A stretch of DNA of 64,000 bases, from NCBI GenBank assembly GCA_963744145.1, contig CAVUSO010000001.1:1248001-1312000 (forward strand), read 5' to 3'. The stretch is from an uncultured cyanobacterium. GTDB taxonomy: Bacteria; Cyanobacteriota; Cyanobacteriia; Cyanobacteriales; CAWUOF01. Positions 1 through 64,000 of the stretch are shown one piece after another. The notes beneath the pieces are model-generated. The model was not told the origin of the DNA, did not search any database, and worked only from the letters and a program-made list of their open reading frames with translations. Position 1 is the first letter of the stretch. Each line of letters begins with the position of its first letter. Both the position numbers and the translations under genes were made by a program.

Positions 1-331
1 TTATATTAGTTAATTGTAAACACTGCACTTTACTTGGCAATGCCTTAGCTAACTGGGTTAAAATTTTTTGAGCTTGCTCATTAGCACCAGGCTGGATCAG
101 GGAAATCTGACTAGCTGCGATTAAATTAGCCTTCAAGTTTTGAATAGTATCAAGAATACCATCTGCCTTTTTGACGGCGCTTTCAGTGAGATTGAGATGG
201 GCTGTATCGAGGAGACTTTTGCGAGCCGTATGGTAGGTGACATATTCTCCTACCAGTAGAATTGGTACACTCAAAAGTAAAATCCACGACAGCAGGATTC
301 GACGAAAAGAGGTTTGACCGAATTTAGCCAT
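1..331 (-). CDS. 5' part of a probable membrane sensor histidine kinase (runs off the window edge)
   Basis: Manual translation MAKFGQTSFRRILLSWILLLSVPILLVGEYVTYHTARKSLLDTAHLNLTESAVKK: an N-terminal TM segment resembling cyanobacterial sensor kinases. The catalytic part is not in the window. Confidence 0.55.
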   Translation of the reverse strand, partial: MAKFGQTSFRRILLSWILLLSVPILLVGEYVTYHTARKSLLDTAHLNLTESAVKKADGILDTIQNLKANLIAASQISLIQPGANEQAQKILTQLAKALPSKVQCLQLTNI

Positions 332-443
332 AGAAAGCCCCGCGATGAGGGGGTGCAAGACCCAACTCCGAATAGTTCAATTGATGTAGGAAAGCGGACA
401 TCTACCTAACATTAGAATATACCTGGTTAGATCAAATTTTTAT

Positions 444-1160
444 ATGACTGGCAATCACTTAAATCGGCCCACAAGCCTTGTGGTCTTAGCCATGAGTGCT
501 GATGGCAAAATTGCTGACATCAATCGAGCCGCATTTCGGTTTGGGTCCCGGGTAGATTATATCCACTTAGAAACCCAAGTAGCTGAAGCTGATGGTGTAT
601 TACTGGGTGCTACTACTCTCCGATCGGTCGGATCAACGATCGTAGTTAGTCATCCAGAATTAATTAAACAACGCCAGCAGCAGGGAAAACCACTTCAACC
701 TGTTCACATTATTTGTTCCCGTTCAGGAAATCTTGACCAAGGATTACGTTTTTTTCAGCAACCCGTACCCCGATGGTTACTTACTACATTAACCTCAGCC
801 GAGCGTTGGCAAGGGTTACCAGCATTCGAGCAAATTTTGACCTTTGAAACCCCCCAACCAGAGATTGACTGGCTCAAAACTTGGGAATACTTAGCCGAGA
901 TGGGCTTAAAAAAATTGGCGATTTTGGGAGGTGGACAATTAGTTAGCTCTCTGCTAGCACTAGATTTGATTGACGAATTTTACCTCACGATCTGCCCTGT
1001 AATTTTAGGAGGTAGAGATGCACCAACACCAGTAGATGGCAACGGATTTTTAGCTACCATTGCTCCTCGCTTAGAACTATTAAAAGTTCAAACGGTTGAA
1101 CAAGAGGTTTTTTTACACTATCGTCTCCACCGATCAGATAATTCGATTAATCTAAATTAA
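444..1160 (+). CDS. RibD C-terminal domain (pyrimidine reductase/DHFR-like) protein
   Basis: AMSADGKI, GATTLR, LGGGQL and LIDEFYLTICPVILGG motifs. Confidence 0.85.
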   Translation: MTGNHLNRPTSLVVLAMSADGKIADINRAAFRFGSRVDYIHLETQVAEADGVLLGATTLRSVGSTIVVSHPELIKQRQQQGKPLQPVHIICSRSGNLDQGLRFFQQPVPRWLLTTLTSAERWQGLPAFEQILTFETPQPEIDWLKTWEYLAEMGLKKLAILGGGQLVSSLLALDLIDEFYLTICPVILGGRDAPTPVDGNGFLATIAPRLELLKVQTVEQEVFLHYRLHRSDNSINLN

Positions 1161-1199
1161 ATCGCGGACATTCGTGCCAATTAAGGAATTTCCCAAAAT

Positions 1200-2372
1200 A
1201 TGGTGGAACAGCTAAAACCTCGCTATTCGGTAGCTTGGATCAGCCAAATTGCCCAAGTACCTCAGATCGCCTGGAATGAATTGGCGTTACCATTACAAAC
1301 ACCCTTCTTAGAATGGGAATGGCTTCATCATCTCGAAACCTCTGGTAGCACCACTGGTCAAACTGGTTGGTTACCCCAGCATCTGACCGTTTGGCGCGAT
1401 CGCCAATTGATTGGCGCAGCTCCTTTGTATGTCAAAAGTCATAGCTATGGAGAATTTGTCTTTGACCATCAATGGGCTGAGTTAGCCCAGCGTTTGGACA
1501 TCGAATATTATCCCAAACTATTAGGGATGAGTCCAGTTACACCGGTGACGGGCTATCGATTTTTAATCGCTCCAGGAGAAAATGAAGCCGAAATTACTGG
1601 TTTGATGGTAGCAGCAATTGACCATTTTTGCGATCGCCATCAAATTTCTAGTTGTCATTTTCTCTATGTTGATCCACAATGGCAACCAACGATCGCTGCT
1701 CAGGGTTTTACTAGCTGGCTACACCATAGTTATATTTGGCAGAATCATGGATTCCAAACTTTTGATGATTATTTAGGTGTTTTTAACGCTAACCAACGTC
1801 GAAATATTAAACGTGAACGTAAAGCGGTCGAAAAAGCTGGGATTCAACTACGTGCTTTCACGGGAGAAGAAATTCCCCATTCGTTTTTTTCTTTAATGTA
1901 TAACTTTTACGAAAATACTTGTGACAAATTTGGTTGGTGGGGTAGTAAATATCTCACCCGCAAATTTTTTGACCAGTTGTCCCATAATTATCGTCATCGG
2001 GTGTTATTTATTAGTGCATATAACCAACAAGACCCAAGAGAGCCGATGGGAATGTCCTTTTGTATTACTAAAGGTGATCAACTCTACGGACGCTATTGGG
2101 GTAGCTTTCAAGAAATTGACTGTTTACATTTTGATGCTTGCTACTACACACCGATTGAATGGGCAATTAATCAAGGAATTGAAACTTTCGACCCGGGAGC
2201 TGGTGGACATCATAAAAAAAGGCGTGGTTTTGCTGCTAGCCCTAATCAAAGTATGCACCGATTTTATCATCCCCGTCTCGCGCAAATTTTGCTTCCTTAT
2301 ATCAGCAAAGTTAATGAAATGGAACAGCAAGAAATAGACGCTATTAATCAAGAATTACCTTTTAAAAACTAA
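1200..2372 (+). CDS. FemAB-like GNAT family protein (DUF482)
   Basis: PLYVKSHSYGEFVFDHQWA, LYGRYWG, LHFDACYY and GAGGHHKKRRGF motifs. Confidence 0.9.
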   Translation: MVEQLKPRYSVAWISQIAQVPQIAWNELALPLQTPFLEWEWLHHLETSGSTTGQTGWLPQHLTVWRDRQLIGAAPLYVKSHSYGEFVFDHQWAELAQRLDIEYYPKLLGMSPVTPVTGYRFLIAPGENEAEITGLMVAAIDHFCDRHQISSCHFLYVDPQWQPTIAAQGFTSWLHHSYIWQNHGFQTFDDYLGVFNANQRRNIKRERKAVEKAGIQLRAFTGEEIPHSFFSLMYNFYENTCDKFGWWGSKYLTRKFFDQLSHNYRHRVLFISAYNQQDPREPMGMSFCITKGDQLYGRYWGSFQEIDCLHFDACYYTPIEWAINQGIETFDPGAGGHHKKRRGFAASPNQSMHRFYHPRLAQILLPYISKVNEMEQQEIDAINQELPFKN

Positions 2373-2440
2373 TGTAAAAATCGGGAACTGTTTGAGCAAC
2401 CATCAATGGTAAATATAACTTATGCGAATTTAGGACAACC

Positions 2441-4405
2441 GTGATCTCCAAGTTTTTTCATCAGAGCAAGGGTTTATGGCCAACCTTGCAGGGGTTGGGA
2501 ATTGTCGCGATCGCTTCTTTTACGGTCACGGGTGGGATTTATGCTGCTAACTATTTTTTTGGGCTCCAGTGGTTGGAATTACCAATTTACGATCGCCTGG
2601 TTCGTTGGCGTAGTGACCCCCATCCTGATCCGCGTCTTTTAGTGGTAGAAATTAATGAACCAGATATTCGGAGACTGGGAACTCCTCTTTCGGATCACTT
2701 AATTGCTCAGACCTTAGCACAGTTACAGAAATATCAACCGAAAGTCATTGGGTTAGACATCTTTCGTGATATTCCTATCAAAGAAGGTTATCGAGAGTTA
2801 GCCAGGCAATTTGCTCAACCGAATGTAATTGGGATTCGTCAGATTGATAAGGTCAAAGGAGTACCTGCACCGAAAAGTTTATCACCTAAACAAGTAGGTT
2901 TTAACGATATCACTCTTGATAGTGATGGTACGGTGCGTCGCAATTTAATATTTGCCTGGAATGAGGAAGGTATCCACTATTCTTTTGCCCTCAGACAAGC
3001 ACTATTATATCTGAAGGCTCAAGGAATTACACCCAACCCAAGTAAGATTAATCCTAAATATATGCAATTGGGGAAAGCCGTATTTTTTCCCCTCGAAGGA
3101 AATGTGGGAGTTTATCAAAAAAATGAAACTGGTGGCTACCAAATTATTCTCAATTACCGTGCTGGTAAAAATATCGCCAAGCGCGTATCTGTGACAGATG
3201 TTTTAAATGGAAAAGTGCCGCCAGAATTGGTACATGATAAAATTGTCTTGATTGGCACCACAGCCCTAAGTGTACGAGATATTTTTTTTACTCCCTATAG
3301 TGCCGCAGAAGAAGAAAATCCGAGAATGGCTGGAGTTTTAGTTCATGCTCAGATGGTGAGCCAGATTCTGAGTACAGTTCTTGATGGTCGTCCTTTAATC
3401 TGGTTTTGGCCAAAATGGGGAGAGTGGGTGTGGATTTTGGGCTGGTCAATGATTGGAGGTACTTTAGGGTGGAAATGTCGTCATCCCCTGATCTTAGGAT
3501 TAAGTGCTAGTACAATTTTGGCTGGATTAGGCTTGATCTCCTTTGAGATTTTTCAGCAATCAGGATGGATACCTGTAGGTACTCCAGTCATTACTTATCT
3601 CGCTACAGGTGCATTTGGTGTGGTTTATCAAGCTTATGAAAATCAAAGAAAACAAAAAATTGTGATGCGACTATTGGGTCAAAATACTTCTCCAGAAATT
3701 GCCAAAGCACTCTGGAATAGTCGCGATCGCTTGCTCCATTCAGGGAAACTACCTGGTCAAAAACTGACCGCTACGATGATGTTTACTGATTTAAAGGACT
3801 TCAGTACCATTTCCGAACTTATGCCCCCAGAAAAGTTAATGGAGTGGTTAAATGAACTGCTCTCCGTCCTAAGCACGGAAGTAACTCGTTACCAAGGTAT
3901 TATCAACAAATTTACTGGGGATGGAGTAATGGCTGTGTTTGGTGTCCCTGTGGCCCGGACTAGCCCCGCAGAAATTGCCAGTGATGCCCAAAGAGCTTGT
4001 TTATGTGCATTAGCGATGAGCGATCGCTTAGTCGAATTAAATCGCGATTGGCAAGAGCGTGGTTTACCAGTTATCCAAATGAGAATTGGCATTTATACTG
4101 GACCAATTGTAGCTGGGAGTTTGGGGGGTAAAGAGCGTTTAGAGTATGGTGTAATTGGCGATAGTGTGAATATTGCTTCTCGCTTAGAAAGTTGCGAAAA
4201 AGACCGTCAACCAAGTATCTGTCGAATTTTAATTGGTCACGACACTTTCATCCATATTCAGGAGCAGTTTTTGCTGGAATCTTGGGGACCTTTGGCTTTG
4301 AAAGGTAAACAACAGATGGTGGAAGTCTACCGCATTATTGCTCAAAAGGTTCAAGCTGACCCTGAGGTAAAAACCTCAGGGGAAAATACCAGAAGGAAAA
4401 AATAA
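2441..4405 (+). CDS. CHASE2-domain adenylate/guanylate cyclase
   Basis: CHASE2 motifs (GLDIFRD, DSDGTVRR, GVLVHAQ), three TM helices, class III cyclase motifs FTDLKDFS, KFTGDGVMAVFG, GDSVNIASRLES. Confidence 0.92.
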   Translation: MISKFFHQSKGLWPTLQGLGIVAIASFTVTGGIYAANYFFGLQWLELPIYDRLVRWRSDPHPDPRLLVVEINEPDIRRLGTPLSDHLIAQTLAQLQKYQPKVIGLDIFRDIPIKEGYRELARQFAQPNVIGIRQIDKVKGVPAPKSLSPKQVGFNDITLDSDGTVRRNLIFAWNEEGIHYSFALRQALLYLKAQGITPNPSKINPKYMQLGKAVFFPLEGNVGVYQKNETGGYQIILNYRAGKNIAKRVSVTDVLNGKVPPELVHDKIVLIGTTALSVRDIFFTPYSAAEEENPRMAGVLVHAQMVSQILSTVLDGRPLIWFWPKWGEWVWILGWSMIGGTLGWKCRHPLILGLSASTILAGLGLISFEIFQQSGWIPVGTPVITYLATGAFGVVYQAYENQRKQKIVMRLLGQNTSPEIAKALWNSRDRLLHSGKLPGQKLTATMMFTDLKDFSTISELMPPEKLMEWLNELLSVLSTEVTRYQGIINKFTGDGVMAVFGVPVARTSPAEIASDAQRACLCALAMSDRLVELNRDWQERGLPVIQMRIGIYTGPIVAGSLGGKERLEYGVIGDSVNIASRLESCEKDRQPSICRILIGHDTFIHIQEQFLLESWGPLALKGKQQMVEVYRIIAQKVQADPEVKTSGENTRRKK

Positions 4406-4425
4406 ATCCCCTCCTGGTATAATGA

Positions 4426-5583
4426 TTATTTTTTCAGTTTATCCAACAGTTCTTCCGTTTTTTTCAACTCTTCAGTTTGGTTCTGCTGACGATAAAGATC
4501 ACGGGCTTTTTTCAAAGCATCGATCGCCTCTGATTTGTGTTCTTGTCCTTGCAACGCTAACCCCAAATTATAGTAAGCACCAGCATTTTCAGGATACATT
4601 TGGGTCAATTGACGATAAATAACAGTGGCATTTAAAAAATCTTTTTGCTGAAGCAAAATATCGCCTACACCGGCTTGAGCTGCTAATAGTTTGGGATTAA
4701 TTTGAACAGCTTTTTTATAGGCTTCTAAAGCATTAGGAAGGTCGTTTTCAGCTTGTCTAATTTTGCCAATTTGGAGATACAATTCGGCATTATTTGGCTC
4801 CAGCATCGCCACATTTTCAAAAGCTAATCGCGCTTTTTCAAAATTACCTTGTTTCAGCCAAGCACTACCTAACATAAGTTGGATCGTAACTTTTTTGGGA
4901 TCAATTTCCGCAGCTTGTTGGAGTGGCACAAGCGCTTCTTGGGCTCGTCCCTGCTTGAGCAGCATTGCTCCCATCGTTTCATAAGCTTGGGTGTTTGTCC
5001 CATCAATAGCGATCACTTGAGTTAAAGCATTTAAAGCGCCATTAAAATCTGATTGACGGAATAAGACTGTACTTAGACCAAAATAAGCATTGAGGTTTTT
5101 GGGCGCTAAATGGGTGGCTTCCCGATAGGCACTAGCTGCACCTACATTATCACCACTATTAGCCAAACTATACCCAAGTGCATACTGAAAATCGGCATTT
5201 TTTGGATCGATCGCAATAGCTTTTCGATAAGAAGCAACCGATTCAGGAAATTTGCCCTGACGAGCCTGAATATAGCCAATCCCGGAAAAAATCCGGGCAT
5301 TTTTACTATCTAAGATCGCAGCTTGTTGATAAAGAGCTAAAGCCCCATCAAGATCGCCACGCTCCACCAATTTATGTCCGTCTCTGAGAATTTTACTAAG
5401 ATCTGGGTGACTGGGAGGAGCAGTTGTTTCCGGTGATGGTTGGGCTACCCCGATCAAGGGATGGAGGAGGGGGAATCCTGTGAACCACAGGAGAGCAAGT
5501 AGAAATAGAGGTTGCTTTACCACGGCCAATTTTCTCTCATTTTTTCCGCAATACCTCAGTGGTACGATCGCCAAGATTGACAA
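4426..5583 (-). CDS. Tetratricopeptide repeat protein, likely exported (true start may be near 5523)
   Basis: Multiple 34-aa TPR units after a hydrophobic signal-like segment. Confidence 0.85.
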   Translation of the reverse strand: MSILAIVPLRYCGKNERKLAVVKQPLFLLALLWFTGFPLLHPLIGVAQPSPETTAPPSHPDLSKILRDGHKLVERGDLDGALALYQQAAILDSKNARIFSGIGYIQARQGKFPESVASYRKAIAIDPKNADFQYALGYSLANSGDNVGAASAYREATHLAPKNLNAYFGLSTVLFRQSDFNGALNALTQVIAIDGTNTQAYETMGAMLLKQGRAQEALVPLQQAAEIDPKKVTIQLMLGSAWLKQGNFEKARLAFENVAMLEPNNAELYLQIGKIRQAENDLPNALEAYKKAVQINPKLLAAQAGVGDILLQQKDFLNATVIYRQLTQMYPENAGAYYNLGLALQGQEHKSEAIDALKKARDLYRQQNQTEELKKTEELLDKLKK

Positions 5584-6026
5584 TCAGGATAACTGAGGAT
5601 CGTGGTTGATTTTAACAACAACTGTGAATATCCGGTAATGGCCCAGATCAGCCGCTAGAAAAGCTCTGTTAAGCAGATGTTATTCCTAAAGAATTACTAA
5701 TCATGCCTACAAGCAGGTTAGAATGAAGCGTTGTAAGTTATTGCAGGTTGAATATGGCCAATTAAATGATTGTGAAAACAGAGTTTTTTACTCCTAGATG
5801 GCACCGATCTATCAGTGTGGCTAGAAAAAGTTAGGTAAATTTCAGTAAAATCTAGTTACTTTCTGTCTCATACTCATAAATCAGGGTTGCTGGAAACCGA
5901 TGATTGATTTCTTTAAAAAAAACTACATCTGTTTCTGGCCAACTAGCTTGATTATATCTAAATATTTATCAGGCTCTTTTATCCGTTTATTTAGTTTTAC
6001 TCAATTCTTGGAGCAAAGTTGTAGTC

Positions 6027-6743
6027 ATGGCTCCCCCAAAGATTCTTGTTGTTGACGATGACAGCGCCATCCGGAATTTAATTTACCGGTACTTAAGTAA
6101 ACAAGAGTATCAATTAGAGTCTGCCGAAGATGGTAAGACGGCGATCGCCATGTTTGAGCAATTTAATCCAGATGTAGTCATCCTGGACGTGAATTTACCA
6201 GATACCACTGGTTATAAACTTTGTCAACAAATGCAGAGTCGTACAGGTGTGTTTGTGTTGATGCTGACTAGCCGCAAAGACGAAGCTGATATTATGGAAG
6301 GCTTTGATAAAGGTGCGGACGATTACCTAACTAAGCCATTTAGTTTAGTTGTTTTAGGGGCTAGGGTAGCAGCACTGTTAAAACGTCAGCGTCCAGTCAC
6401 GGTAGCAGAACAGCAAAGTTTATCTTTTGCCAATCTCTTCATCGACCCAGTCCGTCGTGAAGTGACTCTGAACAACCAAATTGTTGGTCTTACTGCCCTA
6501 GAATTTGATTTGCTTCATTTTTTGGCTAGTCATCCTGGGCGAGTTTGGCGCAGACAAGAACTACTTCATCAAGTCTGGGACTATGAATATGTAGGGGATC
6601 AGCGGGTGGTTGATGTTCATATTGGCCAAATCCGCCGGAAGATTGAGATCGATGTCAATATGCCGTCCTTAATTCAAACCGTCAGAGGAGTGGGCTACAA
6701 GTTCGATCCACCCGAAGCTAATCAACGGGAAGATGCAGGGTGA
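6027..6743 (+). CDS. OmpR-family response regulator
   Basis: REC domain (VVDDD, LDVNLP, GADDYLTKPF) plus winged helix (VDVHIGQIRRKIE, TVRGVGY). Confidence 0.95.
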   Translation: MAPPKILVVDDDSAIRNLIYRYLSKQEYQLESAEDGKTAIAMFEQFNPDVVILDVNLPDTTGYKLCQQMQSRTGVFVLMLTSRKDEADIMEGFDKGADDYLTKPFSLVVLGARVAALLKRQRPVTVAEQQSLSFANLFIDPVRREVTLNNQIVGLTALEFDLLHFLASHPGRVWRRQELLHQVWDYEYVGDQRVVDVHIGQIRRKIEIDVNMPSLIQTVRGVGYKFDPPEANQREDAG

Positions 6744-6838
6744 GTGAGCAGGATGCTCAGTTTTAATGGCTAATTCTTTATGTCGATTAGCCATTAAATA
6801 CCAATAATCAACCAGGAACTATAAACTAAAAAACCTAT

Positions 6839-7063
6839 TTAGGCTGAGTGCTGAAATAGAGTTTCTAAATAAACTCGGGCTGCACAACGATAGCTAATCG
6901 ACGCTTCTGGTGTCTGACCATTGCCATTTTGCAGCAAAAACAGGGATAAAGCCGCCGCAAAAACTCGATCTTGATCCCAGTCTGGATGGGATTCTAAATA
7001 GTTTTTGAGTGATTCGAGCAATTCTTCAGGAATTTCGGCCAGGATACTTACGCTTGCTTTCAT
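6839..7063 (-). CDS. DUF2811 family protein
   Basis: AEIPEEL...YLESHPDWDQDRVFAAALSLFLLQNG signature. Confidence 0.8.
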   Translation of the reverse strand: MKASVSILAEIPEELLESLKNYLESHPDWDQDRVFAAALSLFLLQNGNGQTPEASISYRCAARVYLETLFQHSA

Positions 7064-7434
7064 GGAAATACTCCTATGGTGAATTAGTAGAGTAACCTTG
7101 TTTCAATGGTTGACCAGAAACCAAGGTACTCACACCACACCAATTCAATTTCTTTGTGGATCGCTTGACCGATAGGACAAATTGGTGGGTGCAAATTGGC
7201 AATTAGTTTTTTACTGGTAGTCGCATCATTGTGCGCTATCAGGGGGTAGGGTTGTCAATGCTGAGAAATGTTGCAAATCGCTTTATCTACAAAAAAAATT
7301 AACGAGAGCATCAGCATTTGAGACCGATTTCTGTTACATAACTTCATGAAAACGGGCCGATATCCAGCGATTTATTTGCCGATCGGGAAAAATCCCCAGT
7401 CTGATTGAGAATAGTGATATCAGCGTTCTTTGCT

Positions 7435-7517
7435 TGTGGAAAACTTTGCTATACCTGTGGAAAACCTCAAACTCATTTGTGGAAACTTTGTGGAAACTTT
7501 GTGGAAGTTGTGGGGAA
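7435..7517. promoter_or_regulatory. Cluster of co-oriented DnaA boxes (cyanobacterial TTTTCCACA type)
   Basis: TGTGGAAAA at 7435 and 7456, TGTGGAAAC at 7478 and 7489, TGTGGAAGT at 7500, degenerate box at 7509; spacing of about 11 or 22 bp; AT-rich DNA follows. Confidence 0.7.
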
Positions 7518-8274
7518 AATGATCGGAAAAAATAAGAATTGCAAAAGTTTTCAAATTTAGATTTTTGGCGATCGCCTATTGTTTTTCGATTTTATGTATG
7601 CTATAAATACTTTATCCCTTTAATTTAATTACTAACCATAAATCTTTTGTACCAATAATGGACAATAACCAGATTGTTTTGAACCTCCTTTTAGTTGGCT
7701 TTGCTCAAAACAATTGCAGTGATGATGAACCTGGTCAGATTGATTAAACTGATCTGAATTATTGTCAATTGAAATGCTGATCAGATTAAGCGAGTTGGCT
7801 AGGCTGATCTTTAGCATTATTACTTAATTTATTAAGCTAGATCGCTTAAATTAGGATGGTGATTGAAAATTTTGAAATAGTCCATTTTTCTGGTAACCAA
7901 ATTAATATTTTTAAACCTTGACATAAAAATTATTTTTAATGAATAAAAGGTATTTTACATTACCAAAAATCTAGCAATTACACCAATGTTTTTTGTGTAA
8001 TATGCTTTTTCCCCTTTTTTAAATCTTAAGAGAATCTAAAGAATTAAAATAAATTAAAGTGAATTAGGTTAAAATCGATGTAATGCAAATAAACAAGCAA
8101 ATCAAATTAATTATTAAAATGATAAAAAAAATAAGCAATGGAGTAAGGTGATTTGGGCAATGCTTTGAGGTAAAAACAAACGCTAGACAGATATTAAAGT
8201 AGAAAATCCGAACTACTCTTGGTCAAACGACAAGAACCAGATGGGGAAAAATAAGTAAGCTAGGGAGATTTAGT

Positions 8275-10503
8275 ATGTCTACTACTGATATTAATCCAAT
8301 CTCAGATGTCAACTGGTATCGACAAATAAGTCAGAAAACTATTGGCTGGAAGACAGTGGTAGACGAAATAAATAACTCATCGATCATCGCTTCAATCCGT
8401 CAAGCTTTAGAGCGTCATCAATTACAAGGATTGCTCAAAGACAAATTACGCGAATTATATGCTAGTGAAAGTAGATTTCAAAATGTGATTGCCAAACTAG
8501 CTGATAGCATTGTTATTATTGATAGTAGCGGCATCGTTAATTTAGTTAATCCCGCAGCCACAACTTTATTTAACTGTCAACCTGAAGAATTAATTGGGCA
8601 AGAGTTTTTTGGGAAGCTGGTGAAAGAAAGGGTAGCTTGCGAAATAGAAACAGGTATTATTGCGAAAAAAGGAGAAGCAACTACATCAGATATTCGGGTA
8701 GTGCAAACTCAAGTAGAGGTAATGCGTCTAGGAGCAGAAAAAGCGATCGCGGAGATGCGGGTTGTGGAGACAGAGTGGGATGGTAACCTGGCTTTTATTG
8801 CCTCATTACGCGATATTACAGCTCGCAAAGCAGCCGAGGAAAAACTCCGGCAAACTACTTCGGAATTAACCGCAATTTTCCAAGCATTTCCAGATATTTT
8901 CTTTCAGTTAGATAGTCAGGGCATAATTTTAGATTACCAATCTGGGCAATTATCAGAAATCTACCTATCCCCCACCGAATTAATCAACCGCACCCTAACA
9001 GATGTACTACCGACAGAGATTAAGCATCAATTTGCTCAAGCGATCGCTCAGGTGAATGAAAGTAAATCCTTAGTAGCGATCGAGTATAGCTTAACTTTAC
9101 CAACGGGGATAAAACACTTTGAAGCGCGGTTATTACCATTGTTAGAAAACCAGATTATGGTAATTATCCGTGATATTACAGAACGGAAACAAGCGGAAGT
9201 AGCATTAAGACAAAGCGAAGCTAAATTTCACAAGTTAGTTGCTAATGTACCAGGAATGATTTATCAATTTCTCCGGCAAAAAGATGGGACGATCGCTTGG
9301 CCATTTATTAGCCCAATTTGTGAAGAAATTTATGAATTAACTCCAGCAGAAATTCAAGCAAATTCTCACTTACTATTAGAAGCAATTCATCCTGATGATC
9401 ATCATAGTTTTCATCGGTCACTGACCACCTCAGCCGAAAAGTTACAACCCTGGAATTGGGAAGGGCGAATTGTCACTAAATCTGGCAAAATCAAGTGGAT
9501 TGAAGGTGCGTCTCGTCCAGAATTACAAGCTAATGGTGATATCCTCTGGGATGGGTTAATTATGGATATTACTGAGCGTAAACGAGCTTCTGATGCTATC
9601 AGAGAATCAGAATTTCGGTTTCGGACTCAAGCACAAAAGTTAGAAACAACTTTGTCCCAGCTTAAGCAAACTCAAACTCAGTTAATTCAAACAGAAAAAA
9701 TGTCTAGTTTGGGACAGTTAGTTGCTGGTGTAGCTCATGAAATTAACAATCCGATTAGTTTTATTTACGGTAATCTTGCTCCAGCTAGCGAATATATCGA
9801 AGATTTGTTAAATCTAGTGGAGCTGTATAAGCAACATTATCCAGCACCGAACCGAGAAGTTCAAGACCAAATCGAAGCGATCGACCTAGATTTTATCATG
9901 GAAGATTTACCGAAATTAGTAGCTTCCATGAAATTGGGAGCTGATCGGATTCGGGAAATAGTTCTTTCCCTCCGGAATTTTTCTCGTTTAGATGAAGCGG
10001 AAATGAAACCCGTTGATATTCATGACGGGATTGATAGCACTTTGTTAATTTTACAAAATCGACTCAAAGCCAAACCCGATCATCCAGGAATTAAGATCCG
10101 TAAAGAATATGGCAAATTACCCCAGGTCGAGTGTTTTGCGGGTCAATTGAATCAGGTGTTTATGAATATTCTCGCTAACGGGATAGATGCTTTAGAAAGT
10201 GATCCAAAGTTGATTAATTCTCCCACTCATGTTCCGGAAATTAAGATTCAGACCGAAATATTAGAAAATCAGGTATTGATTCGGTTTGCTGATAATGGTC
10301 CAGGAATGACAGAAAAGGTGCGTAAATGTCTGTTTGATCCTTTCTTTACGACCAAACCTGTGGGTAAAGGTACAGGTTTAGGATTATCGATTAGTTATCA
10401 AATTGTTGTGGAAAAACATCATGGTATGATCGTCTGTAATTCTCAAGTTGGTCAAGGAACAGAGTTTGTGATTACTATTCCCCTGATTCGCGATCGACAG
10501 TGA
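8275..10503 (+). CDS. Multi-PAS sensor histidine kinase
   Basis: Three PAS/PAC units ending DITxRK, H-box VAHEINNP, N box NQVFMNILAN, G boxes DNGPG and GTGLGL. Confidence 0.93.
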   Translation: MSTTDINPISDVNWYRQISQKTIGWKTVVDEINNSSIIASIRQALERHQLQGLLKDKLRELYASESRFQNVIAKLADSIVIIDSSGIVNLVNPAATTLFNCQPEELIGQEFFGKLVKERVACEIETGIIAKKGEATTSDIRVVQTQVEVMRLGAEKAIAEMRVVETEWDGNLAFIASLRDITARKAAEEKLRQTTSELTAIFQAFPDIFFQLDSQGIILDYQSGQLSEIYLSPTELINRTLTDVLPTEIKHQFAQAIAQVNESKSLVAIEYSLTLPTGIKHFEARLLPLLENQIMVIIRDITERKQAEVALRQSEAKFHKLVANVPGMIYQFLRQKDGTIAWPFISPICEEIYELTPAEIQANSHLLLEAIHPDDHHSFHRSLTTSAEKLQPWNWEGRIVTKSGKIKWIEGASRPELQANGDILWDGLIMDITERKRASDAIRESEFRFRTQAQKLETTLSQLKQTQTQLIQTEKMSSLGQLVAGVAHEINNPISFIYGNLAPASEYIEDLLNLVELYKQHYPAPNREVQDQIEAIDLDFIMEDLPKLVASMKLGADRIREIVLSLRNFSRLDEAEMKPVDIHDGIDSTLLILQNRLKAKPDHPGIKIRKEYGKLPQVECFAGQLNQVFMNILANGIDALESDPKLINSPTHVPEIKIQTEILENQVLIRFADNGPGMTEKVRKCLFDPFFTTKPVGKGTGLGLSISYQIVVEKHHGMIVCNSQVGQGTEFVITIPLIRDRQ

Positions 10504-10562
10504 TAAAATATGCTCATGCAGTTCGAGTGGAACCAAGCCAAATATTTCATCCCCAAGGATAT

Positions 10563-11165
10563 TCAATGCTGTCGAATAGCGTTAACTAAGGTGCCTAATA
10601 TTTTTTTGATATCTTTAATATAGTATTCGCTTAAATCAATGGAAAGCAATTTTTGCTCTAATTTGAGAAATTGCCAAATTGTGCCGATCGTAATTACCCC
10701 ATAAATACTTTTAATTTCATTTCCTTTCTGTTCGTTAAATAACTGCGCTGCTACCATTTCAGCAATACATTGCGCTAATCCTAATTTGAGATTTTCATTC
10801 TTGGTTTCCACTACTGTTATCACTGGGGTGCAAATAAATAATTGTTCTTTTGATAAACTGATCATAAAATCACAAAACCCATTTAGACCTTGTTTGATAT
10901 CAACAGTAAAGTCTACTCCCGAAAATAAACTAATCTCATAATTAAATTTACGCCTAATTTCTAAGAGAATTGGACTAATGATCATTTCTGAACGAGCTTT
11001 TTCTGTATTAATTGCTACTGCTAAATCAACATTTTCCCTGAGAATAGTTGCCAATAAATTACTACATTCTTCTTCTGGTACATTAGCAAACATTCCCGAT
11101 GCTTCATTAATTGTTAGTTCAAACTTTTGAATTACTTCAGTTAATTTAAAATCGCTATAAGCCAT
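10563..11165 (-). CDS. Conserved cyanobacterial hypothetical protein, possibly restriction-endonuclease-like fold
   Basis: NTEKARSEMIISPIL, GLNGFCDF, VETK and QCIAEMVAA motifs. Confidence 0.7.
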   Translation of the reverse strand: MAYSDFKLTEVIQKFELTINEASGMFANVPEEECSNLLATILRENVDLAVAINTEKARSEMIISPILLEIRRKFNYEISLFSGVDFTVDIKQGLNGFCDFMISLSKEQLFICTPVITVVETKNENLKLGLAQCIAEMVAAQLFNEQKGNEIKSIYGVITIGTIWQFLKLEQKLLSIDLSEYYIKDIKKILGTLVNAIRQH

Positions 11166-11295
11166 TTTTATATATCCTAAAAATTATTCTACTAATCAGA
11201 TCAAAGAGCTTTCTGATGCTGGACGAGATTCAATGCTCAAATTATATTATAGTAGCAGCTCAATCTCCTGCATACTTTTAACACTTGGTCCCCCA

Positions 11296-11745
11296 ATGGA
11301 GCAACCCAAACCAGATTCATCTGTCTCCCAAGACAGGATTAATTCTAGTACCAATGAGCAAGAACCTCTCCACCGATCGCCAACTTTTGCTCAAGAGGTA
11401 GAGAGGTTACACCAACTTACAGTTTATGCCCGATGGTTAGTAGTGATGGTTCTATGGCTCACGATTGGGAGCTGGAGCTTATGGGATTTGCGATCGGAGA
11501 TCGCTCTATGGATAGATGATTTTACCTGGATCGCAGTATACTATGGTCTTGCCTATCATCGACTTGCTAATTTTGGTCTAGCTTTTTGTCTAGGGATGAC
11601 AACTGCTGTGCTAATCTGGCAAAGTCGAAATATTCTGTTGGGTAGACCACCTAAACTCCAAAACCAACTAGAACAACAAGTGCTAAGAATTCGTCAGCAA
11701 GGTTCGAGTCATCCCCTGTGGAAGTGGGTATGCAAAGATAATTGA
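11296..11745 (+). CDS. Conserved hypothetical membrane protein
   Basis: Two hydrophobic segments and a C-terminal QGSSHPLWKWV; start taken at the internal ATG (MEQPK). Confidence 0.65.
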   Translation: MEQPKPDSSVSQDRINSSTNEQEPLHRSPTFAQEVERLHQLTVYARWLVVMVLWLTIGSWSLWDLRSEIALWIDDFTWIAVYYGLAYHRLANFGLAFCLGMTTAVLIWQSRNILLGRPPKLQNQLEQQVLRIRQQGSSHPLWKWVCKDN

Positions 11746-11761
11746 TTCAGAGAACAGTTAA

Positions 11762-12574
11762 TTAATTGTTTTTTGGCTGGTCTTGGGGCATAATTGCTCC
11801 ATCCAATTGCGCTCCCGTGAGATACGCTCCCCAAATCTTGGCACCTTCTAAATTGGCTCTCTGGAGATTTGCTTGAGTTAAATCTGCCATTTTTAGCTCT
11901 GCTTCTCTTAAGTCTGCATGACTGAGATTAGCTCCAAAGAGGTTAGCTCCATCTAAATTTGCTCTATTTAGATTAGCTCCACTCAGATTAGCACCATTGA
12001 GAGATGCTTCAATCAGGTTTGCTCCGCTCAAATTAGCCCCTGCTAAATTTGCTTCGCTAAAAGAGACATCTCGGAAATTGGCTTGACTCATATCCGCACC
12101 ATTGAGTTTAGCACCAATTAGTTTTGCTTCCCGTAAATTGGCTTTATGTAAGTTAGCTTCACCTAAATTAGCTTCACGTAAATCCGTTTCCCCTAAATCA
12201 GCACTTTGTAAGTTAGCATTATGCAAATTAACCTCACGCAAATCGGTTTCATGGAAATCAGCACCAATAGCTAAGGTTTTGCTACAATTAGCTTGATATA
12301 GATCAGCTTCGCGCAATTGTGCCCCTGACAATTTAGTATCACTCACATCAGCACCGCTCAAAGAAGCTCGATTCAGACGAGCATCGGTTAAATCAGCTCC
12401 TTTCAGATTAGCTCCTCGTAAGTCTGCTCCAGTAAAATCGGTATTGCGGAGATCTGCTTGCTCTAAGGAAATTTTATATAAGTCCGCTTTCCGGAATGAT
12501 TCTCCGCTCAAGTTTACTTCCCGAAAACTTCTTTCTCCAGCAGCATAACGCTTTAACAGTTCTTTAGCATCCAT
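11762..12574 (-). CDS. Pentapeptide repeat protein
   Basis: ELLKRYAAGERSF start followed by A(D/N)Lxx repeats. Confidence 0.95.
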   Translation of the reverse strand: MDAKELLKRYAAGERSFREVNLSGESFRKADLYKISLEQADLRNTDFTGADLRGANLKGADLTDARLNRASLSGADVSDTKLSGAQLREADLYQANCSKTLAIGADFHETDLREVNLHNANLQSADLGETDLREANLGEANLHKANLREAKLIGAKLNGADMSQANFRDVSFSEANLAGANLSGANLIEASLNGANLSGANLNRANLDGANLFGANLSHADLREAELKMADLTQANLQRANLEGAKIWGAYLTGAQLDGAIMPQDQPKNN

Positions 12575-12723
12575 ATTCTTTACCTGTTTATGGGTCCTGA
12601 TTAATTAGTCTAATTTTTTTCAAAAACCTATTTATTTACAATACCTGAAAAGTTTTTATTTTGATCTTTTAATAAACTAAATAAAGTACAGCAGATTCTA
12701 TATTGATGAAGTACAGGAAGATT

Positions 12724-13130
12724 GTGGGACAGGCATCTTGCCTGTCCGATCAATTCGTCAGTTAAAGTTGATTGTGATTGATCTGTGTTGGTTGGGCGGG
12801 TTTTTGATAGTGATCGATTTGGTGCAAAATTAATTGGTTAACCCGCCCCTACAAATCCTGGTTAATTGTGATCATAAATTCATGGCAGAAAATGTGTTTA
12901 AACATCAGCAATTAGATCACTTGTAGGGGCGGGTTCACCGATGAATTCGCCACACACAAATAACTCTTGTGCCGAGCGCTTGCCCTGAGTGTTCCCTGAG
13001 CCTTGCCCTGAGTTTACCCTGAGCGGAGTCGAAGGGCGTAGTCGAAGGGGTCGAAGGGCGTAGTCGAAGGGTAGTCGAGGTATTAATGAACCCGCCCAAC
13101 CCCACAGATCACCTGGATGAACTCACCCCA
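12724..13130. repeat. Cluster of REP-like palindromes with nested 24-nt mini-elements
   Basis: GGACAGGCATCTTGCCTGTCC hairpin, GGGCGGGTT...AACCCGCCC doublets, nested CCCTGAG/GTCGAAGGG halves at 12966-13080. Confidence 0.85.
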
Positions 13131-13273
13131 TCTGACATCACAGACAACAGGGCTATACTTCATAAACCTGGAATAGGCTGTAATTTGTCGATTTTAACTA
13201 GATTTAGTATCAAAATAGACAACTAATTACAAAGATATATGATATATGCTTGCAGGTGTTACTTAATCCGAAA

Positions 13274-13843
13274 ATGACAGAATTAATAAGTAAAAAAAAA
13301 TTGCGTCGATCGCTATTGTTAACTAGACGCGCTCTCTCTCCATCAGAGTGGAGAGATTTAAGCGATCGCATTTGCGATCATTTACAGAATGCACCGATAT
13401 TTACCCAAGCAAGGACGATTCTAGCTTATTTTAGTTTTCGTCAAGAACCAGACCTCAGTCCCCTATTTCGGGATGATCATAGTTGGGGATTTCCTCGTTG
13501 TGTAGACAATTCTCTGGTTTGGCACCTTTGGACTCCCAATGATTTGCTCCAAACTAATGCTTATGGTATTCTTGAACCTGACCCCCATGCACCAATTTTG
13601 TCACCTGAGCAAGTAGATTTAATTCTGGTGCCCGGAGTAGCTTGCGATCGCCAAGGTTATCGTTTAGGTTATGGTGGTGGTTTCTACGATCGCTTACTTA
13701 GTTTACCACCATGGCAATCAAAACCGACGATGGGGATAGTATTTGGATTTGGTTATTTATCTCAACTTCCCATTGAACCGTGGGATCTACCTTTAGATTA
13801 TGTTTGTACAGAAACTGGTTTAGTCAATTTTTTGAGCAATTGA
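13274..13843 (+). CDS. 5-formyltetrahydrofolate cyclo-ligase
   Basis: YGILEP and DLILVPGVACDRQGYRLGYGGGFYDRLL motifs; ATG at 13274 preferred over the upstream alternative start. Confidence 0.93.
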   Translation: MTELISKKKLRRSLLLTRRALSPSEWRDLSDRICDHLQNAPIFTQARTILAYFSFRQEPDLSPLFRDDHSWGFPRCVDNSLVWHLWTPNDLLQTNAYGILEPDPHAPILSPEQVDLILVPGVACDRQGYRLGYGGGFYDRLLSLPPWQSKPTMGIVFGFGYLSQLPIEPWDLPLDYVCTETGLVNFLSN

Positions 13844-13876
13844 TGGGACAGTCAAGATGACTGTCCTACAGATGAT

Positions 13877-15097
13877 TTACAAAGGTCGATAACGATTATT
13901 TGAAGACATATCGCGATTAGCACTCGCAGCATCAAATCCTCCAGTCCGGAAACGACGATCCAGATCCTGTGGATCAGGAGAGTGTTTTTCTGCTTCTTCG
14001 ATCGTAATTCGACCATTGAGGACTTGATGATAAAGTGCCTGATTAATTATTTGCATTCCTTCTGCATTTCCAGTTTCCATCAATCGGAATGCGTCTTCTT
14101 CATTACCCTTAAATAGATAATCCTGCATCGCTGGTGTATTCAATAAGATATCGTGAACTGCTGTCCGACGACCATCGGTTGTGGGGACTAATAATTGAGC
14201 AATTACAGCTACTAAAGAATCTGTAATCTGAATTCGCATTGCTGCTTGTTCATCAGCGTTGTATAGATTTAATAAACGATTAATTGAATTAATCGCACTG
14301 CGGGTATGCAATGTTCCCAATACTAAGTGACCAGTTTGAGCAGCTTGTAAAGCGGTATTTACTGTAGTCCGATCGCGCATTTCTCCAATTAAAATTACAT
14401 CAGGATCTTCCCGCAAAACTGCTCGCAAAGCTTCATGAAATTCGTTAGTATGTAGCCCAACTTCCCGCTGACTAATTAAACATTTACGGGAAGGATGAAC
14501 AAATTCGATCGGATCTTCGATCGTCACTATATGTTTAGCTGCTGATTCGTTCAAGTATCGAATCATCGCAGCTAAGGTGCTAGATTTCCCAGAACCGGTC
14601 GGACCTGTCACTAATACTAATCCCTGGGGATGGGTGATGATCTCTTTGAGTACAGTTGGTAAACCCAACTCATCAATGGAAGGAATATTTAAGCTAATTA
14701 ACCGTAGGACTATTGCTCCTCCGGTTAAAGCTTCAAAACAATTAACCCGGCAACGTACTAACCCAGGATAATATATAGCTGTATCAAGTTCTTTATTGTC
14801 TGCGAAGAGCTTTCTTTGACTTGGATTCAGGATTTGATTCAAATAAGCTTGAAAAACTTCTGGGGTTACTCTTGCTTGACCCGATTGTTTGACGATCTGT
14901 CCCCGAATCCGATATCTTGGAGTTTGACCTACTCGAATATGGATATCAGACGCAAGTTGAGCATGAGCATCTTTGACCATTTGCTCAATTGAAAAAACTT
15001 TACCACTCGCAGGTTTTGCTGATGCTGCTGATGCTGGTGGTGCTGCTGGTCCTGGAGGAGATGGAATGCTGGGCTGGGGTGCTTTAGCACTGTTCAT
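13877..15097 (-). CDS. pilT: Type IV pilus retraction ATPase, PilT family
   Basis: SDIH, GPTGSGKS, TIEDPIE, LREDPDVILIGEMRD and TGHLVLGTLHT motifs. Confidence 0.9.
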   Translation of the reverse strand: MNSAKAPQPSIPSPPGPAAPPASAASAKPASGKVFSIEQMVKDAHAQLASDIHIRVGQTPRYRIRGQIVKQSGQARVTPEVFQAYLNQILNPSQRKLFADNKELDTAIYYPGLVRCRVNCFEALTGGAIVLRLISLNIPSIDELGLPTVLKEIITHPQGLVLVTGPTGSGKSSTLAAMIRYLNESAAKHIVTIEDPIEFVHPSRKCLISQREVGLHTNEFHEALRAVLREDPDVILIGEMRDRTTVNTALQAAQTGHLVLGTLHTRSAINSINRLLNLYNADEQAAMRIQITDSLVAVIAQLLVPTTDGRRTAVHDILLNTPAMQDYLFKGNEEDAFRLMETGNAEGMQIINQALYHQVLNGRITIEEAEKHSPDPQDLDRRFRTGGFDAASANRDMSSNNRYRPL

Positions 15098-15420
15098 TTT
15101 TTTTGTTTAGTTAAGGTAAACTGTTACGGATGACTGTTTTATTTCCTAATTTTGTGCTTACTCCATAAACCAGCGATCGCCAAGTATCCTTGGTTTGCTG
15201 ATTTATTTTTATTCTTTTTGCTCCTCAGCGCACCCTATCTAAATTTATCCAATTTCATCCGTAAATATACGGAATATTTTAACTAAAAAAAATCACAAAA
15301 ATCAGCTTTCTTATACTTTTTTAATAAAAAATTTGTCTGTTTGGACATTCTCTAGGAAAATGTACTTATGAATACATTTTCCTGGTGATCAGTCCAGTTA
15401 CACCAAACTCAGAGGGAAAC

Positions 15421-16044
15421 TTAAGTTTGGATTTGCTTGACAAAATTAGATAAGATGGTTAAACCCGCAGGGGCAGATTTTTCCGGGTGGAATTGAACTG
15501 CGGTAAGATTATTTTGAGCGATCGCTGCTGTAATTGTTTGACTTCCATGGGTTACGGTTGCAGCTCTCACTTGGGGATCACTCGGATCAACATAGTAGGA
15601 ATGGACAAAATAGACCCAAGGATCAGGGGATAACTGTTCCCATAAATTTAGGGTTGGTTGAGTTAATTCTAACTGATTCCAGCCCATGTGGGGAATAGTT
15701 AAGTCTGGTTCGGCTTGAAATCGACGTACTACACCAGGAATAATCCCTAAACCTGGTTCTTTTCCTTCCTCACTGCGATCAAATAAAATTTGTAATCCCA
15801 GACAAATCCCTAAAAATGGTTTACCAGAGCTAATTGCATCTTTGAGAGGATTAATTAGATCGCGCGATCGCAAATTTTGAATTGCGGGATCAAATGCTCC
15901 TACTCCTGGTAATATTACCGCATCTGCTTGGGCTATGTCCTTGGGGACATCGGTAATGATTGGTTTTGCCCCAGCATTTTCTAATCCTTTACATACCGAG
16001 TGCAGATTTCCCATATCATAATCTACAACGGCGATTACTGGCAT
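15421..16044 (-). CDS. hisH: Imidazole glycerol phosphate synthase glutaminase subunit
   Basis: DYDMGNLHSV, LPGVGAF, GICLGLQ, PHMGWN, YFVHSY, QFHPEKS; start at MPVIAV. Confidence 0.97.
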   Translation of the reverse strand: MPVIAVVDYDMGNLHSVCKGLENAGAKPIITDVPKDIAQADAVILPGVGAFDPAIQNLRSRDLINPLKDAISSGKPFLGICLGLQILFDRSEEGKEPGLGIIPGVVRRFQAEPDLTIPHMGWNQLELTQPTLNLWEQLSPDPWVYFVHSYYVDPSDPQVRAATVTHGSQTITAAIAQNNLTAVQFHPEKSAPAGLTILSNFVKQIQT

Positions 16045-16090
16045 TGATTTTCTCCCCTGCAACTGACTATCTATGATTCTATCAACTTTT

Positions 16091-16600
16091 ATGGAGAAAA
16101 TATTTTTATTCACTTCTTTTGATATCTGGTTGTCCCATCACCAATCTAATTCCTCGGACGACTTGTTAATCAAGCTTTACCAGTCGAATTTATCTCCAGC
16201 TTTCACTTTTTTGAGAAAATTACCAGTTGATAGTCATCGCGCTAGTCAGATGGTAATTGCGACTATTGCTCAACTTCGTCCGGAGATCATTATTTGTTGC
16301 GGAATGGCAGAAACTAGGACAAAATTATCCCTCGAATCCCAAGCAACTAGCGATCGCGATATCCTAACGACTAGATTAAATTTAGCTGATTTAGTGCAAA
16401 ATTTAAGTCACACAGAAATTAGTCATGATGCTGGTAAGTTTGTTTGTGAAAGTTTATATTATCAGGTGTTAAAATATCTTCAAGAAAAGGATCTCCCCAG
16501 CTTCTGTATTTTTGTTCATGTGCCCCGGTTAAATGAAGAAAATTTATCGCCAATTTTAGCAGATTTTATTACAATTATCCACAGACTGGAAAATTTATGA
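16091..16600 (+). CDS. Pyroglutamyl peptidase I family (peptidase C15)
   Basis: TSFD...NSS, CGMAE, SHDAGKFVCE and FVHVP motifs. Confidence 0.85.
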   Translation: MEKIFLFTSFDIWLSHHQSNSSDDLLIKLYQSNLSPAFTFLRKLPVDSHRASQMVIATIAQLRPEIIICCGMAETRTKLSLESQATSDRDILTTRLNLADLVQNLSHTEISHDAGKFVCESLYYQVLKYLQEKDLPSFCIFVHVPRLNEENLSPILADFITIIHRLENL

Positions 16601-18085
16601 TTGATCAGGACTGTGGCTTTACAATTATTTAAAATTACTTGCTTTCTCCTGCTGCTTTTGACCATTTTCAGCATGATTCTGGTCTTCGGATTAATCCCAA
16701 CAGAAATCGTCAAACAAGAATCAGTATTTCCGCTCCCAGGAAAACTAGATCAGATCCCAGTATTTAATAGTAATAGTCCCGAATTAGTAGGAAGTGAGGG
16801 GATATTACTCTCCACTTTTCCACCCCAAAATAAAAGAGTTCCTGCTGCTCATCTTAATTTTCCTTTCCAGGGAAGATTTGATATCTTTTGTCACCATTTT
16901 ACTGCTCTGGGAAAAGATGGACGGACACTTTACCTAGGAGTATTATTGCAAAATTTAAGCCGAGAAACAGTAACGATCAAAGTATTACAGTCAGCTAGTT
17001 ATTTAGCTGAACCAGAAGCACCTTATCTTGATTTATTTGCGATCGAAGATAACTTCAGTGGTGATGTTTATTCCGGTCCAGGAGATCGGGTAATGAATGA
17101 TATTTTAAGGGGTAAGCTCCAGAATAATTTACCGATTACCATCACCCTACTCTCTGGAGAGAGTCAGATGTTAATCAATCTTCCCTTAATGATCCAAGAA
17201 AATAATTTCCCCCAAAATGGGAGATCTACTTTCTTAAGATTAGCAAGTAACGGTCCAGTTTATGTTGCTAGTTTAGCCATGTATGCACCTGTAGTCAGTA
17301 CAGGTATTTCTCGGGCTCCGATGTTAGCAGAATGGAAAAAATTATTAGATACAGGTCAATTAGTCGAGCCCCGTGATCAATCTCCTACTCCTCTAAATAA
17401 TACCATGGGTCACCTAATTTATGGTCGGGTTGCTGGTGTTGCTCAAGGTTCCCAATGGGAAGGTACATTAATTGATCAATCAAGTTCAAATTATCTAACT
17501 ATTCCCCCACCTGGTCAAGCTTTTTCCTATGTTATTAGTAGTGTTCATCAGGGTACATTAGGTACTCAGCGGATTCAAAGTGCAAAAATGTTAGTGCGTT
17601 ATCCAGATACAGCCTATTTTGCTCATGGTAATTATGGAGTACAATATCATCTCACCATACCATTTTATAATCCTACTGATGAGAATCAGATTGTGGGTAT
17701 TGCGCTCCAAACACCGATTAAGGAAAATCAACTCAGCAAAAATGGACTAAGGTTTCGCTTATCTTTTTCCGAATCAATTGCTTTTCGTGGTACAGTCCGA
17801 CTCAATTACCAAGATTTTCGTCATCAACCCCAGATTCGCTATCTCCATTTATGGCAACATCGAGGTGAACAAGCTGGTAATTTAGTTACTTTAATGATTA
17901 AACCAGGCGATCGGCGATTAGTAAAATTAGATTTTATTTATCCTCCTGATGCTACTCCTCCCCAGGTACTAACTGTGAGTACATCTGAGCGTAATTATGT
18001 GATTCCGATTATGCTCAAAAACTTATTCTTTTTACTATTATTGGCTTTAGTTCGGAGGAAAAATTTTCCGAAAATTAGAGGTTAA
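16601..18085 (+). CDS. DUF3370 family protein (paralog 1)
   Basis: PVFNSNSPE, GILLSTFPP, YGRVAGVAQGS, HGNYGV and YPPDATPPQVLT motifs. Confidence 0.8.
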   Translation: MIRTVALQLFKITCFLLLLLTIFSMILVFGLIPTEIVKQESVFPLPGKLDQIPVFNSNSPELVGSEGILLSTFPPQNKRVPAAHLNFPFQGRFDIFCHHFTALGKDGRTLYLGVLLQNLSRETVTIKVLQSASYLAEPEAPYLDLFAIEDNFSGDVYSGPGDRVMNDILRGKLQNNLPITITLLSGESQMLINLPLMIQENNFPQNGRSTFLRLASNGPVYVASLAMYAPVVSTGISRAPMLAEWKKLLDTGQLVEPRDQSPTPLNNTMGHLIYGRVAGVAQGSQWEGTLIDQSSSNYLTIPPPGQAFSYVISSVHQGTLGTQRIQSAKMLVRYPDTAYFAHGNYGVQYHLTIPFYNPTDENQIVGIALQTPIKENQLSKNGLRFRLSFSESIAFRGTVRLNYQDFRHQPQIRYLHLWQHRGEQAGNLVTLMIKPGDRRLVKLDFIYPPDATPPQVLTVSTSERNYVIPIMLKNLFFLLLLALVRRKNFPKIRG

Positions 18086-18102
18086 ACTAAGACTGTAATC
18101 AA

Positions 18103-18232
18103 TACGGTTCGTTTAAGGATATTTTGGGAGATATCGACGGAAGAAGGGTGAAGCATTCGGGTATAGGATCACTCGTTTGAGCGTTCAATTGTCGCCCGAA
18201 TGCTTCACCCCTACAATTAACCGAACTAGATT
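18103..18232. repeat. GTAG-type REP doublet (GGGTGAAGCATTCGGG...CCCGAATGCTTCACCCCTAC)
   Basis: Inverted repeat; same family recurs near 20943, 38685, 46339, 46921, 49747 and 52937. Confidence 0.8.
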
Positions 18233-18274
18233 GGGACTGTAATATAATTCGATCGCCTTATTTTTCTTCTCCCT

Positions 18275-19633
18275 ATGCTATCTTTTTTACCAATTTTTCC
18301 TCTGGCTCAAACTGTACCACCACCAGTAGTTCCCCAAGAAATCGTCCAACCCCAAGAAGTCCGACCATTACCAGGAGGATTAAACTCAATCCCAGTATTT
18401 AATAGTAATAGTCCCGAACTGGTTCTCACCGAAGGAATCTTACTATCTACCTTTCCCCCTACAGATAAACAAGTACCCACCGCACATTTGAATTTTCCCT
18501 TCCAAGGAAGATTTGACCTATTTATCCATCATATTGCCCAAGCAGCTAATCCCCAAGATTTAAGAACTCTTTATATAGGGGTAATTATCGATAATCCCAG
18601 TCCAGTACCAGTAACAGTAGATATATTGCAAGCAGCTAGTTATCTGAGTCAACCCGATGCTCCTTTTATCGAACTATCATCTTTCCTCGACAATTCTGAT
18701 GGCAAGGTTTATGCTGGACCTGGTAGTCGGGTGATGAGTGATATTCTGCGGGTAGTACGACCAACAGATTGGCCCGCTCAACTGGTGATTCCACCAAATA
18801 CCAGTCAGTTATTAATGAATTATCCCATCCCCGTCAAAAACCTTAAACCACCTCTCAATGGTCGATCTACTTTAATTCGAGCGCGAAGTAATGGACCTGT
18901 TTATTTAGCAAGTTTAGGAATGTTTGGTAAAACTAATCCCGATGGAAGTGAGCGGGCACCAAATTTAGGTGAATGGGAACAACTTTTAAATCAGGGAGGA
19001 TTAGCTGGTCCACGCGATCGCGCTCCGACTCCCCCAGGAATGACTACCGATCGGCTAATTTATGGTCGGGTCGCGGGAGTAGCTCAAGGTTCCCAATGGT
19101 TAACCCAAATTGTCGATAGTCCTGGTGCAACAAAACTAACTATTCCCCAGTCTGGTCAAGCATTTTCCTATGGAATTGCCACTTTAGCAGGGGGAATGAT
19201 GGGTACAAACCAAATCCAGAGTGCGAAAATGCTGGTGCGTTATCCAGATACAGCTTATTTAGCTAATGGTAATTATGGGATTGAATATAACTTAACTTTG
19301 CCCCTTGATAATCCCACTGAACAAGATCAAACAGTAGTAATCACGATTCAGACACCCTTCAAAACCGATGATGTGAAAGGAGGATTGCGTTTTTTAACAC
19401 CTCCAGGTCGTCCCGTTTTTTTTCGTGGTACAGTCCGAATTCGCTATAACAATGAACAGGGATTCCCTTCCACCCGATTTGTCCATTTAGTCCAACATCA
19501 GGGACAACAAGGAGAACCCCTAGTCCAGATCAAAATGAAAGCTCATACTCGACAATTAGTCCAAGTAGGTTTTCTTTATCCTCCGGATGCTACTCCTCCC
19601 CAGGTGTTAACGATTAAAACCCTAGCAGAATAA
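18275..19633 (+). CDS. DUF3370 family protein (paralog 2)
   Basis: Same motifs as the upstream paralog. Confidence 0.85.
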   Translation: MLSFLPIFPLAQTVPPPVVPQEIVQPQEVRPLPGGLNSIPVFNSNSPELVLTEGILLSTFPPTDKQVPTAHLNFPFQGRFDLFIHHIAQAANPQDLRTLYIGVIIDNPSPVPVTVDILQAASYLSQPDAPFIELSSFLDNSDGKVYAGPGSRVMSDILRVVRPTDWPAQLVIPPNTSQLLMNYPIPVKNLKPPLNGRSTLIRARSNGPVYLASLGMFGKTNPDGSERAPNLGEWEQLLNQGGLAGPRDRAPTPPGMTTDRLIYGRVAGVAQGSQWLTQIVDSPGATKLTIPQSGQAFSYGIATLAGGMMGTNQIQSAKMLVRYPDTAYLANGNYGIEYNLTLPLDNPTEQDQTVVITIQTPFKTDDVKGGLRFLTPPGRPVFFRGTVRIRYNNEQGFPSTRFVHLVQHQGQQGEPLVQIKMKAHTRQLVQVGFLYPPDATPPQVLTIKTLAE

Positions 19634-19949
19634 GCGGAAAAACTGCCAAAAATTTGCCTTTTTATGATGTTTCATGGTAAATAGATAAGCGAAAACATCA
19701 CAACTCGCTGATGAAATGGACGAATAGAGGATTGCCCAGTTGAAAATCTGAAACAATAATCCCACTGGCGTGATTATTTTTCCATGAAATAGCTGATATC
19801 CTAAGCAAAAGCTGGGTAGGGAATGGGGAAACTTGCTCAATTGATCAACTAAAATCCTCTGTCCCCTATTCCGATCGGCTCACTAAATCAGTTGTGTTGA
19901 TTTTTGGTCTAACCACTAACTGGAAATTACAGAAAATAACGGAGAAGGT

Positions 19950-20312
19950 GTGAGTATGAAATCAAAAATCTTGTTAGGATGTTTTGCTCTAATCTTGGGT
20001 AGTATCCCCCTACCTAGTTTAGCTGATATAGTAGTTAATGGAAGTAACCTCCCATCTAAAGTGGTTTTACCATCAGACTTTAAATTTCCAGTGAACACTA
20101 TTGTTGAGCAAGATCAGACCAAGACAAGTTCCACTCCGATTACTGATCAAAATCTTTCAGTGTCTGATTGGGGGCAAAAAATTACTAACTGTTTAGTATC
20201 CCAATCACCCAAATTGATCCGAGCTAGCGACAAAAGTCCAGTGACTATTAATAATAAACAAGGGACGATCGTGCTCAATGCTAATAAAACACCAGTTTGT
20301 GCCACGAATTAA
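19950..20312 (+). CDS. Hypothetical exported protein
   Basis: Signal-peptide-like N-terminus ending SLA-D, two Cys. Confidence 0.6.
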   Translation: MSMKSKILLGCFALILGSIPLPSLADIVVNGSNLPSKVVLPSDFKFPVNTIVEQDQTKTSSTPITDQNLSVSDWGQKITNCLVSQSPKLIRASDKSPVTINNKQGTIVLNANKTPVCATN

Positions 20313-20381
20313 GATTCTTTAATTGATCCAAATTTTCGCTACCTCTTTTTGATCTTCAAATAAGAGGTTTTTTCCGATAAA

Positions 20382-20412
20382 AAACCACCTAAATATCTAT
20401 TTTAGGTGGTCT
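20382..20412. terminator. Probable intrinsic terminator downstream of ssrA
   Basis: ACCACCTAAA...TTTAGGTGGT inverted repeat with a T-run on the minus strand. Confidence 0.6.
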
Positions 20413-20429
20413 TAACAACTATGTGCTGA

Positions 20430-20818
20430 TGGAGCTTATGGGAATTGAACCCATGTCCTCAACAGGTATTTACCCCCCATTCGTTCACAGGCATAGCTCA
20501 TCTAATCCTCAGAGCGGGAATTATCCTTTATCCCGGATAATAGGATGCAATGGTTAAGTCTTAGCTAACCAGTAAACCAAAGAAACCTGGTTAGAGCATC
20601 CGTTGGGGTTAGGTCTGTTGTCCTTAACGGAGTCAAACTACAGACGCTCAACAATTACAAGAGGTTGTTTTTAGGCAACAGCAACTGCTTTACGAGCAAA
20701 AGGAACGATGTTGTTCGCATTTACATTTTTTTTGAGCCAGATATTTACGAGAGACGACTCACTCTCGGCCTGAATCACAGAGTAGCTTTCGCCATCAAGT
20801 CGAAACCGTGAAAGCCCC
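20430..20818 (-). ncRNA. ssrA: tmRNA
   Basis: 5' GGGGCTTTCACGGTTTCGAC; 3' T-arm GGTTCAATTCC and AGCTCCA; tag ORF at 20718-20671 reads ANNIVPFARKAVAVA*. Confidence 0.97.
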
Positions 20819-21040
20819 ATAATTTTGACTAAATCTACTCTAGCAGATTTTTGCTTAGATGTCTAGTATAGCAGCAAATTGCTAATTCAGCCAAATTTCG
20901 CTCTAAATTCGATCGGTTCTGGTGCAATCCGGTTCGGTTAATTGTAGGGGTGAAGCATTCGGGTGACAATTAAACACTGAAGTGAGTAGCATTAGACCCG
21001 AATGCTTCACCCAACTGCCGTCGATATCTCCCAAAATATC

Positions 21041-21571
21041 TTAAACGAACCGTATTGGAGTCGATATCTGGTTGGATGCGAGATGGGTAGGTTCATCCAG
21101 GTTATTTGTGGGTTGGGCGGGTTCATCCAGGTTATTTGTGTGTTGCAAATTAATCGGTGAACCCGCCCCTACAGATGATCTAGATTGAATTTTCAACTCC
21201 TTAAATCCAGTTTTATCATCAATCTCTCGCAGAAAAACAAAATCTTCACTTTCACCAATAATTATTTCTGCGGTGGTGTAAATTAGACAACCTGTCATTA
21301 AATGACCACCCAGTGTATTACCTTTGCGATCGCTCACAGCAATATGTAAATGCACTCCATTGACTGATACAGTCCCTACTAAAGAAACAATTTCAAAAAA
21401 CTCATTAAAAACTTGACTAAAATTTTGGGTAGAAAATCTTAAATTTGCCTTTTTCAAACTCCCAACAGCCGTAATAATAAATCCAGCTTGAATGTTGTTT
21501 AAATTGACAAAACTGATTAAATTTTCCTTTAAGTCTTGATTTGGCTCTAACCTTAATGGGAATATTTTCAT
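21041..21571 (-). CDS. PPC/DUF296 domain protein with a repeat-derived C-terminal extension
   Basis: RLEPNQDL, AVGSL, FEIVSLVGT, HLHIAVSD and GGHL motifs; tail from VGAGSP onward is REP sequence. Confidence 0.85.
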   Translation of the reverse strand: MKIFPLRLEPNQDLKENLISFVNLNNIQAGFIITAVGSLKKANLRFSTQNFSQVFNEFFEIVSLVGTVSVNGVHLHIAVSDRKGNTLGGHLMTGCLIYTTAEIIIGESEDFVFLREIDDKTGFKELKIQSRSSVGAGSPINLQHTNNLDEPAQPTNNLDEPTHLASNQISTPIRFV

Positions 21572-21615
21572 TGGTGGTAGGACAGGGGACAGGACAAGGG
21601 TATCAAAGAAATATT

Positions 21616-23532
21616 TCAGCCAACTAATTGTTTTTCTAAGTGCTTTACCTTCGCGATCGCTCCCCAATTCCGATAACTAGATTGAGCTTCTTTTAAATAA
21701 GATTGAGCGATTTTGGTTTGACCGATTCCTAAGAAAAATTTGGCTGCTAGTTCATTCGCTAAAGCGGCATTTTGTAAATATTGATTCTGATTAGCATCAG
21801 CGATCGCTTGCTGATATAATTCGATCGCTTCCTCATTTTGTCCAGCAATCCTGGCAATTTCAGCTTGAATCAATAAGGATTGATGGAGATAGTTACTCGG
21901 ACAATCTTCAGCCCAATGTTTAAATTTCAGTAAAAGTTGATTCAGTCGATTCAGATATTTGACCGTAATTTCCGGAGGAGCTTCACTATAAGTTCCAGCG
22001 ATCGCAATTGCTTGATTGTAATAAAACACTGGTTTAATAAAAATTCCTTCCCCACCACTAATAAAATCTTCAGCACAAGCAGCATATTCTACTGCTTTAT
22101 AATGATCTCCAAACCAGTTACATAAAGATAATTTATAAACATAAACCACAAATGCGGTTAAATAGTTACTTGATTTGGCTGCTAATCTAATCACTTCATG
22201 TTCGTTCATCCATCCTCCAATTAGTTGGGCTGGTTGTGCTACTACTTTAGTTAAATTTGCGATCGCTTGTTGACAAATTAAATGATAGATCAACATATTT
22301 TTGTCAACTTTCTTTAAAGTGGAGATAAAATAATTTACAATTTTGGCGGTATCTTTTAAAGATTCATTTCCAAAGAAACATTGTAGTATATAATTAGCTG
22401 AATTCGCTCCAGCCCACTGATAGACACCATGAGCAACTGAGCTTTTAAACCCTTGTAATAAATAAGGTTTACATTTGCTAATATGTTCTTGACAATGAAA
22501 AATTGTTCCACCCCAGACGTTAAAAATATTTGCTTCTAATTCGGGAGTATTTAAGATTTGCTGAAGTTGGAAGGATAATTGACCAAAATCTGCTCCTGTT
22601 TGGATATCCTGAGCGTGACAAACTAAGGTAAAAGCATAGATCATGTAGCCAAATGCTGCTGGTGCTGAATTACCATAGATCAGGGAAAGCTGGAGCATCT
22701 TCATTGGTAAAGTATAGATCGCATTAGATCCTAAAGTCCCTGCGATCGCCCAAACTGATTGGAGAATATTTTGAGCCATTAATTGCTCTGGATCAGCCAT
22801 TAGTGGTAATCTAATTAAACTTTCAATGGTGCGATCGCCCATTAATTCTTTGGTATAAATTAGCTCTTGTAACACCTCTTCATCACTGGGATAACCAGAG
22901 AATTCTATTCCTAATAAACTTAAGGTTTGTAATCCCAGTTCATAAGCTGAAATTAAATCATTCTCTAGTTGATAGCAGATAATTTTATATTGATTGACTC
23001 GACATTGATCAAGATAATTTTTAACGTAGTTTGATGTTTCTTCAAAAATCAGTAACGCGGCTGAATAATGACAATTTAGATATTCAGTTTTCCCCAGCTC
23101 TAAGTATAAATCCAGCGTCAATGGATAATTGACTTCCCAACTTCCTACTGGTAAACAATTTAACCCATTTTTTAGAAATTTTAAAGCATTTTCAAAATCT
23201 GAAGATGCTTTAGCTTGATGCGATGCTTTCAGATTTAATTCGACTAATTGATATTTTTCGATTAGTTCAATCATTAATGTTTGGGCAAGGTTAAGATGAT
23301 TAACAATCTCAAAAAGGTTTTCTTCTAATTCAACTCCTTTGAGATTTTGGAGTAACAATTTACCAATTTTGAGATGAGCCCGTTTTTTCTCAATTTCAGA
23401 CACCAAATCATCAACTCCTTGTTTGATATCGTGGTCGAAAAATTTGGAGTTTGGGGAGAATATACAATATTTTCTCCCCTGATCAATTTCTAATTTTTCT
23501 TGACTAAAAATCTGGTCAAATTGAGATGACAT
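21616..23532 (-). CDS. Stand-alone helical/TPR-like region homologous to the middle of cyanobacterial AAA-kinase multi-sensor proteins
   Basis: HLKIGKLL, LFEIVNHLN, WAEDCPSNY, ALANELAAKF and WGAIAKVKHLE motifs; no kinase, GAF or HisKA domain. Confidence 0.7.
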   Translation of the reverse strand: MSSQFDQIFSQEKLEIDQGRKYCIFSPNSKFFDHDIKQGVDDLVSEIEKKRAHLKIGKLLLQNLKGVELEENLFEIVNHLNLAQTLMIELIEKYQLVELNLKASHQAKASSDFENALKFLKNGLNCLPVGSWEVNYPLTLDLYLELGKTEYLNCHYSAALLIFEETSNYVKNYLDQCRVNQYKIICYQLENDLISAYELGLQTLSLLGIEFSGYPSDEEVLQELIYTKELMGDRTIESLIRLPLMADPEQLMAQNILQSVWAIAGTLGSNAIYTLPMKMLQLSLIYGNSAPAAFGYMIYAFTLVCHAQDIQTGADFGQLSFQLQQILNTPELEANIFNVWGGTIFHCQEHISKCKPYLLQGFKSSVAHGVYQWAGANSANYILQCFFGNESLKDTAKIVNYFISTLKKVDKNMLIYHLICQQAIANLTKVVAQPAQLIGGWMNEHEVIRLAAKSSNYLTAFVVYVYKLSLCNWFGDHYKAVEYAACAEDFISGGEGIFIKPVFYYNQAIAIAGTYSEAPPEITVKYLNRLNQLLLKFKHWAEDCPSNYLHQSLLIQAEIARIAGQNEEAIELYQQAIADANQNQYLQNAALANELAAKFFLGIGQTKIAQSYLKEAQSSYRNWGAIAKVKHLEKQLVG

Positions 23533-23875
23533 ATAGTCTAAAGTACCTCTGTCTAAATGAGAGTATTTTTCTTTTTTTCTAAGTTTAAGTAAGTATATAT
23601 TCAGTCTGAATATGGCAACATTACTAGGGTGGTCAGGAAGTCAAGCTAAGTTTTAGACTTGATTCTCAATTAAATCTTGAGCTTGAGTTGCTTGACCCAG
23701 GACGCTCCCTTGAATTTTTTGCTTTATTCTAACTTTACCCTGATAGTTCCACTTCTAGCCTTATATGTAACATTTTAGCCAGAATATTAACTTTGGTCAG
23801 GAAATGACCTTGTTGAACAGGAAACAGCAAAAATTACAGATTTACACCAATTTCATTTATTCTAGCTACAGTTGG

Positions 23876-23962
23876 TCGATCCCCCCTAACCCCCCTTAAA
23901 AAGGGGGGAACCGGATTAATACTTAAAGTCCCCCTTTTTAAGGGGGATTTAGGGGGATCTGG
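23876..23962. repeat. Palindromic REP/MITE-like element
   Basis: GATCCCCCCTAACCCCCCTTAAAAAGGGGG...CCCCCTTTTTAAGGGGGATTTAGGGGGATC inverted repeat. Confidence 0.8.
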
Positions 23963-24014
23963 ATCTGTAGCAGTGCTTGGTGAATCTGGTATTATACCAA
24001 AATGAAAATTTTTT

Positions 24015-24647
24015 TTAAGTAGAAGTACCTAAATGAGCGATCGCACCTCGAATCCAGTGATCTGGATCAGGGTTGTCGGTAAACTGGGGTTGACTGGATA
24101 AAAATTGGATCGCTACCATAATCTCACGATTAGTATAACCGAGAGCGAGCAGCGTCATTTCCAGATCTTCTTGCATTTCTAAGGTTAATCCGGTTGATAA
24201 GGGAATGGTTAAACCAGATTGCTGATACCATTCCGAAAGTTTGGTTTTTAATTCTAACGCAATTCTAGCTGCGGTTTTTTGACCAACTCCAGGGGTTTTG
24301 ACTAAGCTCTGGGTATTACCCGTGACAATTGCTTGGACTAAATCTTCTAATCCCAAAGTATCTAAAAGTGCGATCGCTAACTGAGTCCCAATTCCCGTGA
24401 CGCTGACCAACTGTCGATATAAATCTCTTTCGGCACTAGAAGCAAAACCATATAATACCATCTGTTCTTCCCGGATTTGCAAATGAGTAAAAATTTGCAT
24501 CGGTTGTCCGATCGCTGGTAATTGGGGTACTAAACGCGGTGGAATTTGTAAGTCATATCCAATCTGGTTAACTTCTAAGGAGAGGATCACCCGTTGATTA
24601 CTAAGTTTGTGAATTCCTGCTACTATACCTTTGAGATAACTAATCAT
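24015..24647 (-). CDS. ruvA: Holliday junction branch migration protein RuvA
   Basis: MISYLKG, LYGF, VTGIG, TPGVGQKTAARIALELK and ALGY motifs. Confidence 0.97.
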   Translation of the reverse strand: MISYLKGIVAGIHKLSNQRVILSLEVNQIGYDLQIPPRLVPQLPAIGQPMQIFTHLQIREEQMVLYGFASSAERDLYRQLVSVTGIGTQLAIALLDTLGLEDLVQAIVTGNTQSLVKTPGVGQKTAARIALELKTKLSEWYQQSGLTIPLSTGLTLEMQEDLEMTLLALGYTNREIMVAIQFLSSQPQFTDNPDPDHWIRGAIAHLGTST

Positions 24648-24652
24648 AAAAA

Positions 24653-25411
24653 TTAGGGGTGGTTTTTGATAAACCCAAAATATTTCAGACCTTCGATAAT
24701 ACCACCAGCACAGTAGGATTTAGCTAAATATCGATGTTCAGCTAAATTATTATTATACCATTGACGCAATTCTGGTTGGACATTAGCCACAATAATCCCC
24801 CGTTCTATCCCCATATTAAACATAGAAATATCATTACCTGAGTCACCACAAACTACTGTTCGGATTGGATCGATTCCCCAATTGCGACGTAAATATTGGA
24901 CAGCTAAACCTTTATCAGCGTGACGCGGTAAAATATCTAAATATGCCCCACCACTATAGATCAATTTAACATCTAAATCGCGATCGCGCAAGATTTTTTC
25001 TAGTTGCGGTAGAATTTCTTTTCCAGTTTTTTCAGTGAAAAAATAACTAACTTTAAAAGGACGTTGTTCTAGTTCTGGTTGTAAGGTTAGCTCTTGGAAA
25101 GAATGACCGATCTCCACAATCTGGGTCCGATTCCAACCTGGGGAGATAATTTCTGCCCATTCTTGATCAGATTGAGTACCAATTTGATAATATATTTCTG
25201 TGCCTACAGAAGCAACCAGTGCATCTGGTACTAACATTTTTTTTTCTGTGGTTAGGAGCTGATAGAGTTCTGGAGATCTTCCTGTTGCATAGACAATTTT
25301 TGTCTCATATTCTTCACGGTGTTGCTGGAGGATTTGATTCAGTTTTTCTAAAGCTTGATCATCCCCAATCAGAGTATGATCTAAGTCGGTAACAAAGAGA
25401 AATTTACTCAT
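24653..25411 (-). CDS. spp: Sucrose-phosphate phosphatase (HAD family)
   Basis: TDLDHTL, YATGRS, QRPFKVS, DKG and CGDSGND motifs. Confidence 0.9.
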   Translation of the reverse strand: MSKFLFVTDLDHTLIGDDQALEKLNQILQQHREEYETKIVYATGRSPELYQLLTTEKKMLVPDALVASVGTEIYYQIGTQSDQEWAEIISPGWNRTQIVEIGHSFQELTLQPELEQRPFKVSYFFTEKTGKEILPQLEKILRDRDLDVKLIYSGGAYLDILPRHADKGLAVQYLRRNWGIDPIRTVVCGDSGNDISMFNMGIERGIIVANVQPELRQWYNNNLAEHRYLAKSYCAGGIIEGLKYFGFIKNHP

Positions 25412-26775
25412 TTTTTTATTTCCTGAATTTTGACCAGCGCATCCTGATAATCCCCATGTTTGTCCTGTTCTTGGTATAAATCCGCAGCTTTTTGGAAAGC
25501 TACTGTGGCATTTTGTTCATCTCCAAGTTTAAGATAAGCCGTACCTTGATTATAATAGGCATTAGCATATTTAGGATTAATTTCGATCGCTTTACTATAA
25601 TCAGCGATCGCACCTCCATAATCACCCGATTCAGCGCGAGCAACTCCCCGATTATTATAAGCTCGATCATAGTTAGCATTTAAGGTAATTGCTTGAGTAT
25701 AATCAGCGATCGCATTCTCATAATCTTGACGACGATAGAAACCCAGTCCACGATTATTATAGCTATTTGCATCACTTGGATTAGGGTCAATCACCTGGGT
25801 ATTTTCTAAATTTTGGTCTGACTGATTAGTAACTAGATCCGGAAAAGGTTCTTGCATAGCTTTTTTTCTAATCAAGTGCATAGTATAAACTAAAATAATA
25901 ATAATGGAAATCATAAAACTCGTCCCAATTAATAATACCGCACTGGGGGGACGATCGCCCATTAACTTTGCCCAAAGACTTTCTCCTGATGGGGACGAAT
26001 GAGTCGATGGATCAGCTCCAGTCGCAAGTTTAGGATTCAGTCGGATCGCTTGATTATAATCATCAAGGGAACCTTTAGTATCTCCTAATTTCAAGCGAAT
26101 AACACTGCGATTTTGGTAAGCTTCTGCTAAATTAGGATTGGATTGAATTGCTTGATTATAATCATCAATTGCCCCCTTTTGATCTCCTGAATCAGCACGA
26201 ATCACTCCCCGATTATAAAAAGCTTGAGCATCATTGGGATTAACTCTAATTACCAGATTATAATCTGCGAGAGCTTTTTGCTTATTTCCTAGTTTGGAGA
26301 ACGCATTACCCCGATTTAGATAAGCATCGATATCATTAGGATTAAGTTTAATTGCTTGGGAATAATCGTCGATCGCTCCTGAATAATTGCCAATTTCTGT
26401 CAGAGCTAATCCCCGGTTATGGTAAGCATCAGCAAAATTAGGATTACGTTGAATTGCTTGAGTATAATCTGCGATCGCTCCTTTAATATCTCCTAGAGCA
26501 GAACGAGCAGCACCTCGATTAATGTAAACTGTACCCAGATTTGGATTAAGCTTTAGTGCTTGATCATAAGCTGCGATCGCTCCGGGAAAATCCCCATTAC
26601 GATATTGATTAAGTCCCTGATTAAACCAACTTTCAGCACTGAGCGGACTAGGAGCAGGACTACTGGTGGGAAGAATCGTCTTCTCAGGAGTTTGGGCACA
26701 AAGAACAGGAAACTTGCTCCCACAAGTGAGTACAGTAATTGCCAGGATAACAATAGATGTATAAATCGGTTTCAT
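25408..26775 (-). CDS. TPR protein with signal peptide and an internal TM helix
   Basis: AYxNRG/GAIADY TPR repeats on both sides of a hydrophobic segment. Confidence 0.88.
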   Translation of the reverse strand: MKPIYTSIVILAITVLTCGSKFPVLCAQTPEKTILPTSSPAPSPLSAESWFNQGLNQYRNGDFPGAIAAYDQALKLNPNLGTVYINRGAARSALGDIKGAIADYTQAIQRNPNFADAYHNRGLALTEIGNYSGAIDDYSQAIKLNPNDIDAYLNRGNAFSKLGNKQKALADYNLVIRVNPNDAQAFYNRGVIRADSGDQKGAIDDYNQAIQSNPNLAEAYQNRSVIRLKLGDTKGSLDDYNQAIRLNPKLATGADPSTHSSPSGESLWAKLMGDRPPSAVLLIGTSFMISIIIILVYTMHLIRKKAMQEPFPDLVTNQSDQNLENTQVIDPNPSDANSYNNRGLGFYRRQDYENAIADYTQAITLNANYDRAYNNRGVARAESGDYGGAIADYSKAIEINPKYANAYYNQGTAYLKLGDEQNATVAFQKAADLYQEQDKHGDYQDALVKIQEIKK

Positions 26776-27467
26776 AAATTTATTTTACCGCAATTAACAA
26801 ACCCATTATATAATTTTTCTGCTGGGATATTTCAGTTGTTGTTTTTTCTCCAGTTTTATTTACTTAGCTAATCCGAATCACTTTTTACCGGGGGTTTTTG
26901 TTGAAATTGTTCAAGTAATGGGAGTATGATCGCGCGATCGCTATTACCTAATATCAGGATTTTTTTAGCATTAGTTGTTAGCATAGAACTTATTGCCAGG
27001 ATCATCAATGAAGTTAAAAATAAATCCCAATTACCCCCTTGGTTTTCCCTTCTGTTTACTTGGAACTTGTTCAGCTCAATCATCTTTTTAATACCAATTT
27101 CCCGATTTTTACAGCGATTTTCTAACTCCCAAGCTTTAATTATTTCCGCACTATTTTGGGGATGAGGATTTGAGTTAATTTGGGTGACAGGTGTAGTGAC
27201 TTTCGGTTATTTAGGTTGGGGAATATTAGCCATAACAATTGCTAATAATTTTTGGTTAGTTTTAGCAGCAAGTGTCCTAATTGCGATCGGGACTTTACCA
27301 GATATCGATCGCATCTTAAAAAATTAAATCAATGATTGCTAATCCCAGAAAATCCTGATTAGGCTATTACTTATGTAAAACAAACCTTTGATTACTGGAT
27401 TTACTAATATTTCGGTTCGACCTGTTCGTTCTGATGGTGCAGTTTGGACAATATTTAATCGCGTAAT

Positions 27468-27842
27468 TTAACCATTTCCACCACTAACTTTGGCTTGGTA
27501 ACCTTGTTGAGCAAGAATTTGAACTAGTTTTTGAGCATGATCACCTTGAATTTCGATCGTATCATCTTTAATCGTGCCTCCAGCGCCACATTGGGTTTTA
27601 AGATGTTTCAGTAAAGCGGTGAGAGCTTCGGAATGAAGTTGAAATCCACTAATCACAGTTACAGTTTTACCTTTACGTCCTTTACGAGATGCTTGAACTC
27701 GTAGTTGTTGTTGTGAAGGTGGAAGTTCAACCACAGGTCTTTCTAAAGCCGCAGAATTATCTGACGGACCAAATTCTTGGTAAACTATGCGTTTCTGAGC
27801 TTTGGGATTTGAGTCAGTCTGTTTATGTTTTGAGTCAGCCAT
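27468..27842 (-). CDS. Translation initiation factor SUI1/YciH family
   Basis: RKGRKGKTVTVI and CGAGGTIKDDTIEIQGDH motifs. Confidence 0.93.
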   Translation of the reverse strand: MADSKHKQTDSNPKAQKRIVYQEFGPSDNSAALERPVVELPPSQQQLRVQASRKGRKGKTVTVISGFQLHSEALTALLKHLKTQCGAGGTIKDDTIEIQGDHAQKLVQILAQQGYQAKVSGGNG

Positions 27843-27928
27843 AGTTTTTGATATTTTTAGGTTGAAAGTAGTTGTTTTGGAACCGCAAAATTTAGATGAG
27901 AATCGGTAAGGGTGGGTTCACCCGATCG

Positions 27929-28627
27929 TCAAACCTTGCTAATCCGACAAGCAAAGCATTTATAAGCTTGCTGACCCGATAGATTATCATAGTATTGGTC
28001 ATCAATAAGGATATTAGTCGGTTGATAGAGCGGGGTGCCGAGTTCGATCGCCATTTGCTGTTGAGGACCAAACCAGTTAGGGACAAAAATCGTATCCTCA
28101 CGAATGTGTTCCCAGAGCAACGCAGTACCTTCAATTGCTCCGCGCGGACTTTCCACTTTAATCAGGTCACCATTCTGAATTCCCTGTGCTTGAGCCGTCC
28201 TGGGGTGAATTTGAATCAGACGAATGCCATTCTTTTGTTTACCAGTATAAGTCCACTGAGTCACAGAATGGAAATGCACCACACTTGGGCGACCGGACAT
28301 CCCCATCAAGGGATATTGCTGGTGGACAGTTCCCGATGATTTCTGGCCAAGTTTGACCTTGTGGGTCACAGCCTGGGGATTGACCGGGTTTTGGACAAAT
28401 TCCGACAGATATAAAATCGAGGGATGTTGTCCCGTGACTTCGGGGTGGGTGTAAAAGCTTGGCAAGGCGTCATGTCCGGCTTTTGCTAATTGTTGTTGCA
28501 GGTTTGACGTATAGATTTCGATTTTGCCGCTCGGTGTCAGAAACCGTTTGCCTTTATTTCTCGGATCAAGCGATTCTACGGCTTTGTACCAGGAGGGGTG
28601 ATCTAAATAGAGTGTACTGACACCAGG
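27929..28627 (-). pseudogene. 3' half of the interrupted molybdopterin oxidoreductase
   Basis: Frame resumes PGVSTLYLDH...FLTPSGKIEIY and includes a molybdopterin dinucleotide-binding domain (HFHS, IHPRTA, GDLIKVESPRG). Confidence 0.9.
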
Positions 28628-28642
28628 TTGATACTCTCAGGT

Positions 28643-29947
28643 CTAAAGACACTGAGATTCTTGAATAGTCCAGAGTCTGAACTTCAAAGGCGCGTACAAA
28701 ACACCTCTACTGATTTCACTTAGGACAAGCCCAAGATCCACCGCTACTTTTCTCAAAATATTAGCCGCAGCATTCGCGTCAGCGTTGATTTTTATGCCAT
28801 TAGAACTGACATACAAGCCACGTTTAACTCTTTTTCCTGATGCTGTCCATTCTGTGGGTTTTTCACCATAAGTTGGGATGGTATCAGCATCTAAAAAACT
28901 AGCTTTGCTGGTATAACTTTCTTCAGTTTCAAGAAACTTAATGCCGTACAAGGTACAAAGTTCTTGAAGCCTTGCTTTGAGTCTAGCCGTAGGGATTTGG
29001 ACAAAGTTTTGATTAGTCTTTTGCCCTAGTTCTATCCCATCTTTTTGGCTTTTATTCCAACCAAAAGCTAAAGTCCCGATGCGATTATTTAAACAGTGAT
29101 TTATCACTAGCCGAGCGGCTTTGTTGATAGCGTCCCTCATCTGTCTATTCCGTTTCTCAGTCATTGCTGCCAAACGATTAGACCAAAAACCTTGAGGTTT
29201 ATTAGCTTTGAGTTTAGCTACTTGTTTGTTGTACCATTGATTGACTGATTTTAGATGTCTGCCATCAATAATAAAACTTGTCCCTACATTACTAACGGCT
29301 GTCAACCAATTATTTAAACCGTGGTCTATCCCTAAGCATTTAGCTGGGTCTAGGACAGGTTTCTCAACTACAACTGGGTAGACGAATTCTGCATAAAAAC
29401 AACCGTTTCTAGGGAGTATCCTGACCTCTCTAAGAGACTCAAAATCTAGGTTAGTTGGCATTGGTAGGAAAAATTCTTTTATGCCAAACCAAGCATTGAC
29501 CTGTAATCCTAAAGGAAATCTAATCTTTCCATCAATTAACCTTAGTGACCGTTTGGGATAGGCAACTAATTGATAGCCTCCTGGTTTTCGATAGTTGGGC
29601 AAGTTGGGTTTAGTTTCGAGTCTACCACTTAGCCAAAGTTCTCTTAACTTGGCGTAGGAACTAATTGACTCACCTACTGCCATACAAGTTTGTGCTGCGG
29701 CATCGGATGGTAGAGCCGAAAAATGTACATTTTGAGTAAGATTTTTTACAATCTCAAACTTGGTCACAAATTTGTGAGCTTTAAACCAGATTTGACGAGC
29801 ATAATAGGTAGCACAATTGTGTAGATTATTGGACTCTGAGCAAACGAATTCTAGTATTGCTTTTGTCTCTGGTTCGGCATTGATTAAATGCTGTTGAACA
29901 CCTAACGGTACTTGGGGCTTTTTTTCTGTTTTCTTTCTTTTAACCAT
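28643..29947 (-). CDS. tnpB: RNA-guided endonuclease TnpB
   Basis: RuvC-I GIDHG, EESYTSK and NADANAAANI motifs; the stop lies in the right-end hairpin. Confidence 0.92.
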   Translation of the reverse strand: MVKRKKTEKKPQVPLGVQQHLINAEPETKAILEFVCSESNNLHNCATYYARQIWFKAHKFVTKFEIVKNLTQNVHFSALPSDAAAQTCMAVGESISSYAKLRELWLSGRLETKPNLPNYRKPGGYQLVAYPKRSLRLIDGKIRFPLGLQVNAWFGIKEFFLPMPTNLDFESLREVRILPRNGCFYAEFVYPVVVEKPVLDPAKCLGIDHGLNNWLTAVSNVGTSFIIDGRHLKSVNQWYNKQVAKLKANKPQGFWSNRLAAMTEKRNRQMRDAINKAARLVINHCLNNRIGTLAFGWNKSQKDGIELGQKTNQNFVQIPTARLKARLQELCTLYGIKFLETEESYTSKASFLDADTIPTYGEKPTEWTASGKRVKRGLYVSSNGIKINADANAAANILRKVAVDLGLVLSEISRGVLYAPLKFRLWTIQESQCL

Positions 29948-29981
29948 TTTTTGTTTCTTTTCTTTCTAATCTTAACTATAG

Positions 29982-32225
29982 CCCACATTCCGCACCCTCA
30001 CTGGCACATCTTAATAAAAGGGTAAAAATTGGGGACGAAGAAAGTTGGCTCAAAAAGATCATAAATGAGATTAATGAGAATAAATTTTATTAAACTAGAT
30101 TTATGAGCAGAAAGAGGCACTGGGTTATTGAGAGATTAACCGTAGCAGAAGTCCGGAAAATGAAAGAGTAAAAAAATTAATTGCAATCGAGCCTAAAAAT
30201 GCGATAATTGAACCAAAAATTGGCTCGTTAAATTGGGTAACTATGGTAGACATAAACGATATTAAAATTCAGAATATCGACCATCTGGGGTTAGTAGCAG
30301 GAATAGTAGATACGATTGGAATAGTAGAAATAATTAATAATTTAATCGGGATAGAATCGGGAGAAAAAGTTACTGCTGGACAAGCAGTTAAAGCAATGAT
30401 TATCAATGGGTTAGGATTTATTTCTAAACCATTATATATGTTTCCGAAATTTTTTGAATCAATTCCCTGTGAACATTTAATAGGAGCCGGGGTAAAGCCC
30501 GAATATTTAAATGACGATAAACTGGGAAGAGTGATGGATAAACTATATAGTAAAGGACTGGATACAATATTTTTAGCAATTACTTTAAATGCAGTTAAAA
30601 AGTTTGATATATCTTTAAATACATCCCATCTAGACTCATCGTCAATTCACGTACATGGGGAATATCATCAAGAATTACCAGAGATAATATTTAGTCAGCC
30701 AGAATTGTCATACCAAGGAGAGCCCCAAATAAAATCGCGACAACCAATCAAAATAAATTACGGTTATTCCCGTGACCATAGACCTGATTTAAAACAATTT
30801 TTAATAGAATTAGTATGTACCGGGGATGGAGATATCCCAATATTTTTAAAAGCAGCGTCAGGAAATCAAGCCGACTCATCATGCTTTGCGAAGATAGCAA
30901 TTGATTATAAAAATCAAATAAAAGTAGATAGTTTAATCGTAGCTGATTGTGCCTTATATACAGAAGATAATCTCAAATTAATGTCGGAAATTAAGTGGTT
31001 AAGCCGAGTACCGTTAAAGATAAAATTAGCCCAAGAATTAGTAGCAAATTTGCCAGATTCAGAATTTACTAAAAGCAAATTAGTTGGATATTCATGGGCG
31101 GCAAAAGAGCAGACTTATGGTGGGATAAAGCAAAGATGGCTAGTTGTGGAAAGTCAAGAAAGAAGAGAATCAGATTTACGGAAATTATCACAGAAAATTA
31201 GTAAATCCGCCACCAAACTGAACAGCGAATTAGGAAAATTATCCCAAGATAGATTTGCCTGTAAAGCTGATGCAGTCAAGGCATTAACTCACCTATCGAA
31301 ATCCTTTAAATATCATCAAATTGAACCAAAAGAAGTAAGGGAAATCAGACCAGATAAATTAGATAAAAGTCAAAAAAAGTGTTATCAAATTCTCGGCAGT
31401 TTTACCGAGGATAAAAGCCAAATTGAACAAGAAACTAACAGTGCAGGTAGATTCATAATTGCGACGAACGTTTTAGCAGAAAGCGAAATTAGTAATGAGG
31501 CAATGCTGACTGAGTATAAGGCACAGCAATCCTGTGAAAGAGGATTTGGTTTTCTTAAAGATCCCACATTTTTTGCAGATAGTGTTTATCTGAAAAGTCC
31601 CGAACGCATCGAATCATTAGCAGCAATTATGGGGCTAGGTTTACTGGTTTATACCCTAGCACAAAGACAAATACGAGCCGCTTTATCAGCAGCAAAATCA
31701 ACCATAAAAAATCAGTTAGGGAAAGCAACAGACCGTCCAACAGCTAAATGGATATTTCAATGCTTTCAAGCAATTCACCTGGTCACATTTCAACAACAAC
31801 AACAAGTATCTAATTGGAGTAATGAACGTGAATTTATCCTGACCCTGCTACCAGAAGATTGTCGGCGCTACTATAAATTTATCACTTAATCCTCTTGCTA
31901 ATATAGCATAAATATATTTAGCTTGAATGAGTTCTTGAATTTAATTAAGAGCTAAGAATTAACCTATCTTAACTAGAGATTGTTCAGTTATTAACTAACA
32001 AAACTGAGTTAAGAGAGCTAGTCAACACCAAAATTTATTGAAAAAACGGGCCGAAATCCTCATTTTCTACTTATTGCTAATAATTATTAATAAACTAGAG
32101 ATTGATGACCTGACCATCAAGGTTTAAAAACCTCTTTTTTGACGATAGTGGGCCAAAATTTCAGCTTTGATAGAGGTTTATTTCAGTAATTACGAATTGT
32201 GACAGTTCAGGGTGCGGAATGTGGG
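29982..32225 (+). mobile_element. IS1634-family insertion sequence
   Basis: 17-bp TIRs CCCACATTCCGCACCCT / AGGGTGCGGAATGTGGG; 6-bp TSD CTATAG at 29976-29981 and 32226-32231. Confidence 0.93.
30243..31889 (+). CDS. IS1634-family DDE transposase
   Basis: DHLGLVAG, LNDDKLGR, HLDSSS, GYSRDHRPDLKQ and ERGFGFLKDP motifs. Confidence 0.93.
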   Translation: MVDINDIKIQNIDHLGLVAGIVDTIGIVEIINNLIGIESGEKVTAGQAVKAMIINGLGFISKPLYMFPKFFESIPCEHLIGAGVKPEYLNDDKLGRVMDKLYSKGLDTIFLAITLNAVKKFDISLNTSHLDSSSIHVHGEYHQELPEIIFSQPELSYQGEPQIKSRQPIKINYGYSRDHRPDLKQFLIELVCTGDGDIPIFLKAASGNQADSSCFAKIAIDYKNQIKVDSLIVADCALYTEDNLKLMSEIKWLSRVPLKIKLAQELVANLPDSEFTKSKLVGYSWAAKEQTYGGIKQRWLVVESQERRESDLRKLSQKISKSATKLNSELGKLSQDRFACKADAVKALTHLSKSFKYHQIEPKEVREIRPDKLDKSQKKCYQILGSFTEDKSQIEQETNSAGRFIIATNVLAESEISNEAMLTEYKAQQSCERGFGFLKDPTFFADSVYLKSPERIESLAAIMGLGLLVYTLAQRQIRAALSAAKSTIKNQLGKATDRPTAKWIFQCFQAIHLVTFQQQQQVSNWSNEREFILTLLPEDCRRYYKFIT

Positions 32226-32370
32226 CTATAGCTTATGTTTGACAAAAAGCAAGTCTTTGTGATCAAAACAATGTTAAGATTAAGAAATATTTTCAGGTGG
32301 TTAAAACCACTTGGGTCGTTTCCCTCTCAGGTCTAAAGAACCTGAGTTTCCCACTTACCATGTGTTTTTT

Positions 32371-34191
32371 ATGATCAACCGTGGGGCAGGGATAGCGTAA
32401 TGGTTCAGTTCGCTTCTCCAGGCGAGCTTGGGTCATCCCACCCATACCAGGCGTGTGTTGGACAAAGGTTGCCCAGAGGGTGCGGTAGTCTTTCCATGCG
32501 AGGGGAAAAGGCTGTGACCAGTATTCTGGTGGATGCTTCTGATCGAACTTCGCGGTCGCGTGCGCCAGATCAATCCAAATCTGCCAGTCGGGCCGAGATT
32601 CTCCCACAGGGGGAACCACTTGCTTTTGCCAGCGGATTGCCCGATCGTCCCGACGCATATAAACGGTTTCCATCTCAAAGCCACTTGTAACTGGCAAAAT
32701 AATATCAGCGTAGTAAGCTGACTCCTCCATAAACAAGCCGGTATAAACATAAAAATCTAATTGGCGATAGGCGGCTTGAACTTTCTGGTTACCAGCCGAA
32801 GCCAGTAAGGGATTGCCCTGGGTAACCAAAGCTTTTAGTGGGTAGGGCTTGCCCGTCAGAATTGCCTCCGCCAAGTAATCAGGACCCACAGGTAAAGCCA
32901 CATCTTTCGGCGGCACAGGGACAGCGATCGGTGGCAGGTTCAACCCACCGGGCCAGGTATTGTGCATAAAATTGCAGCCACCACCGGGAATGCCAATATT
33001 ACCGGTAATCGCTGCCAGGAAGGTTAAAGAACGATAGGTATCAAATGCACCGAGTTGGTGAGAAATCCCGGCATTACAAAAAATCGCCGCTGGTTTGGTG
33101 ACAGCATATGCCGTTGCCAGTTGACGGATTTTCACTTCAGGCACATCAGTTATTTCAGCAGCCCATTGAGTTGTGTATTTTTGGGCGATCAGATGGCGTT
33201 TGAGTAAGTCGAATCCTAATACCCATTTCGCCACAAAGTCAGCATCGTAGAGATTGTTGGTGACAATATGGTGCAACATACCCAACACCAATGCTAAATC
33301 AGTGTGGGGTTTGGGGGCAATCCATTCATCTGCTTGGGCACCAGTGGGGGTCAAGCGTGGATCAATTACCACCAACCTAGCCTTGGTTTGAGCGCGACTG
33401 CGGAGCAGGTAAGAAAATGTCACGGGATGGGTTTCGGCTTGGTTAGTACCCAAAAAGAGGAAGAATTTCGCTGCGCCTAAATCTTCTTTCCCCGTTGCAC
33501 CATCAACGCCATAGCCATTGGTGAAATTGCCCATCCCGAGGGTCCAGGCTAAGGCATTTCCCCCAGCATCGTTACACACTGGCCCCACATCGGTATCATT
33601 GGGACTCCCTAACAGGGTGAAGTATCGCCCAACTAACGATCCGGTGCCACGGGGCAGTCGGCCAGAAGTCTTGTTGGCGATCGCCCTAGCTTCTCCCCCA
33701 TCCCTCAATGCCAGGAATTTCTTCGCGATCGTTTCTAGAGCTTCATCCCAAGAAATGGGGGCAAACTGAGAATCGGACGCTCCTTTCTCACCTCCAACCC
33801 GCTTCAGCGGGTGAGTTAAGCGAAATCGGTTATACACCAATTGGGTCATCATCGGCCCTTTGACACAGAAGCCACCTGCTTGTACCGGATCATCGGGTTC
33901 CCCAACTACATCAATAATGCGACCATCTTTGACATGCACTTTCAAGCGACAAAGACTATTACAAAACTGACAAGCGCTATCAACAATCCGATCGGGTTGC
34001 AGTGCGCCCGATTGCTGGGTAAAGTCAAACTCCACCCCTGGAGTTTGACTCGCTGGATAAAACCCTTCACTAGCAACAGCCTCTACCCTATCCTGCTTCT
34101 TTAATAAGTCTGTGCTAGTTACGACTGCTGCACTGAGTGCAACTCCTTTGAGGAAGTCCCGCCGGGAGGAGCTTTTTTGATGAGATGACAT
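32371..34191 (-). pseudogene. 5' half of a Tat-exported molybdopterin oxidoreductase (DMSO reductase superfamily), interrupted by an IS
   Basis: SRRDFLK Tat motif, CQFCNSLC...C 4Fe-4S motif, RLTHPLKR and ISWDEAL; cut after PCPTVDH. Confidence 0.9.
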
Positions 34192-34349
34192 GGCAGATGC
34201 TTACTAGAGTGACACCAGAAAATATAATTTTATCCGATCGCTCTTAAGTTAGGCTGGAGAAAGGGAGGTATTTGAAAATGGGATGCCCTACCCTATCAAG
34301 AATTCCGAGTCGAGCAAAAGATTCATAGGATATACTTAGATTCTGATTA

Positions 34350-34745
34350 GTGCAGAAATTTGGTAACTCATTCGGGTTAGGCATTATCCAATTTATCACA
34401 GTTTCAGAATCAGCAGCAACTCAACAAGTACAATCCTTAATTAACCAAGCCCAACAAGAAATTTATGAGCCAATTTTCCAACAAAAAGTAATCGAATTAC
34501 TTGAAAAAATTATTGTTTACAAATTTCCCAAAAAAACTAGAGCGGAGTTAGAAGTGATATTTGACTTAACCGCAGGTCAACAACCCACATTTTATCAACA
34601 AGCCAAAGAAGAAGGGAAAATCGAAGCGAAATTAGAAATGATTTCAATCTTAGTTAGATTCGGATTTACTCCTGAACAAATTGCCCAAGAATTAGGATTA
34701 GAAATTAATCTAGTTAGTAAGTTTCTTGGCCATCAAAATAACTAA
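34350..34745 (+). pseudogene. C-terminal fragment of an Rpn/DUF2887-like protein
   Basis: IELLEKIIVYKFP and FYQQAKEEGK...EQIAQELGL; the N-terminal nuclease part is absent. Confidence 0.6.
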
Positions 34746-35012
34746 ATTTTATTGCTGAAAATTAGCAGTAGTCAGAAACCATAATAAACACAATTAAATA
34801 CATTAGCACCTTTCAAAGCTATGTTTTCCTTTGCCTATCCAGTTCCTCAAAAAGGTCCTCCATGTCTACCTAAAGAAACCTTGCAGATATTTGTAGGTCA
34901 AACAGGTAAACTAGAAAAGTAGCGGATATCCGTACTTGACCAGATAGGGCATCCGCCAGCCGCAAAAACTAAAAAAAGGTAATGTAAAGAATTATAACCA
35001 ACCAGCACAACT

Positions 35013-35195
35013 ATGACTGAACCACAACCAACCACAACCCCGAAGCTACAAGAACCCAAGTTTGGCTTTAATAGTTATGCCGAAGTCATCAATGGTCGCG
35101 CGGCAATGATTGGCTTTATCGCGATGTTGATTATTGAAGGTCTAACTGGACAGGGACTATTATCCTGGTTGGGTCTAATCCCCTGGGACAAATAA
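35013..35195 (+). CDS. High-light inducible protein (Hlip/Scp)
   Basis: FGFNSYAEVINGRAAMIGF chlorophyll-binding ExxNxR motif. Confidence 0.95.
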   Translation: MTEPQPTTTPKLQEPKFGFNSYAEVINGRAAMIGFIAMLIIEGLTGQGLLSWLGLIPWDK

Positions 35196-35383
35196 CTCGT
35201 CCCAGCTCCAACGAGGACAACTATTTCTGGGTCGGGGAGGTGAGGAAATAGTTTCCACCTCCCGGAAATTAGCCAGTTTGATGGTAAGTAAGTTACATTT
35301 AAAATAGCTGCTCCAAAATCTAGACTTGCCTGTAAACTGTAGGTCTTAAGATTAACAGCTCAAGCTAGAAACCTAAATTAACT

Positions 35384-35683
35384 GTGATGAATATTGCATT
35401 ATCTCGCATTTTAAAGTCAGTCTACCGGAAAGAACCCCTCTCTAGCTTTATCATTACTGTAGGGGCTGTCGATGCAGTGATTGGTGGATTGGACGATCAG
35501 TGGGCTTTATTTTCCCTCGGCATCTTGGTCGTCGCGATCGCGATCGTTATCCGTGTATGGCAATCCCAGCGCCATCAAGTCCAGGAACATCAGCAAGCCC
35601 CAGAATACTATCTACCGTCCCATTCTTCCCGTCCACCTTTACCAATGCTTAGTCCCGCTAAAAAACACCCTCCTCATTATTAA
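35384..35683 (+). CDS. Conserved cyanobacterial small membrane protein
   Basis: YRKEPLSSFIITVGAVDAVIGG, a TM segment and SSRPPLPML. Confidence 0.7.
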   Translation: MMNIALSRILKSVYRKEPLSSFIITVGAVDAVIGGLDDQWALFSLGILVVAIAIVIRVWQSQRHQVQEHQQAPEYYLPSHSSRPPLPMLSPAKKHPPHY

Positions 35684-35904
35684 ACGAGATGATGCTTGCT
35701 GTCTATGGGCTAGAGACGATCGCCTAAAATTGCTTCTTGAATTTCCCTCAACTCCAGTTCCAGTCGGAATCAATCCGACCGGAATTAACTCTTATAAAGA
35801 TCAAGATGCTTTCGCCAAATTAGTCAAAGAATAGACTATGTGCATCTGTAATTGACGAGATAAATCTTTGTGTATATCCATTAAATCAATTGGGGGAAAT
35901 TTTG

Positions 35905-36291
35905 CTAAACCTTAGTTTTCCCTAACAATTTTTTCACAGTTTTTACCAATTCCTCTGGATGAAAAGGTTTAGAAATATAAGCATCAGCACCTTGCTTCAT
36001 TCCCCAGTAGCGATCGAACTCTTCCCCTTTACTTGTACACATCACAACAGGAATCTTGTTGGCGTAGGGGTCATTTTTCAACCAACGACAGAGTTCATAA
36101 CCATTCATTTTAGGCATAACCACATCAGTAATGACCAAATCAATCACCATGTTGGGAGCACTAGATTCAATTTTCTGCTTTGCTTCCATCCCATCACTTG
36201 CTTCAATTACATTTAGCCCACTATCTTTTAAACGCTTTACTACCATTTGTCGGGCAGCCATACTGTCATCTACTAACAAAATTGTACTCAT
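35905..36291 (-). CDS. CheY/PilH-like single-domain response regulator
   Basis: VDDS, DVVMPKMNGYELCR, DRYWGMKQGADAYISKPF. Confidence 0.92.
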   Translation of the reverse strand: MSTILLVDDSMAARQMVVKRLKDSGLNVIEASDGMEAKQKIESSAPNMVIDLVITDVVMPKMNGYELCRWLKNDPYANKIPVVMCTSKGEEFDRYWGMKQGADAYISKPFHPEELVKTVKKLLGKTKV

Positions 36292-36454
36292 AGTGTCCTA
36301 CCTACTTGGTTGTTTTATATAATATAAATGTACAGAGGATTAAATTGGCTCATAATGCTAATATGCCATAAATGCAATCCAGGGATAGGTATTTCAGTTT
36401 AATAATTGACTACCTGTAGTCTCCTTCCTAGACTTAAAAAGCTTAACATTTTTT

Positions 36455-36703
36455 CTAGACTCTTTGATTCACCAATTTTTTTTCTAATCCCAGGGACAGA
36501 AACCTTTGAAAATAAAAAGGGAAGAGAACCATTTTCCTCTTCCCTTTTCGTTTTTCTTGTCCTTGTCCTTCCTTAATTTCAGACTTTAGCCTTTTGCGTA
36601 ACATTTGGGTTTGTTTTTTGAGCTGTCTTTGACGAGCAGAACCCCCAGAGCCTTTATCATTTCTACCTGATCGACGAGGAGACTCCCATCTTTTTAAGCG
36701 CAT
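36455..36703 (-). CDS. Small basic hypothetical protein
   Basis: AAGGAG SD upstream of the ATG; Lys/Arg-rich N-terminal half; 3' part uncertain. Confidence 0.5.
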   Translation of the reverse strand: MRLKRWESPRRSGRNDKGSGGSARQRQLKKQTQMLRKRLKSEIKEGQGQEKRKGKRKMVLFPFYFQRFLSLGLEKKLVNQRV

Positions 36704-36803
36704 ATATTACTCCTTTACCAAGACCAGCTTTTTTAACCAGGCTTCAATCTCAACAGAGACATAACAGCAACATGGGGACTGAGTTACTGTTTTGACCTGA
36801 GAG

Positions 36804-36885
36804 TGGGCGAGGAGAGAATCGAACTCTCATACCTTTCGGTGCCACATTTTGAGTGTGGTGCGTCTACCAGTTTCGCCACCCGCCC
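36804..36885 (-). tRNA. trnL: tRNA-Leu(CAA)
   Basis: GGGCGGGTGGCGAAACTGGTAGACGC, anticodon arm CCACA-CTCAAAA-TGTGG, long variable arm, GTTCGATTC. Confidence 0.95.
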
Positions 36886-37738
36886 TTGAAGTCGGTTTCT
36901 TCATTATACACCATAGATCGATTTTTTAGCAAGCATTGATAATCTTTACTACTTGCCCAGAGATCAATTTCTCTAGCTCGCAATACGGGGACAGGATGAG
37001 TTAACTGCTCAGTTTGCATTTGCTTGAGGAGCTGACCAATTTCCGTGATGCTAATTTGATCATAGGCTCGAGCTTGGGCTAAAAAAGCATCGAGATTAAG
37101 TTGAGCAGCGATCGCGGGGAGCCCCCAGCTAACTTCATCAATACAGAACTGACCACTCGCGGGTTTTGAGTAGCTAAGAGAGCTGCGCGATCGCAAGTAA
37201 ATTCAGCACAACGCAACCATTCTAAAATTTGGGATTGCCAACCTTGAGCGATCGCCGGACCCAACAAAGGTAACTGACCAGCAGCCAACATAATTAAATT
37301 AGCTAAAGTCAAATAAACCCCATGGTCACATTTTAAGTGACCAAGTTCATGAGCAATCACAGCCTGAGTTTCTGCGGGAGTCAGCAAATCTAGCAGAGAA
37401 GTGTGCATCACAATAAAAGGTTGTTTTCCTCGCATCGCAAAGGTATAAGCATTCGGAACAGGATGTTGACGCACATAAAGCTGGGGTGGTTCGAGATCCA
37501 AAATCTGACAAGCTTCGAGCAGCAATTGATGCAGATCGGGAAGCTGTTTTTCTGTCACCAACACACTTGAAGCAATATTTTCCAGATAAAAAAACTGTTC
37601 TCCCAATGGTCCGACTAATTGCCGAACTAATAAATCCAGCCCTGCTAATTGCTTGAGAGCATTAGTAGCTTCTAAATCTAGGGGATGACGAAATTGGTTA
37701 GAAGTTAACCCAATCAAAGGGATTTTGACAAAAGTCAT
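36864..37738 (-). pseudogene. M48-family zinc metallopeptidase with a 1-nt frameshift near 37116-37119
   Basis: PNAYT, AHELGH and EFTCDRAA in one frame; AIAAQLNLDAF...THPVPVLRA continues in another frame. Confidence 0.8.
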
Positions 37739-37846
37739 GCTGAAAAAATCACTAAAAAGTTTTTAATGCCAGTCAATTTGTCAAATTTTAACATTTATTG
37801 ACTAACGTTGATTTCCGTTGTCCTCCTCAGCAACACTATTTATTTT

Positions 37847-38545
37847 ATGCACCAGAAAACACTTGTGCCGAGCGCTTGCCATGAGCGTAGTCGAAGGGTA
37901 GTCGAGGCATTACAGATATTTCATCGTCAATCTCCCGTGAGTGTGCTTGGTCCTGGTCAGCGAGCTGTTGTGTGGGTACAGGGCTGTCAGTTTGCTTGCA
38001 AAAACTGTATTGTCCCTGATTCTTGGGATGAGAAAGGTGGAGAATTGGTAACAGTAGCAGAGTTAAGCGATTGGATCTTAGCACAACCTGGAATAGAGGG
38101 TGTTACATTCTCTGGAGGGGAACCGATGCTACAAGCTGAGGCGCTATCTAAGCTGGTAGAATGTGTGAGAAATAAATCCAATTTAGGGGTAGTATGTTAT
38201 ACAGGCTATCGCTTAGAGCATCTACAACAGCAAGGGACATCAGCCCAGCAAGCCTTATTGCACCAAATTGACTTGTTAATAGATGGAGTTTATCTCGAAC
38301 AACAACATAGAGACTTACTGTGGAGAGGATCTGCTAATCAACGATTATTGCCATTAACAGAACGCTATCAAGCACTAATTGCTAATCTGCTTGATCAGGG
38401 CGATCGCTCAGTAGGACTAGAGTTTTTTATGGAAGAAACTGGAGAACTTGGGTTTGTGGGAGTACCTAATCAACCAGGTTTTTACCAAGAGTTTGTATCT
38501 CGAATGTTAAATCGTGGAGTAATGATCAACCCGATCAAACAATAA
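37847..38545 (+). CDS. NrdG/PFL-activase-like radical SAM (4Fe-4S) protein
   Basis: LGPGQRAVVWVQGCQFACKNC, GVTFSGGEP, YTGY, DLLIDG and WRGSANQ motifs; 16-aa repeat-derived insert near the N-terminus. Confidence 0.88.
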   Translation: MHQKTLVPSACHERSRRVVEALQIFHRQSPVSVLGPGQRAVVWVQGCQFACKNCIVPDSWDEKGGELVTVAELSDWILAQPGIEGVTFSGGEPMLQAEALSKLVECVRNKSNLGVVCYTGYRLEHLQQQGTSAQQALLHQIDLLIDGVYLEQQHRDLLWRGSANQRLLPLTERYQALIANLLDQGDRSVGLEFFMEETGELGFVGVPNQPGFYQEFVSRMLNRGVMINPIKQ

Positions 38546-38564
38546 AGTTCTTGCAAAAATAACT

Positions 38565-38800
38565 AGGACAGGCAAGATGCCTGTCCCACAACAAAAAAAA
38601 ACTCTTGTGGGACAGGCATCTTGCCTGTCCAATAAATTGATCAACATGACTTTTGCCTTCTTGTCTAATAAAGTTCAGTCAACCGTAGGGGCGAAGCATT
38701 CGGGCGACAACTAATCGGATCAGCCCGTTAACACTATATCCGAATGCTTCGCCCATTCTTTGCCGATATCCCCCAAAATACTCTTAAGTGAACCATATTG
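38565..38800. repeat. REP-like palindromes inside the operon
   Basis: GGACAGGCAAGATGCCTGTCCCACAA...TTGTGGGACAGGCATCTTGCCTGTCC and GTAGGGGCGAAGCATTCGG...CCGAATGCTTCGCCC. Confidence 0.85.
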
Positions 38801-38821
38801 CCCGATAAAGGAGAAAAACTG

Positions 38822-40111
38822 ATGAGTGGTAGTCCAAAACATACCCCAGCAGAGTTAGAAAGACGAAGACAGGAACAGCTAGAAAAAGAACGACAACGTA
38901 AAGCCAAAGAAGAAGCAAGACAAAGAGCAGCAGCAGCAGAGAGAGAAAGACTTCAGCGGTTGGAGACTCTCAGAAACCAGTTAATTGCCCAAGTTCAGGC
39001 GATCGCTTCACAAGTGCAGCAACAACAAAATAATATATATAGTGAGGATGGAACAGCACTCCAGAAACGCTGTCAGAATTTGCGTGATACTCTGGGTCAA
39101 GCCCAAACCGAATCTCAACTCCAGAAGATAGCCCAAGCATCACCTCAGATTGAACAAGATTTGCATAAAGCGGTTAGTCGCAAACGTCGAGATGAGGAGG
39201 AGAAAAAGCGACGGTTAGAATTAGAAAAACAACAGTTTGAACTAGAGGAATTAGAGCGACAAATTTCTCAAATTCCTAAAGCGGATGCAACTAAATTTGA
39301 TGCTAATGGATATGCAACAGTACAGCAAGCAATTGGAACAGTAAAAACCGCGATCGCAAGTAGTAATCCGGAAAGCGTCCGCGCACCCCTAGCTAATGCT
39401 ATAAAAGCATTACAAGATCATACCAATTTAGTAATCCAACATCGAACCGAATGGCTGCAACGTAAAGCTGAAGCGGAACAAGCTATTGGTGAACTTCAAG
39501 CATTTATTGTGGGATTAAGAGCTGATCCAGTAGTGATGCGGTGGCACGGACATACTATAACTGAATTGGAAACTCAAGCACAAACAGCAGTGCAAGCCTT
39601 AGCAGCAGAACAGTTTGAGCAACCCGCCAATATTCTAGCAGTAGCCCAGACGCGAGGACAGCAAATCGTAGAAGAAGCTAATGCCGAGCAAATTAAAGCT
39701 GACCAACGGGATTATATTGCTACCAGTATTGCTCAAACCTTGCAAGACATGGGTTTTATCGTTAGTCCTCCTCAAGCTGAATATGCTGATCATCCAAAAA
39801 CAGCCATGATTTTAAAAGCAGCTACTGCTTCAGGTAAAGGAATTAGTGTCAGTGTTCCAGTAGAAGGTGAAGTCTGGTACGACGTAGATGGATATACCAA
39901 AAGTACCGAAGCAGTTGTTGGTGGTGGTAATGCTGCGGTATGCGATGAAGCGGAACAGGTTTTAACCGATATGCACACTGCTTTAGAGGCAGAATTTGGC
40001 GTTAAAATGGGTGAAATTTCTTGGGAAGGAAAAGACCCTAACCGCAAACCGCGTAAAGCGGATGGACTACCTAATAACGATCAACAGCAGGGTAGAGGAG
40101 GTAATCGATGA
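38822..40111 (+). CDS. Coiled-coil protein with a globular C-terminal domain (unknown function)
   Basis: AAAGGAG SD, MSGSPK start, long Q/E/R-rich heptads, C-terminal LQDMGF...C...FGV; stop overlaps the next ATG. Confidence 0.8.
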   Translation: MSGSPKHTPAELERRRQEQLEKERQRKAKEEARQRAAAAERERLQRLETLRNQLIAQVQAIASQVQQQQNNIYSEDGTALQKRCQNLRDTLGQAQTESQLQKIAQASPQIEQDLHKAVSRKRRDEEEKKRRLELEKQQFELEELERQISQIPKADATKFDANGYATVQQAIGTVKTAIASSNPESVRAPLANAIKALQDHTNLVIQHRTEWLQRKAEAEQAIGELQAFIVGLRADPVVMRWHGHTITELETQAQTAVQALAAEQFEQPANILAVAQTRGQQIVEEANAEQIKADQRDYIATSIAQTLQDMGFIVSPPQAEYADHPKTAMILKAATASGKGISVSVPVEGEVWYDVDGYTKSTEAVVGGGNAAVCDEAEQVLTDMHTALEAEFGVKMGEISWEGKDPNRKPRKADGLPNNDQQQGRGGNR

Positions 40112-42093
40112 ATAGCTCAACTCCCACATCTTCCCGCTGGATTCTCGAATTTGAGAAACAAGTCCATCGCCGTCTGCATATTGTTTTGTATGGTAATATT
40201 CACGACCAGTTTCTCTGGCGCGGTAATTATCAAAATATCCACGAATTTCTCACCGCATACTTTCAAGACTTAAACTTTGAGCTAATTCTTCGGTATGACC
40301 CCATAGATGGGTTTAATTTTGTCAATCCAAAAATGAGACAGGGATTTGATGAATTAGTACGAAGTGGGGTAGCTAAACGGAACCCAGATTTAGGACAAAA
40401 TCCCCCAGTACCTTCACCAGCTCCAAATCCAATGGCACCTCCTCCAAGAGCTAATCCGGGTGCTGTGGGTCCTTCCCTAAATACTAGAGTCTCACCAGAG
40501 GATGCTTTTGGTAATTTGCGAGCTGTCGTATCTCAATCTAAAACTTCAGTAGCTGCAATTGTTGATTTAGGAGATATGCTCACCTCTGATCCAAGTCGCT
40601 ATATTGCTGAAGAGCGAAACGCTTTGGTGTTACTGAATAAATGCACCCTAGAAGCATCTGTGATCAGAGAGGGGGCTTTGAGCGGTTATCGCAATACTTT
40701 GGTGATTTTAGCTAGGGATTTGAAACGGGTGCCAGAGTGGTTTCATCAAAATAATCCCTTTGTCGGGATGGTGCAAATGTCGCGTCCCAATAAAGACGAA
40801 CGATGTCAGTTTATGATGCGTTTTTTCCAGGGATTTTATGAAGGCGATCGCATCAATACTAAACGCTCTTCTCCTCAAGCACCTTCAGAGCTAGAAATTC
40901 TCGCAGAAGAATTTGCTGATCTCACCGAAGGCTTTCGAGCAATGGATTTAGATGCGTTGCGTGCGACTTCTTGGCGTGAGCGCATTCCTCTCCGTGTTAA
41001 AGAAGTCTGGCGGTTAGTGGACTTTTTTAAATTTGGTCTACGGGATGATCCTTGGGAGCAGTTAAGCCCCGAAAAAGTTCGCTCTGCTAGAGAACAACTT
41101 TCTCGCACTGTGATTGGTCAACCTCGTGCAGTTGAATCTGTTACTACTATGCTCACTAGCGCAAGGGTGGGATTGAGCATAAGTAGTAGTGGTCGTAGTG
41201 GCAAACCTAAAGGTATTTTCTTTTTTGTTGGTCCGACAGGAGTTGGCAAAACTGAACTAGCCAAAGCTATGACCAAATTAGTGTTTGGCGATGAGCGATC
41301 GTTTGTCCGTTTTGATATGAGTGAGTACAAAGAAGAACACGCGGCTGAGAAATTAGCAGGCGCTCCTCCCGGTTTTGTGGGTTATGAAGAAGGGGGACAG
41401 CTAACCAATCGCGTGATTGAGCAGCCCTATAGTATTTTGCTGTTTGATGAAATTGAAAAAGCTCATCCCAAGGTGTTAGATAAGTTTTTGCAAATTTTAG
41501 AAGATGGAAGGCTTACTGATGGTAAAGGACAGACTGCTTATTTCAACCAAACTGCAATTATTTTTACTAGCAATATCGGCGCATCGGATTTAACTGATCC
41601 TCAGACAGGTGCGATCGTTCGGTGTGGGATTATGAACAAAGTGCAGCAAGGAAATACTAATGATTTCTCTTACGAAGAGGTAGAAAATCACTTCCGAACT
41701 GAAGTAGATTGGCACTTTACCAGTCGCATTGGTCGGGCGGAACTGCTCAACCGTTTGGGTGATAATATTGTGGTATTTGACTTGCTACGTCCAGATTTTG
41801 TGACTTTAATTGGGCAGAAGTTTTTACGACAACTATCAGATACAGCTCAGGAAAAGTACCGACTCAATTTAAACTTTTTGCCTTCAGTTCTAGATGTTTT
41901 GAGGGTGCGGATGGAACAAGGTAACAATTTACTATTCGGAGGAAGACGGATTAAAACCCTTTTAGAATCATTAGTGGAACGTCCCCTCAATAGTTGGATT
42001 TTTCAAAATTGCCCTGAAACCAGTAAATTAGCAGGGGGCACATTGAGGATTGGGATGACAGTTGATGGATGTTTAGAGGTGACTCATGTTTGA
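40108..42093 (+). CDS. ClpA/B-like AAA+ ATPase with one intact (D2-type) nucleotide-binding domain
   Basis: VIGQ, FFFVGPTGVGKTELAK, RFDMSEY, GAPPGFVGYEEGGQLT, LLFDEIEKAH and DGRLTDGKG motifs; no Walker A in the N-terminal half. Confidence 0.9.
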   Translation: MNSSTPTSSRWILEFEKQVHRRLHIVLYGNIHDQFLWRGNYQNIHEFLTAYFQDLNFELILRYDPIDGFNFVNPKMRQGFDELVRSGVAKRNPDLGQNPPVPSPAPNPMAPPPRANPGAVGPSLNTRVSPEDAFGNLRAVVSQSKTSVAAIVDLGDMLTSDPSRYIAEERNALVLLNKCTLEASVIREGALSGYRNTLVILARDLKRVPEWFHQNNPFVGMVQMSRPNKDERCQFMMRFFQGFYEGDRINTKRSSPQAPSELEILAEEFADLTEGFRAMDLDALRATSWRERIPLRVKEVWRLVDFFKFGLRDDPWEQLSPEKVRSAREQLSRTVIGQPRAVESVTTMLTSARVGLSISSSGRSGKPKGIFFFVGPTGVGKTELAKAMTKLVFGDERSFVRFDMSEYKEEHAAEKLAGAPPGFVGYEEGGQLTNRVIEQPYSILLFDEIEKAHPKVLDKFLQILEDGRLTDGKGQTAYFNQTAIIFTSNIGASDLTDPQTGAIVRCGIMNKVQQGNTNDFSYEEVENHFRTEVDWHFTSRIGRAELLNRLGDNIVVFDLLRPDFVTLIGQKFLRQLSDTAQEKYRLNLNFLPSVLDVLRVRMEQGNNLLFGGRRIKTLLESLVERPLNSWIFQNCPETSKLAGGTLRIGMTVDGCLEVTHV

Positions 42094-43327
42094 TTTGGAA
42101 TTGCTGTGGGATCGACCCGCAAAAATTAGCTCTCAATCGACAACTCATGTGCTGCGATCGCGGATCTATCCTCAATCGGTCGGAAATGCTTTACCTAGCT
42201 TACCCCTACGGATCGCGATCGCTCTCGATACTAGCCAATCAATGCAAGGGGAAAAGCTACAATGTGCTAAGGAAGCTTGCCGTGCGGTTGTTTCTCATTT
42301 ACGTGACACAGATCGCTTATTTCTAGCAGGTTTTTCTACGAGAGTAACACCTTTACTACAATCTCTTACAGGTGGTGCTAATGCTGTTTCATCGGCTAAT
42401 ACAGCGATCGCTAGTTTGCAACCAGAGGGAGTTACTCGCACCGATTTGGCATTAGAATGGATTCAGAATGCCTTACCAAAGGAAACTGGAGTCACAAGAG
42501 TGGGGATTTTGATTACAGATGGTCATGCGACTACTCCCCAAGGTAATCTATTAGATGACGTAACGCCGCTAATTAACCAATCTAGCCAACTGAGTAGTGC
42601 TGGAATTGTGCTGTGTACTGTAGGATTAGGAGATGCAGCTAATTTTAATACAGCTTTTTTAACTGATTTGAGCGACAAGGGAAGGGGTGCGTTTCTCTAT
42701 GCTGACACACCAACTATCCTAAAATCTCTACTCCAAGAAAGACTGGCTGCTTGTCAAGCGATCGCGACGGAAGAAGCTAAACTCCGATTCACTCTAAGTT
42801 CTGGTGTTACCCTCAAAGGTTTTTGTCGTTTCCGTCCCGAATATTTACCTTTGGAAGAAACTGCAAAAAATGAATTAACACTGGGTACGATCGGAACAAA
42901 CTCCCCAACCGATGTATTAATTGACTTAGAAATTCCAGCAAGTGGTTTTGGAGAACCAATGGGTAGTCGAGAAGTAGTTTCAGTCCAGTTAACAGCTAGA
43001 GGAATGACCAACCCGATTACTAAGACAGCAGCGATTACCTATACTAATTCCTACTCAGAAGCGCAAAAAGTTAACGCTGAAGTCAATAACGATCGACTCT
43101 GTTGGGATATTAACGTTTATAGTAATGACCTAACCCGCACTAACGATCCGAAGCGCACAGGAGAATTACTAGATAATATCCAGTTTACAGCTACCCAAGC
43201 CGGACAAGCAAATATTGCGAACCAAGCAGCTCAACAGCTAGATGATCTGAAAAAGACTGGAGTATTGAACCCCCACAAATCAACTGGACTCTTGCGGGAT
43301 TCTCGAAATTTGGGAGGGACAAAATGA
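42086..43327 (+). CDS. von Willebrand factor A domain protein
   Basis: MIDAS DTSQS, ILITDGH and TVGLG motifs. Confidence 0.9.
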   Translation: MFDLELLWDRPAKISSQSTTHVLRSRIYPQSVGNALPSLPLRIAIALDTSQSMQGEKLQCAKEACRAVVSHLRDTDRLFLAGFSTRVTPLLQSLTGGANAVSSANTAIASLQPEGVTRTDLALEWIQNALPKETGVTRVGILITDGHATTPQGNLLDDVTPLINQSSQLSSAGIVLCTVGLGDAANFNTAFLTDLSDKGRGAFLYADTPTILKSLLQERLAACQAIATEEAKLRFTLSSGVTLKGFCRFRPEYLPLEETAKNELTLGTIGTNSPTDVLIDLEIPASGFGEPMGSREVVSVQLTARGMTNPITKTAAITYTNSYSEAQKVNAEVNNDRLCWDINVYSNDLTRTNDPKRTGELLDNIQFTATQAGQANIANQAAQQLDDLKKTGVLNPHKSTGLLRDSRNLGGTK

Positions 43328-43728
43328 ATAGTGGTTTTGGGATCGACCCCATTCCTGGGTTATCTCGACTTACCCCGGATAATGCTAAGTTACTATTATT
43401 AAACGGACCAGCAGCAGCAAGTCGGTTTCCTCTTCATCGAATACGATCGCTGATTGGTCGGAATGATCTACCTTTGATAACAGTAGATATTGATCTAACT
43501 GAATGCGAAATTGGCGATCCAATTGCTATATCTCGTCGTCATGCAGTGATTGAGTGGGTAGAAGGGGAATTACAAATTGTGGATTTGTGCAGTAGGAACG
43601 GTACTTTTGTTGATGGTCAAAAATTGACAGCGATCGCTCCTAATCAACCATCAGCTCCTGTCATTTTAAAAGCGGGAAGTAAGGTAAAACTAGGAAACTT
43701 GGAATTTGAGGTGATCACTCATGGATAA
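43324..43728 (+). CDS. FHA domain protein
   Basis: IGR, ISRRHA and DLCSRNGTFVDG motifs. Confidence 0.93.
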   Translation: MNSGFGIDPIPGLSRLTPDNAKLLLLNGPAAASRFPLHRIRSLIGRNDLPLITVDIDLTECEIGDPIAISRRHAVIEWVEGELQIVDLCSRNGTFVDGQKLTAIAPNQPSAPVILKAGSKVKLGNLEFEVITHG

Positions 43729-44518
43729 GCCGATTGTAAAACTAGCCTACGGTTCCAAAACCGATCCTGGCAAAATTCGTAAAATCAATGAAGATAATCT
43801 TTTATTAGAATCATGGTCAGATGCTTTACTAGCAGTAGTTGCTGATGGAATGGGAGGACATAAAGGAGGAGAGGTAGCAGCCAAAATTGCCGTTGATACT
43901 TTTCGAGAGTTATTAGATCAGCCCTTACCTAAAGAACCTGTTGAACGATACGAACAACTGTTAAAAAAATTTTATGATGCTGATACTGCTATCCGCGAGC
44001 AATCCTCTCAAGAGTTCAGATTGATGGATATGGGAACTACTTTAATGGCAGCGATCGTTACTCCCACAGAATATATTCATCTATATGCTGGTGACTGTCG
44101 TTTATATCACTTCCACCAGGGAGAATTTACTTATATCTCGGCTGATCATTCAGTAGTCAGGATACTGCAAAACTTGGGAAAGATCACCCCAGAAGAAGCA
44201 GCTACTCATCCAATGCGTTCAGTGGTCAACTCCTGTCTAGGTGGTAAGGGAAATACACAATTCTCTGTTGACCCAAAATGGGACGATGAAAAGTTACCTG
44301 TGTTGCGTGAATTATGTCCAGGTGATGTATTACTACTATGCAGCGACGGACTAAATAGCGAAGTAAGTGACAATCAGTTACAAAATTTGGTGCAACAGTC
44401 TGGAAACTCGACCGAAGAACTGACTAAAGCTTGTGCCGAAGCAGCTTTAGAGCATGGTGGTAAAGATAATATTACAGTTATTGCTATTCAGGTACAGGAG
44501 GAAGATCAGCAAAAATAA
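43721..44518 (+). CDS. PP2C/Stp1-type Ser/Thr phosphatase
   Basis: RKINED, VADGMGGH, MGTT, GDCR, CSDGL and GGKDNIT motifs. Confidence 0.95.
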   Translation: MDKPIVKLAYGSKTDPGKIRKINEDNLLLESWSDALLAVVADGMGGHKGGEVAAKIAVDTFRELLDQPLPKEPVERYEQLLKKFYDADTAIREQSSQEFRLMDMGTTLMAAIVTPTEYIHLYAGDCRLYHFHQGEFTYISADHSVVRILQNLGKITPEEAATHPMRSVVNSCLGGKGNTQFSVDPKWDDEKLPVLRELCPGDVLLLCSDGLNSEVSDNQLQNLVQQSGNSTEELTKACAEAALEHGGKDNITVIAIQVQEEDQQK

Positions 44519-44575
44519 GACAAAATTATCAGCAGAAATAGATAGCAAACTTTAACTAATTGGATTGAAAAGTAT

Positions 44576-46000
44576 ATGAACAATGAGCAACTATACCGAC
44601 GAATGTTGGAAGGACAATGGGTCAATGGACAATATCATCTCAAAAAACTCCTGGGAGCAGGAAGTTACGGAGTAGTTTTTCAAGCAGATGAAGTAGTCGG
44701 AAATCGCCTAGTTCGAGAAGTAGCTATTAAACTAATTTCTCCCAATGATGATGATCGCGATCTCCAGCTCCAAGAATTAATTGATGCAGTTAATTTAGAT
44801 CACCCCAATTTAGTGCGATGCTTTACTTCTGGTTTAGTTAAACTCAACGGAGTTGAATTTTTATATTTAGTCATGGAGCTAGCCCAAAAAACTCTCGCTA
44901 AACATTTAGAAAAAAGCTCTTTGTCTGTAGGAGAAGTGCAAAAAATCGTCCAGGAAATTGCTGCTGGATTAGTTTATCTTCATCGTGAACCCCATCCGCG
45001 AGTGCATCGTGATTTGAAACCAGCTAATGTCCTATGGGTAAGCGATCGCTGGAAATTATCAGATTTTGGGTTATTGCGGTCAACTGGTTCTAAGGGTTCA
45101 GCTCGCACCAGTAAAGTTAGGAGAACTGACGGTTATGCTCCCCCAGAAGCTTATCTCGGAGTGGTGGCTCCCACTTGGGATGTGTGGTCATTAGGGGTGA
45201 TCATGGTGGAAATGCTCACGGGACAGCTACCCTTTACAGGAGATACAGAGCAGGAATTGATCGTAAAAGTAATGGACGGAAAACCATCAATCGAATGGTC
45301 AAAAGTCCACCAATCATTCAGAGAGATCATCAAGGGAGCTTTAGAGAAAGAGCGGAAAGACCGATGGACGGCACAAAGGGTGCTGAATACTTTTACCAAA
45401 AAATATCTCCCTCCAACCATCCCATCTATTGTGAGTCCATTTCCTGGGAAAATAGAAATAGGACAGAATCCTTTTACCGCAAAAGGTATCCCTCTATTTG
45501 ACCCAACTCCAAGCATAGTGAGTCAGCCTCCTGTGCAATTGAAGTCAGCAAAAGGGGTAGATTACACTAATTTACAACGCTTACTAGCCGCAGGAAAATG
45601 GAAGGAAGCGGATGAGGAAACAGGCAAAAAAATGTGCGAGGTCATGGGGCGACAAAAAGAAGGTTGGCTAGATGTCGAACATATCGATAATTTTCCCTGT
45701 GAAGACCTTCGCACAATTGATCAACTTTGGGTAAAATCTAGTAACGGTCATTTTGGCTTTTCTGTGCAAAAGCGTATCTATCAAAGTCTCGGTGGAACCC
45801 GGAACTATGATGAGAAAATCTGGGCTGCTTTTGGCGATCGCGTCGGCTGGAGGAAAAATGGAGACTGGATATACTACAGCGACCTCACCTTCTCAACCAA
45901 ATCTCCCGGTGGCCACCTCCCCTTGTGGTGGGGGAAAGGTCCGTGTGTGGTGGTTGGTGCCTCTTCTCTCGCGTCGAGACTTGTAGACTGTAACATATAA
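44576..46000 (+). CDS. Ser/Thr protein kinase-GUN4 domain fusion, copy 1
   Basis: LGAGSYG, VAIK, HRDLKPAN, DFG, APPE; GUN4 motifs WKEADEET, FPCEDLRTIDQLW, SNGHFGFSVQ, GHLP. Confidence 0.93.
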   Translation: MNNEQLYRRMLEGQWVNGQYHLKKLLGAGSYGVVFQADEVVGNRLVREVAIKLISPNDDDRDLQLQELIDAVNLDHPNLVRCFTSGLVKLNGVEFLYLVMELAQKTLAKHLEKSSLSVGEVQKIVQEIAAGLVYLHREPHPRVHRDLKPANVLWVSDRWKLSDFGLLRSTGSKGSARTSKVRRTDGYAPPEAYLGVVAPTWDVWSLGVIMVEMLTGQLPFTGDTEQELIVKVMDGKPSIEWSKVHQSFREIIKGALEKERKDRWTAQRVLNTFTKKYLPPTIPSIVSPFPGKIEIGQNPFTAKGIPLFDPTPSIVSQPPVQLKSAKGVDYTNLQRLLAAGKWKEADEETGKKMCEVMGRQKEGWLDVEHIDNFPCEDLRTIDQLWVKSSNGHFGFSVQKRIYQSLGGTRNYDEKIWAAFGDRVGWRKNGDWIYYSDLTFSTKSPGGHLPLWWGKGPCVVVGASSLASRLVDCNI

Positions 46001-46338
46001 AGCTTACAAAAAATTGTTACATTTTGTAAATACACGATTTCCCACGAAGCCATGCGCCTTCTAGCTTTCCGATACCTGGCACCGACGCCGAGCGAAGTAC
46101 CGACAGTTATTCTGTAGTTTTCTGTAGTATCTGACCCACTACTTCGGGGTTATAACAATTAGCAATGACAAATTTATCAGCCACAGCTAAGATATCTGGA
46201 TTCATTTCCTCAAAATCAGCCCAAGGTAAATTCTTTTCATCTCTTTAATAAGCTCGCGATCGGTGTTGGTGGTGGATGGCGATCGGTGTTTAAAGATTTT
46301 TAATAGGTCGCGATCGGTGTTTCCAATAATCAGTTAAT

Positions 46339-46720
46339 TGTAGGGGCGAAGCATTCGGGCGACAATTAATCGCATAAAACTTTACCCTGAGCGGAGTCGA
46401 AGGGCAGTAATATTATATCCGAATGCTGATGCCGTAGGCATCGCTACGCGAACGCCCTTCTTCGCCGATATCTCCCAAAACATTCTTAATTGAACCGGAT
46501 TGATATATCATTAATTGAACCGGATTTATATATTAATTGAACCGGATTTATATATTAATTGAACCGGGTTTATATATTAATTGAACCGGATTTATATATA
46601 GTTGATCTGTTGGTTGCATAGATGGTGAGGGCAAAGCATTTCGGTAATGGTTTCTTCGTTTCAGCGATAATTTCTTCGCCGAAATGCTTTGCCCCTACAG
46701 GGAACCGAATCGGATTGTGT
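46339..46720. repeat. Composite cassette: REP doublet + 22-25-nt VNTR (5 units) + inverted REP doublet
   Basis: GTAGGGGCGAAGCATTCGG...; (ATTAATTGAACCGGATTTATAT)n; GGGCAAAGCATTTCGG...CCGAAATGCTTTGCCCCTAC. Confidence 0.9.
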
Positions 46721-46920
46721 TTTCTTATATAGATCGATATTAAATATAATAAATGATGTTTTATTGCGATCGCGTTATGTCTTGAATTGGCGGCGATCGC
46801 AGTTAGATAACTAATTAACTGAAACAAGCGATCGCCAATTCCAGTAATCAGAATCTAATCACTATTGTTGGTGGATGGTGATGGCGTTGGCGTGATAATT
46901 TTCATTGACAGTTGAGTTCT

Positions 46921-47185
46921 TTGTAGGGGCGAAGCATTCGGGCGACAATTTATCGCATAAAACCAATAACATTTTATCCGAATGCTTCGCCCTTCTTCGC
47001 CGATATCTCCCAAAACATTCTTAATTGAACCGGGTTTATCTATTAATTGAACCGGATTTATATATAGTTGATCTGTTGGTTTCATGGATGGTGAGGGCAA
47101 AGCATTTCGGTAATGGTTTCTTCGTTTCAACGATAATTTCTTCGCCGAAATGCTTTGCCCCTACAGGGAACCGAATCGGAGTATT
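46921..47185. repeat. Composite REP/VNTR cassette (2 units, no mini-element inserted)
   Basis: Near-identical to 46339-46720. Confidence 0.9.
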
Positions 47186-47375
47186 GTTATATAGATCGAT
47201 ATTAAATATAATAAATGATGTTTAATTGCGATCGCGTTATGTCTTGAATTGGCGGCGATCGCAGTTAGATAAATAATTTTTGTTAAAATTAGAATATTTA
47301 TAGATTTTTGCTTCTTGTAAGTCTATGGATCTATGGGTGTTGATATTTTCGGTTATTCAGGTATATAGTAAAGTT

Positions 47376-47545
47376 AACCATCCGACCTAAACGCATTAAT
47401 ACGAGGGTTTACCATGAGTTTCGACTCACATCGACTCCCAGTGTGCGCTTCCTTCGGTTCCTCCTTTCGACGACCCTCAGAGTAAACGAGCAGGTAAGCG
47501 AACGGGCACACGCAGGTTATGTTTATCCATGTAGGTCGGACTGCG
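47376..47545 (+). ncRNA. Candidate structured non-coding RNA
   Basis: Closed by TCCGACCTA/TAGGTCGGA; internal TGAGT-TTCG-ACTCA hairpin and GTGTGC/GCACAC stem; upstream TTGATA-N18-TATAGT. Confidence 0.45.
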
Positions 47546-47594
47546 ATCGCTCTTAACCGTTTCCTTGAAGTTAACAACAACAAAAACTAAATTT

Positions 47595-47774
47595 ATGGAA
47601 AAAGTTGTATTCAAAACTACTAATAAACAACAACCTACTGACTTTGCTTACTGGCAAAAACAAACGCCTCAAAAACGTTTAGACACTCTCGAACAAATCC
47701 GCCAAGAATATCATCAATATAAATATAATGCTCAACCAAGATTTCAAAGAATTTATACAATTATTAAACGATAA
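47595..47774 (+). CDS. Small protein of the type paired with nucleotidyltransferases (putative antitoxin-like)
   Basis: DFAYWQKQTPQKRLDTLEQIRQEY; overlaps the start of the downstream nucleotidyltransferase remnant. Confidence 0.6.
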   Translation: MEKVVFKTTNKQQPTDFAYWQKQTPQKRLDTLEQIRQEYHQYKYNAQPRFQRIYTIIKR

Positions 47775-47990
47775 TCAGGTTAAATACCTGGTTATTGGTG
47801 GTTATGCTGTGGCAATTCATTAGTTACTTCACCTGATGGAGTAGATTTTCAAACTTGCTATGATTCAAAAATGGAGTTTATTATTGATGAGATGATGATT
47901 AAATTTATCGATCTTGATAATCTCATAAAAAATAAATTAGCATCGGTTAGACTTCAGGATTTGGCAGATTTAGAAAATTTACAGAACTAA
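47728..47990 (+). pseudogene. Internally deleted nucleotidyltransferase (DUF6036-like)
   Basis: MLNQDFKEFIQLLNDNQVKYLVIGGYAVAIH* then, in a shifted frame, GVDFQTCY...LIKNKLASVRLQDLADLENL; the catalytic DxD segment is missing. Confidence 0.7.
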
Positions 47991-48031
47991 TTATTGCACA
48001 ATCAATTTGAATAAATTGAGCGAAAAAGTCT

Positions 48032-49456
48032 ATGAACAATGAGCAACTATGGCGAATGTTAGCAGGAGAATGTGTCAACGGACAATATCACCTCAAAAAA
48101 CTCCTGGGTGTCGGCAGTTACGGCGCAGTTTTTCAAGCAGATGAAGTGGTCGGCGATCGCCTAGTTCGAGAAGTAGCTATTAAGATAATTTCCCCAGATA
48201 ATGATGAAAAAACCCGCGATCGCCAGCTCCAAGAATTGATTGTCGCGGTTAATTTAGATCACCCGAATTTAATCCGTTGTTTTGCTCCAGGGTTAGCTCA
48301 AATTAAAGGATTTGAATTTTTGTATTTGCTAATGGAGTTAGCAGAAGAAACCCTCGCTAAACGTCTAGAAAAAAGTTCTTTGTCATTGGAAGAAGTACAG
48401 AAAATAGTTCAAGAAATAGCTGCCGGATTAGTTTATCTTCATCGTGAACCCCATCCGAAAGTACATCGTGATTTGAAGCCCGCTAATGTACTACGAGTGG
48501 GCGATCGCTGGAAATTATCAGATTTTGGCTTATTGCGCTCAATCGATTCTCAGGGTTCAGCTCGCACTAGTAAAGGTCAGGGAACTAACGGCTATGCTCC
48601 CCCAGAAGCTTATGATGGAGTAGTTGCTCCAGCTTGGGATGTGTGGTCATTAGGAGTAATCATGGTGGAACTGCTCACGGGACAGCTACCCTTTACAGGA
48701 GATACAGAGCAGGAATTGCTCAAAAAAGTAATGGAGGGTAAACCATCAATCGAATGGTCAAAAGTCCACCAATCATTCAGAGAGATGATCAAGGGAGCTT
48801 TAGAGAAAGAGCGGCAAAACCGATGGACGGCAGAAATGGTGCTGAATACTTTTACCAAAAAAGATCTCCCTCCAACTACCCCATCCATTGAGAGTCAGCC
48901 TCCTTTGCAATTGAAGTCAGCAAAAGGAGTAGACTACACTAATTTACAACGCTTACTAGCCGCAGGGAAATGGAAAGAAGCGGATGAGGAAACAAGCAAA
49001 AAAATGTGCGGGGTCATGGGGCGACAAGAAGAAGGTTGGTTAAGAAGCGAAGATATTGATAATTTTCCCTGCGAAGACCTTCGCACAATTGATCAACTTT
49101 GGGTAAAATCTAGTAACGGTCATTTTGGCTTTTCTGTGCAAAAGCGCATCTATCAAAGTCTCGGTGGAACCCGGAACTATGATGAGAAAATTTGGGAAGC
49201 TTTTGGCGATCGCGTTGGCTGGAGGAAAAATGGAGCTTGGATATACTACAGTGACCTCACTTTCTCAACCACTTCTTTGGTGGGCCATATCCCTGGGTTA
49301 CCACTTCTTTGTTTGGAGGGCTATCTCCCTGTTGTATTGGTGGTGAGTGTTTGGATAGGTAAAGAGGTTTTTTGGGTTGTCTCTTCTCTCGCGTCGAGAC
49401 TTGTAGACTCTTCTCCAAGCCAGGCGCATTCTGATTCAGATATCATCCTATTGTAA
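48032..49456 (+). CDS. Ser/Thr protein kinase-GUN4 domain fusion, copy 2
   Basis: Same kinase and GUN4 motifs as copy 1. Confidence 0.93.
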   Translation: MNNEQLWRMLAGECVNGQYHLKKLLGVGSYGAVFQADEVVGDRLVREVAIKIISPDNDEKTRDRQLQELIVAVNLDHPNLIRCFAPGLAQIKGFEFLYLLMELAEETLAKRLEKSSLSLEEVQKIVQEIAAGLVYLHREPHPKVHRDLKPANVLRVGDRWKLSDFGLLRSIDSQGSARTSKGQGTNGYAPPEAYDGVVAPAWDVWSLGVIMVELLTGQLPFTGDTEQELLKKVMEGKPSIEWSKVHQSFREMIKGALEKERQNRWTAEMVLNTFTKKDLPPTTPSIESQPPLQLKSAKGVDYTNLQRLLAAGKWKEADEETSKKMCGVMGRQEEGWLRSEDIDNFPCEDLRTIDQLWVKSSNGHFGFSVQKRIYQSLGGTRNYDEKIWEAFGDRVGWRKNGAWIYYSDLTFSTTSLVGHIPGLPLLCLEGYLPVVLVVSVWIGKEVFWVVSSLASRLVDSSPSQAHSDSDIILL

Positions 49457-49746
49457 TAATACCGTGATCGGTGTTAGGGGTGGATGGTGATCGCAGTTTA
49501 ACGATTTTCAATAATAAGATCGCGATCGGTGTTTCCGGTAATCAAAATCTAATTGCTGTTAGTGGATGGCGATCGCAGGTTGACGATTTTAATAATAAGA
49601 CAATCTTAAATTGAATCAATCTATCATCATAAATTTGGATAATAAATGACATTTAAGCGCGATCGCATTATGTCTTTAATTGCAGGCGATCGCAGTTTAA
49701 CGATTTTCACGGTTGTCGCGATCGGTGTTTCCAATAATCAGTTAAT

Positions 49747-50085
49747 TGTAGGGGCGAAGCATTCGGGCGACAATTAATCGCACAAAACTTTACCCTGAGC
49801 GGAGTCGAAGGGCAGTAACATTATATCCGAATGCTTCGCCCTTCTTCGCCGATATCTCCCAAAACATTCTTAATTGAACCGGATTTATATATCATTAATT
49901 GAACTGGATTTATATATCATTAATTGAACCGGATTTATATATTAATTGAACCGGATTTATATATAGTTGATCTGTTGGTTGCATAGATGGTGAGGGCAAA
50001 GCATTTCGGTAATGGTTTCTTCGTTTCAGCGATAATTTCTTCGCCGAAATGCTTTGCCCCTACAGGGAACCGAATCGGATTGTGT
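49747..50085. repeat. Composite REP/VNTR cassette (4 units)
   Basis: Near-identical to 46339-46720. Confidence 0.9.
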
Positions 50086-50226
50086 TTTCTTATATAGATC
50101 GATATTAAATATAATAAATGATGTTTAATTGCGATCGCATTATGTCTTTAATTGGCGGCGATCGCAGTTAGATAACTAATTATCTGCTAAAATAAGAAAG
50201 AAGTCAACCACTATTAAAGTTCCTCA

Positions 50227-51235
50227 ATGCAAGACAAACCCCGCGCCGACTACGATAGTCCTTGGAAAGAAGCCATTAACAGTTACTTTGAACCTTTCAT
50301 GAATTTTTTCTTTCCGGTCATCCATCAAGAAATCGACTGGACAAAAGGCTATGAAACCTTAGATGCAGACTTACAAGAAGTCGTAAGAGATGCAGAAACG
50401 GGGAATCGTTTAGCCGATAAGCTCGTGAAAGTTTGGTTAAATCATAGCACCCAGGAAATTTTAATCCTGGTGCATATCGAAATCCAAGGAGGAGTAGATC
50501 CGAACTTTGCGAAACGGATGTTTATCTACAATCACCGTTTATTTGACCGATACGATCGAGAAGTGATTAGTTTAGCAGTATTAGGAGATGAGCAAAAATC
50601 CTGGCGTCCCAATAGTTATGGTTATGCAATGTGTGGATTTAGTAGCCAATTGCAGTTTCCCATCGTCAAACTCTTAGACTACCAAGAACAATGGGAGTTG
50701 CTTGAACAAAGCACTAATCCTTTTGCTGTAATTGTCATGGCACATTTAACTGCAAAGGAAACCACCAGAGATCCACAAAGAAGATTACAAGGGAAACTCA
50801 GCATAGTGCGGGGGCTATATGAACGGGGCTATAATAGGGAGGAAATCAAGCGAACTATTTCGGTTAATTGACTGGATGATGGTATTACCAGACCAGCTAG
50901 AACAGGATTTTCGGGTGGAATACAAACGGTTTCAGGAGGAAAATCAAGTGCCATATATCACCAGTATTGAACGTTTAGCGAAAGCAGAAGGTAGAGAAGA
51001 AGGCTTAGAAGAAGGGATCGAACAAGGAATCGAACAAGGAATCGAACGAGGCAGTGTACAAACAGCACAGGAAAATATCATCACAGTGTTGGAGACTAGG
51101 TTTGGAGAAGTACCAGAAATCTTCAGAGAGCGGATTAATCAAATCGAAGATTTAGCCACATTAAGACAACTTCTCATTCGTGGCATTACGATCGCTTCTT
51201 TCGAGGATTTTGAGCAAGAAATCTCTTCAAATTAG
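50227..51235 (+). pseudogene. Rpn-family (PD-(D/E)XK) gene frameshifted near 50848
   Basis: YDSPWKE, ADKLVKV, HIEIQ, RMFIYN, NPFA, then ELFRLIDWMM...PYITSIER...GIEQ repeats in the other frame. Confidence 0.85.
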
Positions 51236-51376
51236 TCACTAGGTTCTAGTTAATTCCCCTATTGGGTTGAGGGGCGATCGCTATTTATCTGCTCTGATAT
51301 AGAGATTTAGATGCGATCGCCTCTTCTCACAAAATACCACCCCGAGACAAATTGAATAAATTGATCGAAAAATCCT

Positions 51377-52699
51377 ATGAACAATGAGCAACTGTGGCGA
51401 ATGTTGACAGGAGAATGTGTCAATGGACAATATCACCTCAAAAAACTCCTGGGCGTCGGCAGTTACGGCGCAGTTTTTCAAGCGGATGAAGTTGTTGGCG
51501 ATCGCTTAATTCGCCAAGTAGCTGTTAAGCTAATTTCTCCAGATGGAGATGATAAAAATCGCGATCGCCAGCTCCAAGAATTAATTACTGCCGTTAATCT
51601 AGATCACCCGAATTTAGTACGCTGCTTTACTTCAGGGTTAGCTGAAATCAAAGGATTTGAATTTTTGTATTTAGTCATGGAGTTAGCAGAAGAAACCCTC
51701 ACCAAAAGTCTTTCAGAAAAAAGCTCTTTGTCTGTGGGAGAAGTGCAAAAAATAGTTGAGGAAATAGCTTCAGCATTGGTTTATCTTCATCATGAACCCG
51801 AGCGGAGAGTACATCGCGATTTGAAACCAGCTAATGTACTAAGAGTAGGCGATCGCTGGAAATTATCAGATTTTAGCTTATTGCGGTCAATCGGTTCTAA
51901 GGGTTCAGCTCGCACCAGTAAAGGTCAGGGAACTAACGGCTATGCTCCTCCAGAAGCTTATGATGGAGTAGTTGCTCCAGCTTGGGATGTGTGGTCATTA
52001 GGAGTAATCATGGTGGAACTGCTCACGGGACAGCCACCCTTTACAGGAGATACAGAGCAGGAATTGATCAAAAAAGTCATGGAGGGTAAACCATCAATCG
52101 AATGGTCAAAAGTCCACCAATCATTCAGAGAGATGATCAAGGGAGCTTTAGAGAAAGAGCGGAAAGACCGATGGACGGCAGAAATGGTGTTGAATACTTT
52201 TAAAGAGCGCCCGACCATATTACCGTCAGCAGATTACCAAAAGTTAGAAAGCTTACTAGCCGCAGGAAAATGGGAAGAAGCTGATCAGGAAACAGCAAAA
52301 AAAATGTGCGCGGTAATGGAGCGAGAAAAAGAAGGTTGGCTAAGACCCGAAGATATTGATAATTTTCCCTGCGAAGACCTTCGCACAATTGATCAACTTT
52401 GGGTACATTATAGCAATGGTCATTTTGGCTTTTCCGTGCAGAAGCGGATCTATCAAAGTCTGGGTGGAACTTGCAACTACGATCAAAACATTTGGACTGC
52501 TCTTGGCGATCGCGTTGGTTGGAGGCAAAATGAACAATGGCTATACTACAATGATCTCACATTCTCAGTCGAAAATTCTCCCGAAGGCCATCTTCCATTG
52601 GGAGTGAGAAAAGCGATTTGGCGCGGTTGTGGTTTTGCAGGTTGGTTTGGTCTTTGTGGCACTTCTCTCGCGTCGAGACTTGGAGATTGTAACATCTAA
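51377..52699 (+). CDS. Ser/Thr protein kinase-GUN4 domain fusion, copy 3
   Basis: Same motifs, but DFG reads DFS and the linker is short. Confidence 0.93.
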   Translation: MNNEQLWRMLTGECVNGQYHLKKLLGVGSYGAVFQADEVVGDRLIRQVAVKLISPDGDDKNRDRQLQELITAVNLDHPNLVRCFTSGLAEIKGFEFLYLVMELAEETLTKSLSEKSSLSVGEVQKIVEEIASALVYLHHEPERRVHRDLKPANVLRVGDRWKLSDFSLLRSIGSKGSARTSKGQGTNGYAPPEAYDGVVAPAWDVWSLGVIMVELLTGQPPFTGDTEQELIKKVMEGKPSIEWSKVHQSFREMIKGALEKERKDRWTAEMVLNTFKERPTILPSADYQKLESLLAAGKWEEADQETAKKMCAVMEREKEGWLRPEDIDNFPCEDLRTIDQLWVHYSNGHFGFSVQKRIYQSLGGTCNYDQNIWTALGDRVGWRQNEQWLYYNDLTFSVENSPEGHLPLGVRKAIWRGCGFAGWFGLCGTSLASRLGDCNI

Positions 52700-52936
52700 G
52701 ACTTTCAGACAATTTTTAGATTTTATGAATACAATATTTTTCACGAAGCCATCTGCTTGATTTCTTTCCGATACCTGAATGATCCACGACTTGGGGGTTA
52801 TAACAATTAGCGATCGCATTTTATCTCTTTGTTAATAAGATTGCGATCGCTGTTTCGGGTAATCAGAATATAATCACTGTTATTGGTGGATGGCGATGGC
52901 GTTGCCGTGATAATTTTCATTGATAGTTCAGTTACT

Positions 52937-53310
52937 TGTAGGGGCGAAGCATTCGGGCGACAATTAATCGCACAAAACTTTACCCTGAGCGTTCCCTGAG
53001 CGGAGTCGAAGGGCGGAGTCGAAGGGCGGAGTCGAAGGGCAGTAATATTATATCCGAATGCTTCGCCCTTCTTCGCCGATATCTCCCAAAACATTCTTAA
53101 TTGAACCGGATTGATATATCATTAATTGAACCGGATTGATATATCATTAATTGAACCGGGTTTATCTATTAATTGAACCGGATTTATATATAGTTGATCT
53201 GTTGGTTTCATCGATGGTGAGGGCAAAGCATTTCGGTAATGGTTTCTTCGTTTGGGCGATAATTTCTTCACCGAAATGCTTTGCCCCTACAGGGAACTGA
53301 ATCGGCTGGT
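52937..53310. repeat. Composite REP/VNTR cassette (4 units) with nested mini-elements
   Basis: Near-identical to the other cassettes; CCCTGAG x2 then GTCGAAGGG x3. Confidence 0.9.
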
Positions 53311-53351
53311 GTTTTCTCCTATAGATCGCTATTAAATTGAATTAATCTATT

Positions 53352-53958
53352 ATGGTTATGCAATGTGTGGATTTAGTAGCCAATTGCAGTTTCCCATCGT
53401 CAAACTCTTAGACTACCAAGAACAATGGGAGTTTTTGGAACAAAGTACCAATCATGAAAGCAGTAATTGTCATGGCACATTTAACAGCAAAGGAAACCAC
53501 CAGAGATCCACAAAGAAGATTACAAGGGAAACTCAGCATAGTGCGGGGACTATATGAACGGGGCTATAATAGGGAGGAAATCAAGCGAACTATTTCGGTT
53601 AATTGACTGGATGATGGTATTACCAGACCAGCTAGAACAGGATTTTCGGGTGGAATACAAACGGTTTCAGGAGGAAAATCAAGTGCCATATATCACCAGT
53701 ATTGAACGTTTAGCCAAAGCAGAAGGTAGAGAAGAAGGCTTAGAAGAAGGGATCGAACAAGGAATCGAACGAGGCAGTGTACAAAATTCACGGGAAAATA
53801 TCATCACGGTGTTGGAGACTAGGTTTGGAGAAGTGCCAGAAATCTTCAGAGAGCGGATTAATCAAATCGAAAATTTAGCCACATTAAGACAACTTCTCAT
53901 TCGTGGCATTACGATCGCTTCTTTCGAGGATTTTGAGCAAGAAATCTCTTCAAATTAG
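53352..53958 (+). pseudogene. 5'-truncated second copy of the Rpn-family gene
   Basis: Near-identical to about 50618-51235, including the same frameshift. Confidence 0.85.
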
Positions 53959-54096
53959 TCACTAGGATCTAGTTAATTCCAATATTGGGTTGAGGAGCGA
54001 TCGCAATTTATCTGCTCTTATATAGAGATTTAGATGCGATCGCCTCTTCTCAAAATACACCCCGATACAAATTGAAGAAATTGAGCGAAAAAGTCT

Positions 54097-55488
54097 ATGC
54101 ACGATCAGCAACTGTGGCGAATCTTAGAAGGAGAATGTGTCAACGGACAATATCATCTCAAAAAACTATTAGGAGTAGGAGGCTTTGGAGGAGTTTTTCA
54201 AGCAGATGAAGTGGTCGGCGATCGCCTAGTTCGAGAAGTAGCTATTAAGCTAATTTCCCCAGATAGTGATGAAAAAAATCGCGATCGCCAGCTCCAAGAA
54301 TTGATTGATGCTGTTAATCTAGATCACCCCAATTTAGTGCGATGCTTTACTTCTGGTTTAGTTGAAATCAAAGGGTTTAAATTTTTGTATTTAGTAATGG
54401 AACTAGCCCAAGAAACCCTGGCTAAACGTCTAGAAAAAAGCTCTTTGTCGGTGGAAGAAGTGCAAAAAATCGTCCAGGAAATCGCTGCTGGATTGGTTTA
54501 TCTTCATCATGAACCCGATCCGAAAGTACATCGCGATTTGAAGCCTGCTAATGTACTAAGAGTAGGCGATCGCTGGAAATTATCAGATTTTGGCTTATTG
54601 CGTTCAATCGGTTCTAAAGGTTCAGCTCGTACCAGTAAAGGTGGGGGAACTTACAGCTATGCTCCCCCAGAAGCTTATGACGGAGTAGTTGCTCCAGCTT
54701 GGGATGTATGGTCATTAGGAGTAATCATGGTGGAAATGCTCACAGGACAGCTACCCTTTACAGGAGATACAGAGCAGGAATTGATCGTAAAAGTAATGGA
54801 GGGTAAACCATCAATCGAATGGTCAAAAGTCCACCAATCATTCAGAGAGATGATCAAGGGAGCTTTAGAGAAAGAGCGGAAAGACCGATGGACAGCAGAA
54901 ATGGTGCTGAATACTTTGACCGGACTAACCCCAACTCGTCCAACAGAAAGCCAGCAGACTGTATCCTTGAAGTCAGCAAAAGGAATAGATTACACTAATT
55001 TACAATGCTTACTAGCCGCAGGGAAATGGGAGGAAGCTGATGAAGAAACATATAAAAAAATGTGCGAGGTCATGGGACGACAAAGAGAAGGTTGGCTAGA
55101 TGTCGAACAGATCGATAATTTTCCTAGTGAAGACCTTCGCACAATTGATCAACTTTGGGTAAAATCTAGTAACGGTCATTTTGGCTTTTCTGTGCAAAAG
55201 CGCATCTATCAAAGTCTGGGTGGAACCCAGAACTATGATCAGACAATTTGGGAAGCTTTTGGCGATCGCATCGGTTGGAGGAAAAATGGATACTGGATAT
55301 CTACCAGTAAACACACCTTCTCAAAGGATTCTCCCGTTGGCCATCTCCCCTCGGCGAGGTGGGGGCGCGATTGGGGTACTATGGTGGCGGCGGCGGCTGT
55401 GTGGGGGTGGCGTTATTTTATCGGGGGGGAAGGGATTTTTGATGGTTTTAAATGTGGGTGGTCTCTTCTCTCGCGTCGAGACTTGTAA
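54097..55488 (+). CDS. Ser/Thr protein kinase-GUN4 domain fusion, copy 4
   Basis: Same motifs; terminates in an alternative frame of the conserved 3' anchor (SLLSRRDL*). Confidence 0.93.
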   Translation: MHDQQLWRILEGECVNGQYHLKKLLGVGGFGGVFQADEVVGDRLVREVAIKLISPDSDEKNRDRQLQELIDAVNLDHPNLVRCFTSGLVEIKGFKFLYLVMELAQETLAKRLEKSSLSVEEVQKIVQEIAAGLVYLHHEPDPKVHRDLKPANVLRVGDRWKLSDFGLLRSIGSKGSARTSKGGGTYSYAPPEAYDGVVAPAWDVWSLGVIMVEMLTGQLPFTGDTEQELIVKVMEGKPSIEWSKVHQSFREMIKGALEKERKDRWTAEMVLNTLTGLTPTRPTESQQTVSLKSAKGIDYTNLQCLLAAGKWEEADEETYKKMCEVMGRQREGWLDVEQIDNFPSEDLRTIDQLWVKSSNGHFGFSVQKRIYQSLGGTQNYDQTIWEAFGDRIGWRKNGYWISTSKHTFSKDSPVGHLPSARWGRDWGTMVAAAAVWGWRYFIGGEGIFDGFKCGWSLLSRRDL

Positions 55489-55493
55489 ACATC

Positions 55494-55692
55494 AAAACAT
55501 TCTTAATTGAACCGGATTTATATATAGTTGATCTGTTGGTTTCATAGATGGTGAGGGCAAAGCATTTCGGTAATGTTTTCTGCCCTTCGACTTCGCCCTT
55601 CGACTTCGCTCAGGGAACACTCAGGGTAAACGTTTGGGCAATAATTTCTTCGCCGAAATGCTTTGCCCCTACAGGGAACTGAATCGGCTGGT
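55494..55692. repeat. Partial REP/VNTR cassette with inverted nested mini-elements
   Basis: One VNTR unit, then a GGGCAAAGCATTTCGG...CCGAAATGCTTTGCCC doublet containing CCCTTCGAC x2 and CTCAGGG x2. Confidence 0.85.
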
Positions 55693-55864
55693 GTTTTCTC
55701 ATGTAGATCGATATTAAATTGAATTAATCTATTATCGTAAATTGGGATAATCAATGATGTTTAAGTGCGATCGCATTATGGTTTTAATTGGAGGCGATCT
55801 CACTTAGATAACTAATTATTTGCTAAAATGAGAAAGAAGTCAAGGTGATCACTGGGTTGTTTCG

Positions 55865-56170
55865 TCAAATTTCGCGATTTCTATTTTTCCAGTAATTCGG
55901 TTTGCGTCTGCTATGCGCGATCGCCATAACCAAAATCTCTTCTTCTAGCTCTGTATAGAAAATTACATAGGGAAACCTTTGAATAGGATAACGGCGTATT
56001 CCTTGAATATGGTGCAAAGCTCCTAAGTTGGGGTTGTCCTGAATTTTAAGCAGGCTTTTTTCTACTTCAGACAACAAATCTAATCCCAAGCCTACTTGTT
56101 GAGTTTCATAGTAAGCTATTGCAGCGTCAAGCTCTGCCCGAGCTTCAATGTGGATACTAATAAACTTCAC
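55865..56170 (-). CDS. RelE/ParE-family toxin
   Basis: EARAELDAAIAYYE...GLG...RFPYVIFY...AIAHSRRKPNYW. Confidence 0.9.
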   Translation of the reverse strand: MKFISIHIEARAELDAAIAYYETQQVGLGLDLLSEVEKSLLKIQDNPNLGALHHIQGIRRYPIQRFPYVIFYTELEEEILVMAIAHSRRKPNYWKNRNREI

Positions 56171-56397
56171 GAATATTTTTCTCGTAATTCAGCAAAAACT
56201 TTAGATGCTGGTTCTACAACAGCGGTTTTGTTATTAAAACTTTCTAACCTTTTGACTAATTCCATATCCCAAGCTGTTTCTAGATCATCATCTATCCCTT
56301 CATGTAGAGAATGAATCAAAAAATAGGCAATTTCAGCACGCTCTTTTAGAGAAAGCTGAGAAAGTTCGAGTTTAAGTTTTTCTGCCGTTTCACTCAT
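56167..56397 (-). CDS. Addiction-module antitoxin
   Basis: LSLKERAEIAYFLIHSL...AWDMELVKRL; stop overlaps the toxin start. Confidence 0.88.
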   Translation of the reverse strand: MSETAEKLKLELSQLSLKERAEIAYFLIHSLHEGIDDDLETAWDMELVKRLESFNNKTAVVEPASKVFAELREKYS

Positions 56398-56752
56398 ATT
56401 TTTAATATTTTCCCAACCAGTCTGATTATATTGTATTCAACCATCTCAATAGTCGGGACAGTTTTTAGAGAAATAGTTGAAACCGTCATTCGATCGTTGG
56501 CGATCATTAGGATCTTGGATGCCAAAACCCTCATTCTACCGTTGCCAATTAAAAAGTGTTTGAAGTATTTATATAATAATATAGCCGATTATTACCTAAT
56601 TAGTCAACAATTTTGTCAATGAGCGAGCGTTTGTCCGTTTTGATATGAGTTAGAATAATGAGCCTCGGGGTAAACGATCATTTTAAAATCAAAATACCCC
56701 TAGTAGCTAACAAGTCAGCCCCAGGGGTAAAATTAGGCTAGCACTGAAAAAA

Positions 56753-58129
56753 TCAGGTAGTTGGAGAAGCTAGTTTTTTCTCCAGAGTGGAAATTGGGCT
56801 AGTTTCCAAGTCATGTTCAGCTTGCGATCGCTGTAATTTAGCGCCTAATTGTTGTAATTTCAGATCCAATTTCTCATAACCTCGGTCTAAATGATGGAGA
56901 GAGTGGATCGTGGTCTTTCCTTCTGCTGCTAATGCAGCTAGTACCAAAGCTGCGGAAGCTCTTAAATCTGTCGCTACTACCGGAGCTCCAGATAAGATCG
57001 GCACTCCACGGATAATCGCATTATTACCTTTGACCCGGATATCAGCACCCATCCGATTTAACTCAGCGACATGTCGCAACCGATTTTCAAACACTGTTTC
57101 TGTAATTACACTATCACCCTCACATAGAGTCAGCAAAGCCATAAATTGAGCTTGCATATCAGTGGGAAAACCGGGATAGGGTAAAGTTTCAATATCCGTT
57201 GCGATCGGGTTTTGCTTACAAACAATCCGGAGTTGATTAGGAGTTTCGACGATAATCTCTGCTCCCATCGTCCGCAGTTTAGAAATCACCGCTTTGAGAT
57301 GATCTGGGATTAAGGGAGCCAAAGTCAGTTCCGATCGGGTAATTGCTGCAGCGACCAGAAAAGTTCCTGCCTCAATCCGATCGGGAATAATGCTATAGTC
57401 AGCCGCGTGTAATTTGGGCACTCCAGCAATGACGATCGTCTTAGTCCCAGCACCCTGAATCCGAGCGCCCATGGACTGACAGAAATTGGCTAAATCGATT
57501 ACCTCTGGCTCTTGGGCAGCATTTTCAATGGTAGTTTCTCCATCCGCTAGAGTTGCAGCCATCATTAAGGTTTCTGTTGCACCAACACTGGGGTAATCCA
57601 GATAAATATTGGCACCTTTTAACCTTTTACCGGGAGCATAAGCATGGACAATCCCATGATCGATCTGAACATTAGCCCCCATTGCTGCTAAACCTCGGAC
57701 ATGGAGTTCCACGGGTCTAGCACCGATCGCACATCCACCCGGTAGGGGAATTTCCGCTACTCCCAACCTTGCTAGCATTGGTCCAATCACAAAAAAACTG
57801 GCCCGGAGTTGGCTGACCAGCTCGTAGGGTGCTTGCGATTGTTTGATGTTACTAGCATTGATATCTAAAACATCACCATTTCTTTCTAACTTGACACCTA
57901 AAGTTGACAGGATTTGGCCCATGCGGTCCACATCAACTAGAGATGGTACATTCTGGATGCGACAATCTTGGGGACAAAGTAAAGCTCCAGCCATAATTGC
58001 TAAAGCTGAATTTTTGGCACCACTGATTTTGACTTGTCCTTGCAATTGAGAGCGTCCCCAAATTTGCAAAACTGACTTCTCTACTTCCGGTGAAGCAGGA
58101 ACATTTGGCAGCTTGAAAGAGTCAGTAAT
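56753..58129 (-). CDS. murA: UDP-N-acetylglucosamine 1-carboxyvinyltransferase (start uncertain: ATT at 58129 or TTG at 58069)
   Basis: [50 protein letters not shown] and DRGYE motifs. Confidence 0.97.
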
Positions 58130-58344
58130 GGGTCTATCCTCCGCTATCTATGAAGTTTAGATTTCTTCAAATTTGGTTTTGATTCTACCGGAAAGATTCT
58201 AAATGTCGAGTATTATTAGTCAATCTGACCAAATTGTTCATTAATCTCTCATTTTCTCTATGTGTCAGCTTTCTCTTGCCTTAGTCTTGACAAGATAAAA
58301 AATTGTGTTAGGATGGTAAATCGCAACTCTAAATTGTGTTAGAT

Positions 58345-58428
58345 GCGGATCTGGCGGAATTGGTAGACGCGCTAGATTCAGGTTCTAGTGTCCGCAAGGA
58401 CTTCCGGGTTCAAGTCCCGGGTTCCGCA
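58345..58428 (+). tRNA. trnL: tRNA-Leu(CAG)
   Basis: GCGGATCTGGCGGAATTGGTAGACGC, anticodon arm CTAGA-TTCAGGT-TCTAG, variable arm, GTTCAAGTC; TTGACA upstream. Confidence 0.96.
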
Positions 58429-58502
58429 TTTTTTTTGATTACAACTGGAATAAAATTGTCGTTAGCCATGAAAACGGTCAGTTTAATCATCACCATTGGT
58501 CA

Positions 58503-59306
58503 ATGCTAACCAGTCTCCAGAATCCATTAGTGAAGCAGATGCGTAAACTGCATCAAGCTAAAGAACGACGGGAACAGCAGTTGTTTTTATTAGAAGGGAC
58601 ACACTTATTAACTGAAGCTTGTGCTGTAAATTACCCTCTAGTTACAGTTTGCTGTACTCCCGCTTGGCAGGAACATCAGTCTCAATTATGGCAGCTCCTG
58701 TCGGAAAAAGCGGATCGGACAGAAATTGTCTCAGCAGAAGTATTAGGGGCGATCGCCTCGACGGTTAACCCTGATGGTATAGTCGCTACAGCCAAACGAC
58801 TTCCTCTGGTTACTTATCCCCAAACAAAAATTAAATTAGGATTAGCTTTAGAAACTTTACAAGACCCAGGAAATTTGGGCACAATTATTCGCACTGCGGC
58901 GGCAGCAAATGTTCAGTCATTATGGTTAAGTGCTGATAGTGTAGATGTAGATCACCCAAAAGTCTTGCGAGCCTCAGCTGGAGCATGGTTTCACTTACCA
59001 ATGGTTCAATATCCTGATTTAAAAACAGAAATATTGGACTGCAAAAAGCAAGGGATACAAATAATTGGCACTCTTCCCCAAGCCGAGCAGGTCTATTGGG
59101 AAGTAAACTTTCAACAACCAAGTCTAATTTTATTAGGAAATGAAGGTGCAGGACTCTCAGCCGATCTAATCGCCCTCACAGATCAGCAAGTAAAAATTCC
59201 GATCAGTGCTAGGGTAGAATCTCTAAATGTGGCGATCGCTGCTGCCCTGATTTTATATGAAGCCCAACGCCAACACCATCTGATGTCCTCTCATTCTGGA
59301 GAATGA
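58503..59306 (+). CDS. TrmH/SpoU-family RNA methyltransferase
   Basis: QDPGNLGTIIRTA, GNEGAGL and ESLNVAIAA motifs. Confidence 0.95.
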   Translation: MLTSLQNPLVKQMRKLHQAKERREQQLFLLEGTHLLTEACAVNYPLVTVCCTPAWQEHQSQLWQLLSEKADRTEIVSAEVLGAIASTVNPDGIVATAKRLPLVTYPQTKIKLGLALETLQDPGNLGTIIRTAAAANVQSLWLSADSVDVDHPKVLRASAGAWFHLPMVQYPDLKTEILDCKKQGIQIIGTLPQAEQVYWEVNFQQPSLILLGNEGAGLSADLIALTDQQVKIPISARVESLNVAIAAALILYEAQRQHHLMSSHSGE

Positions 59307-59527
59307 GGATGCAAAGATTCGATATATTGCTCAATATCGGCTGCTGCTGCTTCTAAATCATGCAGATCAAAAGCTTTTTCTGGATGGTAGGCAGAATTTG
59401 ACCCATTATGCTCAGGTTTAGCTCTAGACTTGGACAGAGGTTCCTCATCGACGGCTAAAGTTTTTGGTAACTCTTCTAGTGCATCAAAAAAGGCTTTCGT
59501 TGCATCTTGACGCTCGTGAATGCTCAT
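59291..59527 (-). CDS. Small hypothetical protein
   Basis: FFDALEEL...LEAAAADIEQY, resembling small cyanobacterial proteins; no function recognised. Confidence 0.55.
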   Translation of the reverse strand: MSIHERQDATKAFFDALEELPKTLAVDEEPLSKSRAKPEHNGSNSAYHPEKAFDLHDLEAAAADIEQYIESLHPHSPE

Positions 59528-59762
59528 GTTGATGATCTATCATCATAGGTTCCCCCTTTTGGTATAAAAAAACTTTAACTATCTGTTTTAAACCTTTATA
59601 CCTACATTTTCAGCCAATCCAGGAATATAAACCAGGTACTAACCCAATTGTCAATTTAGAATCAACCTCATGCTGAGTGTACCCAGATTTTCTTGATGTT
59701 GCTACTTTTAGATTTTGCGTCTACAGAACCATTACCATTAAAAAATAGATCTAGGGAAACTG

Positions 59763-61196
59763 ATGGAGAGTAATGTGACTCAAGGATTTGATTATGATCT
59801 TGTAATTATTGGCGCTGGTGTAGGGGGACATGGTGCTGCCTTACACGCGGTGAGCTGCGGTTTAAAAACAGCGATTGTGGAAGCAGCAGAAATGGGTGGA
59901 ACCTGTGTGAATCGTGGTTGTATTCCCTCAAAAGCTCTTTTAGCTGCATCCGGTAAAGTCCGAGAGTTACGCAATGCTCACCATTTAAAAGCTTTAGGTA
60001 TTCAAGTTGCTCAGGTTGAATACGATCAACAAGCGATCGCGAGTCATGCTAGCAATCTGGTGACTAAGATTCGCACAGATCTGACTAATAGCTTGAAGCG
60101 GTTAGGGGTTGATGTCTTGACTGGACATGGTCAAGTTACGGCTGTCCAAAAAGTCCAAATTGGTGAAAAGACGGTCACAGCTAAGGATATAATTCTTGCT
60201 CCCGGTTCGGTTCCTTGGGTCCCACCAGGAATTGAAATTGATGGCAAAACCGTTTTTACCAGTGATGATGGTGTAAAATTGGCGTCTCTTCCTCCTTGGA
60301 TCGCAATTATTGGTAGTGGCTATATCGGGTTAGAATTTTCTGATATCTATTCCGCTTTGGGCTGCGAGATTACCATGATTGAAGCCCTAGATCAACTTAT
60401 GCCCGGATTTGACCCTGATATTGCTAAACAAGCTAAACGGGTACTTATTGATCCCCGTGATATTGAAACCAAAGTTGGTTTATTAGCGAAAAAAGTTACT
60501 CCTGGTTCTCCGGTTGTCATTGAATTAGCAGATGCTAAGACTAAAGAAGTAGTTGAAGTTTTGGAAGTAGATGCTTGTCTGGTCGCTACAGGTCGGATTC
60601 CAGCTACTAGTAATTTAGGATTAGAAACTGTCGGAATTACACTTGATCGGCGCGGTTTTATTGCCGTTAATGATCAAATGGCAGTATTGTTAGATGGAGA
60701 ACCTATCCCTCATCTCTGGGCTATTGGTGATGCTACTGGCAAAATGATGCTAGCTCATGCTGCTTCTGCTCAAGGGATTGTGGCTGTAGAAAATATTTGT
60801 GGACGCGATCGCACAGTCGATTATAACAGTATTCCGGCGGCTGCTTTTACCCATCCAGAAATTAGCTTTGTGGGAATGACTGAACCAGCAGCTCAAGCAA
60901 AAGCTGAAGCTGAAGGGTTTAAGATATCCACAGTCAAAACTTATTTTAAAGGTAATTCTAAGGCGATCGCCGAGGGTGAAACTGACGGGTTAGCAAAGGT
61001 AATCTATCGTCAAGATACGGGTGAACTCTTAGGTGCCCATATTTTTGGTTTGCACGCTGCGGATTTAATCCAAGAAGCAGCTAATGCGATCGCTCTCCAC
61101 CAGTCAGTCCGTGATTTAGCTTTTCTAGTTCATACCCATCCGACTCTTTCGGAAGTGCTAGATGAAGCTTTCAAACGAACAGTTAGCACTCATTAA
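59763..61196 (+). CDS. lpdA: Dihydrolipoyl dehydrogenase
   Basis: [27 protein letters not shown] and HTHPTLSE motifs. Confidence 0.97.
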
Positions 61197-61304
61197 AACT
61201 AGCCTGAATAGGGTGAGTATTGCTCACCCTATTAAATTAGATTTTTCTTGAATTGATAATTTAGAGAAATTATCGATCACAGCTTATTTAGCTACAATTA
61301 TCCT

Positions 61305-62189
61305 ATGCAAATCCGTCGTCGTTCTCCCAATCCTGCTGTTACGGTTCAGGAATTATCCTATCAAATTACCGTTCCTGATGCTAAACCACGTCATATTTTA
61401 GAGGAAATAGTCTGGCAAAAAGAAACCGAAGTAGACCAGATGCGGTCAAAAGTTTCTTTGGCTGATTTACAAAAAAAAGTCCAGACCTTACCCCCAGTTC
61501 GTGATTTTATTGCTGCTTTACAAGCAGGAAAGACCCAACCTGCATTAATTGCGGAGGTAAAAAAAGCTTCTCCCAGTAAGGGTGTGATTAGAGCTGATTT
61601 TGATCCAGTTGCGATCGCGACAGCTTACCAGCAAGGTGGTGCTAGTTGTATCTCTGTACTGACTGATGAAAAATTCTTTCAAGGTAGTTTTGACAATTTA
61701 GCCAAAATTCGGGCTACTGTGGACTTACCACTGTTATGTAAAGATTTTCTGATCTATCCTTATCAAATCTATCTAGCTCGGACCCAAGGTGCCGATGCAG
61801 TTTTATTAATTGCGGCGATTCTGTCGGACAAAGACTTACAATATTTTGTCAAAATTGTCAAGATGCTCAACATGACAGCTTTAATTGAAGTACATACCCT
61901 AGCAGAATTAGATCGAGTATTAGAATTGACAGATATAAATCTGATCGGGATCAATAATCGGAATTTAGAGGATTTTTCCGTTAGTCTAGAAACCACTACC
62001 AATTTATTAGCCCTGCGAGGTGACCAAATCAGACAGCGTAAGATCATGTTAGTCAGTGAATCAGGATTGCATCACAGTGAGGATCTACAAATAGTAGCCC
62101 AAGCTGGTGTCCAAGCTGTCCTGATTGGTGAATCTTTGGTGAAACAGCCCGATCCAGGTGCGGCGATCGCCCGTTTATTTGGCCAATAA
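61305..62189 (+). CDS. trpC: Indole-3-glycerol phosphate synthase
   Basis: [30 protein letters not shown] and SESG motifs. Confidence 0.97.
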
Positions 62190-62404
62190 ATAGTTTTTTT
62201 TTTTCCAGAAACATCTGTTAAGATTAAAAAAACATGAGTGAAATAAAACTTGGTTTAAGTTTTAAAATATTAATTATTTGCGAGCCATTAGGAACTCCGT
62301 GATCTCCTCAATGCTGCTACCTAAACTGGCTGATTAATTTCTGTAGCAATCACTCCTCACACATTCACGGTGATTTGTATCAGTTCTTTTGAGGTTAACC
62401 AGCT

Positions 62405-62689
62405 TTGACCCAGCCAATTCCTCTCCCTTCCCATATTCATTACGAACTGCTCCTCCAAATTTTGGAGAGACAAACTGCTTTTGCTGTCGGACAAGGATCT
62501 CCCCAGCATGAGCAAGTACATCAATTGATCATTACTCTTAGGAAAGCGTTAGCTCAACAAAAACGGCTCGAAGAAAGCTGTGAACAAGCTAACTTAAAGA
62601 TCGAATATCGTTGGTCCCTGAACGAACAGCATGGTGAACGAGATGTACCCTCCGATTTGCTGACTACACCCCCAAAACCCCAGGTGTAG
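62405..62689 (+). CDS. DUF5340-like cyanobacterial protein
   Basis: PLPSHIHYELLLQILERQT...LIITLRKAL...YRWSLN. Confidence 0.7.
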   Translation: MTQPIPLPSHIHYELLLQILERQTAFAVGQGSPQHEQVHQLIITLRKALAQQKRLEESCEQANLKIEYRWSLNEQHGERDVPSDLLTTPPKPQV

Positions 62690-62791
62690 TTAGAGTGATC
62701 CTGACCTTTTACCGATTAAATATGAGTATTCAGACTCAGGGAAACATCCTGATTTCTGATCATAACTCTGCTCTCTAATCAAGAAAAGTTA

Positions 62792-63946
62792 ATGGACGAT
62801 AAACTATTACTAATGATTCCTGGCCCGACCCCCGTGCCAGAAAGGGCTTTATTGGCCCTAGCCAAACATCCAATTGCCCATCGGAGCCGCGAATTTGAAG
62901 CTATTACAGCCGAGGTTACGGAAAATCTGAAATGGCTTCACCAAACTAAAAGTGATGTATTGGTCTTGACAGCTAGCGGTACTGGTGCTATGGAAGCAGG
63001 AATAATCAACTTCCTGAGTCCAGGCGATCGCGTATTAGTAGGATCTAATGGTAAGTTTGGGGAACGCTGGGTTGAGGTTGCTCGGATCTATAGTTTAGAG
63101 GTAGAAGAAATTAAAGCGGATTGGGGTAAACCTCTTGATCCAGAGTTATTTCACCAAAAACTAGCAGCGGATACAGATAAACAAATTAAAGCTGTAATTA
63201 TTACCCATAATGAAACATCCACTGGGGTGCTGAATGATTTAGCTGCGATTAACCAGTATGTAAAAAATCATGGGAAAGCTCTGATCATAGTTGATGGTGT
63301 TACCAGTTTGGGTGCAGTCAATATTCCTTTTGATGATTGGGGTATTGATGTCATGGTCTCTGGTTCTCAAAAAGGTTATATGCTTCCTCCTGGAGTTGGT
63401 TTTGTCGCGGTGAGTCCGAAAGCGTGGGAAGCTTATAAAACTGCTAAATTACCCCGGTATTATCTAGATTTGGGTAAGTATCGTCAAGATGCAGCCAAAA
63501 ACACCACTCCGTTTACACCACCAGTAAATATGTATTATGCTTTGCAAACGACGCTAAAAATGATGAAAGCAGAAGGTTTAGAAAATATTTTTGCTAGACA
63601 TCAACGCTTAATGTTAGCGACTCGTGCTGCGATGAAAAGCTTGAATTTAGAGCTTTATGCTCCGGATGATGCAGCTAGTCCCGCGATTACTGCGGTAGCT
63701 CCAACCCAAGTGGAAGCTGAAAAAATTCGGGCAACTATCAAGAAACGGTTTGATATTATACTCGCTGCGGGACAAGATCACTTGAAGGAGAAAGTCTTCC
63801 GGATTGGTCATTTAGGGTTTGTCAGCGATCGCGATATTTTAGCTGCGATCGCTTCTTTGGAATTAGTCCTGAAAGACTTAGACTACAAAAATTTCACTCC
63901 TGGAGCTGGTGTAACCGCAGCAAATGAGGTTTTTCTCAAATCCTAG
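62792..63946 (+). CDS. Class V PLP aminotransferase (serine-pyruvate/alanine-glyoxylate family)
   Basis: MIPGPTP, SGTGAME, HNETSTG, SGSQKG, TPFTP and FRIGHLG motifs. Confidence 0.93.
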   Translation: MDDKLLLMIPGPTPVPERALLALAKHPIAHRSREFEAITAEVTENLKWLHQTKSDVLVLTASGTGAMEAGIINFLSPGDRVLVGSNGKFGERWVEVARIYSLEVEEIKADWGKPLDPELFHQKLAADTDKQIKAVIITHNETSTGVLNDLAAINQYVKNHGKALIIVDGVTSLGAVNIPFDDWGIDVMVSGSQKGYMLPPGVGFVAVSPKAWEAYKTAKLPRYYLDLGKYRQDAAKNTTPFTPPVNMYYALQTTLKMMKAEGLENIFARHQRLMLATRAAMKSLNLELYAPDDAASPAITAVAPTQVEAEKIRATIKKRFDIILAAGQDHLKEKVFRIGHLGFVSDRDILAAIASLELVLKDLDYKNFTPGAGVTAANEVFLKS

Positions 63947-64000
63947 TTAATTTCTGCATTGATTAGCGCTGATCATCGTTAAAAAAAGCGGGTTTATTGC

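Follow-up and report, generated by a model that had tools for sequence, protein, structure and literature searches.

The genes at the locus

The window analysed here is a 64,000-nucleotide stretch of cyanobacterial DNA. It holds a cassette of seven co-oriented genes on the + strand, running from a radical-SAM gene to the first of several kinase-GUN4 genes. The first-pass annotation had listed these seven genes together with four overlaps of 4 or 8 nt between stops and starts (40108-40111, 42086-42093, 43324-43327 and 43721-43728), and the open reading frame map of the window reproduces the overlaps exactly. The co-occurrence of the same genes in many unrelated genomes puts this arrangement far outside what chance would produce.

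The radical-SAM enzyme (37808..38545, +; Pfam Fer4_12, 4.2e-36) begins with a TTG codon; an alternative ATG start, chosen earlier, lies at 37847. It carries the 4Fe-4S motif CX3CX2C as well as GGEP and WRGSxNQR, none of which varies among the 16 cassette homologues compared. The CX3CX2C and GGE SAM-binding motifs place the protein in the radical-SAM superfamily. Its small size and its three motifs, which we take to resemble those of NrdG, liken it to NrdG and to pyruvate-formate-lyase activase. NrdG is also its best family match, but the score against NCBIfam TIGR02491 is 110.8 bits, under the cut-off of 126.1. No NrdD or glycyl-radical domain (PF13597, PF01228) was matched in the 96.3%-complete genome; in positive controls the two profiles found matches in 6 and 3 of 14 genomes, respectively. 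On these searches, the enzyme appears to be an orphan NrdG-like activase, its genome having yielded no glycyl-radical partner.

Downstream, a gap of 253 nt is filled by two perfect hairpins (38563..38755, no strand assigned; fold z-score -10.2) with stems of 26 bp and 16 bp. Their 21-nt unit has 107+105 copies in the genome, compared with 0 for a control pattern, and Rfam returns only sub-threshold, microRNA-like matches for the region. In relatives, the radical-SAM and CC genes abut without a gap. The hairpins are copies of a dispersed palindromic genome repeat and are not specific to the cassette.

CC (38798..40111, +) is a helical protein without a family assignment in Pfam, NCBIfam-type or PADLOC profile searches. 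In the AlphaFold2 model (pLDDT 88.4), a bundle of helices extends up to residue 309 and is followed by a C-terminal domain of five strands plus a helix. A Foldseek search gave no significant match, and the C-terminal domain has a weak KA1-like structural match (Z 7.9). At E<=1e-3 the family has 461 representatives, each standing for a cluster at 50% identity, and it extends over at least four phylum-level groups; in a public protein collection, CC is present as a 429-aa form. Its most conserved residues are C374, W401 and W241. Gly357, a candidate glycyl site, is Gly in 128 of 142 sequences and Asn or Arg in the type B relatives described below.

The tandem AAA+ ATPase (40108..42093, +) had been credited with a D2-type module only. 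This is true in Pfam alone, where the second module matches AAA_2 at 1e-49 versus only 1.7e-6 for PF00004. That module, of ClpB-D2 type, has its Walker A (GPTGVGKT), Walker B (DEIEKA) and pore loop (GFVGY) intact. Residues 1-330 fold as a second AAA+ domain, degenerate, with YGNIHD replacing Walker A. Its model matches Vps4, Msp1, AFG2 and FtsH in Foldseek (probability 1.00); the domain folds like the classical AAA clade and is inactive by motif. The ATPase is predicted, from its motifs and its model, to combine an inactive first AAA+ tier with an active ClpB-D2-type motor.

The next three genes encode candidate signalling proteins. The vWA protein (42086..43327, +), whose start overlaps the ATPase stop, has an intact MIDAS (DxSxS...T...D) with residues conserved in eight of eight orthologues, and a 200-aa C-terminal extension whose fold has no assignment. 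It gives a generic VWA match (2.4e-14) and none to the vWA-TerF-like Pfam family or to any PADLOC family. The small FHA protein (43324..43728, +; FHA, 6.4e-14) contains the GR, SxxH and NG motifs and is predicted to read phospho-threonine. The PP2C Ser/Thr phosphatase (43721..44518, +; PP2C_2, 4.5e-19) matches NCBIfam Stp1_PP2C at 8.8e-57, under the cut-off of that family, and its sole PADLOC match is PDC-M21C.

The kinase-GUN4 genes form a tandem array of four copies in units of 2.7-3.5 kb. Copy 1 (44576..46000, +; Pkinase 1.5e-42, GUN4 3.5e-45) is spanned over its full length by the PADLOC PD-T4-6 model PDLC04062 at 2.2e-69, as judged by E-value. Copies 2 (48032..49456, +) and 3 (51377..52699, +) are 83% and 79% identical to it, and copy 4 (54097..55488, +) is the closing unit of the array.

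A core triad with exchangeable partners

Conservation was assessed in 30 loci that encode an ATPase relative. Because the radical-SAM gene is found in 23 of these and a CC homologue in 22 (plus one weak match), CC, the ATPase and the radical-SAM enzyme make up the constant core, a triad. At least three of the seven loci in which the radical-SAM gene was undetected are cut near the cassette: L116 and L128 break off upstream of CC, at a distance of a few kb, and in L118 the contig ends inside the ATPase gene.

Around the triad, the other genes recur in varying positions. The gene order of L124 is identical to that of the window. In L007, L164, L165 and L166 a kinase gene separates CC from the ATPase, and on an Aristaeella plasmid the radical-SAM and ATPase genes are bordered by those for FHA and PP2C. 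Triad and kinase, FHA, PP2C and vWA genes are interleaved in differing orders in three phylum-level groups. The neighbourhood analysis bears out a conserved cassette, as opposed to a chance neighbourhood, and the arrangement indicates one operon rather than mere neighbours.

The set of kinase, PP2C, FHA and vWA genes, present in cyanobacteria, a deltaproteobacterial group and Bacillota, is one among at least four alternative partner modules. On proteobacterial plasmids (type B), the partners are a Mokosh-like helicase, which matches PADLOC MkoA at 7.9e-93, and a PIN nuclease (PIN_4) alongside it. A third module consists of an Hsp70-like protein and a vWA protein, and a fourth of DO-GTPases. 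L113, L114 and the helicase-type operons have the triad but no gene for a kinase, FHA protein or PP2C. L114 also has a MoxR gene nearby, on the opposite strand.

Comparison with known systems

PADLOC gives domain-level matches only, and no published description of the cassette was found in the literature searched, in agreement with the earlier view that it is no named system. Several described systems share parts of it.

A pairing of PspA/IM30 with a tandem AAA+ protein that has an inactive N-terminal domain is mentioned in PMC11237479 (mSystems 2024). The inactive tier of the cassette ATPase is homologous to that domain (hhalign 97.9%, E 4.9e-13, 272 columns), and in both cases the ATPase gene lies directly downstream of a gene for a long helical protein. 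However, the active module is ClpB-D2-type (AAA_2) in the cassette and classical AAA (PF00004) in the PspA-linked protein. CC is not detectably PspA, with no PspA_IM30 Pfam match and an hhalign probability of 0.2%, and the cassette adds a radical-SAM enzyme and the kinase/FHA/PP2C/vWA module.

The FtsH-type MoxR-vWA ternary conflict systems (Kaur, Burroughs, Iyer, Aravind 2020; PMC7159879), as the text of that paper portrays them, likewise combine a tandem AAA+ protein bearing an inactive first domain with a vWA protein and helical proteins, and are enriched in multicellular bacteria. In their simple form, a radical-SAM enzyme is predicted to modify a separately encoded product. Set against that text description of the class, the active domain of the cassette ATPase looks Clp-type rather than FtsH-type by its Pfam matches; its vWA protein has no N-terminal helical domain; and there is no MoxR, as judged by AAA_3 among the window ORFs scanned. 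The same text describes the class as rare in cyanobacteria.

The TerY-P triad consists of vWA, PP2C and Ser/Thr kinase (Anantharaman 2012, Gao 2020, as cited in PMC11090510), and the Esr pathway of MoxR, vWA, kinase, phosphatase and FHA proteins (PMC13622651). The cassette, with PP2C and Ser/Thr kinase in one operon, a vWA gene and an FHA reader, resembles such threat-sensing phosphorylation switches. It differs in its ATPase partner, which is Clp-like rather than MoxR, in a vWA protein without a PADLOC match and in a PP2C that matches PDC-M21C only. From TerY-P it also differs in a kinase C-terminus that is GUN4 rather than a zinc ribbon or OB fold.

In the threonine-phosphorylation pathway of type VI secretion, PpkA, PppA and Fha1 gate ClpV. 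The pathway has the same component list as the cassette: a kinase that includes vWA, a PP2C, an FHA protein and, for taking apart a helical polymer, an ATPase of the ClpB family. The cassette ATPase falls far short of ClpV/TssH: it scores 198 bits against a TIGR03345 cut-off of 885, and an active D1 is absent. The type VI sheath gene VipB had no match in the genome.

Two defence systems share single components. Mokosh joins the MkoA helicase to a PLD nuclease. The type B relatives have the MkoA-like helicase without an MkoB or PLD gene, a PIN protein following it in the plasmid operons; the window's own cassette has no such helicase. Dodola pairs DolA with the ClpB-like DolB. No DolA match occurs among the ten proteins scanned, and the ATPase core matches DolB weakly (2.7e-18).

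Proposed function

The cassette is a horizontally mobile system, so far undescribed in the literature searched, and probably a new anti-invader system. In the reading that we prefer, with a probability of about 0.5, it is a conflict system in which a signal-gated unfoldase remodels CC and the radical-SAM enzyme is modifier or effector. The steps, the substrates and the defence role are proposed from the observed gene content, folds, motifs, conservation and partner exchange.

In the window, the triad would be wired to a phosphorylation switch. Kinases with exchangeable C-terminal sensors, here GUN4, would detect a disturbance and phosphorylate a component of the cassette. The FHA protein would read the phospho-threonine, the vWA/MIDAS protein may be the adaptor to the ATPase, and the PP2C would reset the switch. 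Once activated, the ATPase would thread or disassemble CC, a step modelled on Vps4 and ESCRT-III, on ClpV and the type VI sheath, and on the sister AAA+ family beside PspA. The radical-SAM enzyme would modify the C-terminal domain of CC, with the invariant Cys374 as best candidate site, or be released itself as the effector. CC is the putative target of the ATPase, the vWA protein and the radical-SAM enzyme alike. No toxin, nuclease or pore-former is recognisable in the kinase-type cassette, so the effector is a guess. Conflict is the most likely role: the cassette would guard against phage or other invaders, perhaps through abortive infection.

The first-pass annotation had suggested a conflict or signalling role, which fits a sporadic, island- and plasmid-borne distribution. 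Strong ATPase matches occur in just 7 of 401 cyanobacterial genomes sampled, and full-length CC in six of the same seven. Neighbouring genes include PIN/PrlF, HigB, ParE, Fic, HsdM, Schlafen-like, AAA_21+DUF4276 and NADAR-DarT1; on a Geminocystis plasmid, the cassette adjoins genes annotated as anti-phage dCTP deaminase and dGTPase. Cassette loci often lie beside toxin-antitoxin, restriction or nucleotide-depletion defence genes, a qualitative observation, and some are next to IS elements. In 5 of 14 loci, examined by scan or annotation, there is no defence-like neighbour (L006, L009, L115, L117, L118).

These contexts bear on an alternative that we regard as unlikely, namely that the cassette serves stress response or membrane maintenance under the control of phosphorylation, as a PSP/ESCRT-III-like remodeller for tetrapyrrole or light stress, and has no immune role. 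The inactive AAA+ tier is common to the ATPases linked to PspA, an envelope-stress protein; GUN4 binds tetrapyrroles, according to PMC7159879, and points to photosynthetic status. The lack of a classical toxin and the weak KA1-like match of CC would also suit such a role. Against it stand the rarity among cyanobacteria, the occurrence on plasmids and beside IS elements and toxin-antitoxin genes, the pairing with a Mokosh-like helicase and PIN nuclease in proteobacteria, and the free exchange of sensor domains.

It is slightly more doubtful that two independent systems, a TerY-P-like kinase/PP2C/vWA(+FHA) switch and the triad, lie side by side in one island. Defence genes do cluster, TerY-P triads are known as stand-alone modules (PMC11090510), and the triad does occur without kinase, FHA and PP2C. 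Yet in the window overlapping starts and stops couple the translation of the ATPase, vWA, FHA and PP2C genes, a vWA gene directly follows the ATPase in 10 loci, and the two gene sets interleave in different orders across three phylum-level groups. That the radical-SAM gene encodes an ordinary activase of anaerobic ribonucleotide reductase or pyruvate-formate lyase and is a mere neighbour is very improbable, for all its top match to NrdG and the 253-nt gap, since the gap is a repeat insertion, the score falls under the NrdG cut-off, the genome searches turned up neither NrdD nor a glycyl-radical enzyme, and 23 of 30 loci, in different phyla, have the gene together with the ATPase.

The triad might be a new type of immune or stress effector that relies on protein-radical chemistry, a speculative and on balance improbable proposal drawn by analogy. 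CC would form a helical, possibly membrane-associated assembly like ESCRT-III or PspA. Upon a signal, the two-tier unfoldase would open it, the orphan activase would place a radical or a radical-derived modification in the Cys374 region, and CC would arrest the cell or the invader. If this were true, kinases, GTPases, Hsp70-like proteins or Mokosh-like helicases could each trigger the triad as a portable "execution module". If the cassette is a defence system, it is a widely spread family with an unusual pairing of a protein unfoldase and a glycyl-radical-type activase without a glycyl-radical enzyme. As a concrete case of one core plugged into four different sensing modules, it makes the modular logic of bacterial immunity testable, and the inactive AAA+ tier in common with PspA-associated ATPases may show how ESCRT-III-like remodelling and immunity relate.

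The kinase-GUN4 array hints at how tetrapyrrole status could be linked to the cassette in cyanobacteria. The earlier idea cast kinases with diversified GUN4 tips as variable receptors. An exchange of receptors is supported between genomes, where kinases of different loci end in GUN4, TPR, beta-helix or FGE/FGS domains, and arrays of 3-6 kinases recur (the window, L116 and L126). Diversified tips are not supported for the GUN4 domains within the window, which are nearly invariant across the four paralogues; variation there lies in the linker and the C-terminal tail.

Gene order and architecture across loci

The cassette is real and conserved and has apparently not been described; three proteins form its core, namely an unfoldase, a helical protein, and a radical-SAM enzyme. 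It was analyzed in the stretch G000:C1:1248001-1312000 of a 7.7-Mb genome (G000), which is cyanobacterial by its gene content and its relatives. The seven co-oriented genes proposed as an operon in the first-pass annotation are borne out by the ORF listing, as are the overlaps at 40108-40111, 42086-42093, 43324-43327, and 43721-43728. According to Pfam, the first gene (37808-38545) encodes a Fer4_12/Radical_SAM protein. It is followed by a 437-aa ORF with no Pfam domain (38798-40111), here called CC, and by an ATPase of 661 aa with AAA_2 at residues 366-550. The next three ORFs carry VWA, FHA, and PP2C_2 domains, respectively, and the first kinase gene combines Pkinase with GUN4. Three more kinase-GUN4 genes lie downstream in a tandem array, with units of 2.7-3.5 kb.

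Signature motifs are intact in the vWA protein (MIDAS DxSxS/T/D, kept in 8/8 orthologues), in the FHA protein (GR, SxxH, and NG), and in the kinase (HRDLKPxN and DFG). A 'TGxL' conserved within the C-terminal tail of the vWA protein is a possible, speculative candidate for the site bound by FHA. Promoter and terminator scans gave scores no better than those of shuffled sequence. The cassette has a single long gap, which separates CC from the radical-SAM gene by 253 nt and contains two perfect hairpins (z -10.2); in relatives these two genes abut. The 21-nt palindromic unit of the hairpins (window 38563-38633) has 212 copies in the genome, 107 forward and 105 reverse, as against 0 for a control pattern, and the copies are often paired and inverted to give long hairpins. 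A regulatory RNA in the gap was rejected: Rfam returned sub-threshold, microRNA-like matches only, and the hairpin is a dispersed repeat.

Gene order was compared in 30 loci with a full-length ATPase relative: the window, 11 others, 13 from further searches, and 5 plasmids. Because contig or locus ends truncate several of them, the counts per gene are lower bounds. A radical-SAM enzyme is present in at least 23 of the 30 loci and a CC homologue in at least 22, plus one weak case. Ser/Thr kinases (at least 15), vWA proteins (at least 12, plus 2 small TerF-like ones), FHA proteins (at least 11), PP2C (at least 6), and a large SF1 helicase (at least 7) complete the tally. The portable constant of the cassette is the triad of CC, ATPase, and radical-SAM enzyme. 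Its context was confirmed for four groups at phylum level.

The order seen in the window (radical SAM, CC, ATPase, vWA, FHA, PP2C, kinase; type A) is conserved elsewhere, being identical in locus L124 and partial in L006, L127, L128, and L130. Type A' (radical SAM, CC, kinase, ATPase, vWA, with FHA added in L165 and L166) is found in the deltaproteobacterial locus L007 and in three further genomes from the same phylum. Type A'', from a Bacillota plasmid (Aristaeella), reads kinase, 430-aa protein, FHA, radical SAM, ATPase, PP2C, with a second kinase further on; its 430-aa protein compares with CC at a low score (26%). Because the phospho-module and the triad are interleaved in types A' and A'' and translationally coupled in the window, it can be argued that they function jointly.

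In type B, an SF1 helicase (PADLOC MkoA, 7.9e-93) is followed by a second protein, a small CC, the ATPase, and the radical-SAM enzyme. In operons on plasmids the second protein is a PIN_4 nuclease; in L167 and L170 it matches no Pfam family. Hosts of type B are Acinetobacter, Polaromonas, and Photobacterium plasmids and four genomes of the deltaproteobacterial phylum. Type C (L113, L114) has a small vWA protein, an Hsp70-like protein, and a coiled-coil protein of ~650 aa upstream of the triad. Type D, on a Geminocystis plasmid, has DO-GTPases between the radical-SAM and CC genes. The cyanobacterial locus L117 (G274:C1:4800000-4819900) contains the ATPase, kinase, vWA, FHA, and PP2C genes; CC and radical-SAM genes were not found there. 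This locus may be a decaying copy, since its ATPase N-domain matches in two pieces.

The three core proteins

The ATPase had been described as consisting of a D2-type module only. The D2 module is intact in Walker A (GPTGVGKT), Walker B (DEIEKA), and the pore loop (GFVGY). Residues 1-330 have no Pfam match, yet are conserved across 146 protein clusters, and their predicted structure is an AAA+ fold (pLDDT 76.7). At E<=0.001, Foldseek returned at least 500 PDB matches to this N-domain, the top ones being Vps4, ORC subunits, AFG2/Drg1, Msp1, and the AFG3L2 m-AAA protease (probability 1.00); apo-FtsH ranked 39. Because the Walker-A position reads YGNIHD, the N-tier is inactive. The description as D2-only must therefore be dropped: the enzyme is two-tiered, with a degenerate AAA+ domain in front of D2. 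A ClpP-docking tripeptide in the D2 loop was also considered and rejected. No docking site is seen, because the loop lacks a conserved hydrophobic-Gly-hydrophobic tripeptide; the position preceding the Gly is variable (C/R/E/D/N/S/K/P), and 4/21 sequences lack the loop through a deletion.

The confident model of CC (pLDDT 88.4) is helical through residue 309 and ends in a domain of five strands plus a helix. Foldseek gave no match to it at E<=0.001, and a wide VIA search gave helical bundles of a generic kind only (EzrA, Z 8.4). Residues 295-397 resemble a KA1 domain in the model (VIA, Z 7.9), a score in the range rated unreliable by the tool, and this resemblance may serve as a lead only. An ESM Atlas search with the C-terminal domain scored 0.88 at most, against unnamed clusters. 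With hhalign, CC showed no homology to PspA or to the coiled-coil proteins that Hsp70-type cassettes encode.

A search of 1.84 billion proteins gave 461, 309, and 190 representatives of the CC family at E<=1e-3, 1e-10, and 1e-30, respectively. Conservation, computed over 146 of these representatives, is highest at Cys374 (139/142), Trp401 (140/141), Trp241 (140/144), and Gly368 (136/140). A glycyl-radical site at the DVDGY hairpin is weakened as a candidate. Its Gly357 is kept in 128/142 sequences, but type B has Asn or Arg in its place, which makes such a radical unlikely. An ORF of ~509 aa is weakly similar (E 3.5e-7) to CC residues 244-338; it occurs in the window's genome (G000:C1:1444253-1444546, locus L140) and in genomes G144 and G274.

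The best family for the radical-SAM enzyme is NrdG, with 110.8 bits against a cut-off of 126.1. CX3CX2C, GGEP, and WRGSxNQR are kept in 16/16 homologues. Neither NrdD nor a glycyl-radical domain was found in the window's genome (96.3% complete); positive controls matched. The protein is classed as an orphan activase-like enzyme.

The same genome contains a paralogous mini-cassette (G000:C1:1431852-1435340; L122 7852-11340, - strand). It encodes an Hsp70-like protein of 591 aa, a 358-aa coiled-coil protein without a family, and then an NrdG-like radical-SAM enzyme that is 42% identical to the one in the window. The combination of a chaperone-type ATPase, a coiled-coil protein, and an NrdG-like enzyme is thus a recurring theme. 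The mini-cassette recalls the Hsp70-type loci L113 and L114, and the G000 copy of the ~509-aa ORF lies about 9 kb from it.

Known systems and a proposed mechanism

The kinase/PP2C/FHA/vWA set resembles TerY-P triads (PMC11090510), the MoxR-vWA ternary systems of Kaur et al. and the kinase-PP2C-vWA theme of DO-GTPase systems (both PMC7159879), and the experimentally supported Esr pathway (PMC13622651). Among described kinds, the FtsH-type ternary system in the text of Kaur et al. (PMC7159879) comes closest. As described there, it consists of a vWA protein, a radical-SAM protein, and a tandem AAA+ protein whose first domain is inactive. That system also requires MoxR and an FtsH-type motor, whereas the window's cassette has no MoxR and apparently no such motor. 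Six cassette-protein accessions and the words 'FtsH' and 'Radical' are absent from two text files of the supplement to PMC7159879.

The first-pass annotation did not recognize the combination as a named system, and PADLOC agrees, giving domain-level matches only. These are DolB and PDC-M37B for the ATPase core, PDC-M21C for PP2C, PD-T4-6 and mad6 for the kinase, and, weakly, pVip for the radical-SAM enzyme. In RefSeq, the copies on plasmids are listed as 'hypothetical protein', 'AAA family ATPase', and '4Fe-4S single cluster domain-containing protein'. Full-text literature searches turned up no paper that describes the triad. The cassette probably falls among NTPase/chaperone-gated conflict systems.

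The kinases had been proposed to carry diversified GUN4 tips as variable receptors. Within the window this does not hold: GUN4 is almost invariant, and the four kinase-GUN4 paralogues are 79-83% identical, with differences confined to the linker and the C-terminal tail. Between genomes the idea of variation stands, as the C-terminal domain of the kinase is exchanged. It is GUN4 in the window, L115, and L116, TPR in L112, and a beta-helix in L006. In the metagenome contig L126 (485-14471), six Ser/Thr kinases all carry a fused FGE-sulfatase (FGS, C-type-lectin-like) domain, and their genes are interleaved with those for the radical-SAM enzyme, the ATPase, and CC.

Weak N-domain matches in the deltaproteobacterial phylum are tandem AAA+ proteins with an inactive N-tier and a classical PF00004 module. 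Three genomes have such genes linked to PspA/IM30 (L178 4053-9850, L179 7455-10037, and L180 7497-10089). The tandem AAA+ gene is directly downstream of PspA/IM30 in two of these loci (L179 and L180); a 914-aa ORF intervenes in L178. The PspA-linked N-tier is homologous to that of the cassette ATPase (hhalign 97.9%). A pairing of PspA/IM30 with tandem AAA+ proteins is mentioned and likened to Snf7-Vps4 in PMC11237479. The pair is a bacterial analogue of the ESCRT-III/Vps4 pairing.

On the analogy with the PspA-linked proteins, with Snf7-Vps4, and with ClpV, which acts on the type VI sheath, the ATPase would remodel or dismantle CC, the helical protein encoded directly upstream. Because of its likeness to three known switches, the kinase/PP2C/FHA/vWA set can be read as a resettable trigger. 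The kinases would act as sensors, the FHA protein as reader, and PP2C as reset, and the vWA/MIDAS protein would form a bridge to the ATPase. In the least certain step, the radical-SAM enzyme would modify CC, with Cys374 as the best-conserved candidate, or would itself be the effector.

Distribution and genomic surroundings

Strong matches to the ATPase N-domain were found in 7/401 cyanobacterial genomes sampled, including that of the window, and 6 of the same 7 have a full-length CC. In the deltaproteobacterial phylum, 4/301 genomes match the N-domain at E<=1e-90, and weaker matches, with E-values of about 1e-35 to 1e-39, occur in 5. A metagenome scan gave at least 7 loci. In a scan of genome contigs, just 4/80 loci were full-length relatives, because its search patterns were drawn from the generic D2 module. 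Two distant ATPase relatives, from Clostridiaceae and an alphaproteobacterial genome, were without a CC match, and a phage collection gave no match to the N-domain.

Neighbours of the cassette include PIN/PrlF, HigB, ParE, and Fic as well as HsdM, a Schlafen-like protein, AAA_21+DUF4276, NADAR-DarT1, IS elements, and Uma2. On the plasmid from Geminocystis, the annotation names an anti-phage dCTP deaminase and dGTPase. One or more of all these neighbours are judged to be present in 9/14 loci scanned or read from annotation, which is a raw count. In the window, the cassette is preceded at a distance of ~0.9 kb by tRNA-Leu(caa) (36803-36885, -), and the kinase array is closely followed by a ParE toxin gene (55865-56170, -). 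These two may be candidate island borders.

Small ORFs without a Pfam family (214, 138, and 134 aa; window 50227-51235 and 53554-53958) lie between the kinase copies. A 406-aa relative elsewhere in the genome (L122 13615-15998) adjoins a SpoVK/CbbX-like AAA ATPase with AAA_lid_6. The window also contains a tmRNA gene (20430-20818, -) and two tandem DUF3370 genes (16601-19633, +). Finally, a molybdopterin oxidoreductase (27929-34191, -) is apparently split into a C-terminal Molydop_binding part (27929-28465) and an Fe4S4/Molybdopterin part (32293-34191), between which lie an IS605-type TnpB gene (28643-29947) and a DUF4277 transposase-like gene (30243-31889).

Follow-up and report, generated by a model that had tools for sequence, protein, structure and literature searches.

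A hypervariable G/T-rich cassette in the ligand loop of cyanobacterial GUN4 domains is linked to a conserved element and a convergent RAYT gene

Many GUN4-domain genes of cyanobacteria were found to end in hypervariable cassettes linked to a conserved DNA element and a RAYT gene, and no distant template for the cassettes was detected in the genome analysed. The arrangement may be viewed as a module of three parts: a GUN4-domain gene in which a replaceable cassette forms the last ligand-binding loop; an element of fixed length (122-123 nt) with a short tail, a stop in every frame and TACCTGGCAC at its end; and a convergent gene for a HUH tyrosine nuclease of the RAYT/TnpA_REP type. Judging from sequence comparisons, this nuclease is the likely cause of the rewriting, and RAYT-directed nicking followed by error-prone patch repair is proposed, with moderate confidence, as the way in which the cassette is rewritten.

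Results

The kinase-GUN4 locus

The window, a stretch of 64,000 nt from an uncultured cyanobacterium, contains four genes that an initial annotation had taken for kinase-GUN4 paralogs, and Pkinase and GUN4 domains are present in all four (Table 1). Alignment bore out the anchors placed at 45911, 49283, 52586 and 55339 as well as the sites of reconvergence, and the segment lengths and G+T counts were reproduced. The conserved block, annotated as 21 nt, is actually a 122-nt element.

Table 1 Features of the kinase-GUN4 locus
Feature	Position	Strand	Basis or remark
Upstream gene run: radical-SAM (4Fe-4S), protein without Pfam match, AAA ATPase, vWA, FHA, PP2C phosphatase	37808..44518	+	
Kinase-GUN4 gene 1, 474 aa	44576..46000	+	Pkinase and GUN4 domains
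Upstream anchor, copy 1 (GHLP codons)	45911..45922	+	Anchor alignment
Variable cassette 1, 39 nt, G+T 32/39	45923..45961	+	First residue matches Synechocystis GUN4 position 209
Element of copy 1, complete, 122 nt	45961..46082	+	90 bits against a model built without copy 1
TACCTGGCAC, right end of copy 1 element (left end: three-frame tail)	46073-46082	+	
C-terminal remnant of convergent RAYT/TnpA_REP-type gene	46119..46229	-	tblastn
Kinase-GUN4 gene 2, 474 aa	48032..49456	+	Pkinase and GUN4 domains
Variable cassette 2, 87 nt, G+T 65/87	49295..49381	+	
Element of copy 2, truncated, left 29 nt only	49381..49409	+	Element model
Kinase-GUN4 gene 3, 440 aa	51377..52699	+	Pkinase and GUN4 domains
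Variable cassette 3, 63 nt, G+T 49/63	52598..52660	+	
Element of copy 3, nearly full, right motif cut short	52662..52777	+	Model positions 3-118
Ten-codon remnant resembling RAYT C-terminal ANCYNP motif	52782..52811	-	Comparison with RAYT alignment
Kinase-GUN4 gene 4, 463 aa; tail in different frame (SLLSRRDL)	54097..55488	+	Pkinase and GUN4 domains
Variable cassette 4, 113 nt, G+T 88/113	55351..55463	+	
Element of copy 4, truncated, left 28 nt only	55463..55490	+	Element model

Cassette 2, in which 42 of the distal 51 nt are G or T by hand count, repeats 12 nt of its upstream flank in direct orientation. No population variants of this cassette were seen at a depth of about 7, and a public contig covering 49076-49590 showed 0 differences, a match that is not independent because its run may be the assembly source. 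The upstream gene run is the likely signalling context of the kinases. With their decayed elements and RAYT remnants, the four variants of the window are probably a frozen archive; a near-complete RAYT gene is present elsewhere in the genome, but it stops about 15 codons too soon and has no GUN4 gene adjoining.

The core fold resembles canonical GUN4 (TM 0.77-0.81), and the alignment extends to GHLP. There the cassette substitutes for the stretch holding Leu210, Arg214 and Arg217, the porphyrin-binding loop; a position at the GUN4 pocket had been raised for checking in the initial annotation. The canonical GUN4 of this genome retains LTNQLRG. Docking places the three residues on the porphyrin, and mutants support this for Arg214 (PMC1084334). 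Since the cassette replaces this stretch, porphyrin binding is likely lost or altered in the cassette GUN4s.

Cassettes in the whole genome

The GUN4 inventory of this genome comprised 54 matches, of which 50 were read and 45 analysed, the canonical GUN4 and four fragments being dropped. Copies with the anchor within 9 mismatches were considered cassette copies. G/T-rich cassettes of variable length with the anchor were present at 34 of the 45 GUN4 ends, and the search for anchored segments suggested from the window thereby revealed a genome-wide pattern beyond chance. In these 34 copies, cassette length varied from 30 to 158 nt, with all three length classes modulo 3 represented. The pooled composition was G.43, T.33, A.14 and C.09, compared to A.34, T.27, G.23 and C.16 in the domain body. 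It was nearly the same across codon positions 1-3, without codon periodicity, and the glycine codons GGG and GGA occurred at 155:48 in cassettes versus 42:127 in domains, a synonymous shift. The G/T bias tracks the gene strand on either chromosome strand (12 copies on +, 22 on -) and appears to originate at the DNA level.

In-frame stops were detected in 5 of 83 cassettes, while shuffles yielded 35.5 +/- 3.8. Stops being far rarer than in shuffles, selection evidently purges them, and the low A content, previously suggested as a guard against stops, is insufficient alone. Direct copies of upstream DNA were in excess in the cassettes (6.48 vs 6.03 +/- 0.10 nt); inverted copies were not. Internal repeats in GUN4 cassettes were not in excess (6.82 vs 6.58 +/- 0.21; 6.07 vs 5.86 +/- 0.20), with 8 loci showing obvious duplications left out of the 'others' set, and plain tandem slippage was rejected on these grounds. 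A bias arising through loss of C|T cut sites was also rejected: AG is depleted in this genome (z -4.1), whereas 41 other loci show no such deficit (z -0.1).

The downstream element and the RAYT gene

Behind the cassette lies the element, conserved DNA with TACCTGGCAC as its right end, followed by the convergent RAYT gene. Among the best 80 of 325 matches, the element could be parsed in 63 loci and measured 122-123 nt in 59 of them; its ends are invariant across loci. The CT-rich left edge is sharp, at an invariant T with a C before it in 37 of 49 loci; in 48 of 60 elements every frame is closed by a stop within 45 nt. The right motif is kept in only 7 of the 34 cassette copies of this genome. 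These 7 were not more G/T-rich than the rest (G+T 0.76 vs 0.79, p = 0.24, 34 copies), and the idea that an intact element gives purer G/T was rejected. Even internal tandem copies that retain no more than about 27 nt of the element have wholly different cassettes.

No hairpin or RNA fold is conserved in the element (consensus energy -0.13 kcal/mol with one strand folded; no compensatory pairs in the strand-independent covariation test), and Rfam gave 0 matches in 6 loci. In HUH transposases that have been characterised, binding is to hairpins (PMC6006769), and the hairpin-free element counts against RAYT-directed nicking in this respect. GTAG palindromes occur in the spacers of the window, with no established tie to this RAYT clade.

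In the initial annotation no machinery was visible in the window, but RAYT/HUH remnants are located there (Table 1). An intact gene faces the GUN4 end in 74 of the 75 loci with at least 900 nt downstream (best 80 of 325 matches), a count that began from a GUN4-adjacent query and includes related, non-independent genomes. The partner gene has a PF01797 core with HUH and catalytic Tyr motifs. Of the best 80 of 325 matches, 75 have an open reading frame above 230 aa, 77 the HUH motif and 76 the Tyr motif. Subclass 2.1 motifs and the C-terminal extension are present by inspection against the published table, not by the authors' profiles. The structure model is of low confidence (pLDDT 53; residues 117-224 below 50), too weak to speak for or against an extra domain, and its fold matches, IS200 and 4ER8, had weak E-values. 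Identities of RAYT, element and GUN4 vary together across 43 loci (Mantel r 0.37-0.47, p 0.001). Apart from an antisense shadow of RAYT, other families recur beside the module in at most 6 of 80 loci. No phage copy of RAYT was confirmed in one scan of viral contigs, and a 64-aa RAYT remnant gave only sub-threshold leads against the Atlas.

By record titles, full-length RAYT genes beside GUN4 genes are found, for example, in Nodosilinea nodulosa PCC 7104 and Cylindrospermum NIES-4074. Of 60 other genomes with GUN4 that were searched, 10 yielded a stop-free, near-full-length RAYT, and one genome (G005) contains cassettes with no RAYT match at E <= 1e-10. The small number of such genes and the fact that truncated element copies still differ count against the proposed mechanism.

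A sister RAYT clade in picocyanobacteria

A sister clade, 48% identical to the GUN4-facing clade and placed beside it on a FastTree tree with joint support of 0.886, also has TACCTGGCAC in 76 of 78 loci. It faces other variable gene ends, Nif11 precursors among them. The variable segments show no G/T bias, and RAYT alone is therefore insufficient to explain it; direct copies of upstream DNA are in excess (7.62 vs 6.65 +/- 0.12 nt). In four contigs with a 765-nt RAYT showing 0 differences, a patch at a distance of about 105-170 nt from the motif occurs in three alleles; being 3' of the stop codon, it is free of peptide selection. L194 has its target region in common with L181 but differs in RAYT (713 of 765) and was left out of this count.

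Laurenceau et al. (bioRxiv 10.1101/2020.03.09.984088) described tnpA_REP facing procA, encoding prochlorosin precursors, in marine picocyanobacteria and proposed that the transposase causes procA variation, a causal claim withdrawn in a post-submission note. They found the nearest relatives in other cyanobacteria not to be beside lanthipeptide genes and called the association unique. Their main text names no GUN4 partner and no TACCTGGCAC; the supplements may show GUN4 neighbours. The GUN4 loci add a second target family, unrelated to the first, in which enzyme clade, layout and motif recur; such comparative support was not available in that main text.

That the sister-clade patch can sit in non-coding DNA would suit a selfish, site-specific mobile unit of RAYT and element on GUN4 3' ends, the variable stretch being a tolerated scar of cutting and repair. 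RAYT remnants and truncated elements are indeed common beside GUN4 copies, and the 54 GUN4 matches attest to numerous paralogs. However, a second transposon end is lacking, since TACCTGGCAC occurred within 400 nt upstream of RAYT in 0 of 80 loci (best 80 of 325 matches), and no conserved sequence upstream of RAYT was apparent by eye. The three-frame tail and the strong purge of stops indicate that products are kept functional, and the covariation of RAYT, element and GUN4 also argues against a selfish unit, though shared descent alone could yield it. Overall, this explanation is considered rather unlikely.

Comparison of orthologous loci

Five ortholog pairs passed the 85% filter, three with the element and two of canonical GUN4, and two further element-less pairs were compared by eye at the protein level. 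Cassettes were unrelated between pairs whose flanks are 96-99% identical: RAYT and element identities were 99% and 98% for L113/L115, 96% and 98% for L083/L084, and 97% and 99% for L079/L110. GUN4 tails without the element, paired between the same genomes, were alignable (L238/L250, L260/L261, L244/L255, L281/L285). Among the pairs compared, hypervariability is confined to element-bearing copies. Segments that are the same in orthologs, or change no faster than the gene, were not what was found, and near-identical orthologs with unrelated cassettes uphold the earlier proposal that a fixed site is targeted by hypervariation which changes length and is not of the DGR type.

Within one genome, two contigs (L280, L282) have related cassettes differing in small patches, as might be produced by slippage in a G/T tract tolerated by a floppy loop and a frame-proof tail, with no dedicated enzyme and RAYT as a bystander. 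Truncated copies equal full ones in G/T richness, and a two-letter tract would offer many microhomologies, both in keeping with slippage. Yet slippage should leave internal repeats, which are not in excess, and between the same genomes the tails that lack the element are conserved. It leaves unexplained the 74/75 linkage, the fixed 122-123-nt spacing and the same motif facing unrelated variable ends without G/T bias, and appears very improbable.

Search for templates and polymerases

The longest matches of cassettes elsewhere in the genome averaged 15.06 nt versus 14.77 +/- 0.19 nt in shuffles, and uptake of sequence from other parts of the genome was rejected since matches are not in excess. 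An A-rich or adenine-only template, looked for as previously suggested, was not found: an A-rich stretch upstream of the element was absent from all element matches, 30-nt windows of 80% A were missing from the + strand of contig C1 (its other strand has three pyrimidine-type windows), and A-only template scores equalled those of single-shuffle controls. A DGR target was rejected, as no repeat differing only at adenines was detected, length is not conserved and variable regions are unalignable; because no template was found, the system is not regarded as a DGR. Three RVT_1 matches are present in the genome, one cas-adjacent near a CRISPR-like array, one Drt5, and one truncated, which we take to be a DGR-type reverse transcriptase. 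An intact DGR reverse transcriptase was neither linked nor among these three matches, and no polymerase or reverse transcriptase gene recurs next to the module among 80 loci.

An RT-like or terminal-transferase enzyme acting in trans, as first supposed, or an unusual DGR could write the cassette with no role for RAYT. The cassettes appear random and two-lettered, RT-family polymerases independent of a template are reported to exist, and the three RVT_1 matches supply candidates. This idea is opposed by the lack of a template, of an A-rich stretch and of codon periodicity, by A-only scores at control level and by the failure of reverse transcriptases to recur near the module. Non-templated addition, as initially proposed, is still a conjecture: no polymerase gene recurs, some cassettes copy neighbouring DNA, and sister segments are not G/T-biased. 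An enzyme of this kind is given little credence, but a polymerase may serve as the fill-in step of the RAYT mechanism.

Discussion

Proposed mechanism and significance

In RAYT-directed rewriting, the explanation favoured here, RAYT would bind the TACCTGGCAC end of the element and introduce a single-strand nick at the opposite, CT-rich left edge, some 120 nt from there. Trimming, short copying of neighbouring DNA and error-prone fill would then rewrite the loop patchwise before rejoining, and selection would remove in-frame stops. Host polymerase, or repeated copying inside a two-letter tract, are candidate sources of the G/T bias. TnpA_REP of E. coli cuts at C|T and also performs strand transfer (PMC3333891).

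More tentatively, and with a chance put at slightly below even, a domesticated HUH transposase and a portable TACCTGGCAC-ended cis-element could constitute a general RT-free, template-free generator of junction-like random loops in facing gene ends. If true, larger cyanobacteria would use it on the pockets of GUN4 sensors, and picocyanobacteria on various tips, lanthipeptide cores among them. Such a generator would provide a host function for group-1 RAYTs, an explanation of prochlorosin diversity and possibly a retargeted mutagenesis tool, and it would represent, besides DGRs, a bacterial length-changing, antibody-junction-like diversifier aimed at a sensor-domain pocket. GUN4 occurs on kinases and conflict-system proteins, and the cassette system would mean sensor diversification without a reverse transcriptase if RAYT is causal. 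Two questions are touched upon, the diversification of prochlorosin cores and the persistence of RAYTs, which are retained like housekeeping genes without known host benefit, as stated in one study (PMC5581495). The idea is directly testable because the cis-element, the likely cut position and strains with a full-length RAYT beside GUN4 are named.

Comparison with known systems

No published GUN4-RAYT cassette was found in the literature searched, most subscription papers being outside its scope. Canonical GUN4, the Mg-chelatase cofactor (PDB 1Y6I, 4XKB), has a similar core fold, but the Arg214/Arg217 loop is absent here. Cyanobacterial DGRs (PMC7517822, PMC7159879) likewise diversify a C-terminal ligand-binding tip; the tip belongs to multi-domain kinases and to proteins of conflict systems, whose paralogs are dispersed. 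In the present system, by contrast, GUN4 takes the place of the C-type lectin fold as target, lengths vary without regard to frame, and template repeat, A-specific rule and linked reverse transcriptase are missing.

With REPtrons (E. coli TnpA_REP/RAYT; PMC3333891, PMC6006769), the HUH-Tyr core PF01797 is shared, and the C|T cut distant from the binding site, with strand transfer (PMC3333891), is proposed here likewise. Unlike in REPtrons, the element contains no GTAG-tagged REP hairpin or conserved fold, and the partner is a coding 3' end instead of intergenic repeats. TIRYT/TnpA_Y1 subclass 2.1 (PMC3733652, PMC6006769) has in common the NH[VI]H, FW and YIHxNP motifs, a size of about 250 aa, the C-terminal extension and the absence of REP; it differs in its flanking inverted repeat, the motif being downstream only in the present loci (0/80 upstream).

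Most similar in layout are the tnpA_REP-procA loci, with the same RAYT subclass (group 1 / 2.1), tail-to-tail arrangement, conserved spacer, full as well as C-terminal-remnant copies, and a facing gene with an indel-rich variable 3' end; TACCTGGCAC was found in both clades by this analysis. The facing gene is a GUN4 fusion here, while Nif11-leader precursors occur in the sister clade only. The GUN4 module, in addition, has a strong G/T bias, a three-frame tail and a hairpin-free spacer, and its target is a sensor loop inside a folded domain, whereas that of procA is a peptide core.

Variable cassettes at GUN4 gene ends

Alignment of the four Ser/Thr kinase-GUN4 genes of the window extends across the GH[L/I]P codons, breaks off after them, and resumes at a downstream anchor. 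The intervening cassettes comprise 39, 87, 63, and 113 nt with G+T counts of 32/39, 65/87, 49/63, and 88/113, and this recount bore out the lengths and the G/T richness reported in the initial annotation. In the whole genome, 54 GUN4 matches were detected, of which 50 were read and 45 analysed, the canonical gene and four fragments being left out. An anchor and a cassette of 30 to 158 nt were present at 34 of these 45 ends, and the composition of the 34 cassettes was G.43, T.33, A.14, and C.09. Since the G/T bias is equal across all codon positions, alters synonymous codon use, and tracks the gene strand, it arises in the DNA. Stop codons are contained in 5/83 cassettes versus 35.5 +/- 3.8 in shuffles, and selection at the protein level mainly consists in the removal of stops. 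One gene of the genome under study (C1:7458283-7460436) has four tandem GUN4 units with near-identical flanks and four different cassettes, each unit carrying only about 27 nt of the conserved element that follows the cassettes.

The match to solved GUN4 stops at GHLP plus one residue, and the cassette occupies the place of Leu210, Arg214, and Arg217, which one study links to porphyrin binding (PMC1084334). A structure model of copy 1 reached a pLDDT of 89, but 63-66 across the cassette, after which a final helix starts at the anchor. GUN4 is named among effector/sensor domains of cyanobacterial conflict systems in two papers (PMC7159879, PMC8195603), and we infer that cassette variants may sense invader or metabolite ligands.

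Coordinates of features in the window and elsewhere in the genome
Feature	Location	Strand	Remarks
Radical-SAM, unknown, AAA ATPase, vWA, FHA, PP2C gene run	window 37808-44518		immediately 5' of kinase-GUN4 array
Ser/Thr kinase-GUN4 fusions (four)	window starts 44576, 48032, 51377, 54097		
RAYT remnants	window 46119-46229 and 52782-52811		
ParE-family toxin gene	window 55865-56170	-	bacterial toxin-antitoxin type; just past gene 4
RAYT copy of the genome	L116:8692-9447	-	8-residue insertion in GHFWEKRY motif; stop about 15 codons early
RT gene, cas-adjacent	L001:7612-15100		range includes the genes that follow and a CRISPR-like repeat array
Drt5 antiviral reverse transcriptase	L002:6608-8089	-	intact; 659 bits, cut-off 550
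Truncated RT	L003:7150-7830		

The gene run preceding the array has the look of an operon for phospho-signalling or conflict; the neighbours of kinase-GUN4 genes at another locus (L032) include some of the same gene types. Split or partial ORFs without Pfam match lie between the kinase genes (window 50227-51235 and 53554-53958) and presumably resemble the Rpn-type putative transposase/nuclease genes frequent in cyanobacteria. Palindromic repeats with a GTAG tag occur together with short tandem repeats in the spacers between the four genes (window about 46340, 46925, 49748, and 52938); as judged by contig depth, they are high-copy in the genome.

A conserved element and a facing RAYT gene

A DNA search in 30 other genomes revealed that the non-coding DNA 3' of the anchor is conserved across families. 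Behind this element, the 3' end of a gene is found on the opposite strand, which in relatives is intact and specifies a Y1_Tnp protein of roughly 250 aa (RAYT/TnpA_REP-type HUH). Of 325 relatives, the best 80 were compared: the RAYT faced a GUN4 end in 74 of the 75 loci with enough downstream DNA, its catalytic motifs were intact in 76-77 of 80 loci, and the spacer element could be parsed in 63/80, measuring 122-123 nt in 59 of those. The element ends are nearly invariant, TACCTGGCAC being the end closest to the RAYT. The left end encodes a short tail, with stops in all three frames in 48/60 rows. The element showed neither a conserved fold nor covariation and matched no Rfam family. An inverted copy of the motif was found upstream of the RAYT in none of the 80 loci, and no other gene family recurred beside the module.

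The genome under study harbors one near-full RAYT of the GUN4-facing clade, without an adjacent GUN4 gene. A variant motif downstream of it and a similar one after the GUN4 copy at C1:416564 hint at a putative lineage-specific sub-element. Three GUN4-element units are present within 20 kb in another genome (L120, G095), two with an intact RAYT directly behind the element and with a RAYT fragment nearby; the array is expanding, and the locus is well suited to testing.

Cassette turnover and its possible sources

The initial annotation had proposed hypervariation of a non-DGR kind. In the ortholog pairs L113/L115, L083/L084, and L079/L110, RAYT and element are 96-99% identical and the cassettes are unrelated, whereas tails of element-less GUN4 genes from the same genome pairs are alignable (two pairs of canonical genes and, compared by eye, two of paralogs). 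Because near-identical orthologs differ in this way, the segments are neither identical between orthologs nor as slowly diverging as the rest of the gene, and the proposal was not refuted.

The DGR reading was rejected: a template was not found, and the three reverse transcriptases of the genome are a cas-adjacent one, Drt5, and a truncated one. Long cassette matches elsewhere in the genome were not found (15.06 versus 14.77 +/- 0.19 nt), and in the search for a template differing only at adenines the scores of the four cassettes in the window were similar to those of single shuffled controls. All 22 element matches with E < 0.2 were located at GUN4 ends, one of them adjoining a GUN4 fragment, and none was preceded by A-rich DNA. 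We take genes after the cas-adjacent RT to be cas1- and cas2-like and the truncated RT to be of the DGR type. Nine FGE-sulfatase matches are present in the genome, and these genes may be former DGR targets. A reverse transcriptase or a transferase acting alone appears quite improbable as the source of the cassettes.

The likeliest mechanism, which we favor with moderate confidence and every step of which we infer, is RAYT-directed nicking and rewriting of the loop. The RAYT would bind the element at the far end and nick close to the left edge, and trimming, local copying, and error-prone fill would rewrite the loop. Conservation at the left edge begins at a T in 49/49 loci, preceded by a C in 37. 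This recalls TnpA_REP of E. coli, for which C|T cleavage at a distance is described (PMC3333891). Significant direct copies in the cassettes stem from the upstream flank in 5/83 and from the anchor in 3/83, and an inverted copy of the upstream flank occurs in none of the 83. Several findings speak against the RAYT mechanism. The right motif is kept in only 7/34 copies of this genome, and G/T is no higher there; only 10/60 other GUN4-bearing genomes yielded a near-full RAYT free of stops; the element lacks a hairpin; and the sister clade does not share the G/T bias. That the module is a selfish mobile unit, the variable stretch representing scars left behind, is rather unlikely. Slippage without any enzyme is considered very unlikely.

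Relation to the picocyanobacterial system

In a FastTree analysis of 61 sequences, including 30/75 GUN4-clade and 25/68 sister-clade proteins, RAYTs of picocyanobacteria formed the sister clade to the GUN4-facing RAYTs, with 48% identity. The sister RAYT is present in 33/251 genomes searched, is followed by the same TACCTGGCAC motif in 76/78 assessable loci, and faces variable gene ends other than GUN4. Pattern sorting of 71 distinct loci yielded 26 targets that end after an RDVRVHD-type motif and 13 of the Nif11 type; two smaller kinds accounted for seven loci, and 25 fitted no pattern. One precursor was confirmed as Nif11. Targets other than Nif11 precursors (L118, L128-L237) include a 335-aa protein without Pfam match, with a variable tail after RDVRVHD, short peptides with a GPS end, and proteins that are presumably PEP-CTERM-like. 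The variable segments of the sister clade are without G/T bias, and both direct copies of adjacent DNA and internal repeats are in excess in them. In four contigs with identical RAYTs, a patch located 3' of the precursor stop, at about 105-170 nt from the motif, occurs as three alleles; these come from assemblies and may reflect misassembly.

In the literature covered, no published report of the GUN4 form or of the shared motif was found. The sister system is the association of tnpA_REP with procA described by Laurenceau et al. (10.1101/2020.03.09.984088), who put it forward as a diversifier, termed it unique to picocyanobacteria, and in a later note left the causal role of the transposase undecided. 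For the RAYT family and the layout, this one hedged preprint on a kind of system that is itself unproven is the precedent.

Follow-up and report, generated by a model that had tools for sequence, protein, structure and literature searches.

How can a gene keep the same ending when the segment in front of its last codons may be of any length? The question is raised by four Ser/Thr kinase–GUN4 paralogues in the 64-kb window (the whole stretch of DNA analysed here), whose 3' parts each lead from a GHLP motif through a loop to a common 23-nt core (Table 1). An earlier note, made from the sequence alone, had taken the last 40 nt of copy 1 (the anchor) to be a cis-acting recognition site with a hairpin, analogous to the element found in DGRs, that lets inserts of any length end in a properly terminated protein. 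We consider it probable that the 40 nt are both the 3' boundary of a hypervariable cassette and a frame-independent code for the last helix of the GUN4-like domain.

Gene ends and loops in the window and its relatives

The sequence at 45961-46000 agrees with the one quoted in the earlier note and reads LFSRVETCRL, SSLASRLVDCNI and LLSRRDL in its three frames, each closed by a stop. In copy 1 the LLSRRDL frame stops at TAG 45984-45986 (anchor nt 24-26), the LFSRVETC frame at TAA 45991-45993 (nt 31-33) and the SLASRL frame, which is the one in use, at TAA 45998-46000 (nt 38-40). Reading of the ORFs bears out the SLASRL frame of copies 1-3 and the SLLSRRDL ending of copy 4. The claim that all three frames stop within 40 nt stands for copy 1 and falls for the other three. 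In copy 3 the LLSRRDL frame no longer stops, TAG having become GAG (in TTGGAG), and copies 2 and 4 diverge after about nt 28-29, with the other two stops absent nearby. Past nt 29 of copy 2 the tail and flank are replaced, so that the SLASRL reading extends to 49456; in copy 4 the resemblance to the other copies stops at nt 28.

Table 1. Coordinates of the features in the window.
Feature	Position	Strand	Remarks
Upstream gene row	38798..44518	+	437-aa protein without family match, AAA+ ATPase (AAA_2), vWA, FHA, PP2C phosphatase
ORF, copy 1	44576-46000	+	kinase-GUN4, SLASRL frame
GUN4-like core, copy 1	45533..45922	+	up to GHLP; part of kinase-GUN4 gene 44576-46000
Loop, copy 1	45923..45960	+	38 nt, G+T-rich, from GHLP codons to anchor
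Anchor, copy 1	45961..46000	+	23-nt core (exact) plus tail with three stops
Non-coding 3' flank, copy 1	46001..46105	+	conserved in many genera
RAYT-like Y1 (HUH) remnant	46122..46244	-	C-terminal residues 207-252, convergent with copy 1; tblastn E 1.3e-9, 57% identity
ORF, copy 2	48032-49456		SLASRL frame
Loop, copy 2	49295..49380	+	86 nt
Anchor, copy 2	49381..49409	+	core exact; first 29 nt as in copy 1
ORF, copy 3	51377-52699		SLASRL frame
Loop, copy 3	52598..52659	+	62 nt
Anchor, copy 3	52660..52699	+	core 22/23; conserved flank to ~52777
ORF, copy 4	54097-55488		ends SLLSRRDL, then stop
Loop, copy 4	55351..55462	+	112 nt, frame-shifting
Anchor, copy 4	55463..55490	+	core exact; LLSRRDL reading, stop 55486-55488

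Loop lengths in copies 1-4 leave remainders of 2, 2, 2 and 1 on division by three. The insert of copy 4, put at 113 nt in the earlier note, measured 112 nt from the Pro codon of GHLP, and it is indeed not a multiple of three. From at least 580 related stretches the best 80 were taken as relatives, with one genome per species; at the 68 sites described below, loops were 29-129 nt long and fell into the three classes modulo 3 in 21, 20 and 27 cases. Loop composition (G.42, T.32, A.16, C.10; 74% G+T) is the same at codon positions 1-3 and there is no codon periodicity. GGG makes up 47% of the Gly codons in the loop versus 22% in the GUN4 core, and at least four G-runs are present in 47/68 loops versus 4/68 controls. 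Tandem Repeats Finder detected no tandem array in the four window loops. A design by which the loop stays open in all frames was considered and rejected as a rule, the effect being weak (14/68 loops, against 7.6 ± 1.9 after shuffling).

The borders of loop replacement are sharp and of different kinds. The 5' border (GHLP) is conserved as protein only, with wobble bases varying among the window copies, and it is the DNA itself that sets the 3' border. An example is given by sites L013 and L041, which are ~98% identical up to the GHLP codons, carry unrelated loops of 65 and 31 nt, and regain identity from the anchor through +75. Near-identical flanks around unrelated loops are what would be expected of cassette exchange by homologous recombination, with loops swapped or retained among GUN4 paralogues, the core and the anchor plus flank serving as arms, and gene conversion together with three-frame selection keeping the anchor constant. 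The presence of several paralogues per locus (four in the window, three at L004) is in line with such exchange, as are anchor and flank variants that follow taxa and not frames: the Microcystis and Pannus sites L013, L041 and L044 have one variant and three different frames. However, no loop was found twice on different cores. Among 133 pairs whose core DNA is at least 80% identical a loop was common to two pairs only, those at least 99.6% identical, in a sample of one genome per species where sharing within a genome would hardly be visible. Searches with blastn-short gave no second copy of the four window loops in the window (next best E 0.24 or worse) and no match to them in the fetched loci L001-L077. 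Exchange alone also leaves the codon-blind, G+T-rich composition unexplained, and we regard it as an unlikely account of the anchor.

Loops are identical among orthologues in different Microcystis clusters (P0103-P0120, P0050-P0055), which implies that loop turnover is episodic. Three-frame selection must then act through the birth or exchange of paralogues and not through continuous switching, a point that weighs against the frame-independent code.

Three-frame reading and conservation of the anchor

A stretch of 40 nt that holds a stop in every frame is no rarity in itself in this DNA (3798 of 42640 intervals, 8.9%), and such stops were found at 11 of 38 long-ORF ends in the window. With the window copies 80-100% identical over most of their length, an ordinary origin might be supposed, in which a conserved C-terminal helix was recently duplicated and endings of the copy 4 type are frameshift pseudogenes. 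The relatives make this extremely unlikely. A core identity of at least 19/23 was found downstream of 68 of 87 GUN4-core matches from many cyanobacterial families, and the same anchor DNA is shared by Nostocales, Oscillatoriales, Chroococcales and Pleurocapsales. The three frames are used about equally at these sites (27 SLASRLVxCNI, 21 LFSRVETCKL and 20 LLSRRDL). Two protein sets also contain all three endings: the 120 best protein matches had 51 SLASRL, 22 LFSRVETC, 29 LLSRRDL and 18 other endings (regular expressions), and 150 representatives at 50% identity had 22, 22, 24 and 82, respectively. The LLSRRDL ending is itself conserved, SLLSRRDL being terminal in 12 of the 29 proteins of that type in the 120-protein set, and so are the stops of frames not in use.

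The tabulation of GUN4-protein C-termini proposed in the earlier note has thus turned out in its favour, with three alternative endings at similar frequency in many genera; use of a single frame with free synonymous change, named there as the contrary outcome, was not observed in the homologues. The three-frame anchor is real and well past chance expectation. All three frames encode L-x-S-R, a property of 3 in 100,000 random 40-mers and 2 in 100,000 shuffles. The anchor is self-similar at offsets of 2, 5 and 7 nt, and its self-similarity at shift 7 (18/33) was equalled in 3 of 20,000 shuffles. The three peptides are similar because of this self-similarity: LASRLVxCNI in one frame is the same motif as LFSRVETCKL in another, 7 nt later, and LLSRRDL in the third corresponds to its first half.

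On a domain tree of 68 tips, 29 frame changes were counted against a shuffled mean of 32.4, so that frame is distributed almost at random on the tree and would appear to be reshuffled faster than the domain diverges. Whatever the length of a new loop, a closed and terminated domain results, the anchor being usable in each frame. The corresponding claim of the earlier note, that the protein is properly terminated whatever the insert length, is upheld by the stops of the unused frames, which are retained in 76-93% of sites; all three canonical stops are present at 52 of the 68.

The core is conserved at the DNA level including third positions, as had been claimed. Information content is 1.62 bits per nt for nt 1-23 (a value inflated by selection of the 68-site set at 19/23 identity or better) and 1.14 for nt 24-40; third positions within the GUN4 core reach 0.68. 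Substitutions at nt 3-26 show no synonymous enrichment in the frame in use, and no frame-specific purifying selection was seen in the core. Each base may be frozen by serving as the first, second and third codon position of a selected peptide in different gene copies. For the first 26-40 nt no cis-acting nucleic-acid site is required, their conservation being accounted for by purifying selection on one peptide motif in three overlapping readings. We infer that selection for frame-robustness caused the conservation of the anchor.

The peptide also occurs apart from the DNA. The ending of distant relatives is hydrophobic-hydrophobic-S-R-hydrophobic-x-x-C-x-hydrophobic, and distant plasmid relatives keep this motif and not the DNA (11-21 of 26 nt). 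In two-domain proteins, internal GUN4 domains carry the anchor peptide, which is read through and has no flank behind it; in the internal domain of L009 the anchor DNA itself is also kept.

All four window copies match Pfam PF05419 (E 3.5e-45 to 5.6e-43), with matches ending at model position 124-129 of 141. The Pfam model end was also tried as an indicator of the original frame and was discarded, since matches of every frame class end at model positions 124-136. Canonical Gun4, the Mg-chelatase cofactor (PDB 1Y6I, 1Z3X, 4XKB/4XKC), has the same fold, and sequence homology to the solved structures (E 1e-24 to 1e-22) ends at GHLPL, so that nothing like loop plus anchor aligns with them by sequence. 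An AlphaFold2 model of copy 1 (overall pLDDT 88.8, loop block 59) aligns full-length to solved Gun4 with TM 0.81-0.84, and with query-normalised TM 0.74-0.84 to 1z3x, 4xkc and 1y6i. It shows the SLASRL reading as a confidently predicted terminal helix, residues 143-152 lying over the anchor in blocks of pLDDT 77-90. For the LLSRRDL reading of copy 4 the model has low confidence in the whole C-terminal third (residues 131-174 at pLDDT 42-50), so that structural equivalence is only putative, a point that counts against the anchor as a frame-independent code for one helix. The post-GHLP loop is presumably the lid loop over the porphyrin pocket of Gun4, and in the proteins described here it may act as a variable ligand lid.

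The 3' flank and the neighbouring Y1 gene

Two features go beyond what a three-frame code for the last helix would predict. The tail is still 75-82% identical per nt where it is untranslated, and conservation continues for about 100 nt past every stop, so that coding cannot explain it. Within the flank, a tail motif lies exactly 97 nt after the core motif, a spacing that is fixed in 13 of 15 sites. The cis-acting site of the earlier note therefore survives in part: it is unnecessary for the first 26-40 nt, and a nucleic-acid role is likely for the tail and the ~100-nt non-coding flank.

Several possible functions of this DNA found no support. The hairpin TCTCG-CGT-CGAGA, which had been put forward as a functional element, exists but is weak, with a stability like that of shuffled sequence (-2.9 kcal/mol as DNA, z = -0.2, equalled by 80 of 200 shuffles); among 66 distinct sequences its inner two pairs are disrupted in 13-15, one change being compensatory, and there is no convincing stem covariation. 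A structured RNA is not supported by RNAalifold, which gave -2.6 kcal/mol and zero covariation for 21 anchor-plus-flank sequences, and Rfam at E up to 1 returned only a chance miRNA match in 44000-56500. A promoter and terminator scan of 45850-46350 found nothing in the flank. A candidate flank promoter (TTACAG-17-TAnnnn) was dismissed since the invariant bases are missing from its second hexamer, and a small ORF on either strand was dismissed on inspection of the aligned flanks, in which start codons and frames vary.

Directly past the flank, and convergent with the GUN4 gene, a Y1 gene or its remnant was found at 10 fetched sites including the window, and 5 of 6 plasmid loci examined also have one directly past the flank. 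The protein matches Pfam Y1_Tnp (2.8e-20), and HUH and Y motifs can be read from its translations; its best NCBIfam model is RAYT (REP_Tyr_transpos) at 71 bits, under the family cut-off of 80 bits. The gene is multicopy on one plasmid. We infer that the conserved flank and this neighbour help to make or move loops.

A more specific version gives the DNA the leading role. A RAYT-like Y1 (HUH) nuclease or other enzyme would recognise the anchor and flank as single-stranded DNA and cut at the border of loop and anchor, new G+T-rich filler would be added, and three-frame coding would be secondary. The DNA-defined 3' border opposite a protein-only 5' border, the sharpness of replacement, the non-coding-like composition of the loops with their G-runs, the fixed spacing of the flank and the recurrent Y1 neighbour all point this way, as does a GTAG/GTAA tag followed by a palindrome in the anchor tail, much as in tagged REPs (PMC3733652 and PMC6006769). 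On the other hand, an intact Y1 gene is present at only 3 of 87 sites, the far side of Y1 is unconserved, neither hairpin has convincing covariation, and the identical loops of Microcystis orthologues speak against continuous hypermutation. We hold such a diversifier site to be possible, if rather unlikely, as the main reason for the anchor.

Could the anchor instead be part of the Y1 element? Many insertion sequences carry stops at their ends, and an IS200/IS605-like or REP-like end composed of anchor, flank and Y1 might have been inserted in the loop and have supplied the C-terminus and stops. Conservation is unbroken from the anchor to the Y1 stop codon; copy 2 does not have the flank-plus-remnant segment that copy 1 has, the similarity of copies 2 and 4 ending at nt 28-29; and L041 has, past the Y1 gene, a further and degenerate copy of anchor and flank. 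These observations are outweighed by the following. Internal GUN4 domains carry the peptide, and at L009 also the DNA, and are read through without flank, and the peptide motif also occurs in distant relatives that do not share the DNA. The anchor helix is predicted to belong to the fold, where it aligns with solved Gun4. In ~840 kb of DNA scanned, 19/19 tail motifs and 68/69 anchor-like sites lie behind a GUN4 core, the exception being at a contig end. A two-ended insertion sequence around Y1 was sought, and rejected: conservation holds on the near side, the far sides of 7 elements do not align and no conserved second end was found. A mobile-element end is therefore very unlikely, and the frame-independent code remains our preferred reading.

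Likeness to known systems

In DGRs, as in the GUN4 genes, a ligand-binding domain is hypervariable towards its 3' end and is bounded on that side by an element conserved at the nucleotide level. The analogy drawn in the earlier note is nevertheless not supported. No RVT domain, and hence no reverse transcriptase, was found among 45 ORFs of the 64-kb window scanned against Pfam, and no template copy in the window or fetched loci. DGR variable regions keep length and frame, whereas GUN4 loops vary over 29-129 nt and shift frame. DGR variation is adenine-templated, whereas change in the GUN4 loop is wholesale and the loops of close paralogues cannot be aligned.

REP/RAYT systems may have in common with this locus an adjoining RAYT-like Y1 gene, whose score lies below the family cut-off. 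As in tagged REPs (PMC3733652 and PMC6006769), GTAG/GTAA is followed in the anchor tail by a short palindrome, TGTAAC/GTTACA. This palindrome is broken without compensation in many copies. REP elements are dispersed and intergenic, whereas the anchor was found only at the ends of GUN4 genes in the DNA scanned here, and it overlaps coding sequence. IS200/IS605 elements have two conserved ends with subterminal hairpins; the Y1 locus has the near side only. No match to anchor plus flank was found in a phage collection.

The GUN4 loops resemble contingency loci in that a length change not divisible by three affects what is read downstream. In contingency loci the change lies in a repeat tract and acts as an on/off switch, whereas the four window loops have no tandem array and every frame is terminated with the same motif.

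A further parallel may be functional. In V(D)J joining, N-regions form variable-length, biased filler between conserved coding flanks in a binding loop, and out-of-frame joins, two in every three, are lost. The downstream segment of the GUN4 genes is, unlike that of V(D)J, readable in all frames; the likeness would be one of working only. One may speculate, and we rate the idea as decidedly improbable, that cyanobacteria possess an RT-independent lid diversifier, in which a RAYT-like HUH nuclease or other enzyme cuts single-stranded DNA at the anchor, untemplated G+T-rich filler of any length is added and the three-frame anchor wastes no join. If true, bacteria would have an equivalent of junctional (N-region) diversity in which the anchor itself takes care of the out-of-frame problem. 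The flank and its dedicated Y1 neighbour offer handles, one enzyme and one 40-nt site, on a possible second, retroelement-free route to targeted protein diversification.

As far as our searches show, this gene organisation is undescribed; no prior description of a three-frame anchor was found in the literature searched, whose coverage excluded most subscription journals. One segment would be held constant across the phylum by having to encode the same short peptide in three frames behind a loop of free length. It would be a natural case of frameshift-robust coding, with three overlapping readings that are selected in different gene copies.

The context of the genes bears on the use of such loops. 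The first kinase-GUN4 gene lies directly downstream of a row of genes with vWA, AAA_2/AAA_5, FHA and PP2C domains, which by analogy looks like a conflict-system context. In the vWA-MoxR (VMAP) system of Kaur et al. 2020 (PMC7159879), vWA and a MoxR-type AAA+ ATPase are accompanied by an effector with a C-terminal GUN4. In cyanobacterial conflict systems GUN4 and the DGR-linked FGS/C-type-lectin domain take the same C-terminal position (PMC7159879, PMC7517822). The anchor marks the post-GHLP loop as a putative hypervariable specificity determinant of GUN4-like domains, which suggests that the abundant cyanobacterial GUN4-like proteins act as variable receptors and not simply as tetrapyrrole sensors. 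These domains form 5383 representative clusters at 50% identity, and their fusion partners include kinases, caspases, TIR, TPR, CHAT and NACHT.

Anchor sequence and frame use

The frame-robust anchor is real. In copy 1 of the four kinase-GUN4 paralogues, this stretch of about 40 nt lying 3' of the variable loop (45961-46000) reads LFSRVETCRL, SSLASRLVDCNI and LLSRRDL, each ending in a stop; these are frames A (LFSRVETC), B (SLASRL) and C (LLSRRDL). The first 23 nt, the 23-nt core, are identical in copies 1, 2 and 4 and one base off in copy 3, and the loop separating them from the GHLP codons at the end of the GUN4 core measures 38, 86, 62 and 112 nt in copies 1-4. The earlier note had all three frames stopping within 40 nt, which holds for copy 1 and not for the other three copies, and is commonplace in itself (8.9% of 40-nt windows and 11 of 38 ORF ends in the window). 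The hairpin it placed in the anchor is present at -2.9 kcal/mol, the stability of shuffled sequences (z -0.2); that claim is not supported.

Positions of the kinase-GUN4 paralogues and of Y1 genes beside GUN4-gene 3' ends
Feature	Sequence	Position	Strand	Description
Kinase-GUN4 copy 1	window	44576-46000	+	Ser/Thr kinase fused to GUN4-like domain
Kinase-GUN4 copy 2	window	48032-49456	+	Ser/Thr kinase fused to GUN4-like domain
Kinase-GUN4 copy 3	window	51377-52699	+	Ser/Thr kinase fused to GUN4-like domain
Kinase-GUN4 copy 4	window	54097-55488	+	Ser/Thr kinase fused to GUN4-like domain
Intact Y1 gene	L041	591-1379		
Intact Y1 gene	L002	6541-7311		
Intact Y1 gene	L005	6632-7414		
Y1 C-terminal remnant	window	46122-46244	-	

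The window is of cyanobacterial origin and, among the loci retrieved, its relatives came from cyanobacterial records only. A pattern search of protein C-termini (best 120 of 3339 matches) assigned 51 to the SLASRL ending, 22 to LFSRVETC, 29 to LLSRRDL and 18 to other endings, the last including several diverged forms or fragments, with one LFSRIETC protein misassigned to SLASRL. For representatives at 50% identity (best 150 of 5383 matches) the three endings numbered 22, 22 and 24, with 82 others. Among DNA sequences, the window and 77 loci of many families together yielded 87 GUN4-core matches, and 68 of these carry an anchor with at least 19/23 identity to the 23-nt core no more than 600 nt downstream, read in frame B at 27 sites, A at 21 and C at 20; the ORF ends ahead of the anchor in 2 of the 27 frame-B sites. 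Of the other 19, one lies at a contig end and the rest have diverged anchors, often still with a recognisable variant ending. Frame changes 29 times over the 68 tips of the GUN4-core tree, against a shuffled mean of 32.4 (23 of 200 shuffles were equally low). Carried out as the note proposed, the tabulation of endings finds all three in use, and this supports the idea that inserts may have any length and still yield a terminated protein.

Where a protein has two GUN4 domains, the anchor of the internal one is retained but its stop is replaced, and translation runs on into a Pro/Gln-rich linker. These internal anchors mostly have the LFSRVETC reading; that of L009 (713-772) reads LLSRRDL and has TTT in place of TAG.

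Three overlapping readings of one motif

Conservation of the anchor at the DNA level, third positions included, was borne out. Over the 68 sites, information content per position is 1.62 bits for nt 1-23, a value inflated by site selection, and 1.14 bits for nt 24-40, which played no part in selection, against 0.68 bits at GUN4-core third codon positions (0.93 where the column residue is invariant). All three canonical stops are present at 52 of 68 sites, and stops in unused frames are retained at 16-18 of 20 or 21 sites and at 25 of 27. Within the region coding in all frames, the synonymous share in the frame used is 36%, 24% and 55%, with no enrichment over the other frames, and frame-C-synonymous changes are favoured alike in B and C genes. 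The translated tail is better kept in B genes (0.11 mismatches per nt versus 0.18-0.25).

Every frame encodes L-x-S-R (LFSR, LASR, LLSR), an arrangement met in 3 of 100,000 random 40-mers and 2 of 100,000 shuffles, and within the window confined to the anchors and a few stretches of low complexity. What makes such an overlap feasible is that leucine, serine and arginine are the three amino acids with six codons. Shifted by 7, 2 or 5 nt, the offsets between the three readings, the anchor consensus resembles itself; at shift 7 it matches at 18 of 33 positions, a figure equalled by 3 of 20,000 shuffles. Readings A and B run parallel as ten-residue peptides, L-F/A-S-R-V/L-x-x-C-K/N-L/I. Distant plasmid GUN4-like domains (31-50% identity) end in the same pattern (for example FLSRIENCGL, LLSRFDACGF and FLARLLTCEL). 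Their anchor DNA matches at only 11-21 of 26 nt, so the peptide motif predates the frozen DNA. At L052 (6455-6514) the heptamer CTGTAAT occurs three times after the anchor, and two heptamers like it, TGTAAAC and TGTAACA, stand in the consensus anchor tail. Such repeats hint at an origin of the tail from heptamer units, whose 7-nt period moves the frame by one.

The AlphaFold2 model of the copy 1 domain has a mean pLDDT of 88.8, with 59 in the loop block, and places a helix over the anchor (residues 143-152; blocks at pLDDT 77-90). It aligns over its full length with solved Gun4 structures (TM 0.81-0.84), to which sequence homology stops at GHLPL. The copy 4 model (frame C) is of low confidence from residue 131 to the end (pLDDT 42-50). 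The best explanation for the conserved coding part is that selection acts on one helix motif through three overlapping readings, a need created by replacement of the loop at random length. No published description of this three-frame arrangement was found in the literature searched; a portion of PMC9529120 lists, without comment, an annotated 15-residue peptide with an end reading SLASRLVNCNI.

Replacement of the loop

Loops at the 68 sites are 29-129 nt long (median 60), and their lengths fall into the three residues modulo 3 in numbers of 21, 20 and 27. Their composition (G.42, T.32, A.16, C.10; GUN4 core G.28, T.23, A.32, C.17) is equal across the three codon positions. Of glycine codons, GGG accounts for 47% in loops versus 22% in the GUN4 core, and at least four runs of two or more G occur in 47/68 loops versus 4/68 controls. 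No tandem repeats were found in the four loops of the window.

Loop turnover is wholesale. Two contigs of one Microcystis MAG (L013 and L041) share about 98% identity as far as the GHLP codons, then carry unrelated loops of 65 and 31 nt that put the anchor in different frames, and identity resumes from the anchor to +75. Just two of 133 pairs with at least 80% GUN4-core DNA identity have a loop in common, and those two are at least 99.6% identical; in the remaining 131 loop similarity is at background. Identical loops in Microcystis orthologues from separate 90% clusters count against continuous hypermutation. The suggested analogy with a diversity-generating retroelement (DGR) is not supported: none of the window's four loops has a further copy, whether elsewhere in the window or in loci L001-L077.

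The conserved flank, its Y1 neighbour and the gene surroundings

Past the stops, conservation runs on through non-coding sequence as far as about +145, counted from the first base of the anchor. A 19-nt tail motif in this flank occurs 19 times in all DNA examined, always downstream of a GUN4 end; in 13 of 15 cases its distance from the core motif is exactly 97 nt. Searches of the flank gave no Rfam family, no consensus structure and neither a promoter nor a terminator. Directly beyond it lies a convergent gene whose product, a RAYT-like protein resembling Y1 (HUH) transposases, is about 255 aa long (RAYT, REP-associated tyrosine transposase). This family is placed almost only convergent to GUN4-gene 3' ends, with the conserved flank between. 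The gene is broken or a remnant in L017, L076, L029, L062, L043, L018 and the window. Plasmid homologues (L078-L082) abut the 3' end of a GUN4 domain in 5 of 6 loci examined, out of a total of 7 places in 5 records. On Nostoc punctiforme pNPUN02 (L080, 4006-5743), an ISL3 transposase insertion splits the GUN4 domain adjoining the Y1 gene.

Conservation is absent on the far side of the Y1 gene; an ordinary two-ended insertion sequence is therefore not seen and was rejected. A targeted loop-making process is indicated, though not demonstrated, by the codon-blind, G+T-rich loop composition, a 3' border set at the DNA level, the flank conservation and the dedicated Y1 gene next to it.

Upstream of copy 1 is a gene row encoding a 437-aa protein (no family match), an AAA+ ATPase, vWA and FHA proteins and a PP2C phosphatase. 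A section of Kaur et al. (2020, PMC7159879) describes GUN4 as a C-terminal domain confined to cyanobacterial vWA-MoxR conflict systems, and names it alongside the FGS/C-type-lectin domain, itself DGR-linked. A second variable stretch with indels, the kinase/GUN4 linker, is present in copies 1-4 and longest in copy 1 (about 45400-45530 and matching places). A family of ORFs with an N-terminal DSPWKE motif recurs at 12 sites, each time no more than 3 kb downstream of a GUN4 gene; that of L005 (7503-8546) is full-length, with DUF4351 and a weak 24.7-bit match to an Rpn nuclease/putative transposase model, and that of the window (50227-50871, +) is shorter (214 aa) and has no family match.

Copies 3 and 4 are each preceded by one copy of a duplicated segment, about 750 nt long and 94% identical between the two places (50616-51372, 53350-54092), which encloses ORFs with 12-nt tandem repeats and no family match (50819-51235, 53554-53958). 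A 22-25-nt unit (TTAATTGAACCGGATTTATATA) forms tandem arrays between the paralogues (46486-46599, 47021-47065, 49870-49964, 53097-53191) and directly 3' of copy 4 (55493-55525). A dispersed repeat family fills the spacers (46246-47300, 49454-50207, 52780-53356, 55493-55843), with shorter copies near 13003-13059, 18098-18228, 20932-21057 and 38672-38800, on both strands of the window. Two neighbouring DUF3370 paralogues occupy 16601-18085 and 18275-19633. A molybdopterin oxidoreductase gene is apparently split into a C-terminal Molydop_binding part (27932-28465, -) and an N-terminal part (32296-34191, -), with an IS605 OrfB/TnpB-like gene (28646-29947, -) and a DUF4277 transposase-like gene (30243-31886, +) between them.

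Follow-up and report, generated by a model that had tools for sequence, protein, structure and literature searches.

Four kinase-GUN4 genes of a cyanobacterium carry G/T-rich variable cassettes that may be local copies of a widespread, frameshift-tolerant pocket-loop module

In this article, I will discuss a 64,000-nucleotide stretch of DNA from an uncultured cyanobacterium (hereafter the window), in which four plus-strand ORFs, 4/4 with Pkinase and GUN4 domains, end in short segments that differ from copy to copy. The features concerned are as follows:

38798..44518, plus strand: genes 5' of copy 1 on the same strand (437-aa ORF of no known family, AAA_2 ATPase, vWA, FHA, PP2C phosphatase)
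44576..46000, plus strand: kinase-GUN4 paralog 1, 474 aa, frame-1 tail SSLASRLVDCNI and stop
45923..45961, plus strand: variable cassette 1, 39 nt, 82% G+T
45962..46000, plus strand: anchor block of copy 1, L-x-S-R encoded in all three frames
45983..46040, plus strand: conserved non-coding stretch 3' of copy 1, with GTAG, an imperfect hairpin (TGTAAC...TTACA) and a second inverted repeat
46110..46229, minus strand: convergent remnant of a Y1/HUH RAYT-like transposase, last 40 codons (tblastn E 1.3e-5, 42% identity to residues 220-259 of the L064 protein)
48032..49456, plus strand: kinase-GUN4 paralog 2, 474 aa, frame-1 tail SSLASRLVD
49295..49381, plus strand: variable cassette 2, 87 nt, 75% G+T
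49382..49408, plus strand: anchor block of copy 2, no longer similar to the other copies after GACTTGTAGAC
51377..52699, plus strand: kinase-GUN4 paralog 3, 440 aa, frame-1 tail TSLASRLGDCNI and stop
52598..52660, plus strand: variable cassette 3, 63 nt, 78% G+T
52661..52699, plus strand: anchor block of copy 3, from the alignment of copies
54097..55488, plus strand: kinase-GUN4 paralog 4, 463 aa, frame-2 tail SLLSRRDL and stop
55351..55463, plus strand: variable cassette 4, 113 nt, 78% G+T, containing a G7 run, frame-shifting
55464..55490, plus strand: anchor block of copy 4, with a MITE-like repeat directly 3'

Paralogs 2-4 are 79-83% identical to copy 1, and all four proteins match the GUN4 profile (PF05419) at 147-154 bits, above its gathering cut-off of 29.2. 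The genes at 38798..44518 form the signalling or conflict-system context of copy 1, and the ORF of paralog 2 continues to 49456 because the DNA 3' of its anchor has been replaced. When the DNA of the four copies is aligned, register is lost directly 3' of the Pro codon of GH(L/I)P and restored at TCTT plus the anchor, which upholds the original prediction of a localized hypervariable cassette between two fixed points; its segment lengths (39, 87, 63 and 113 nt) and its hand counts of G+T (32/39, 42/51 for the distal part of copy 2, 49/63 and 88/113) proved exact on recount. The G+T fraction of the cassettes is 0.75-0.82, versus 0.49-0.50 on average and at most 0.58-0.74 in all upstream windows of equal length from the same genes.

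The anchor that closes each cassette contains the 18-mer CTCTCGCGTCGAGACTTG, which occurs exactly four times in the window (45966, 49386, 52665 and 55468) versus 0.02 expected, a count reached in 0 of 100 shuffles. Copy 1 shows its anatomy plainly, with a hairpin (TCTCG-CGT-CGAGA, 45967-45979) and staggered stops (TAG at 45984-86 in frame 2, TAA at 45991-93 in frame 3 and TAA at 45998-46000 in frame 1), and each anchor frame encodes Leu-x-Ser-Arg and then a stop within 24 nt. Since an insert of 113 nt is not divisible by 3, copy 4 reads the anchor in a different frame. Frame 2 of the copy 1 anchor lies in an ORF at 45753-45986 that ends in LLSRRDL, frame 3 of the copy 4 anchor reads LFSRVETCK within an ORF at 55181-55510, and the window alone suffices to make all three frames readable. 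The frame change in copy 4, with SLLSRRDL in place of SSLASRLVDCNI before the stop, had been overlooked in the earlier reading of this DNA, and so had three further points: that the anchor is used in three frames, that it occurs across cyanobacteria and that a Y1 transposase gene is linked to it.

A search of other genomes for the anchor, which had been proposed as a check, was carried out as an exact scan for the 18-mer and returned at least 121 loci, and at 107 or more of these (108 anchors), from many cyanobacterial genera, the anchor lies 35-279 nt 3' of a GUN4-like (G/A)(H/Q)LP site at the end of a protein whose other parts differ (kinase, caspase, TIR, CHAT, NACHT-type). All three frames are in use: insert length modulo 3 divides the anchors 33/35/44 among the matches listed, and GUN4 ends picked by protein similarity alone (n = 173) fall into tail classes of 35/36/62, with 40 outside the class patterns. 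Because the scan picks exact anchors, conservation within the 18-mer is circular, the non-exact anchors compared being four only; when 67 sequences from all three frames are aligned together, every one has the tail Arg (67/67) and Leu and Ser are conserved in at least 90%, and the DNA 3' of each frame's stop is about equally conserved across the three frame classes.

The Pfam GUN4 matches end at profile positions 124-129 of 141 and leave the C-terminal part (about 126-141, alpha7/alpha8) unmatched, while sequence alignment to PDB entries 1Y6I and 1Z3X ends at GHLPL, after which SynGUN4 goes on with LNQLRG. A structural model of copy 1 (pLDDT 89.3, below 50 in loop 138-144) finds 1z3x, 1z3y, 4xkc and 1y6i in Foldseek (E 2e-9 to 7e-8, TMq 0.79-0.85), and its frame-1 tail is predicted as a confident helix (142-155) completing the GUN4 fold; in the model of copy 4, which has a frame-2 tail, loop 135-169 lies below pLDDT 50 and the tail shows a single helical turn. 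In the passages of one paper that treat the SynGUN4 pocket, Pro208 and Leu210 face the pocket and Arg214 and Arg217 bind carboxylates (PMC1084334). By homology, the insert is placed between Pro208 and Arg214, where it would form a loop over the porphyrin pocket, a predicted placement that supports the earlier reading of a loop at the pocket. The domains share with bona fide GUN4, the Mg-chelatase cofactor (1Y6I, 1Z3X), the core fold, the GHLP and an Arg after it, but the gap from Pro208 to Arg214, which in SynGUN4 holds five residues (LLNQL), here holds 13 to about 90 variable ones, and the domain here is fused to signalling or effector parts.

Judged from stop depletion, the inserts are translated: among the matches listed, in-frame stops number 6 in 2705 codons versus 114 and 140 in the other frames, and about 140 would be expected from base composition, a depletion of some 20-fold. 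One could argue that the segments have no function, the domain being truncated after GHLP and the ORF reading a junk spacer into a conserved REP or terminator region, and the change of tail peptide with frame, the low modeling confidence of the copy 4 loop and tail and the early in-frame stops in three inserts (L016, L048 and L094) would suit such a view; set against the stop depletion, the invariant tail Arg and the confident frame-1 helix, I consider it very unlikely. The base composition of the inserts (A.17, C.12, G.40, T.31) has no codon periodicity, GGG makes up 46% of their Gly codons versus 19% in the flank, and 7 of the 108 inserts among the matches listed have less than 50% G+T. The G/T bias acts at the DNA level, as it is equal at the three codon positions and at synonymous sites. 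Avoidance of stops, suggested earlier, does little to account for the scarcity of A, since off-frame stop rates (4.3 and 5.3% per codon) are near those of normal flanking DNA (5.1 and 7.7%). A 12-mer is common to 31 insert pairs versus 32.7 +/- 6.7 in shuffles, i.e., sharing is at chance, and repeated 8-mers inside inserts number 139 versus 72.6 +/- 11.6 in shuffles, an excess.

Cyanobacterial DGRs likewise make the ligand-binding C-terminus of multidomain signalling proteins (kinase, caspase and TIR fusions) locally hypervariable and have a fixed sequence bounding the variable region on its 3' side, and a DGR of the ordinary kind could have its template repeat and reverse transcriptase in another part of the genome. 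A paper on these elements describes kinase and caspase fusions whose C-terminal domains they diversify (PMC7517822), which counts in favor of such an origin. Kinase and FGE-sulfatase relatives also occur among the homologs (P0107, P0108 and P0113). The fixed 3' anchor with its hairpin also resembles the DGR IMH region. However, the inserts of 35-279 nt are mutually unalignable, share no k-mers beyond chance and lack an adenine-specific pattern, the fold is GUN4 where DGRs use a C-type lectin, and the change seen here is between species. There is no template repeat for the four inserts in the 64 kb (both strands scanned), the best candidates for the A-rich template copy that had been proposed as a search target being A-rich runs with at least five non-A mismatches in 43 nt, and no reverse transcriptase (RVT families) among the 49 scanned ORFs of the window, in agreement with the original prediction. 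Its rejection of a DGR is supported by the missing template in the 64 kb, the variable lengths and the chance level of k-mer sharing, and I regard the DGR explanation as exceedingly improbable.

How quickly the inserts change can be read from loci with similar surroundings. Among the matches listed, 160 pairs have 150-nt flanks at least 80% identical, and their inserts are at least 81% identical in 8 and at most 66% in 152, with L054/L070, L046/L079 and L036/L069 combining flanks 88-95% identical over 0.9-2 kb with unalignable inserts in differing frames; the loci are of assumed orthology, and because tandem paralogs with similar flanks exist, as in the window, part of this apparent replacement may be paralog mix-up. 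Sister species with 94-96% identical flanks (L001/L024, L074/L076) have identical inserts, and alignable pairs differ by poly-G length and point changes, homopolymer length polymorphism being seen between the close relatives L046/L092 (G7 versus G4) and also L017/L105. The expectation that segments would diverge between close loci was thus borne out where unalignable inserts sit beside roughly 90% identical flanks, but failed in those sister species. From these comparisons, turnover is saltatory and on an evolutionary timescale, being seen between species.

The mechanism first proposed for this DNA was the addition of nucleotides, poorly templated or without a template, at a defined site through a trans-acting polymerase or terminal transferase, in the manner of V(D)J junctions. 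The sharp boundaries on both sides, the G/T bias equal at all codon positions, the chance level of k-mer sharing and the 109-nt telomere-like G/T tract that L016 retains despite a preceding in-frame stop all agree with it, but the identical sister inserts do not, the alignable pairs, with poly-G slippage and ordinary point changes, represent intermediates, the 49 scanned window ORFs include no polymerase, primase or RT, and an enzyme with a G/T preference is not known. I find nucleotide addition quite unlikely, and the idea that it is ongoing and junctional runs against the identical sister inserts, the poly-G and point changes and the excess of internal short repeats, observations that fit slippage and segment turnover over evolutionary time. 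The likeness to V(D)J junctional (CDR3) diversity would be by analogy only, in that a loop of variable length lies at a binding site and has fixed flanks, whereas recombination signals, a RAG-like or TdT-like enzyme and somatic variation are features of V(D)J.

The explanation I favor, and to which I would give an even chance, is that the cassettes are local copies of a cyanobacteria-wide, frameshift-tolerant hypervariable pocket-loop module of GUN4-like domains. The Pro208-Arg214 stretch (SynGUN4 numbering) is replaced by translated, variable-length, G/T-rich filler with rapid turnover, and the filler is closed by a roughly 40-nt block whose nucleotide sequence is conserved and which offers hydrophobic-x-Ser-Arg and a stop in every frame, so that insertions or deletions of any length still yield a complete protein. 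Whatever the frame, such DNA encodes mainly Gly, Val, Trp, Phe, Leu and Cys, and variation would come from slippage of G and T runs, short duplications and whole-segment replacement on the timescale of species divergence. Passage of each lineage through all three frames may be the reason why the anchor block has been retained, the tail Arg may stand in for GUN4's porphyrin-carboxylate Arg, and the variable loop may tune the ligand specificity of a sensor. Simple-sequence contingency loci likewise have poly-G or poly-T runs in a coding region that vary in length and shift the frame, but here the tract is a complex G/T mix instead of a single repeat unit, and there is no ON/OFF switching, all three frames ending in a complete tail; a frame shift leaves the GUN4 gene on because the three-frame anchor keeps every frame productive. 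Slippage alone leaves the predominance of G and T over other low-complexity mixes unexplained, and this explanation gives the Y1 transposase link no role.

That link takes one form only among the matches listed: 27 of the 112 anchors are followed, at a distance of 95-184 nt, by the end of a convergent Y1_Tnp gene or its remnant, with no other position or orientation seen near anchors, and such a gene or remnant is present at 20 of the 68 anchors that have at least 1 kb of downstream sequence (full length in 7), the last codons being recognizable 3' of 42 of the 112. From the transposase side, 3/3 intact copies on cyanobacterial plasmids lie tail-to-tail with a GUN4-like-ending, variable-tailed gene, and the N-terminal parts of the neighbors vary (kinase, caspase, TIR, NACHT-like), while the best 120 of 803 transposase matches show 68-86% identity across cyanobacterial genera. 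Transposase sequences of anchor loci carry NHVH and YIHANP (the HUH and Tyr motifs), both missing from the window remnant at 46110-46229, and L064, L054 and L039 reach 67-73 bits with Pfam Y1_Tnp (PF01797; cut-off 23, E 1.6e-18 to 3.5e-20); among NCBIfam models the one for REP-associated tyrosine transposases scores best, at 69 bits, under its curated cut-off of 80, and the IS200 model gives 25 bits versus a cut-off of 55. The stretch at 45983..46040 looks like a REP, with pairing that lacks covariation support. As in REP/RAYT systems, the Y1/HUH gene (PF01797) is low in copy number, evolves slowly and has beside it a short conserved hairpin sequence with a GTA(G/A) tag, and the hairpin-bearing sequence recurs many times elsewhere in the genome; unlike them, the recurring sequence lies within or just after the 3' end of one domain family's genes, is translated in three frames and is found on the 3' side of the transposase gene only (5-6 loci), no REPIN doublets were seen, and the transposase scores under the NCBIfam RAYT cut-off.

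It is conceivable, though rather unlikely, that the transposase drives the diversification, the anchor hairpin and the GTA(G/A)-tagged hairpin serving in cis as the target of a domesticated RAYT-like enzyme whose gene lies tail-to-tail. Putative ssDNA nicking there would break the DNA locally, the filler being rewritten during repair, or a coding strand left single-stranded would undergo C-to-T and A-to-G deamination and so acquire its G/T bias. The fixed position at the anchors, the plasmid copies, the Pfam and best NCBIfam assignments, a conserved enzyme beside such diverse N-terminal parts and the remnant in the window are what one would expect, as are L054 and L070, both beside intact transposase copies and with wholly different inserts. 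However, 85 of the 112 anchors among the matches listed have no recognizable adjoining transposase (tblastn), the window carries a 40-codon remnant only, at 5-6 loci there is neither an inverted anchor copy on the far side of the gene nor conservation beyond its start codon, five anchors among the matches listed have no upstream GUN4 domain and mostly no G/T tract, and the NCBIfam score is below its cut-off. IS200/IS605-family Y1 enzymes, moreover, cut and rejoin precisely. As a bold proposal that is probably wrong, the module at GUN4 ends would, together with the RAYT-like Y1/HUH enzyme encoded tail-to-tail with it, form a new targeted diversity generator, in which the transposase acts on the anchor hairpins and destabilizes or rewrites the loop-coding tract of immune-like sensors, the three-frame anchor having evolved so that every outcome is productive. 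If true, this would provide a host function for cyanobacterial RAYT-like genes and a diversification system with no need of a reverse transcriptase.

The four plus-strand paralogs each carry a protein kinase and a GUN4 domain, are 79-83% identical to copy 1, and align almost perfectly at the DNA level until the Pro codon of GH(L/I)P, where register is lost, to be regained at TCTT plus the 18-mer CTCTCGCGTCGAGACTTG, so that the unalignable segment between fixed anchors described in the original prediction is real. This 18-mer, the core of what we call the anchor, occurs exactly four times in the window versus 0.02 expected. The segments it closes (the inserts) measure 39, 87, 63 and 113 nt in copies 1-4 and contain 82, 75, 78 and 78% G+T, the earlier hand counts being exact on recount, while windows of the same length upstream within the same gene reach maxima of 58-74%, none equal to the insert values. 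Copies 1-3 end in (S/T)SLASRL...; the 113-nt length of the copy 4 insert is not divisible by three, which puts the anchor in a different reading frame and gives the ending SLLSRRDL-stop. An off-frame ORF of copy 1 (45753-45986) likewise ends LLSRRDL, and an ORF in the copy 4 region (55181-55510) reads LFSRVETCK. The paralogs and other features of the window are as follows.

27929-28465, minus strand: Molydop_binding part of a seemingly split molybdopterin oxidoreductase gene
28643-29947, minus strand: TnpB (OrfB_IS605 and Cas12f TNB), between the split oxidoreductase parts
30243-31889, plus strand: DUF4277 ORF, between the split oxidoreductase parts
32293-34191, minus strand: Molybdopterin/Fe4S4 part of the seemingly split oxidoreductase gene
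44576-46000, plus strand: kinase-GUN4 copy 1
46110-46229, minus strand: remnant of a RAYT-like Y1/HUH transposase gene (Y1 gene), the only one in the window
46440-46640, 46990-47100 and 55489-55560: tandem units of about 22 nt and MITE-like repeat
48032-49456, plus strand: kinase-GUN4 copy 2
50227-51235 and 53363-53958: ORF pair between the kinase paralogs, one copy truncated or frameshifted
51377-52699, plus strand: kinase-GUN4 copy 3
54097-55488, plus strand: kinase-GUN4 copy 4
55865-56397, minus strand: ParE toxin-antitoxin pair, immediately following kinase-GUN4 copy 4

The 2-kb gap behind copy 1 holds the tandem units (ATTAATTGAACCGGATTTATAT) and the MITE-like repeat, and this repeat also begins directly after the copy 4 anchor. 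The paired ORFs at 50227-51235 and 53363-53958 belong to the tandem unit of the kinase paralogs and have no Pfam or NCBIfam match; they presumably resemble Rpn/DUF4351-type nuclease-like proteins. Elsewhere, the molybdopterin oxidoreductase (27929-34191) seems split by about 3.8 kb holding TnpB and the DUF4277 ORF, and other G/T-rich spots (12765-12825, 21105-21145 and 34994-35062) were examined and are unrelated to the cassettes. A fifth, more distant kinase-GUN4 paralog (P0024, 477 aa, 50% identical) lies outside the window on the same 7,634,710-bp contig; its tail, GHFP...SSFLFSKL, is decayed.

Homologs found by whole-protein similarity occur in Microcystis, Planktothrix, Nostoc, Dolichospermum, Microcoleus and other genera, and in their C-termini GHLP is followed by a W/G/V/F/C-rich stretch that varies in length and by one of three endings, SSLASRLV(D/K)CNI, SLLSRRDL or LFSRVETC(K/R)(L/M), all of which a single DNA sequence yields when translated in its three frames. 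The 120 listed proteins have 173 GUN4-like ends, of which 35, 36 and 62 fall into the three frame classes and 40 are unclassed, most of these being recognisable variants of the three endings by eye. Searching related genomes for the anchor, as had been proposed with the original prediction, was productive: the exact 18-mer, scanned against one genome per species, was found at at least 121 loci, where about 17 chance matches are expected by our arithmetic (596 Gb, both strands), and at 107 listed loci (108 anchors) it follows a GUN4-like (G/A)(H/Q)LP site at a distance of 35-279 nt (median 66). The other 14 comprise four non-cyanobacterial loci from which the conserved flanks are absent, four with a degraded or truncated GUN4 context, five anchors without an upstream GUN4 domain and one cut by a contig end. 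In the five lacking the domain (L051, L073, L078, L093 and L121) the conserved downstream part is kept, mostly without a G/T-rich tract. In Planktothrix sp. PCC 11201 (L068:2001-2174) two anchors stand 156 nt apart in one gene, the first being read through in frame 3 into a linker that is followed by a second G/T tract and anchor. Across the 107 loci with a GUN4-like site and the four window copies, insert lengths modulo 3 divide 33/35/44, which shows every frame to be in use.

As a coding device the anchor is robust to the reading frame. In one frame TCTCTTCTCTCGCGTCGAGACTTGTAGACTGTAACATATAA reads S-S-L-A-S-R-L-V-D-C-N-I-stop, in another S-L-L-S-R-R-D-L-stop and in the remaining one L-F-S-R-V-E-T-C-R-L-stop, each reading containing Leu-x-Ser-Arg and each stop lying no more than 24 nt from the 18-mer. 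When 67 distinct GUN4-domain-plus-tail translations were aligned with frames mixed, the tail Arg was invariant and the tail Leu and Ser were at least 90% conserved, only 11 other columns being invariant. Among the exact anchors, the only kind that the scan took (non-exact ones numbered four), TCTCTT before the 18-mer and TA(A/G)A.TGTAACAT.TAA behind it are similarly conserved in all three frame classes, and the DNA around the 18-mer is conserved even in genes where it follows the stop codon; this similarity among classes means that the frame in present use by a gene does not account for the conservation. Homologous loci of sister species can differ in frame: the ending is LFSRVETCKL in L054 and SLLSRRDL in L070, two loci whose flanks share 88 and 95% identity, and the same holds for L046/L079 and L036/L069, from which it follows that a lineage passes through all frames over time. 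Such passage would put all three readings under selection.

The inserts themselves are translated, judging from their reading frames, in which there are 6 in-frame stops in 2705 codons versus 114 and 140 in the other two frames and about 140 expected from base composition (our arithmetic). Their composition (A.17, C.12, G.40, T.31) is flat across codon positions, and synonymous choice is also shifted toward G/T, with GGG making up 46% of Gly codons versus 19% in the flank and AGG 78% of AGR codons versus 34%; selection for given residues in a single stable frame is therefore not the origin of the bias. Nor is the idea that low A content serves to minimise stops convincing: out of frame, 4.3 and 5.3% of insert codons are stops, not far from the 5.1 and 7.7% of the flank. 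Short repeats are overrepresented inside inserts (139 repeated 8-mers versus 72.6 +/- 11.6 in shuffles, 280 repeated 7-mers versus 171 +/- 15), and T runs and G runs exceed mononucleotide shuffles. Base composition is alike in all four insert quarters, excluding a position effect, and canonical G-quadruplex motifs are not enriched (13 of 108 inserts versus 15.2 +/- 2.9 in shuffles). One Nostoc locus (L016:1890-2018) has in-frame TGA and TAG directly after AHLPGG; no other G/T run in the set is as telomere-like as the 109-nt tract behind them, and an intact Y1 gene lies downstream. K-mers common to the inserts of different loci are as frequent as expected by chance at k = 9 to 14, and neither strand of the window holds an adenine-only template for the four inserts, only A-rich runs, so that the inserts have no common template; that a DGR is the source of insert variation is very unlikely.

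How such segments change can be followed between species. Among 160 pairs with at least 80% identical 150-nt upstream flanks, some of which may not be orthologs given that tandem paralogs with similar flanks exist, as in the window, inserts are 81-100% identical in 8 and at most 66% identical in the other 152, the level of unrelated G/T-rich strings under the same scoring. In 49 pairs the flanks are alignable at length on both sides; one of these is two anchors of a single locus, and in 46 the insert lengths differ and no alignment can be made by eye, and in two the inserts are identical (L001/L024, flanks 95 and 96%; L074/L076, flanks 94 and 94%). Where inserts can be aligned, the differences lie in poly-G length, in small indels and in point changes. 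From these comparisons the cassette appears to change faster than its surroundings, often wholesale, yet to be stably inherited between close species, and the turnover is saltatory and evolutionary, as seen between species with one genome each. The original prediction attributed the segments to poorly templated or non-templated nucleotide addition, and the lack of a common template agrees with it; stable inheritance between sister species is at odds with it and no enzyme accompanies it, so we consider this explanation improbable.

Alignment to solved GUN4 structures ends at GHLPL, residues 205-209 of Synechocystis GUN4, which continues LNQLRG with five residues between Pro208 and Arg214. Verdecia et al. 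describe Pro208 and Leu210 of the alpha6/alpha7 loop as protruding into the 'greasy palm', place the modelled porphyrin over Leu210 and assign its carboxylates to Arg214 and Arg217 (Verdecia et al., 2005, PMC1084334). Taken with the end of the alignment, these residues indicate that the insert expands the pocket-covering portion of the loop and make the tail Arg a candidate equivalent of Arg214. The AlphaFold model of the copy 1 domain (mean pLDDT 89.3) matches GUN4 structures over 149-162 columns (TMq 0.79-0.85), with loop 138-144 below 50 and the tail as helix 142-155; in the copy 4 model (37-residue insert, frame-2 tail) pLDDT is <50 for 135-169 and the tail has one helical turn.

Conservation extends >100 nt past the stop codons and takes in the 3' end of a convergently oriented gene, the Y1 gene, whose protein of about 255-300 aa has NHVH and YIHANP motifs, scores 67-73 bits against Pfam Y1_Tnp and has as its best NCBIfam model the REP-associated tyrosine transposase (69 bits, below the cut-off of 80). 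By tblastn the gene follows 27 of 112 anchors, always convergently and ending 95-184 nt from the anchor start; it is present at 20 of the 68 anchors with at least 1 kb of downstream sequence (7 full length), and its last codons are recognisable behind 42 of the 112. Kinase, caspase, TIR or NACHT-like N-terminal parts are found in the genes that neighbour full or partial copies. On cyanobacterial plasmids, all three intact copies lie tail-to-tail with a gene whose end encodes a GUN4-like domain and a variable tail; of two further copies, one has an ISL3 element between it and the neighbouring gene and the other is incomplete. A plasmid search with the anchor region gave five records, each with the region at the end of a large GUN4, CHAT or WD40 protein, two of them adjoining the transposase. 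The Y1 protein is 68-86% identical across genera (best 120 of 803 matches). Bertels et al. describe a slow-evolving RAYT group, common in cyanobacteria, whose flanking 16-mers number about 14 in each genome (Bertels et al., 2017, PMC5581495), and among the subclasses listed by Quentin et al. (2018, PMC6006769) the Y1 motifs are, by our own reading, closest to subclass 2.1. A GTA(G/A) with an imperfect hairpin between the anchor and the transposase stop recalls tagged REPs (PMC3733652), but the pairing of this second hairpin is broken in many sequences, with no covariation. Rejected candidates include a REPIN-like arrangement (no inverted anchor copy beyond the transposase gene, no conserved far end), a known RNA family (one chance microRNA match in Rfam at E<=1 over 44000-56500) and a conserved RNA structure, RNAalifold keeping only an invariant 5-bp hairpin on 100 of 112 anchor regions (of the 12 dropped, one was too short, one a duplicate and ten had a replaced downstream part). 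At L005, L007, L020, L021, L025, L030, L040, L042 and others, a different repeat of Dolichospermum/Anabaena-type Nostocales (…AAGTCTGAATCAGGATA.CCAGGATT.AAGGAT…) lies at +60 to +140 from the anchor instead of the transposase remnant. The Y1 enzyme may either drive the turnover or merely travel with the cassette during duplication; a full-text search of a limited literature found no paper linking GUN4 with IS200, RAYT or HUH enzymes.

The best-supported reading, to which we give about an even chance, is a frameshift-tolerant hypervariable loop cassette, in which a slippage-prone G/T-rich tract would encode a hydrophobic, Gly-rich pocket loop in any frame and the three-frame anchor would restore Leu-x-Ser-Arg and a stop. 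The surroundings are consistent with sensors of conflict-type systems: AAA ATPase, vWA, FHA and PP2C genes lie upstream of the copies on the same strand, relatives have caspase, TIR, CHAT and NACHT partner domains, and GUN4 is listed among the domains of conflict-type systems in cyanobacteria (Kaur et al., 2020, PMC7159879). Full-text search of a limited literature found no paper describing the tail peptides, the sole match to one being in a list of very small annotated proteins (PMC9529120). If the frameshift-tolerant cassette is correct, it would be a coding device built to withstand frameshifts, with a single DNA block yielding the same short motif and stop in all frames, and would leave a binding-pocket loop free to vary in length. 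It would also give a testable partner and site to a conserved, slowly evolving Y1 transposase family of unknown host role, and, in multicellular cyanobacteria, the GUN4-like domains found in kinase, caspase, TIR and NACHT proteins would be diversified-pocket sensors, standing alongside the DGR-diversified lectin domains.
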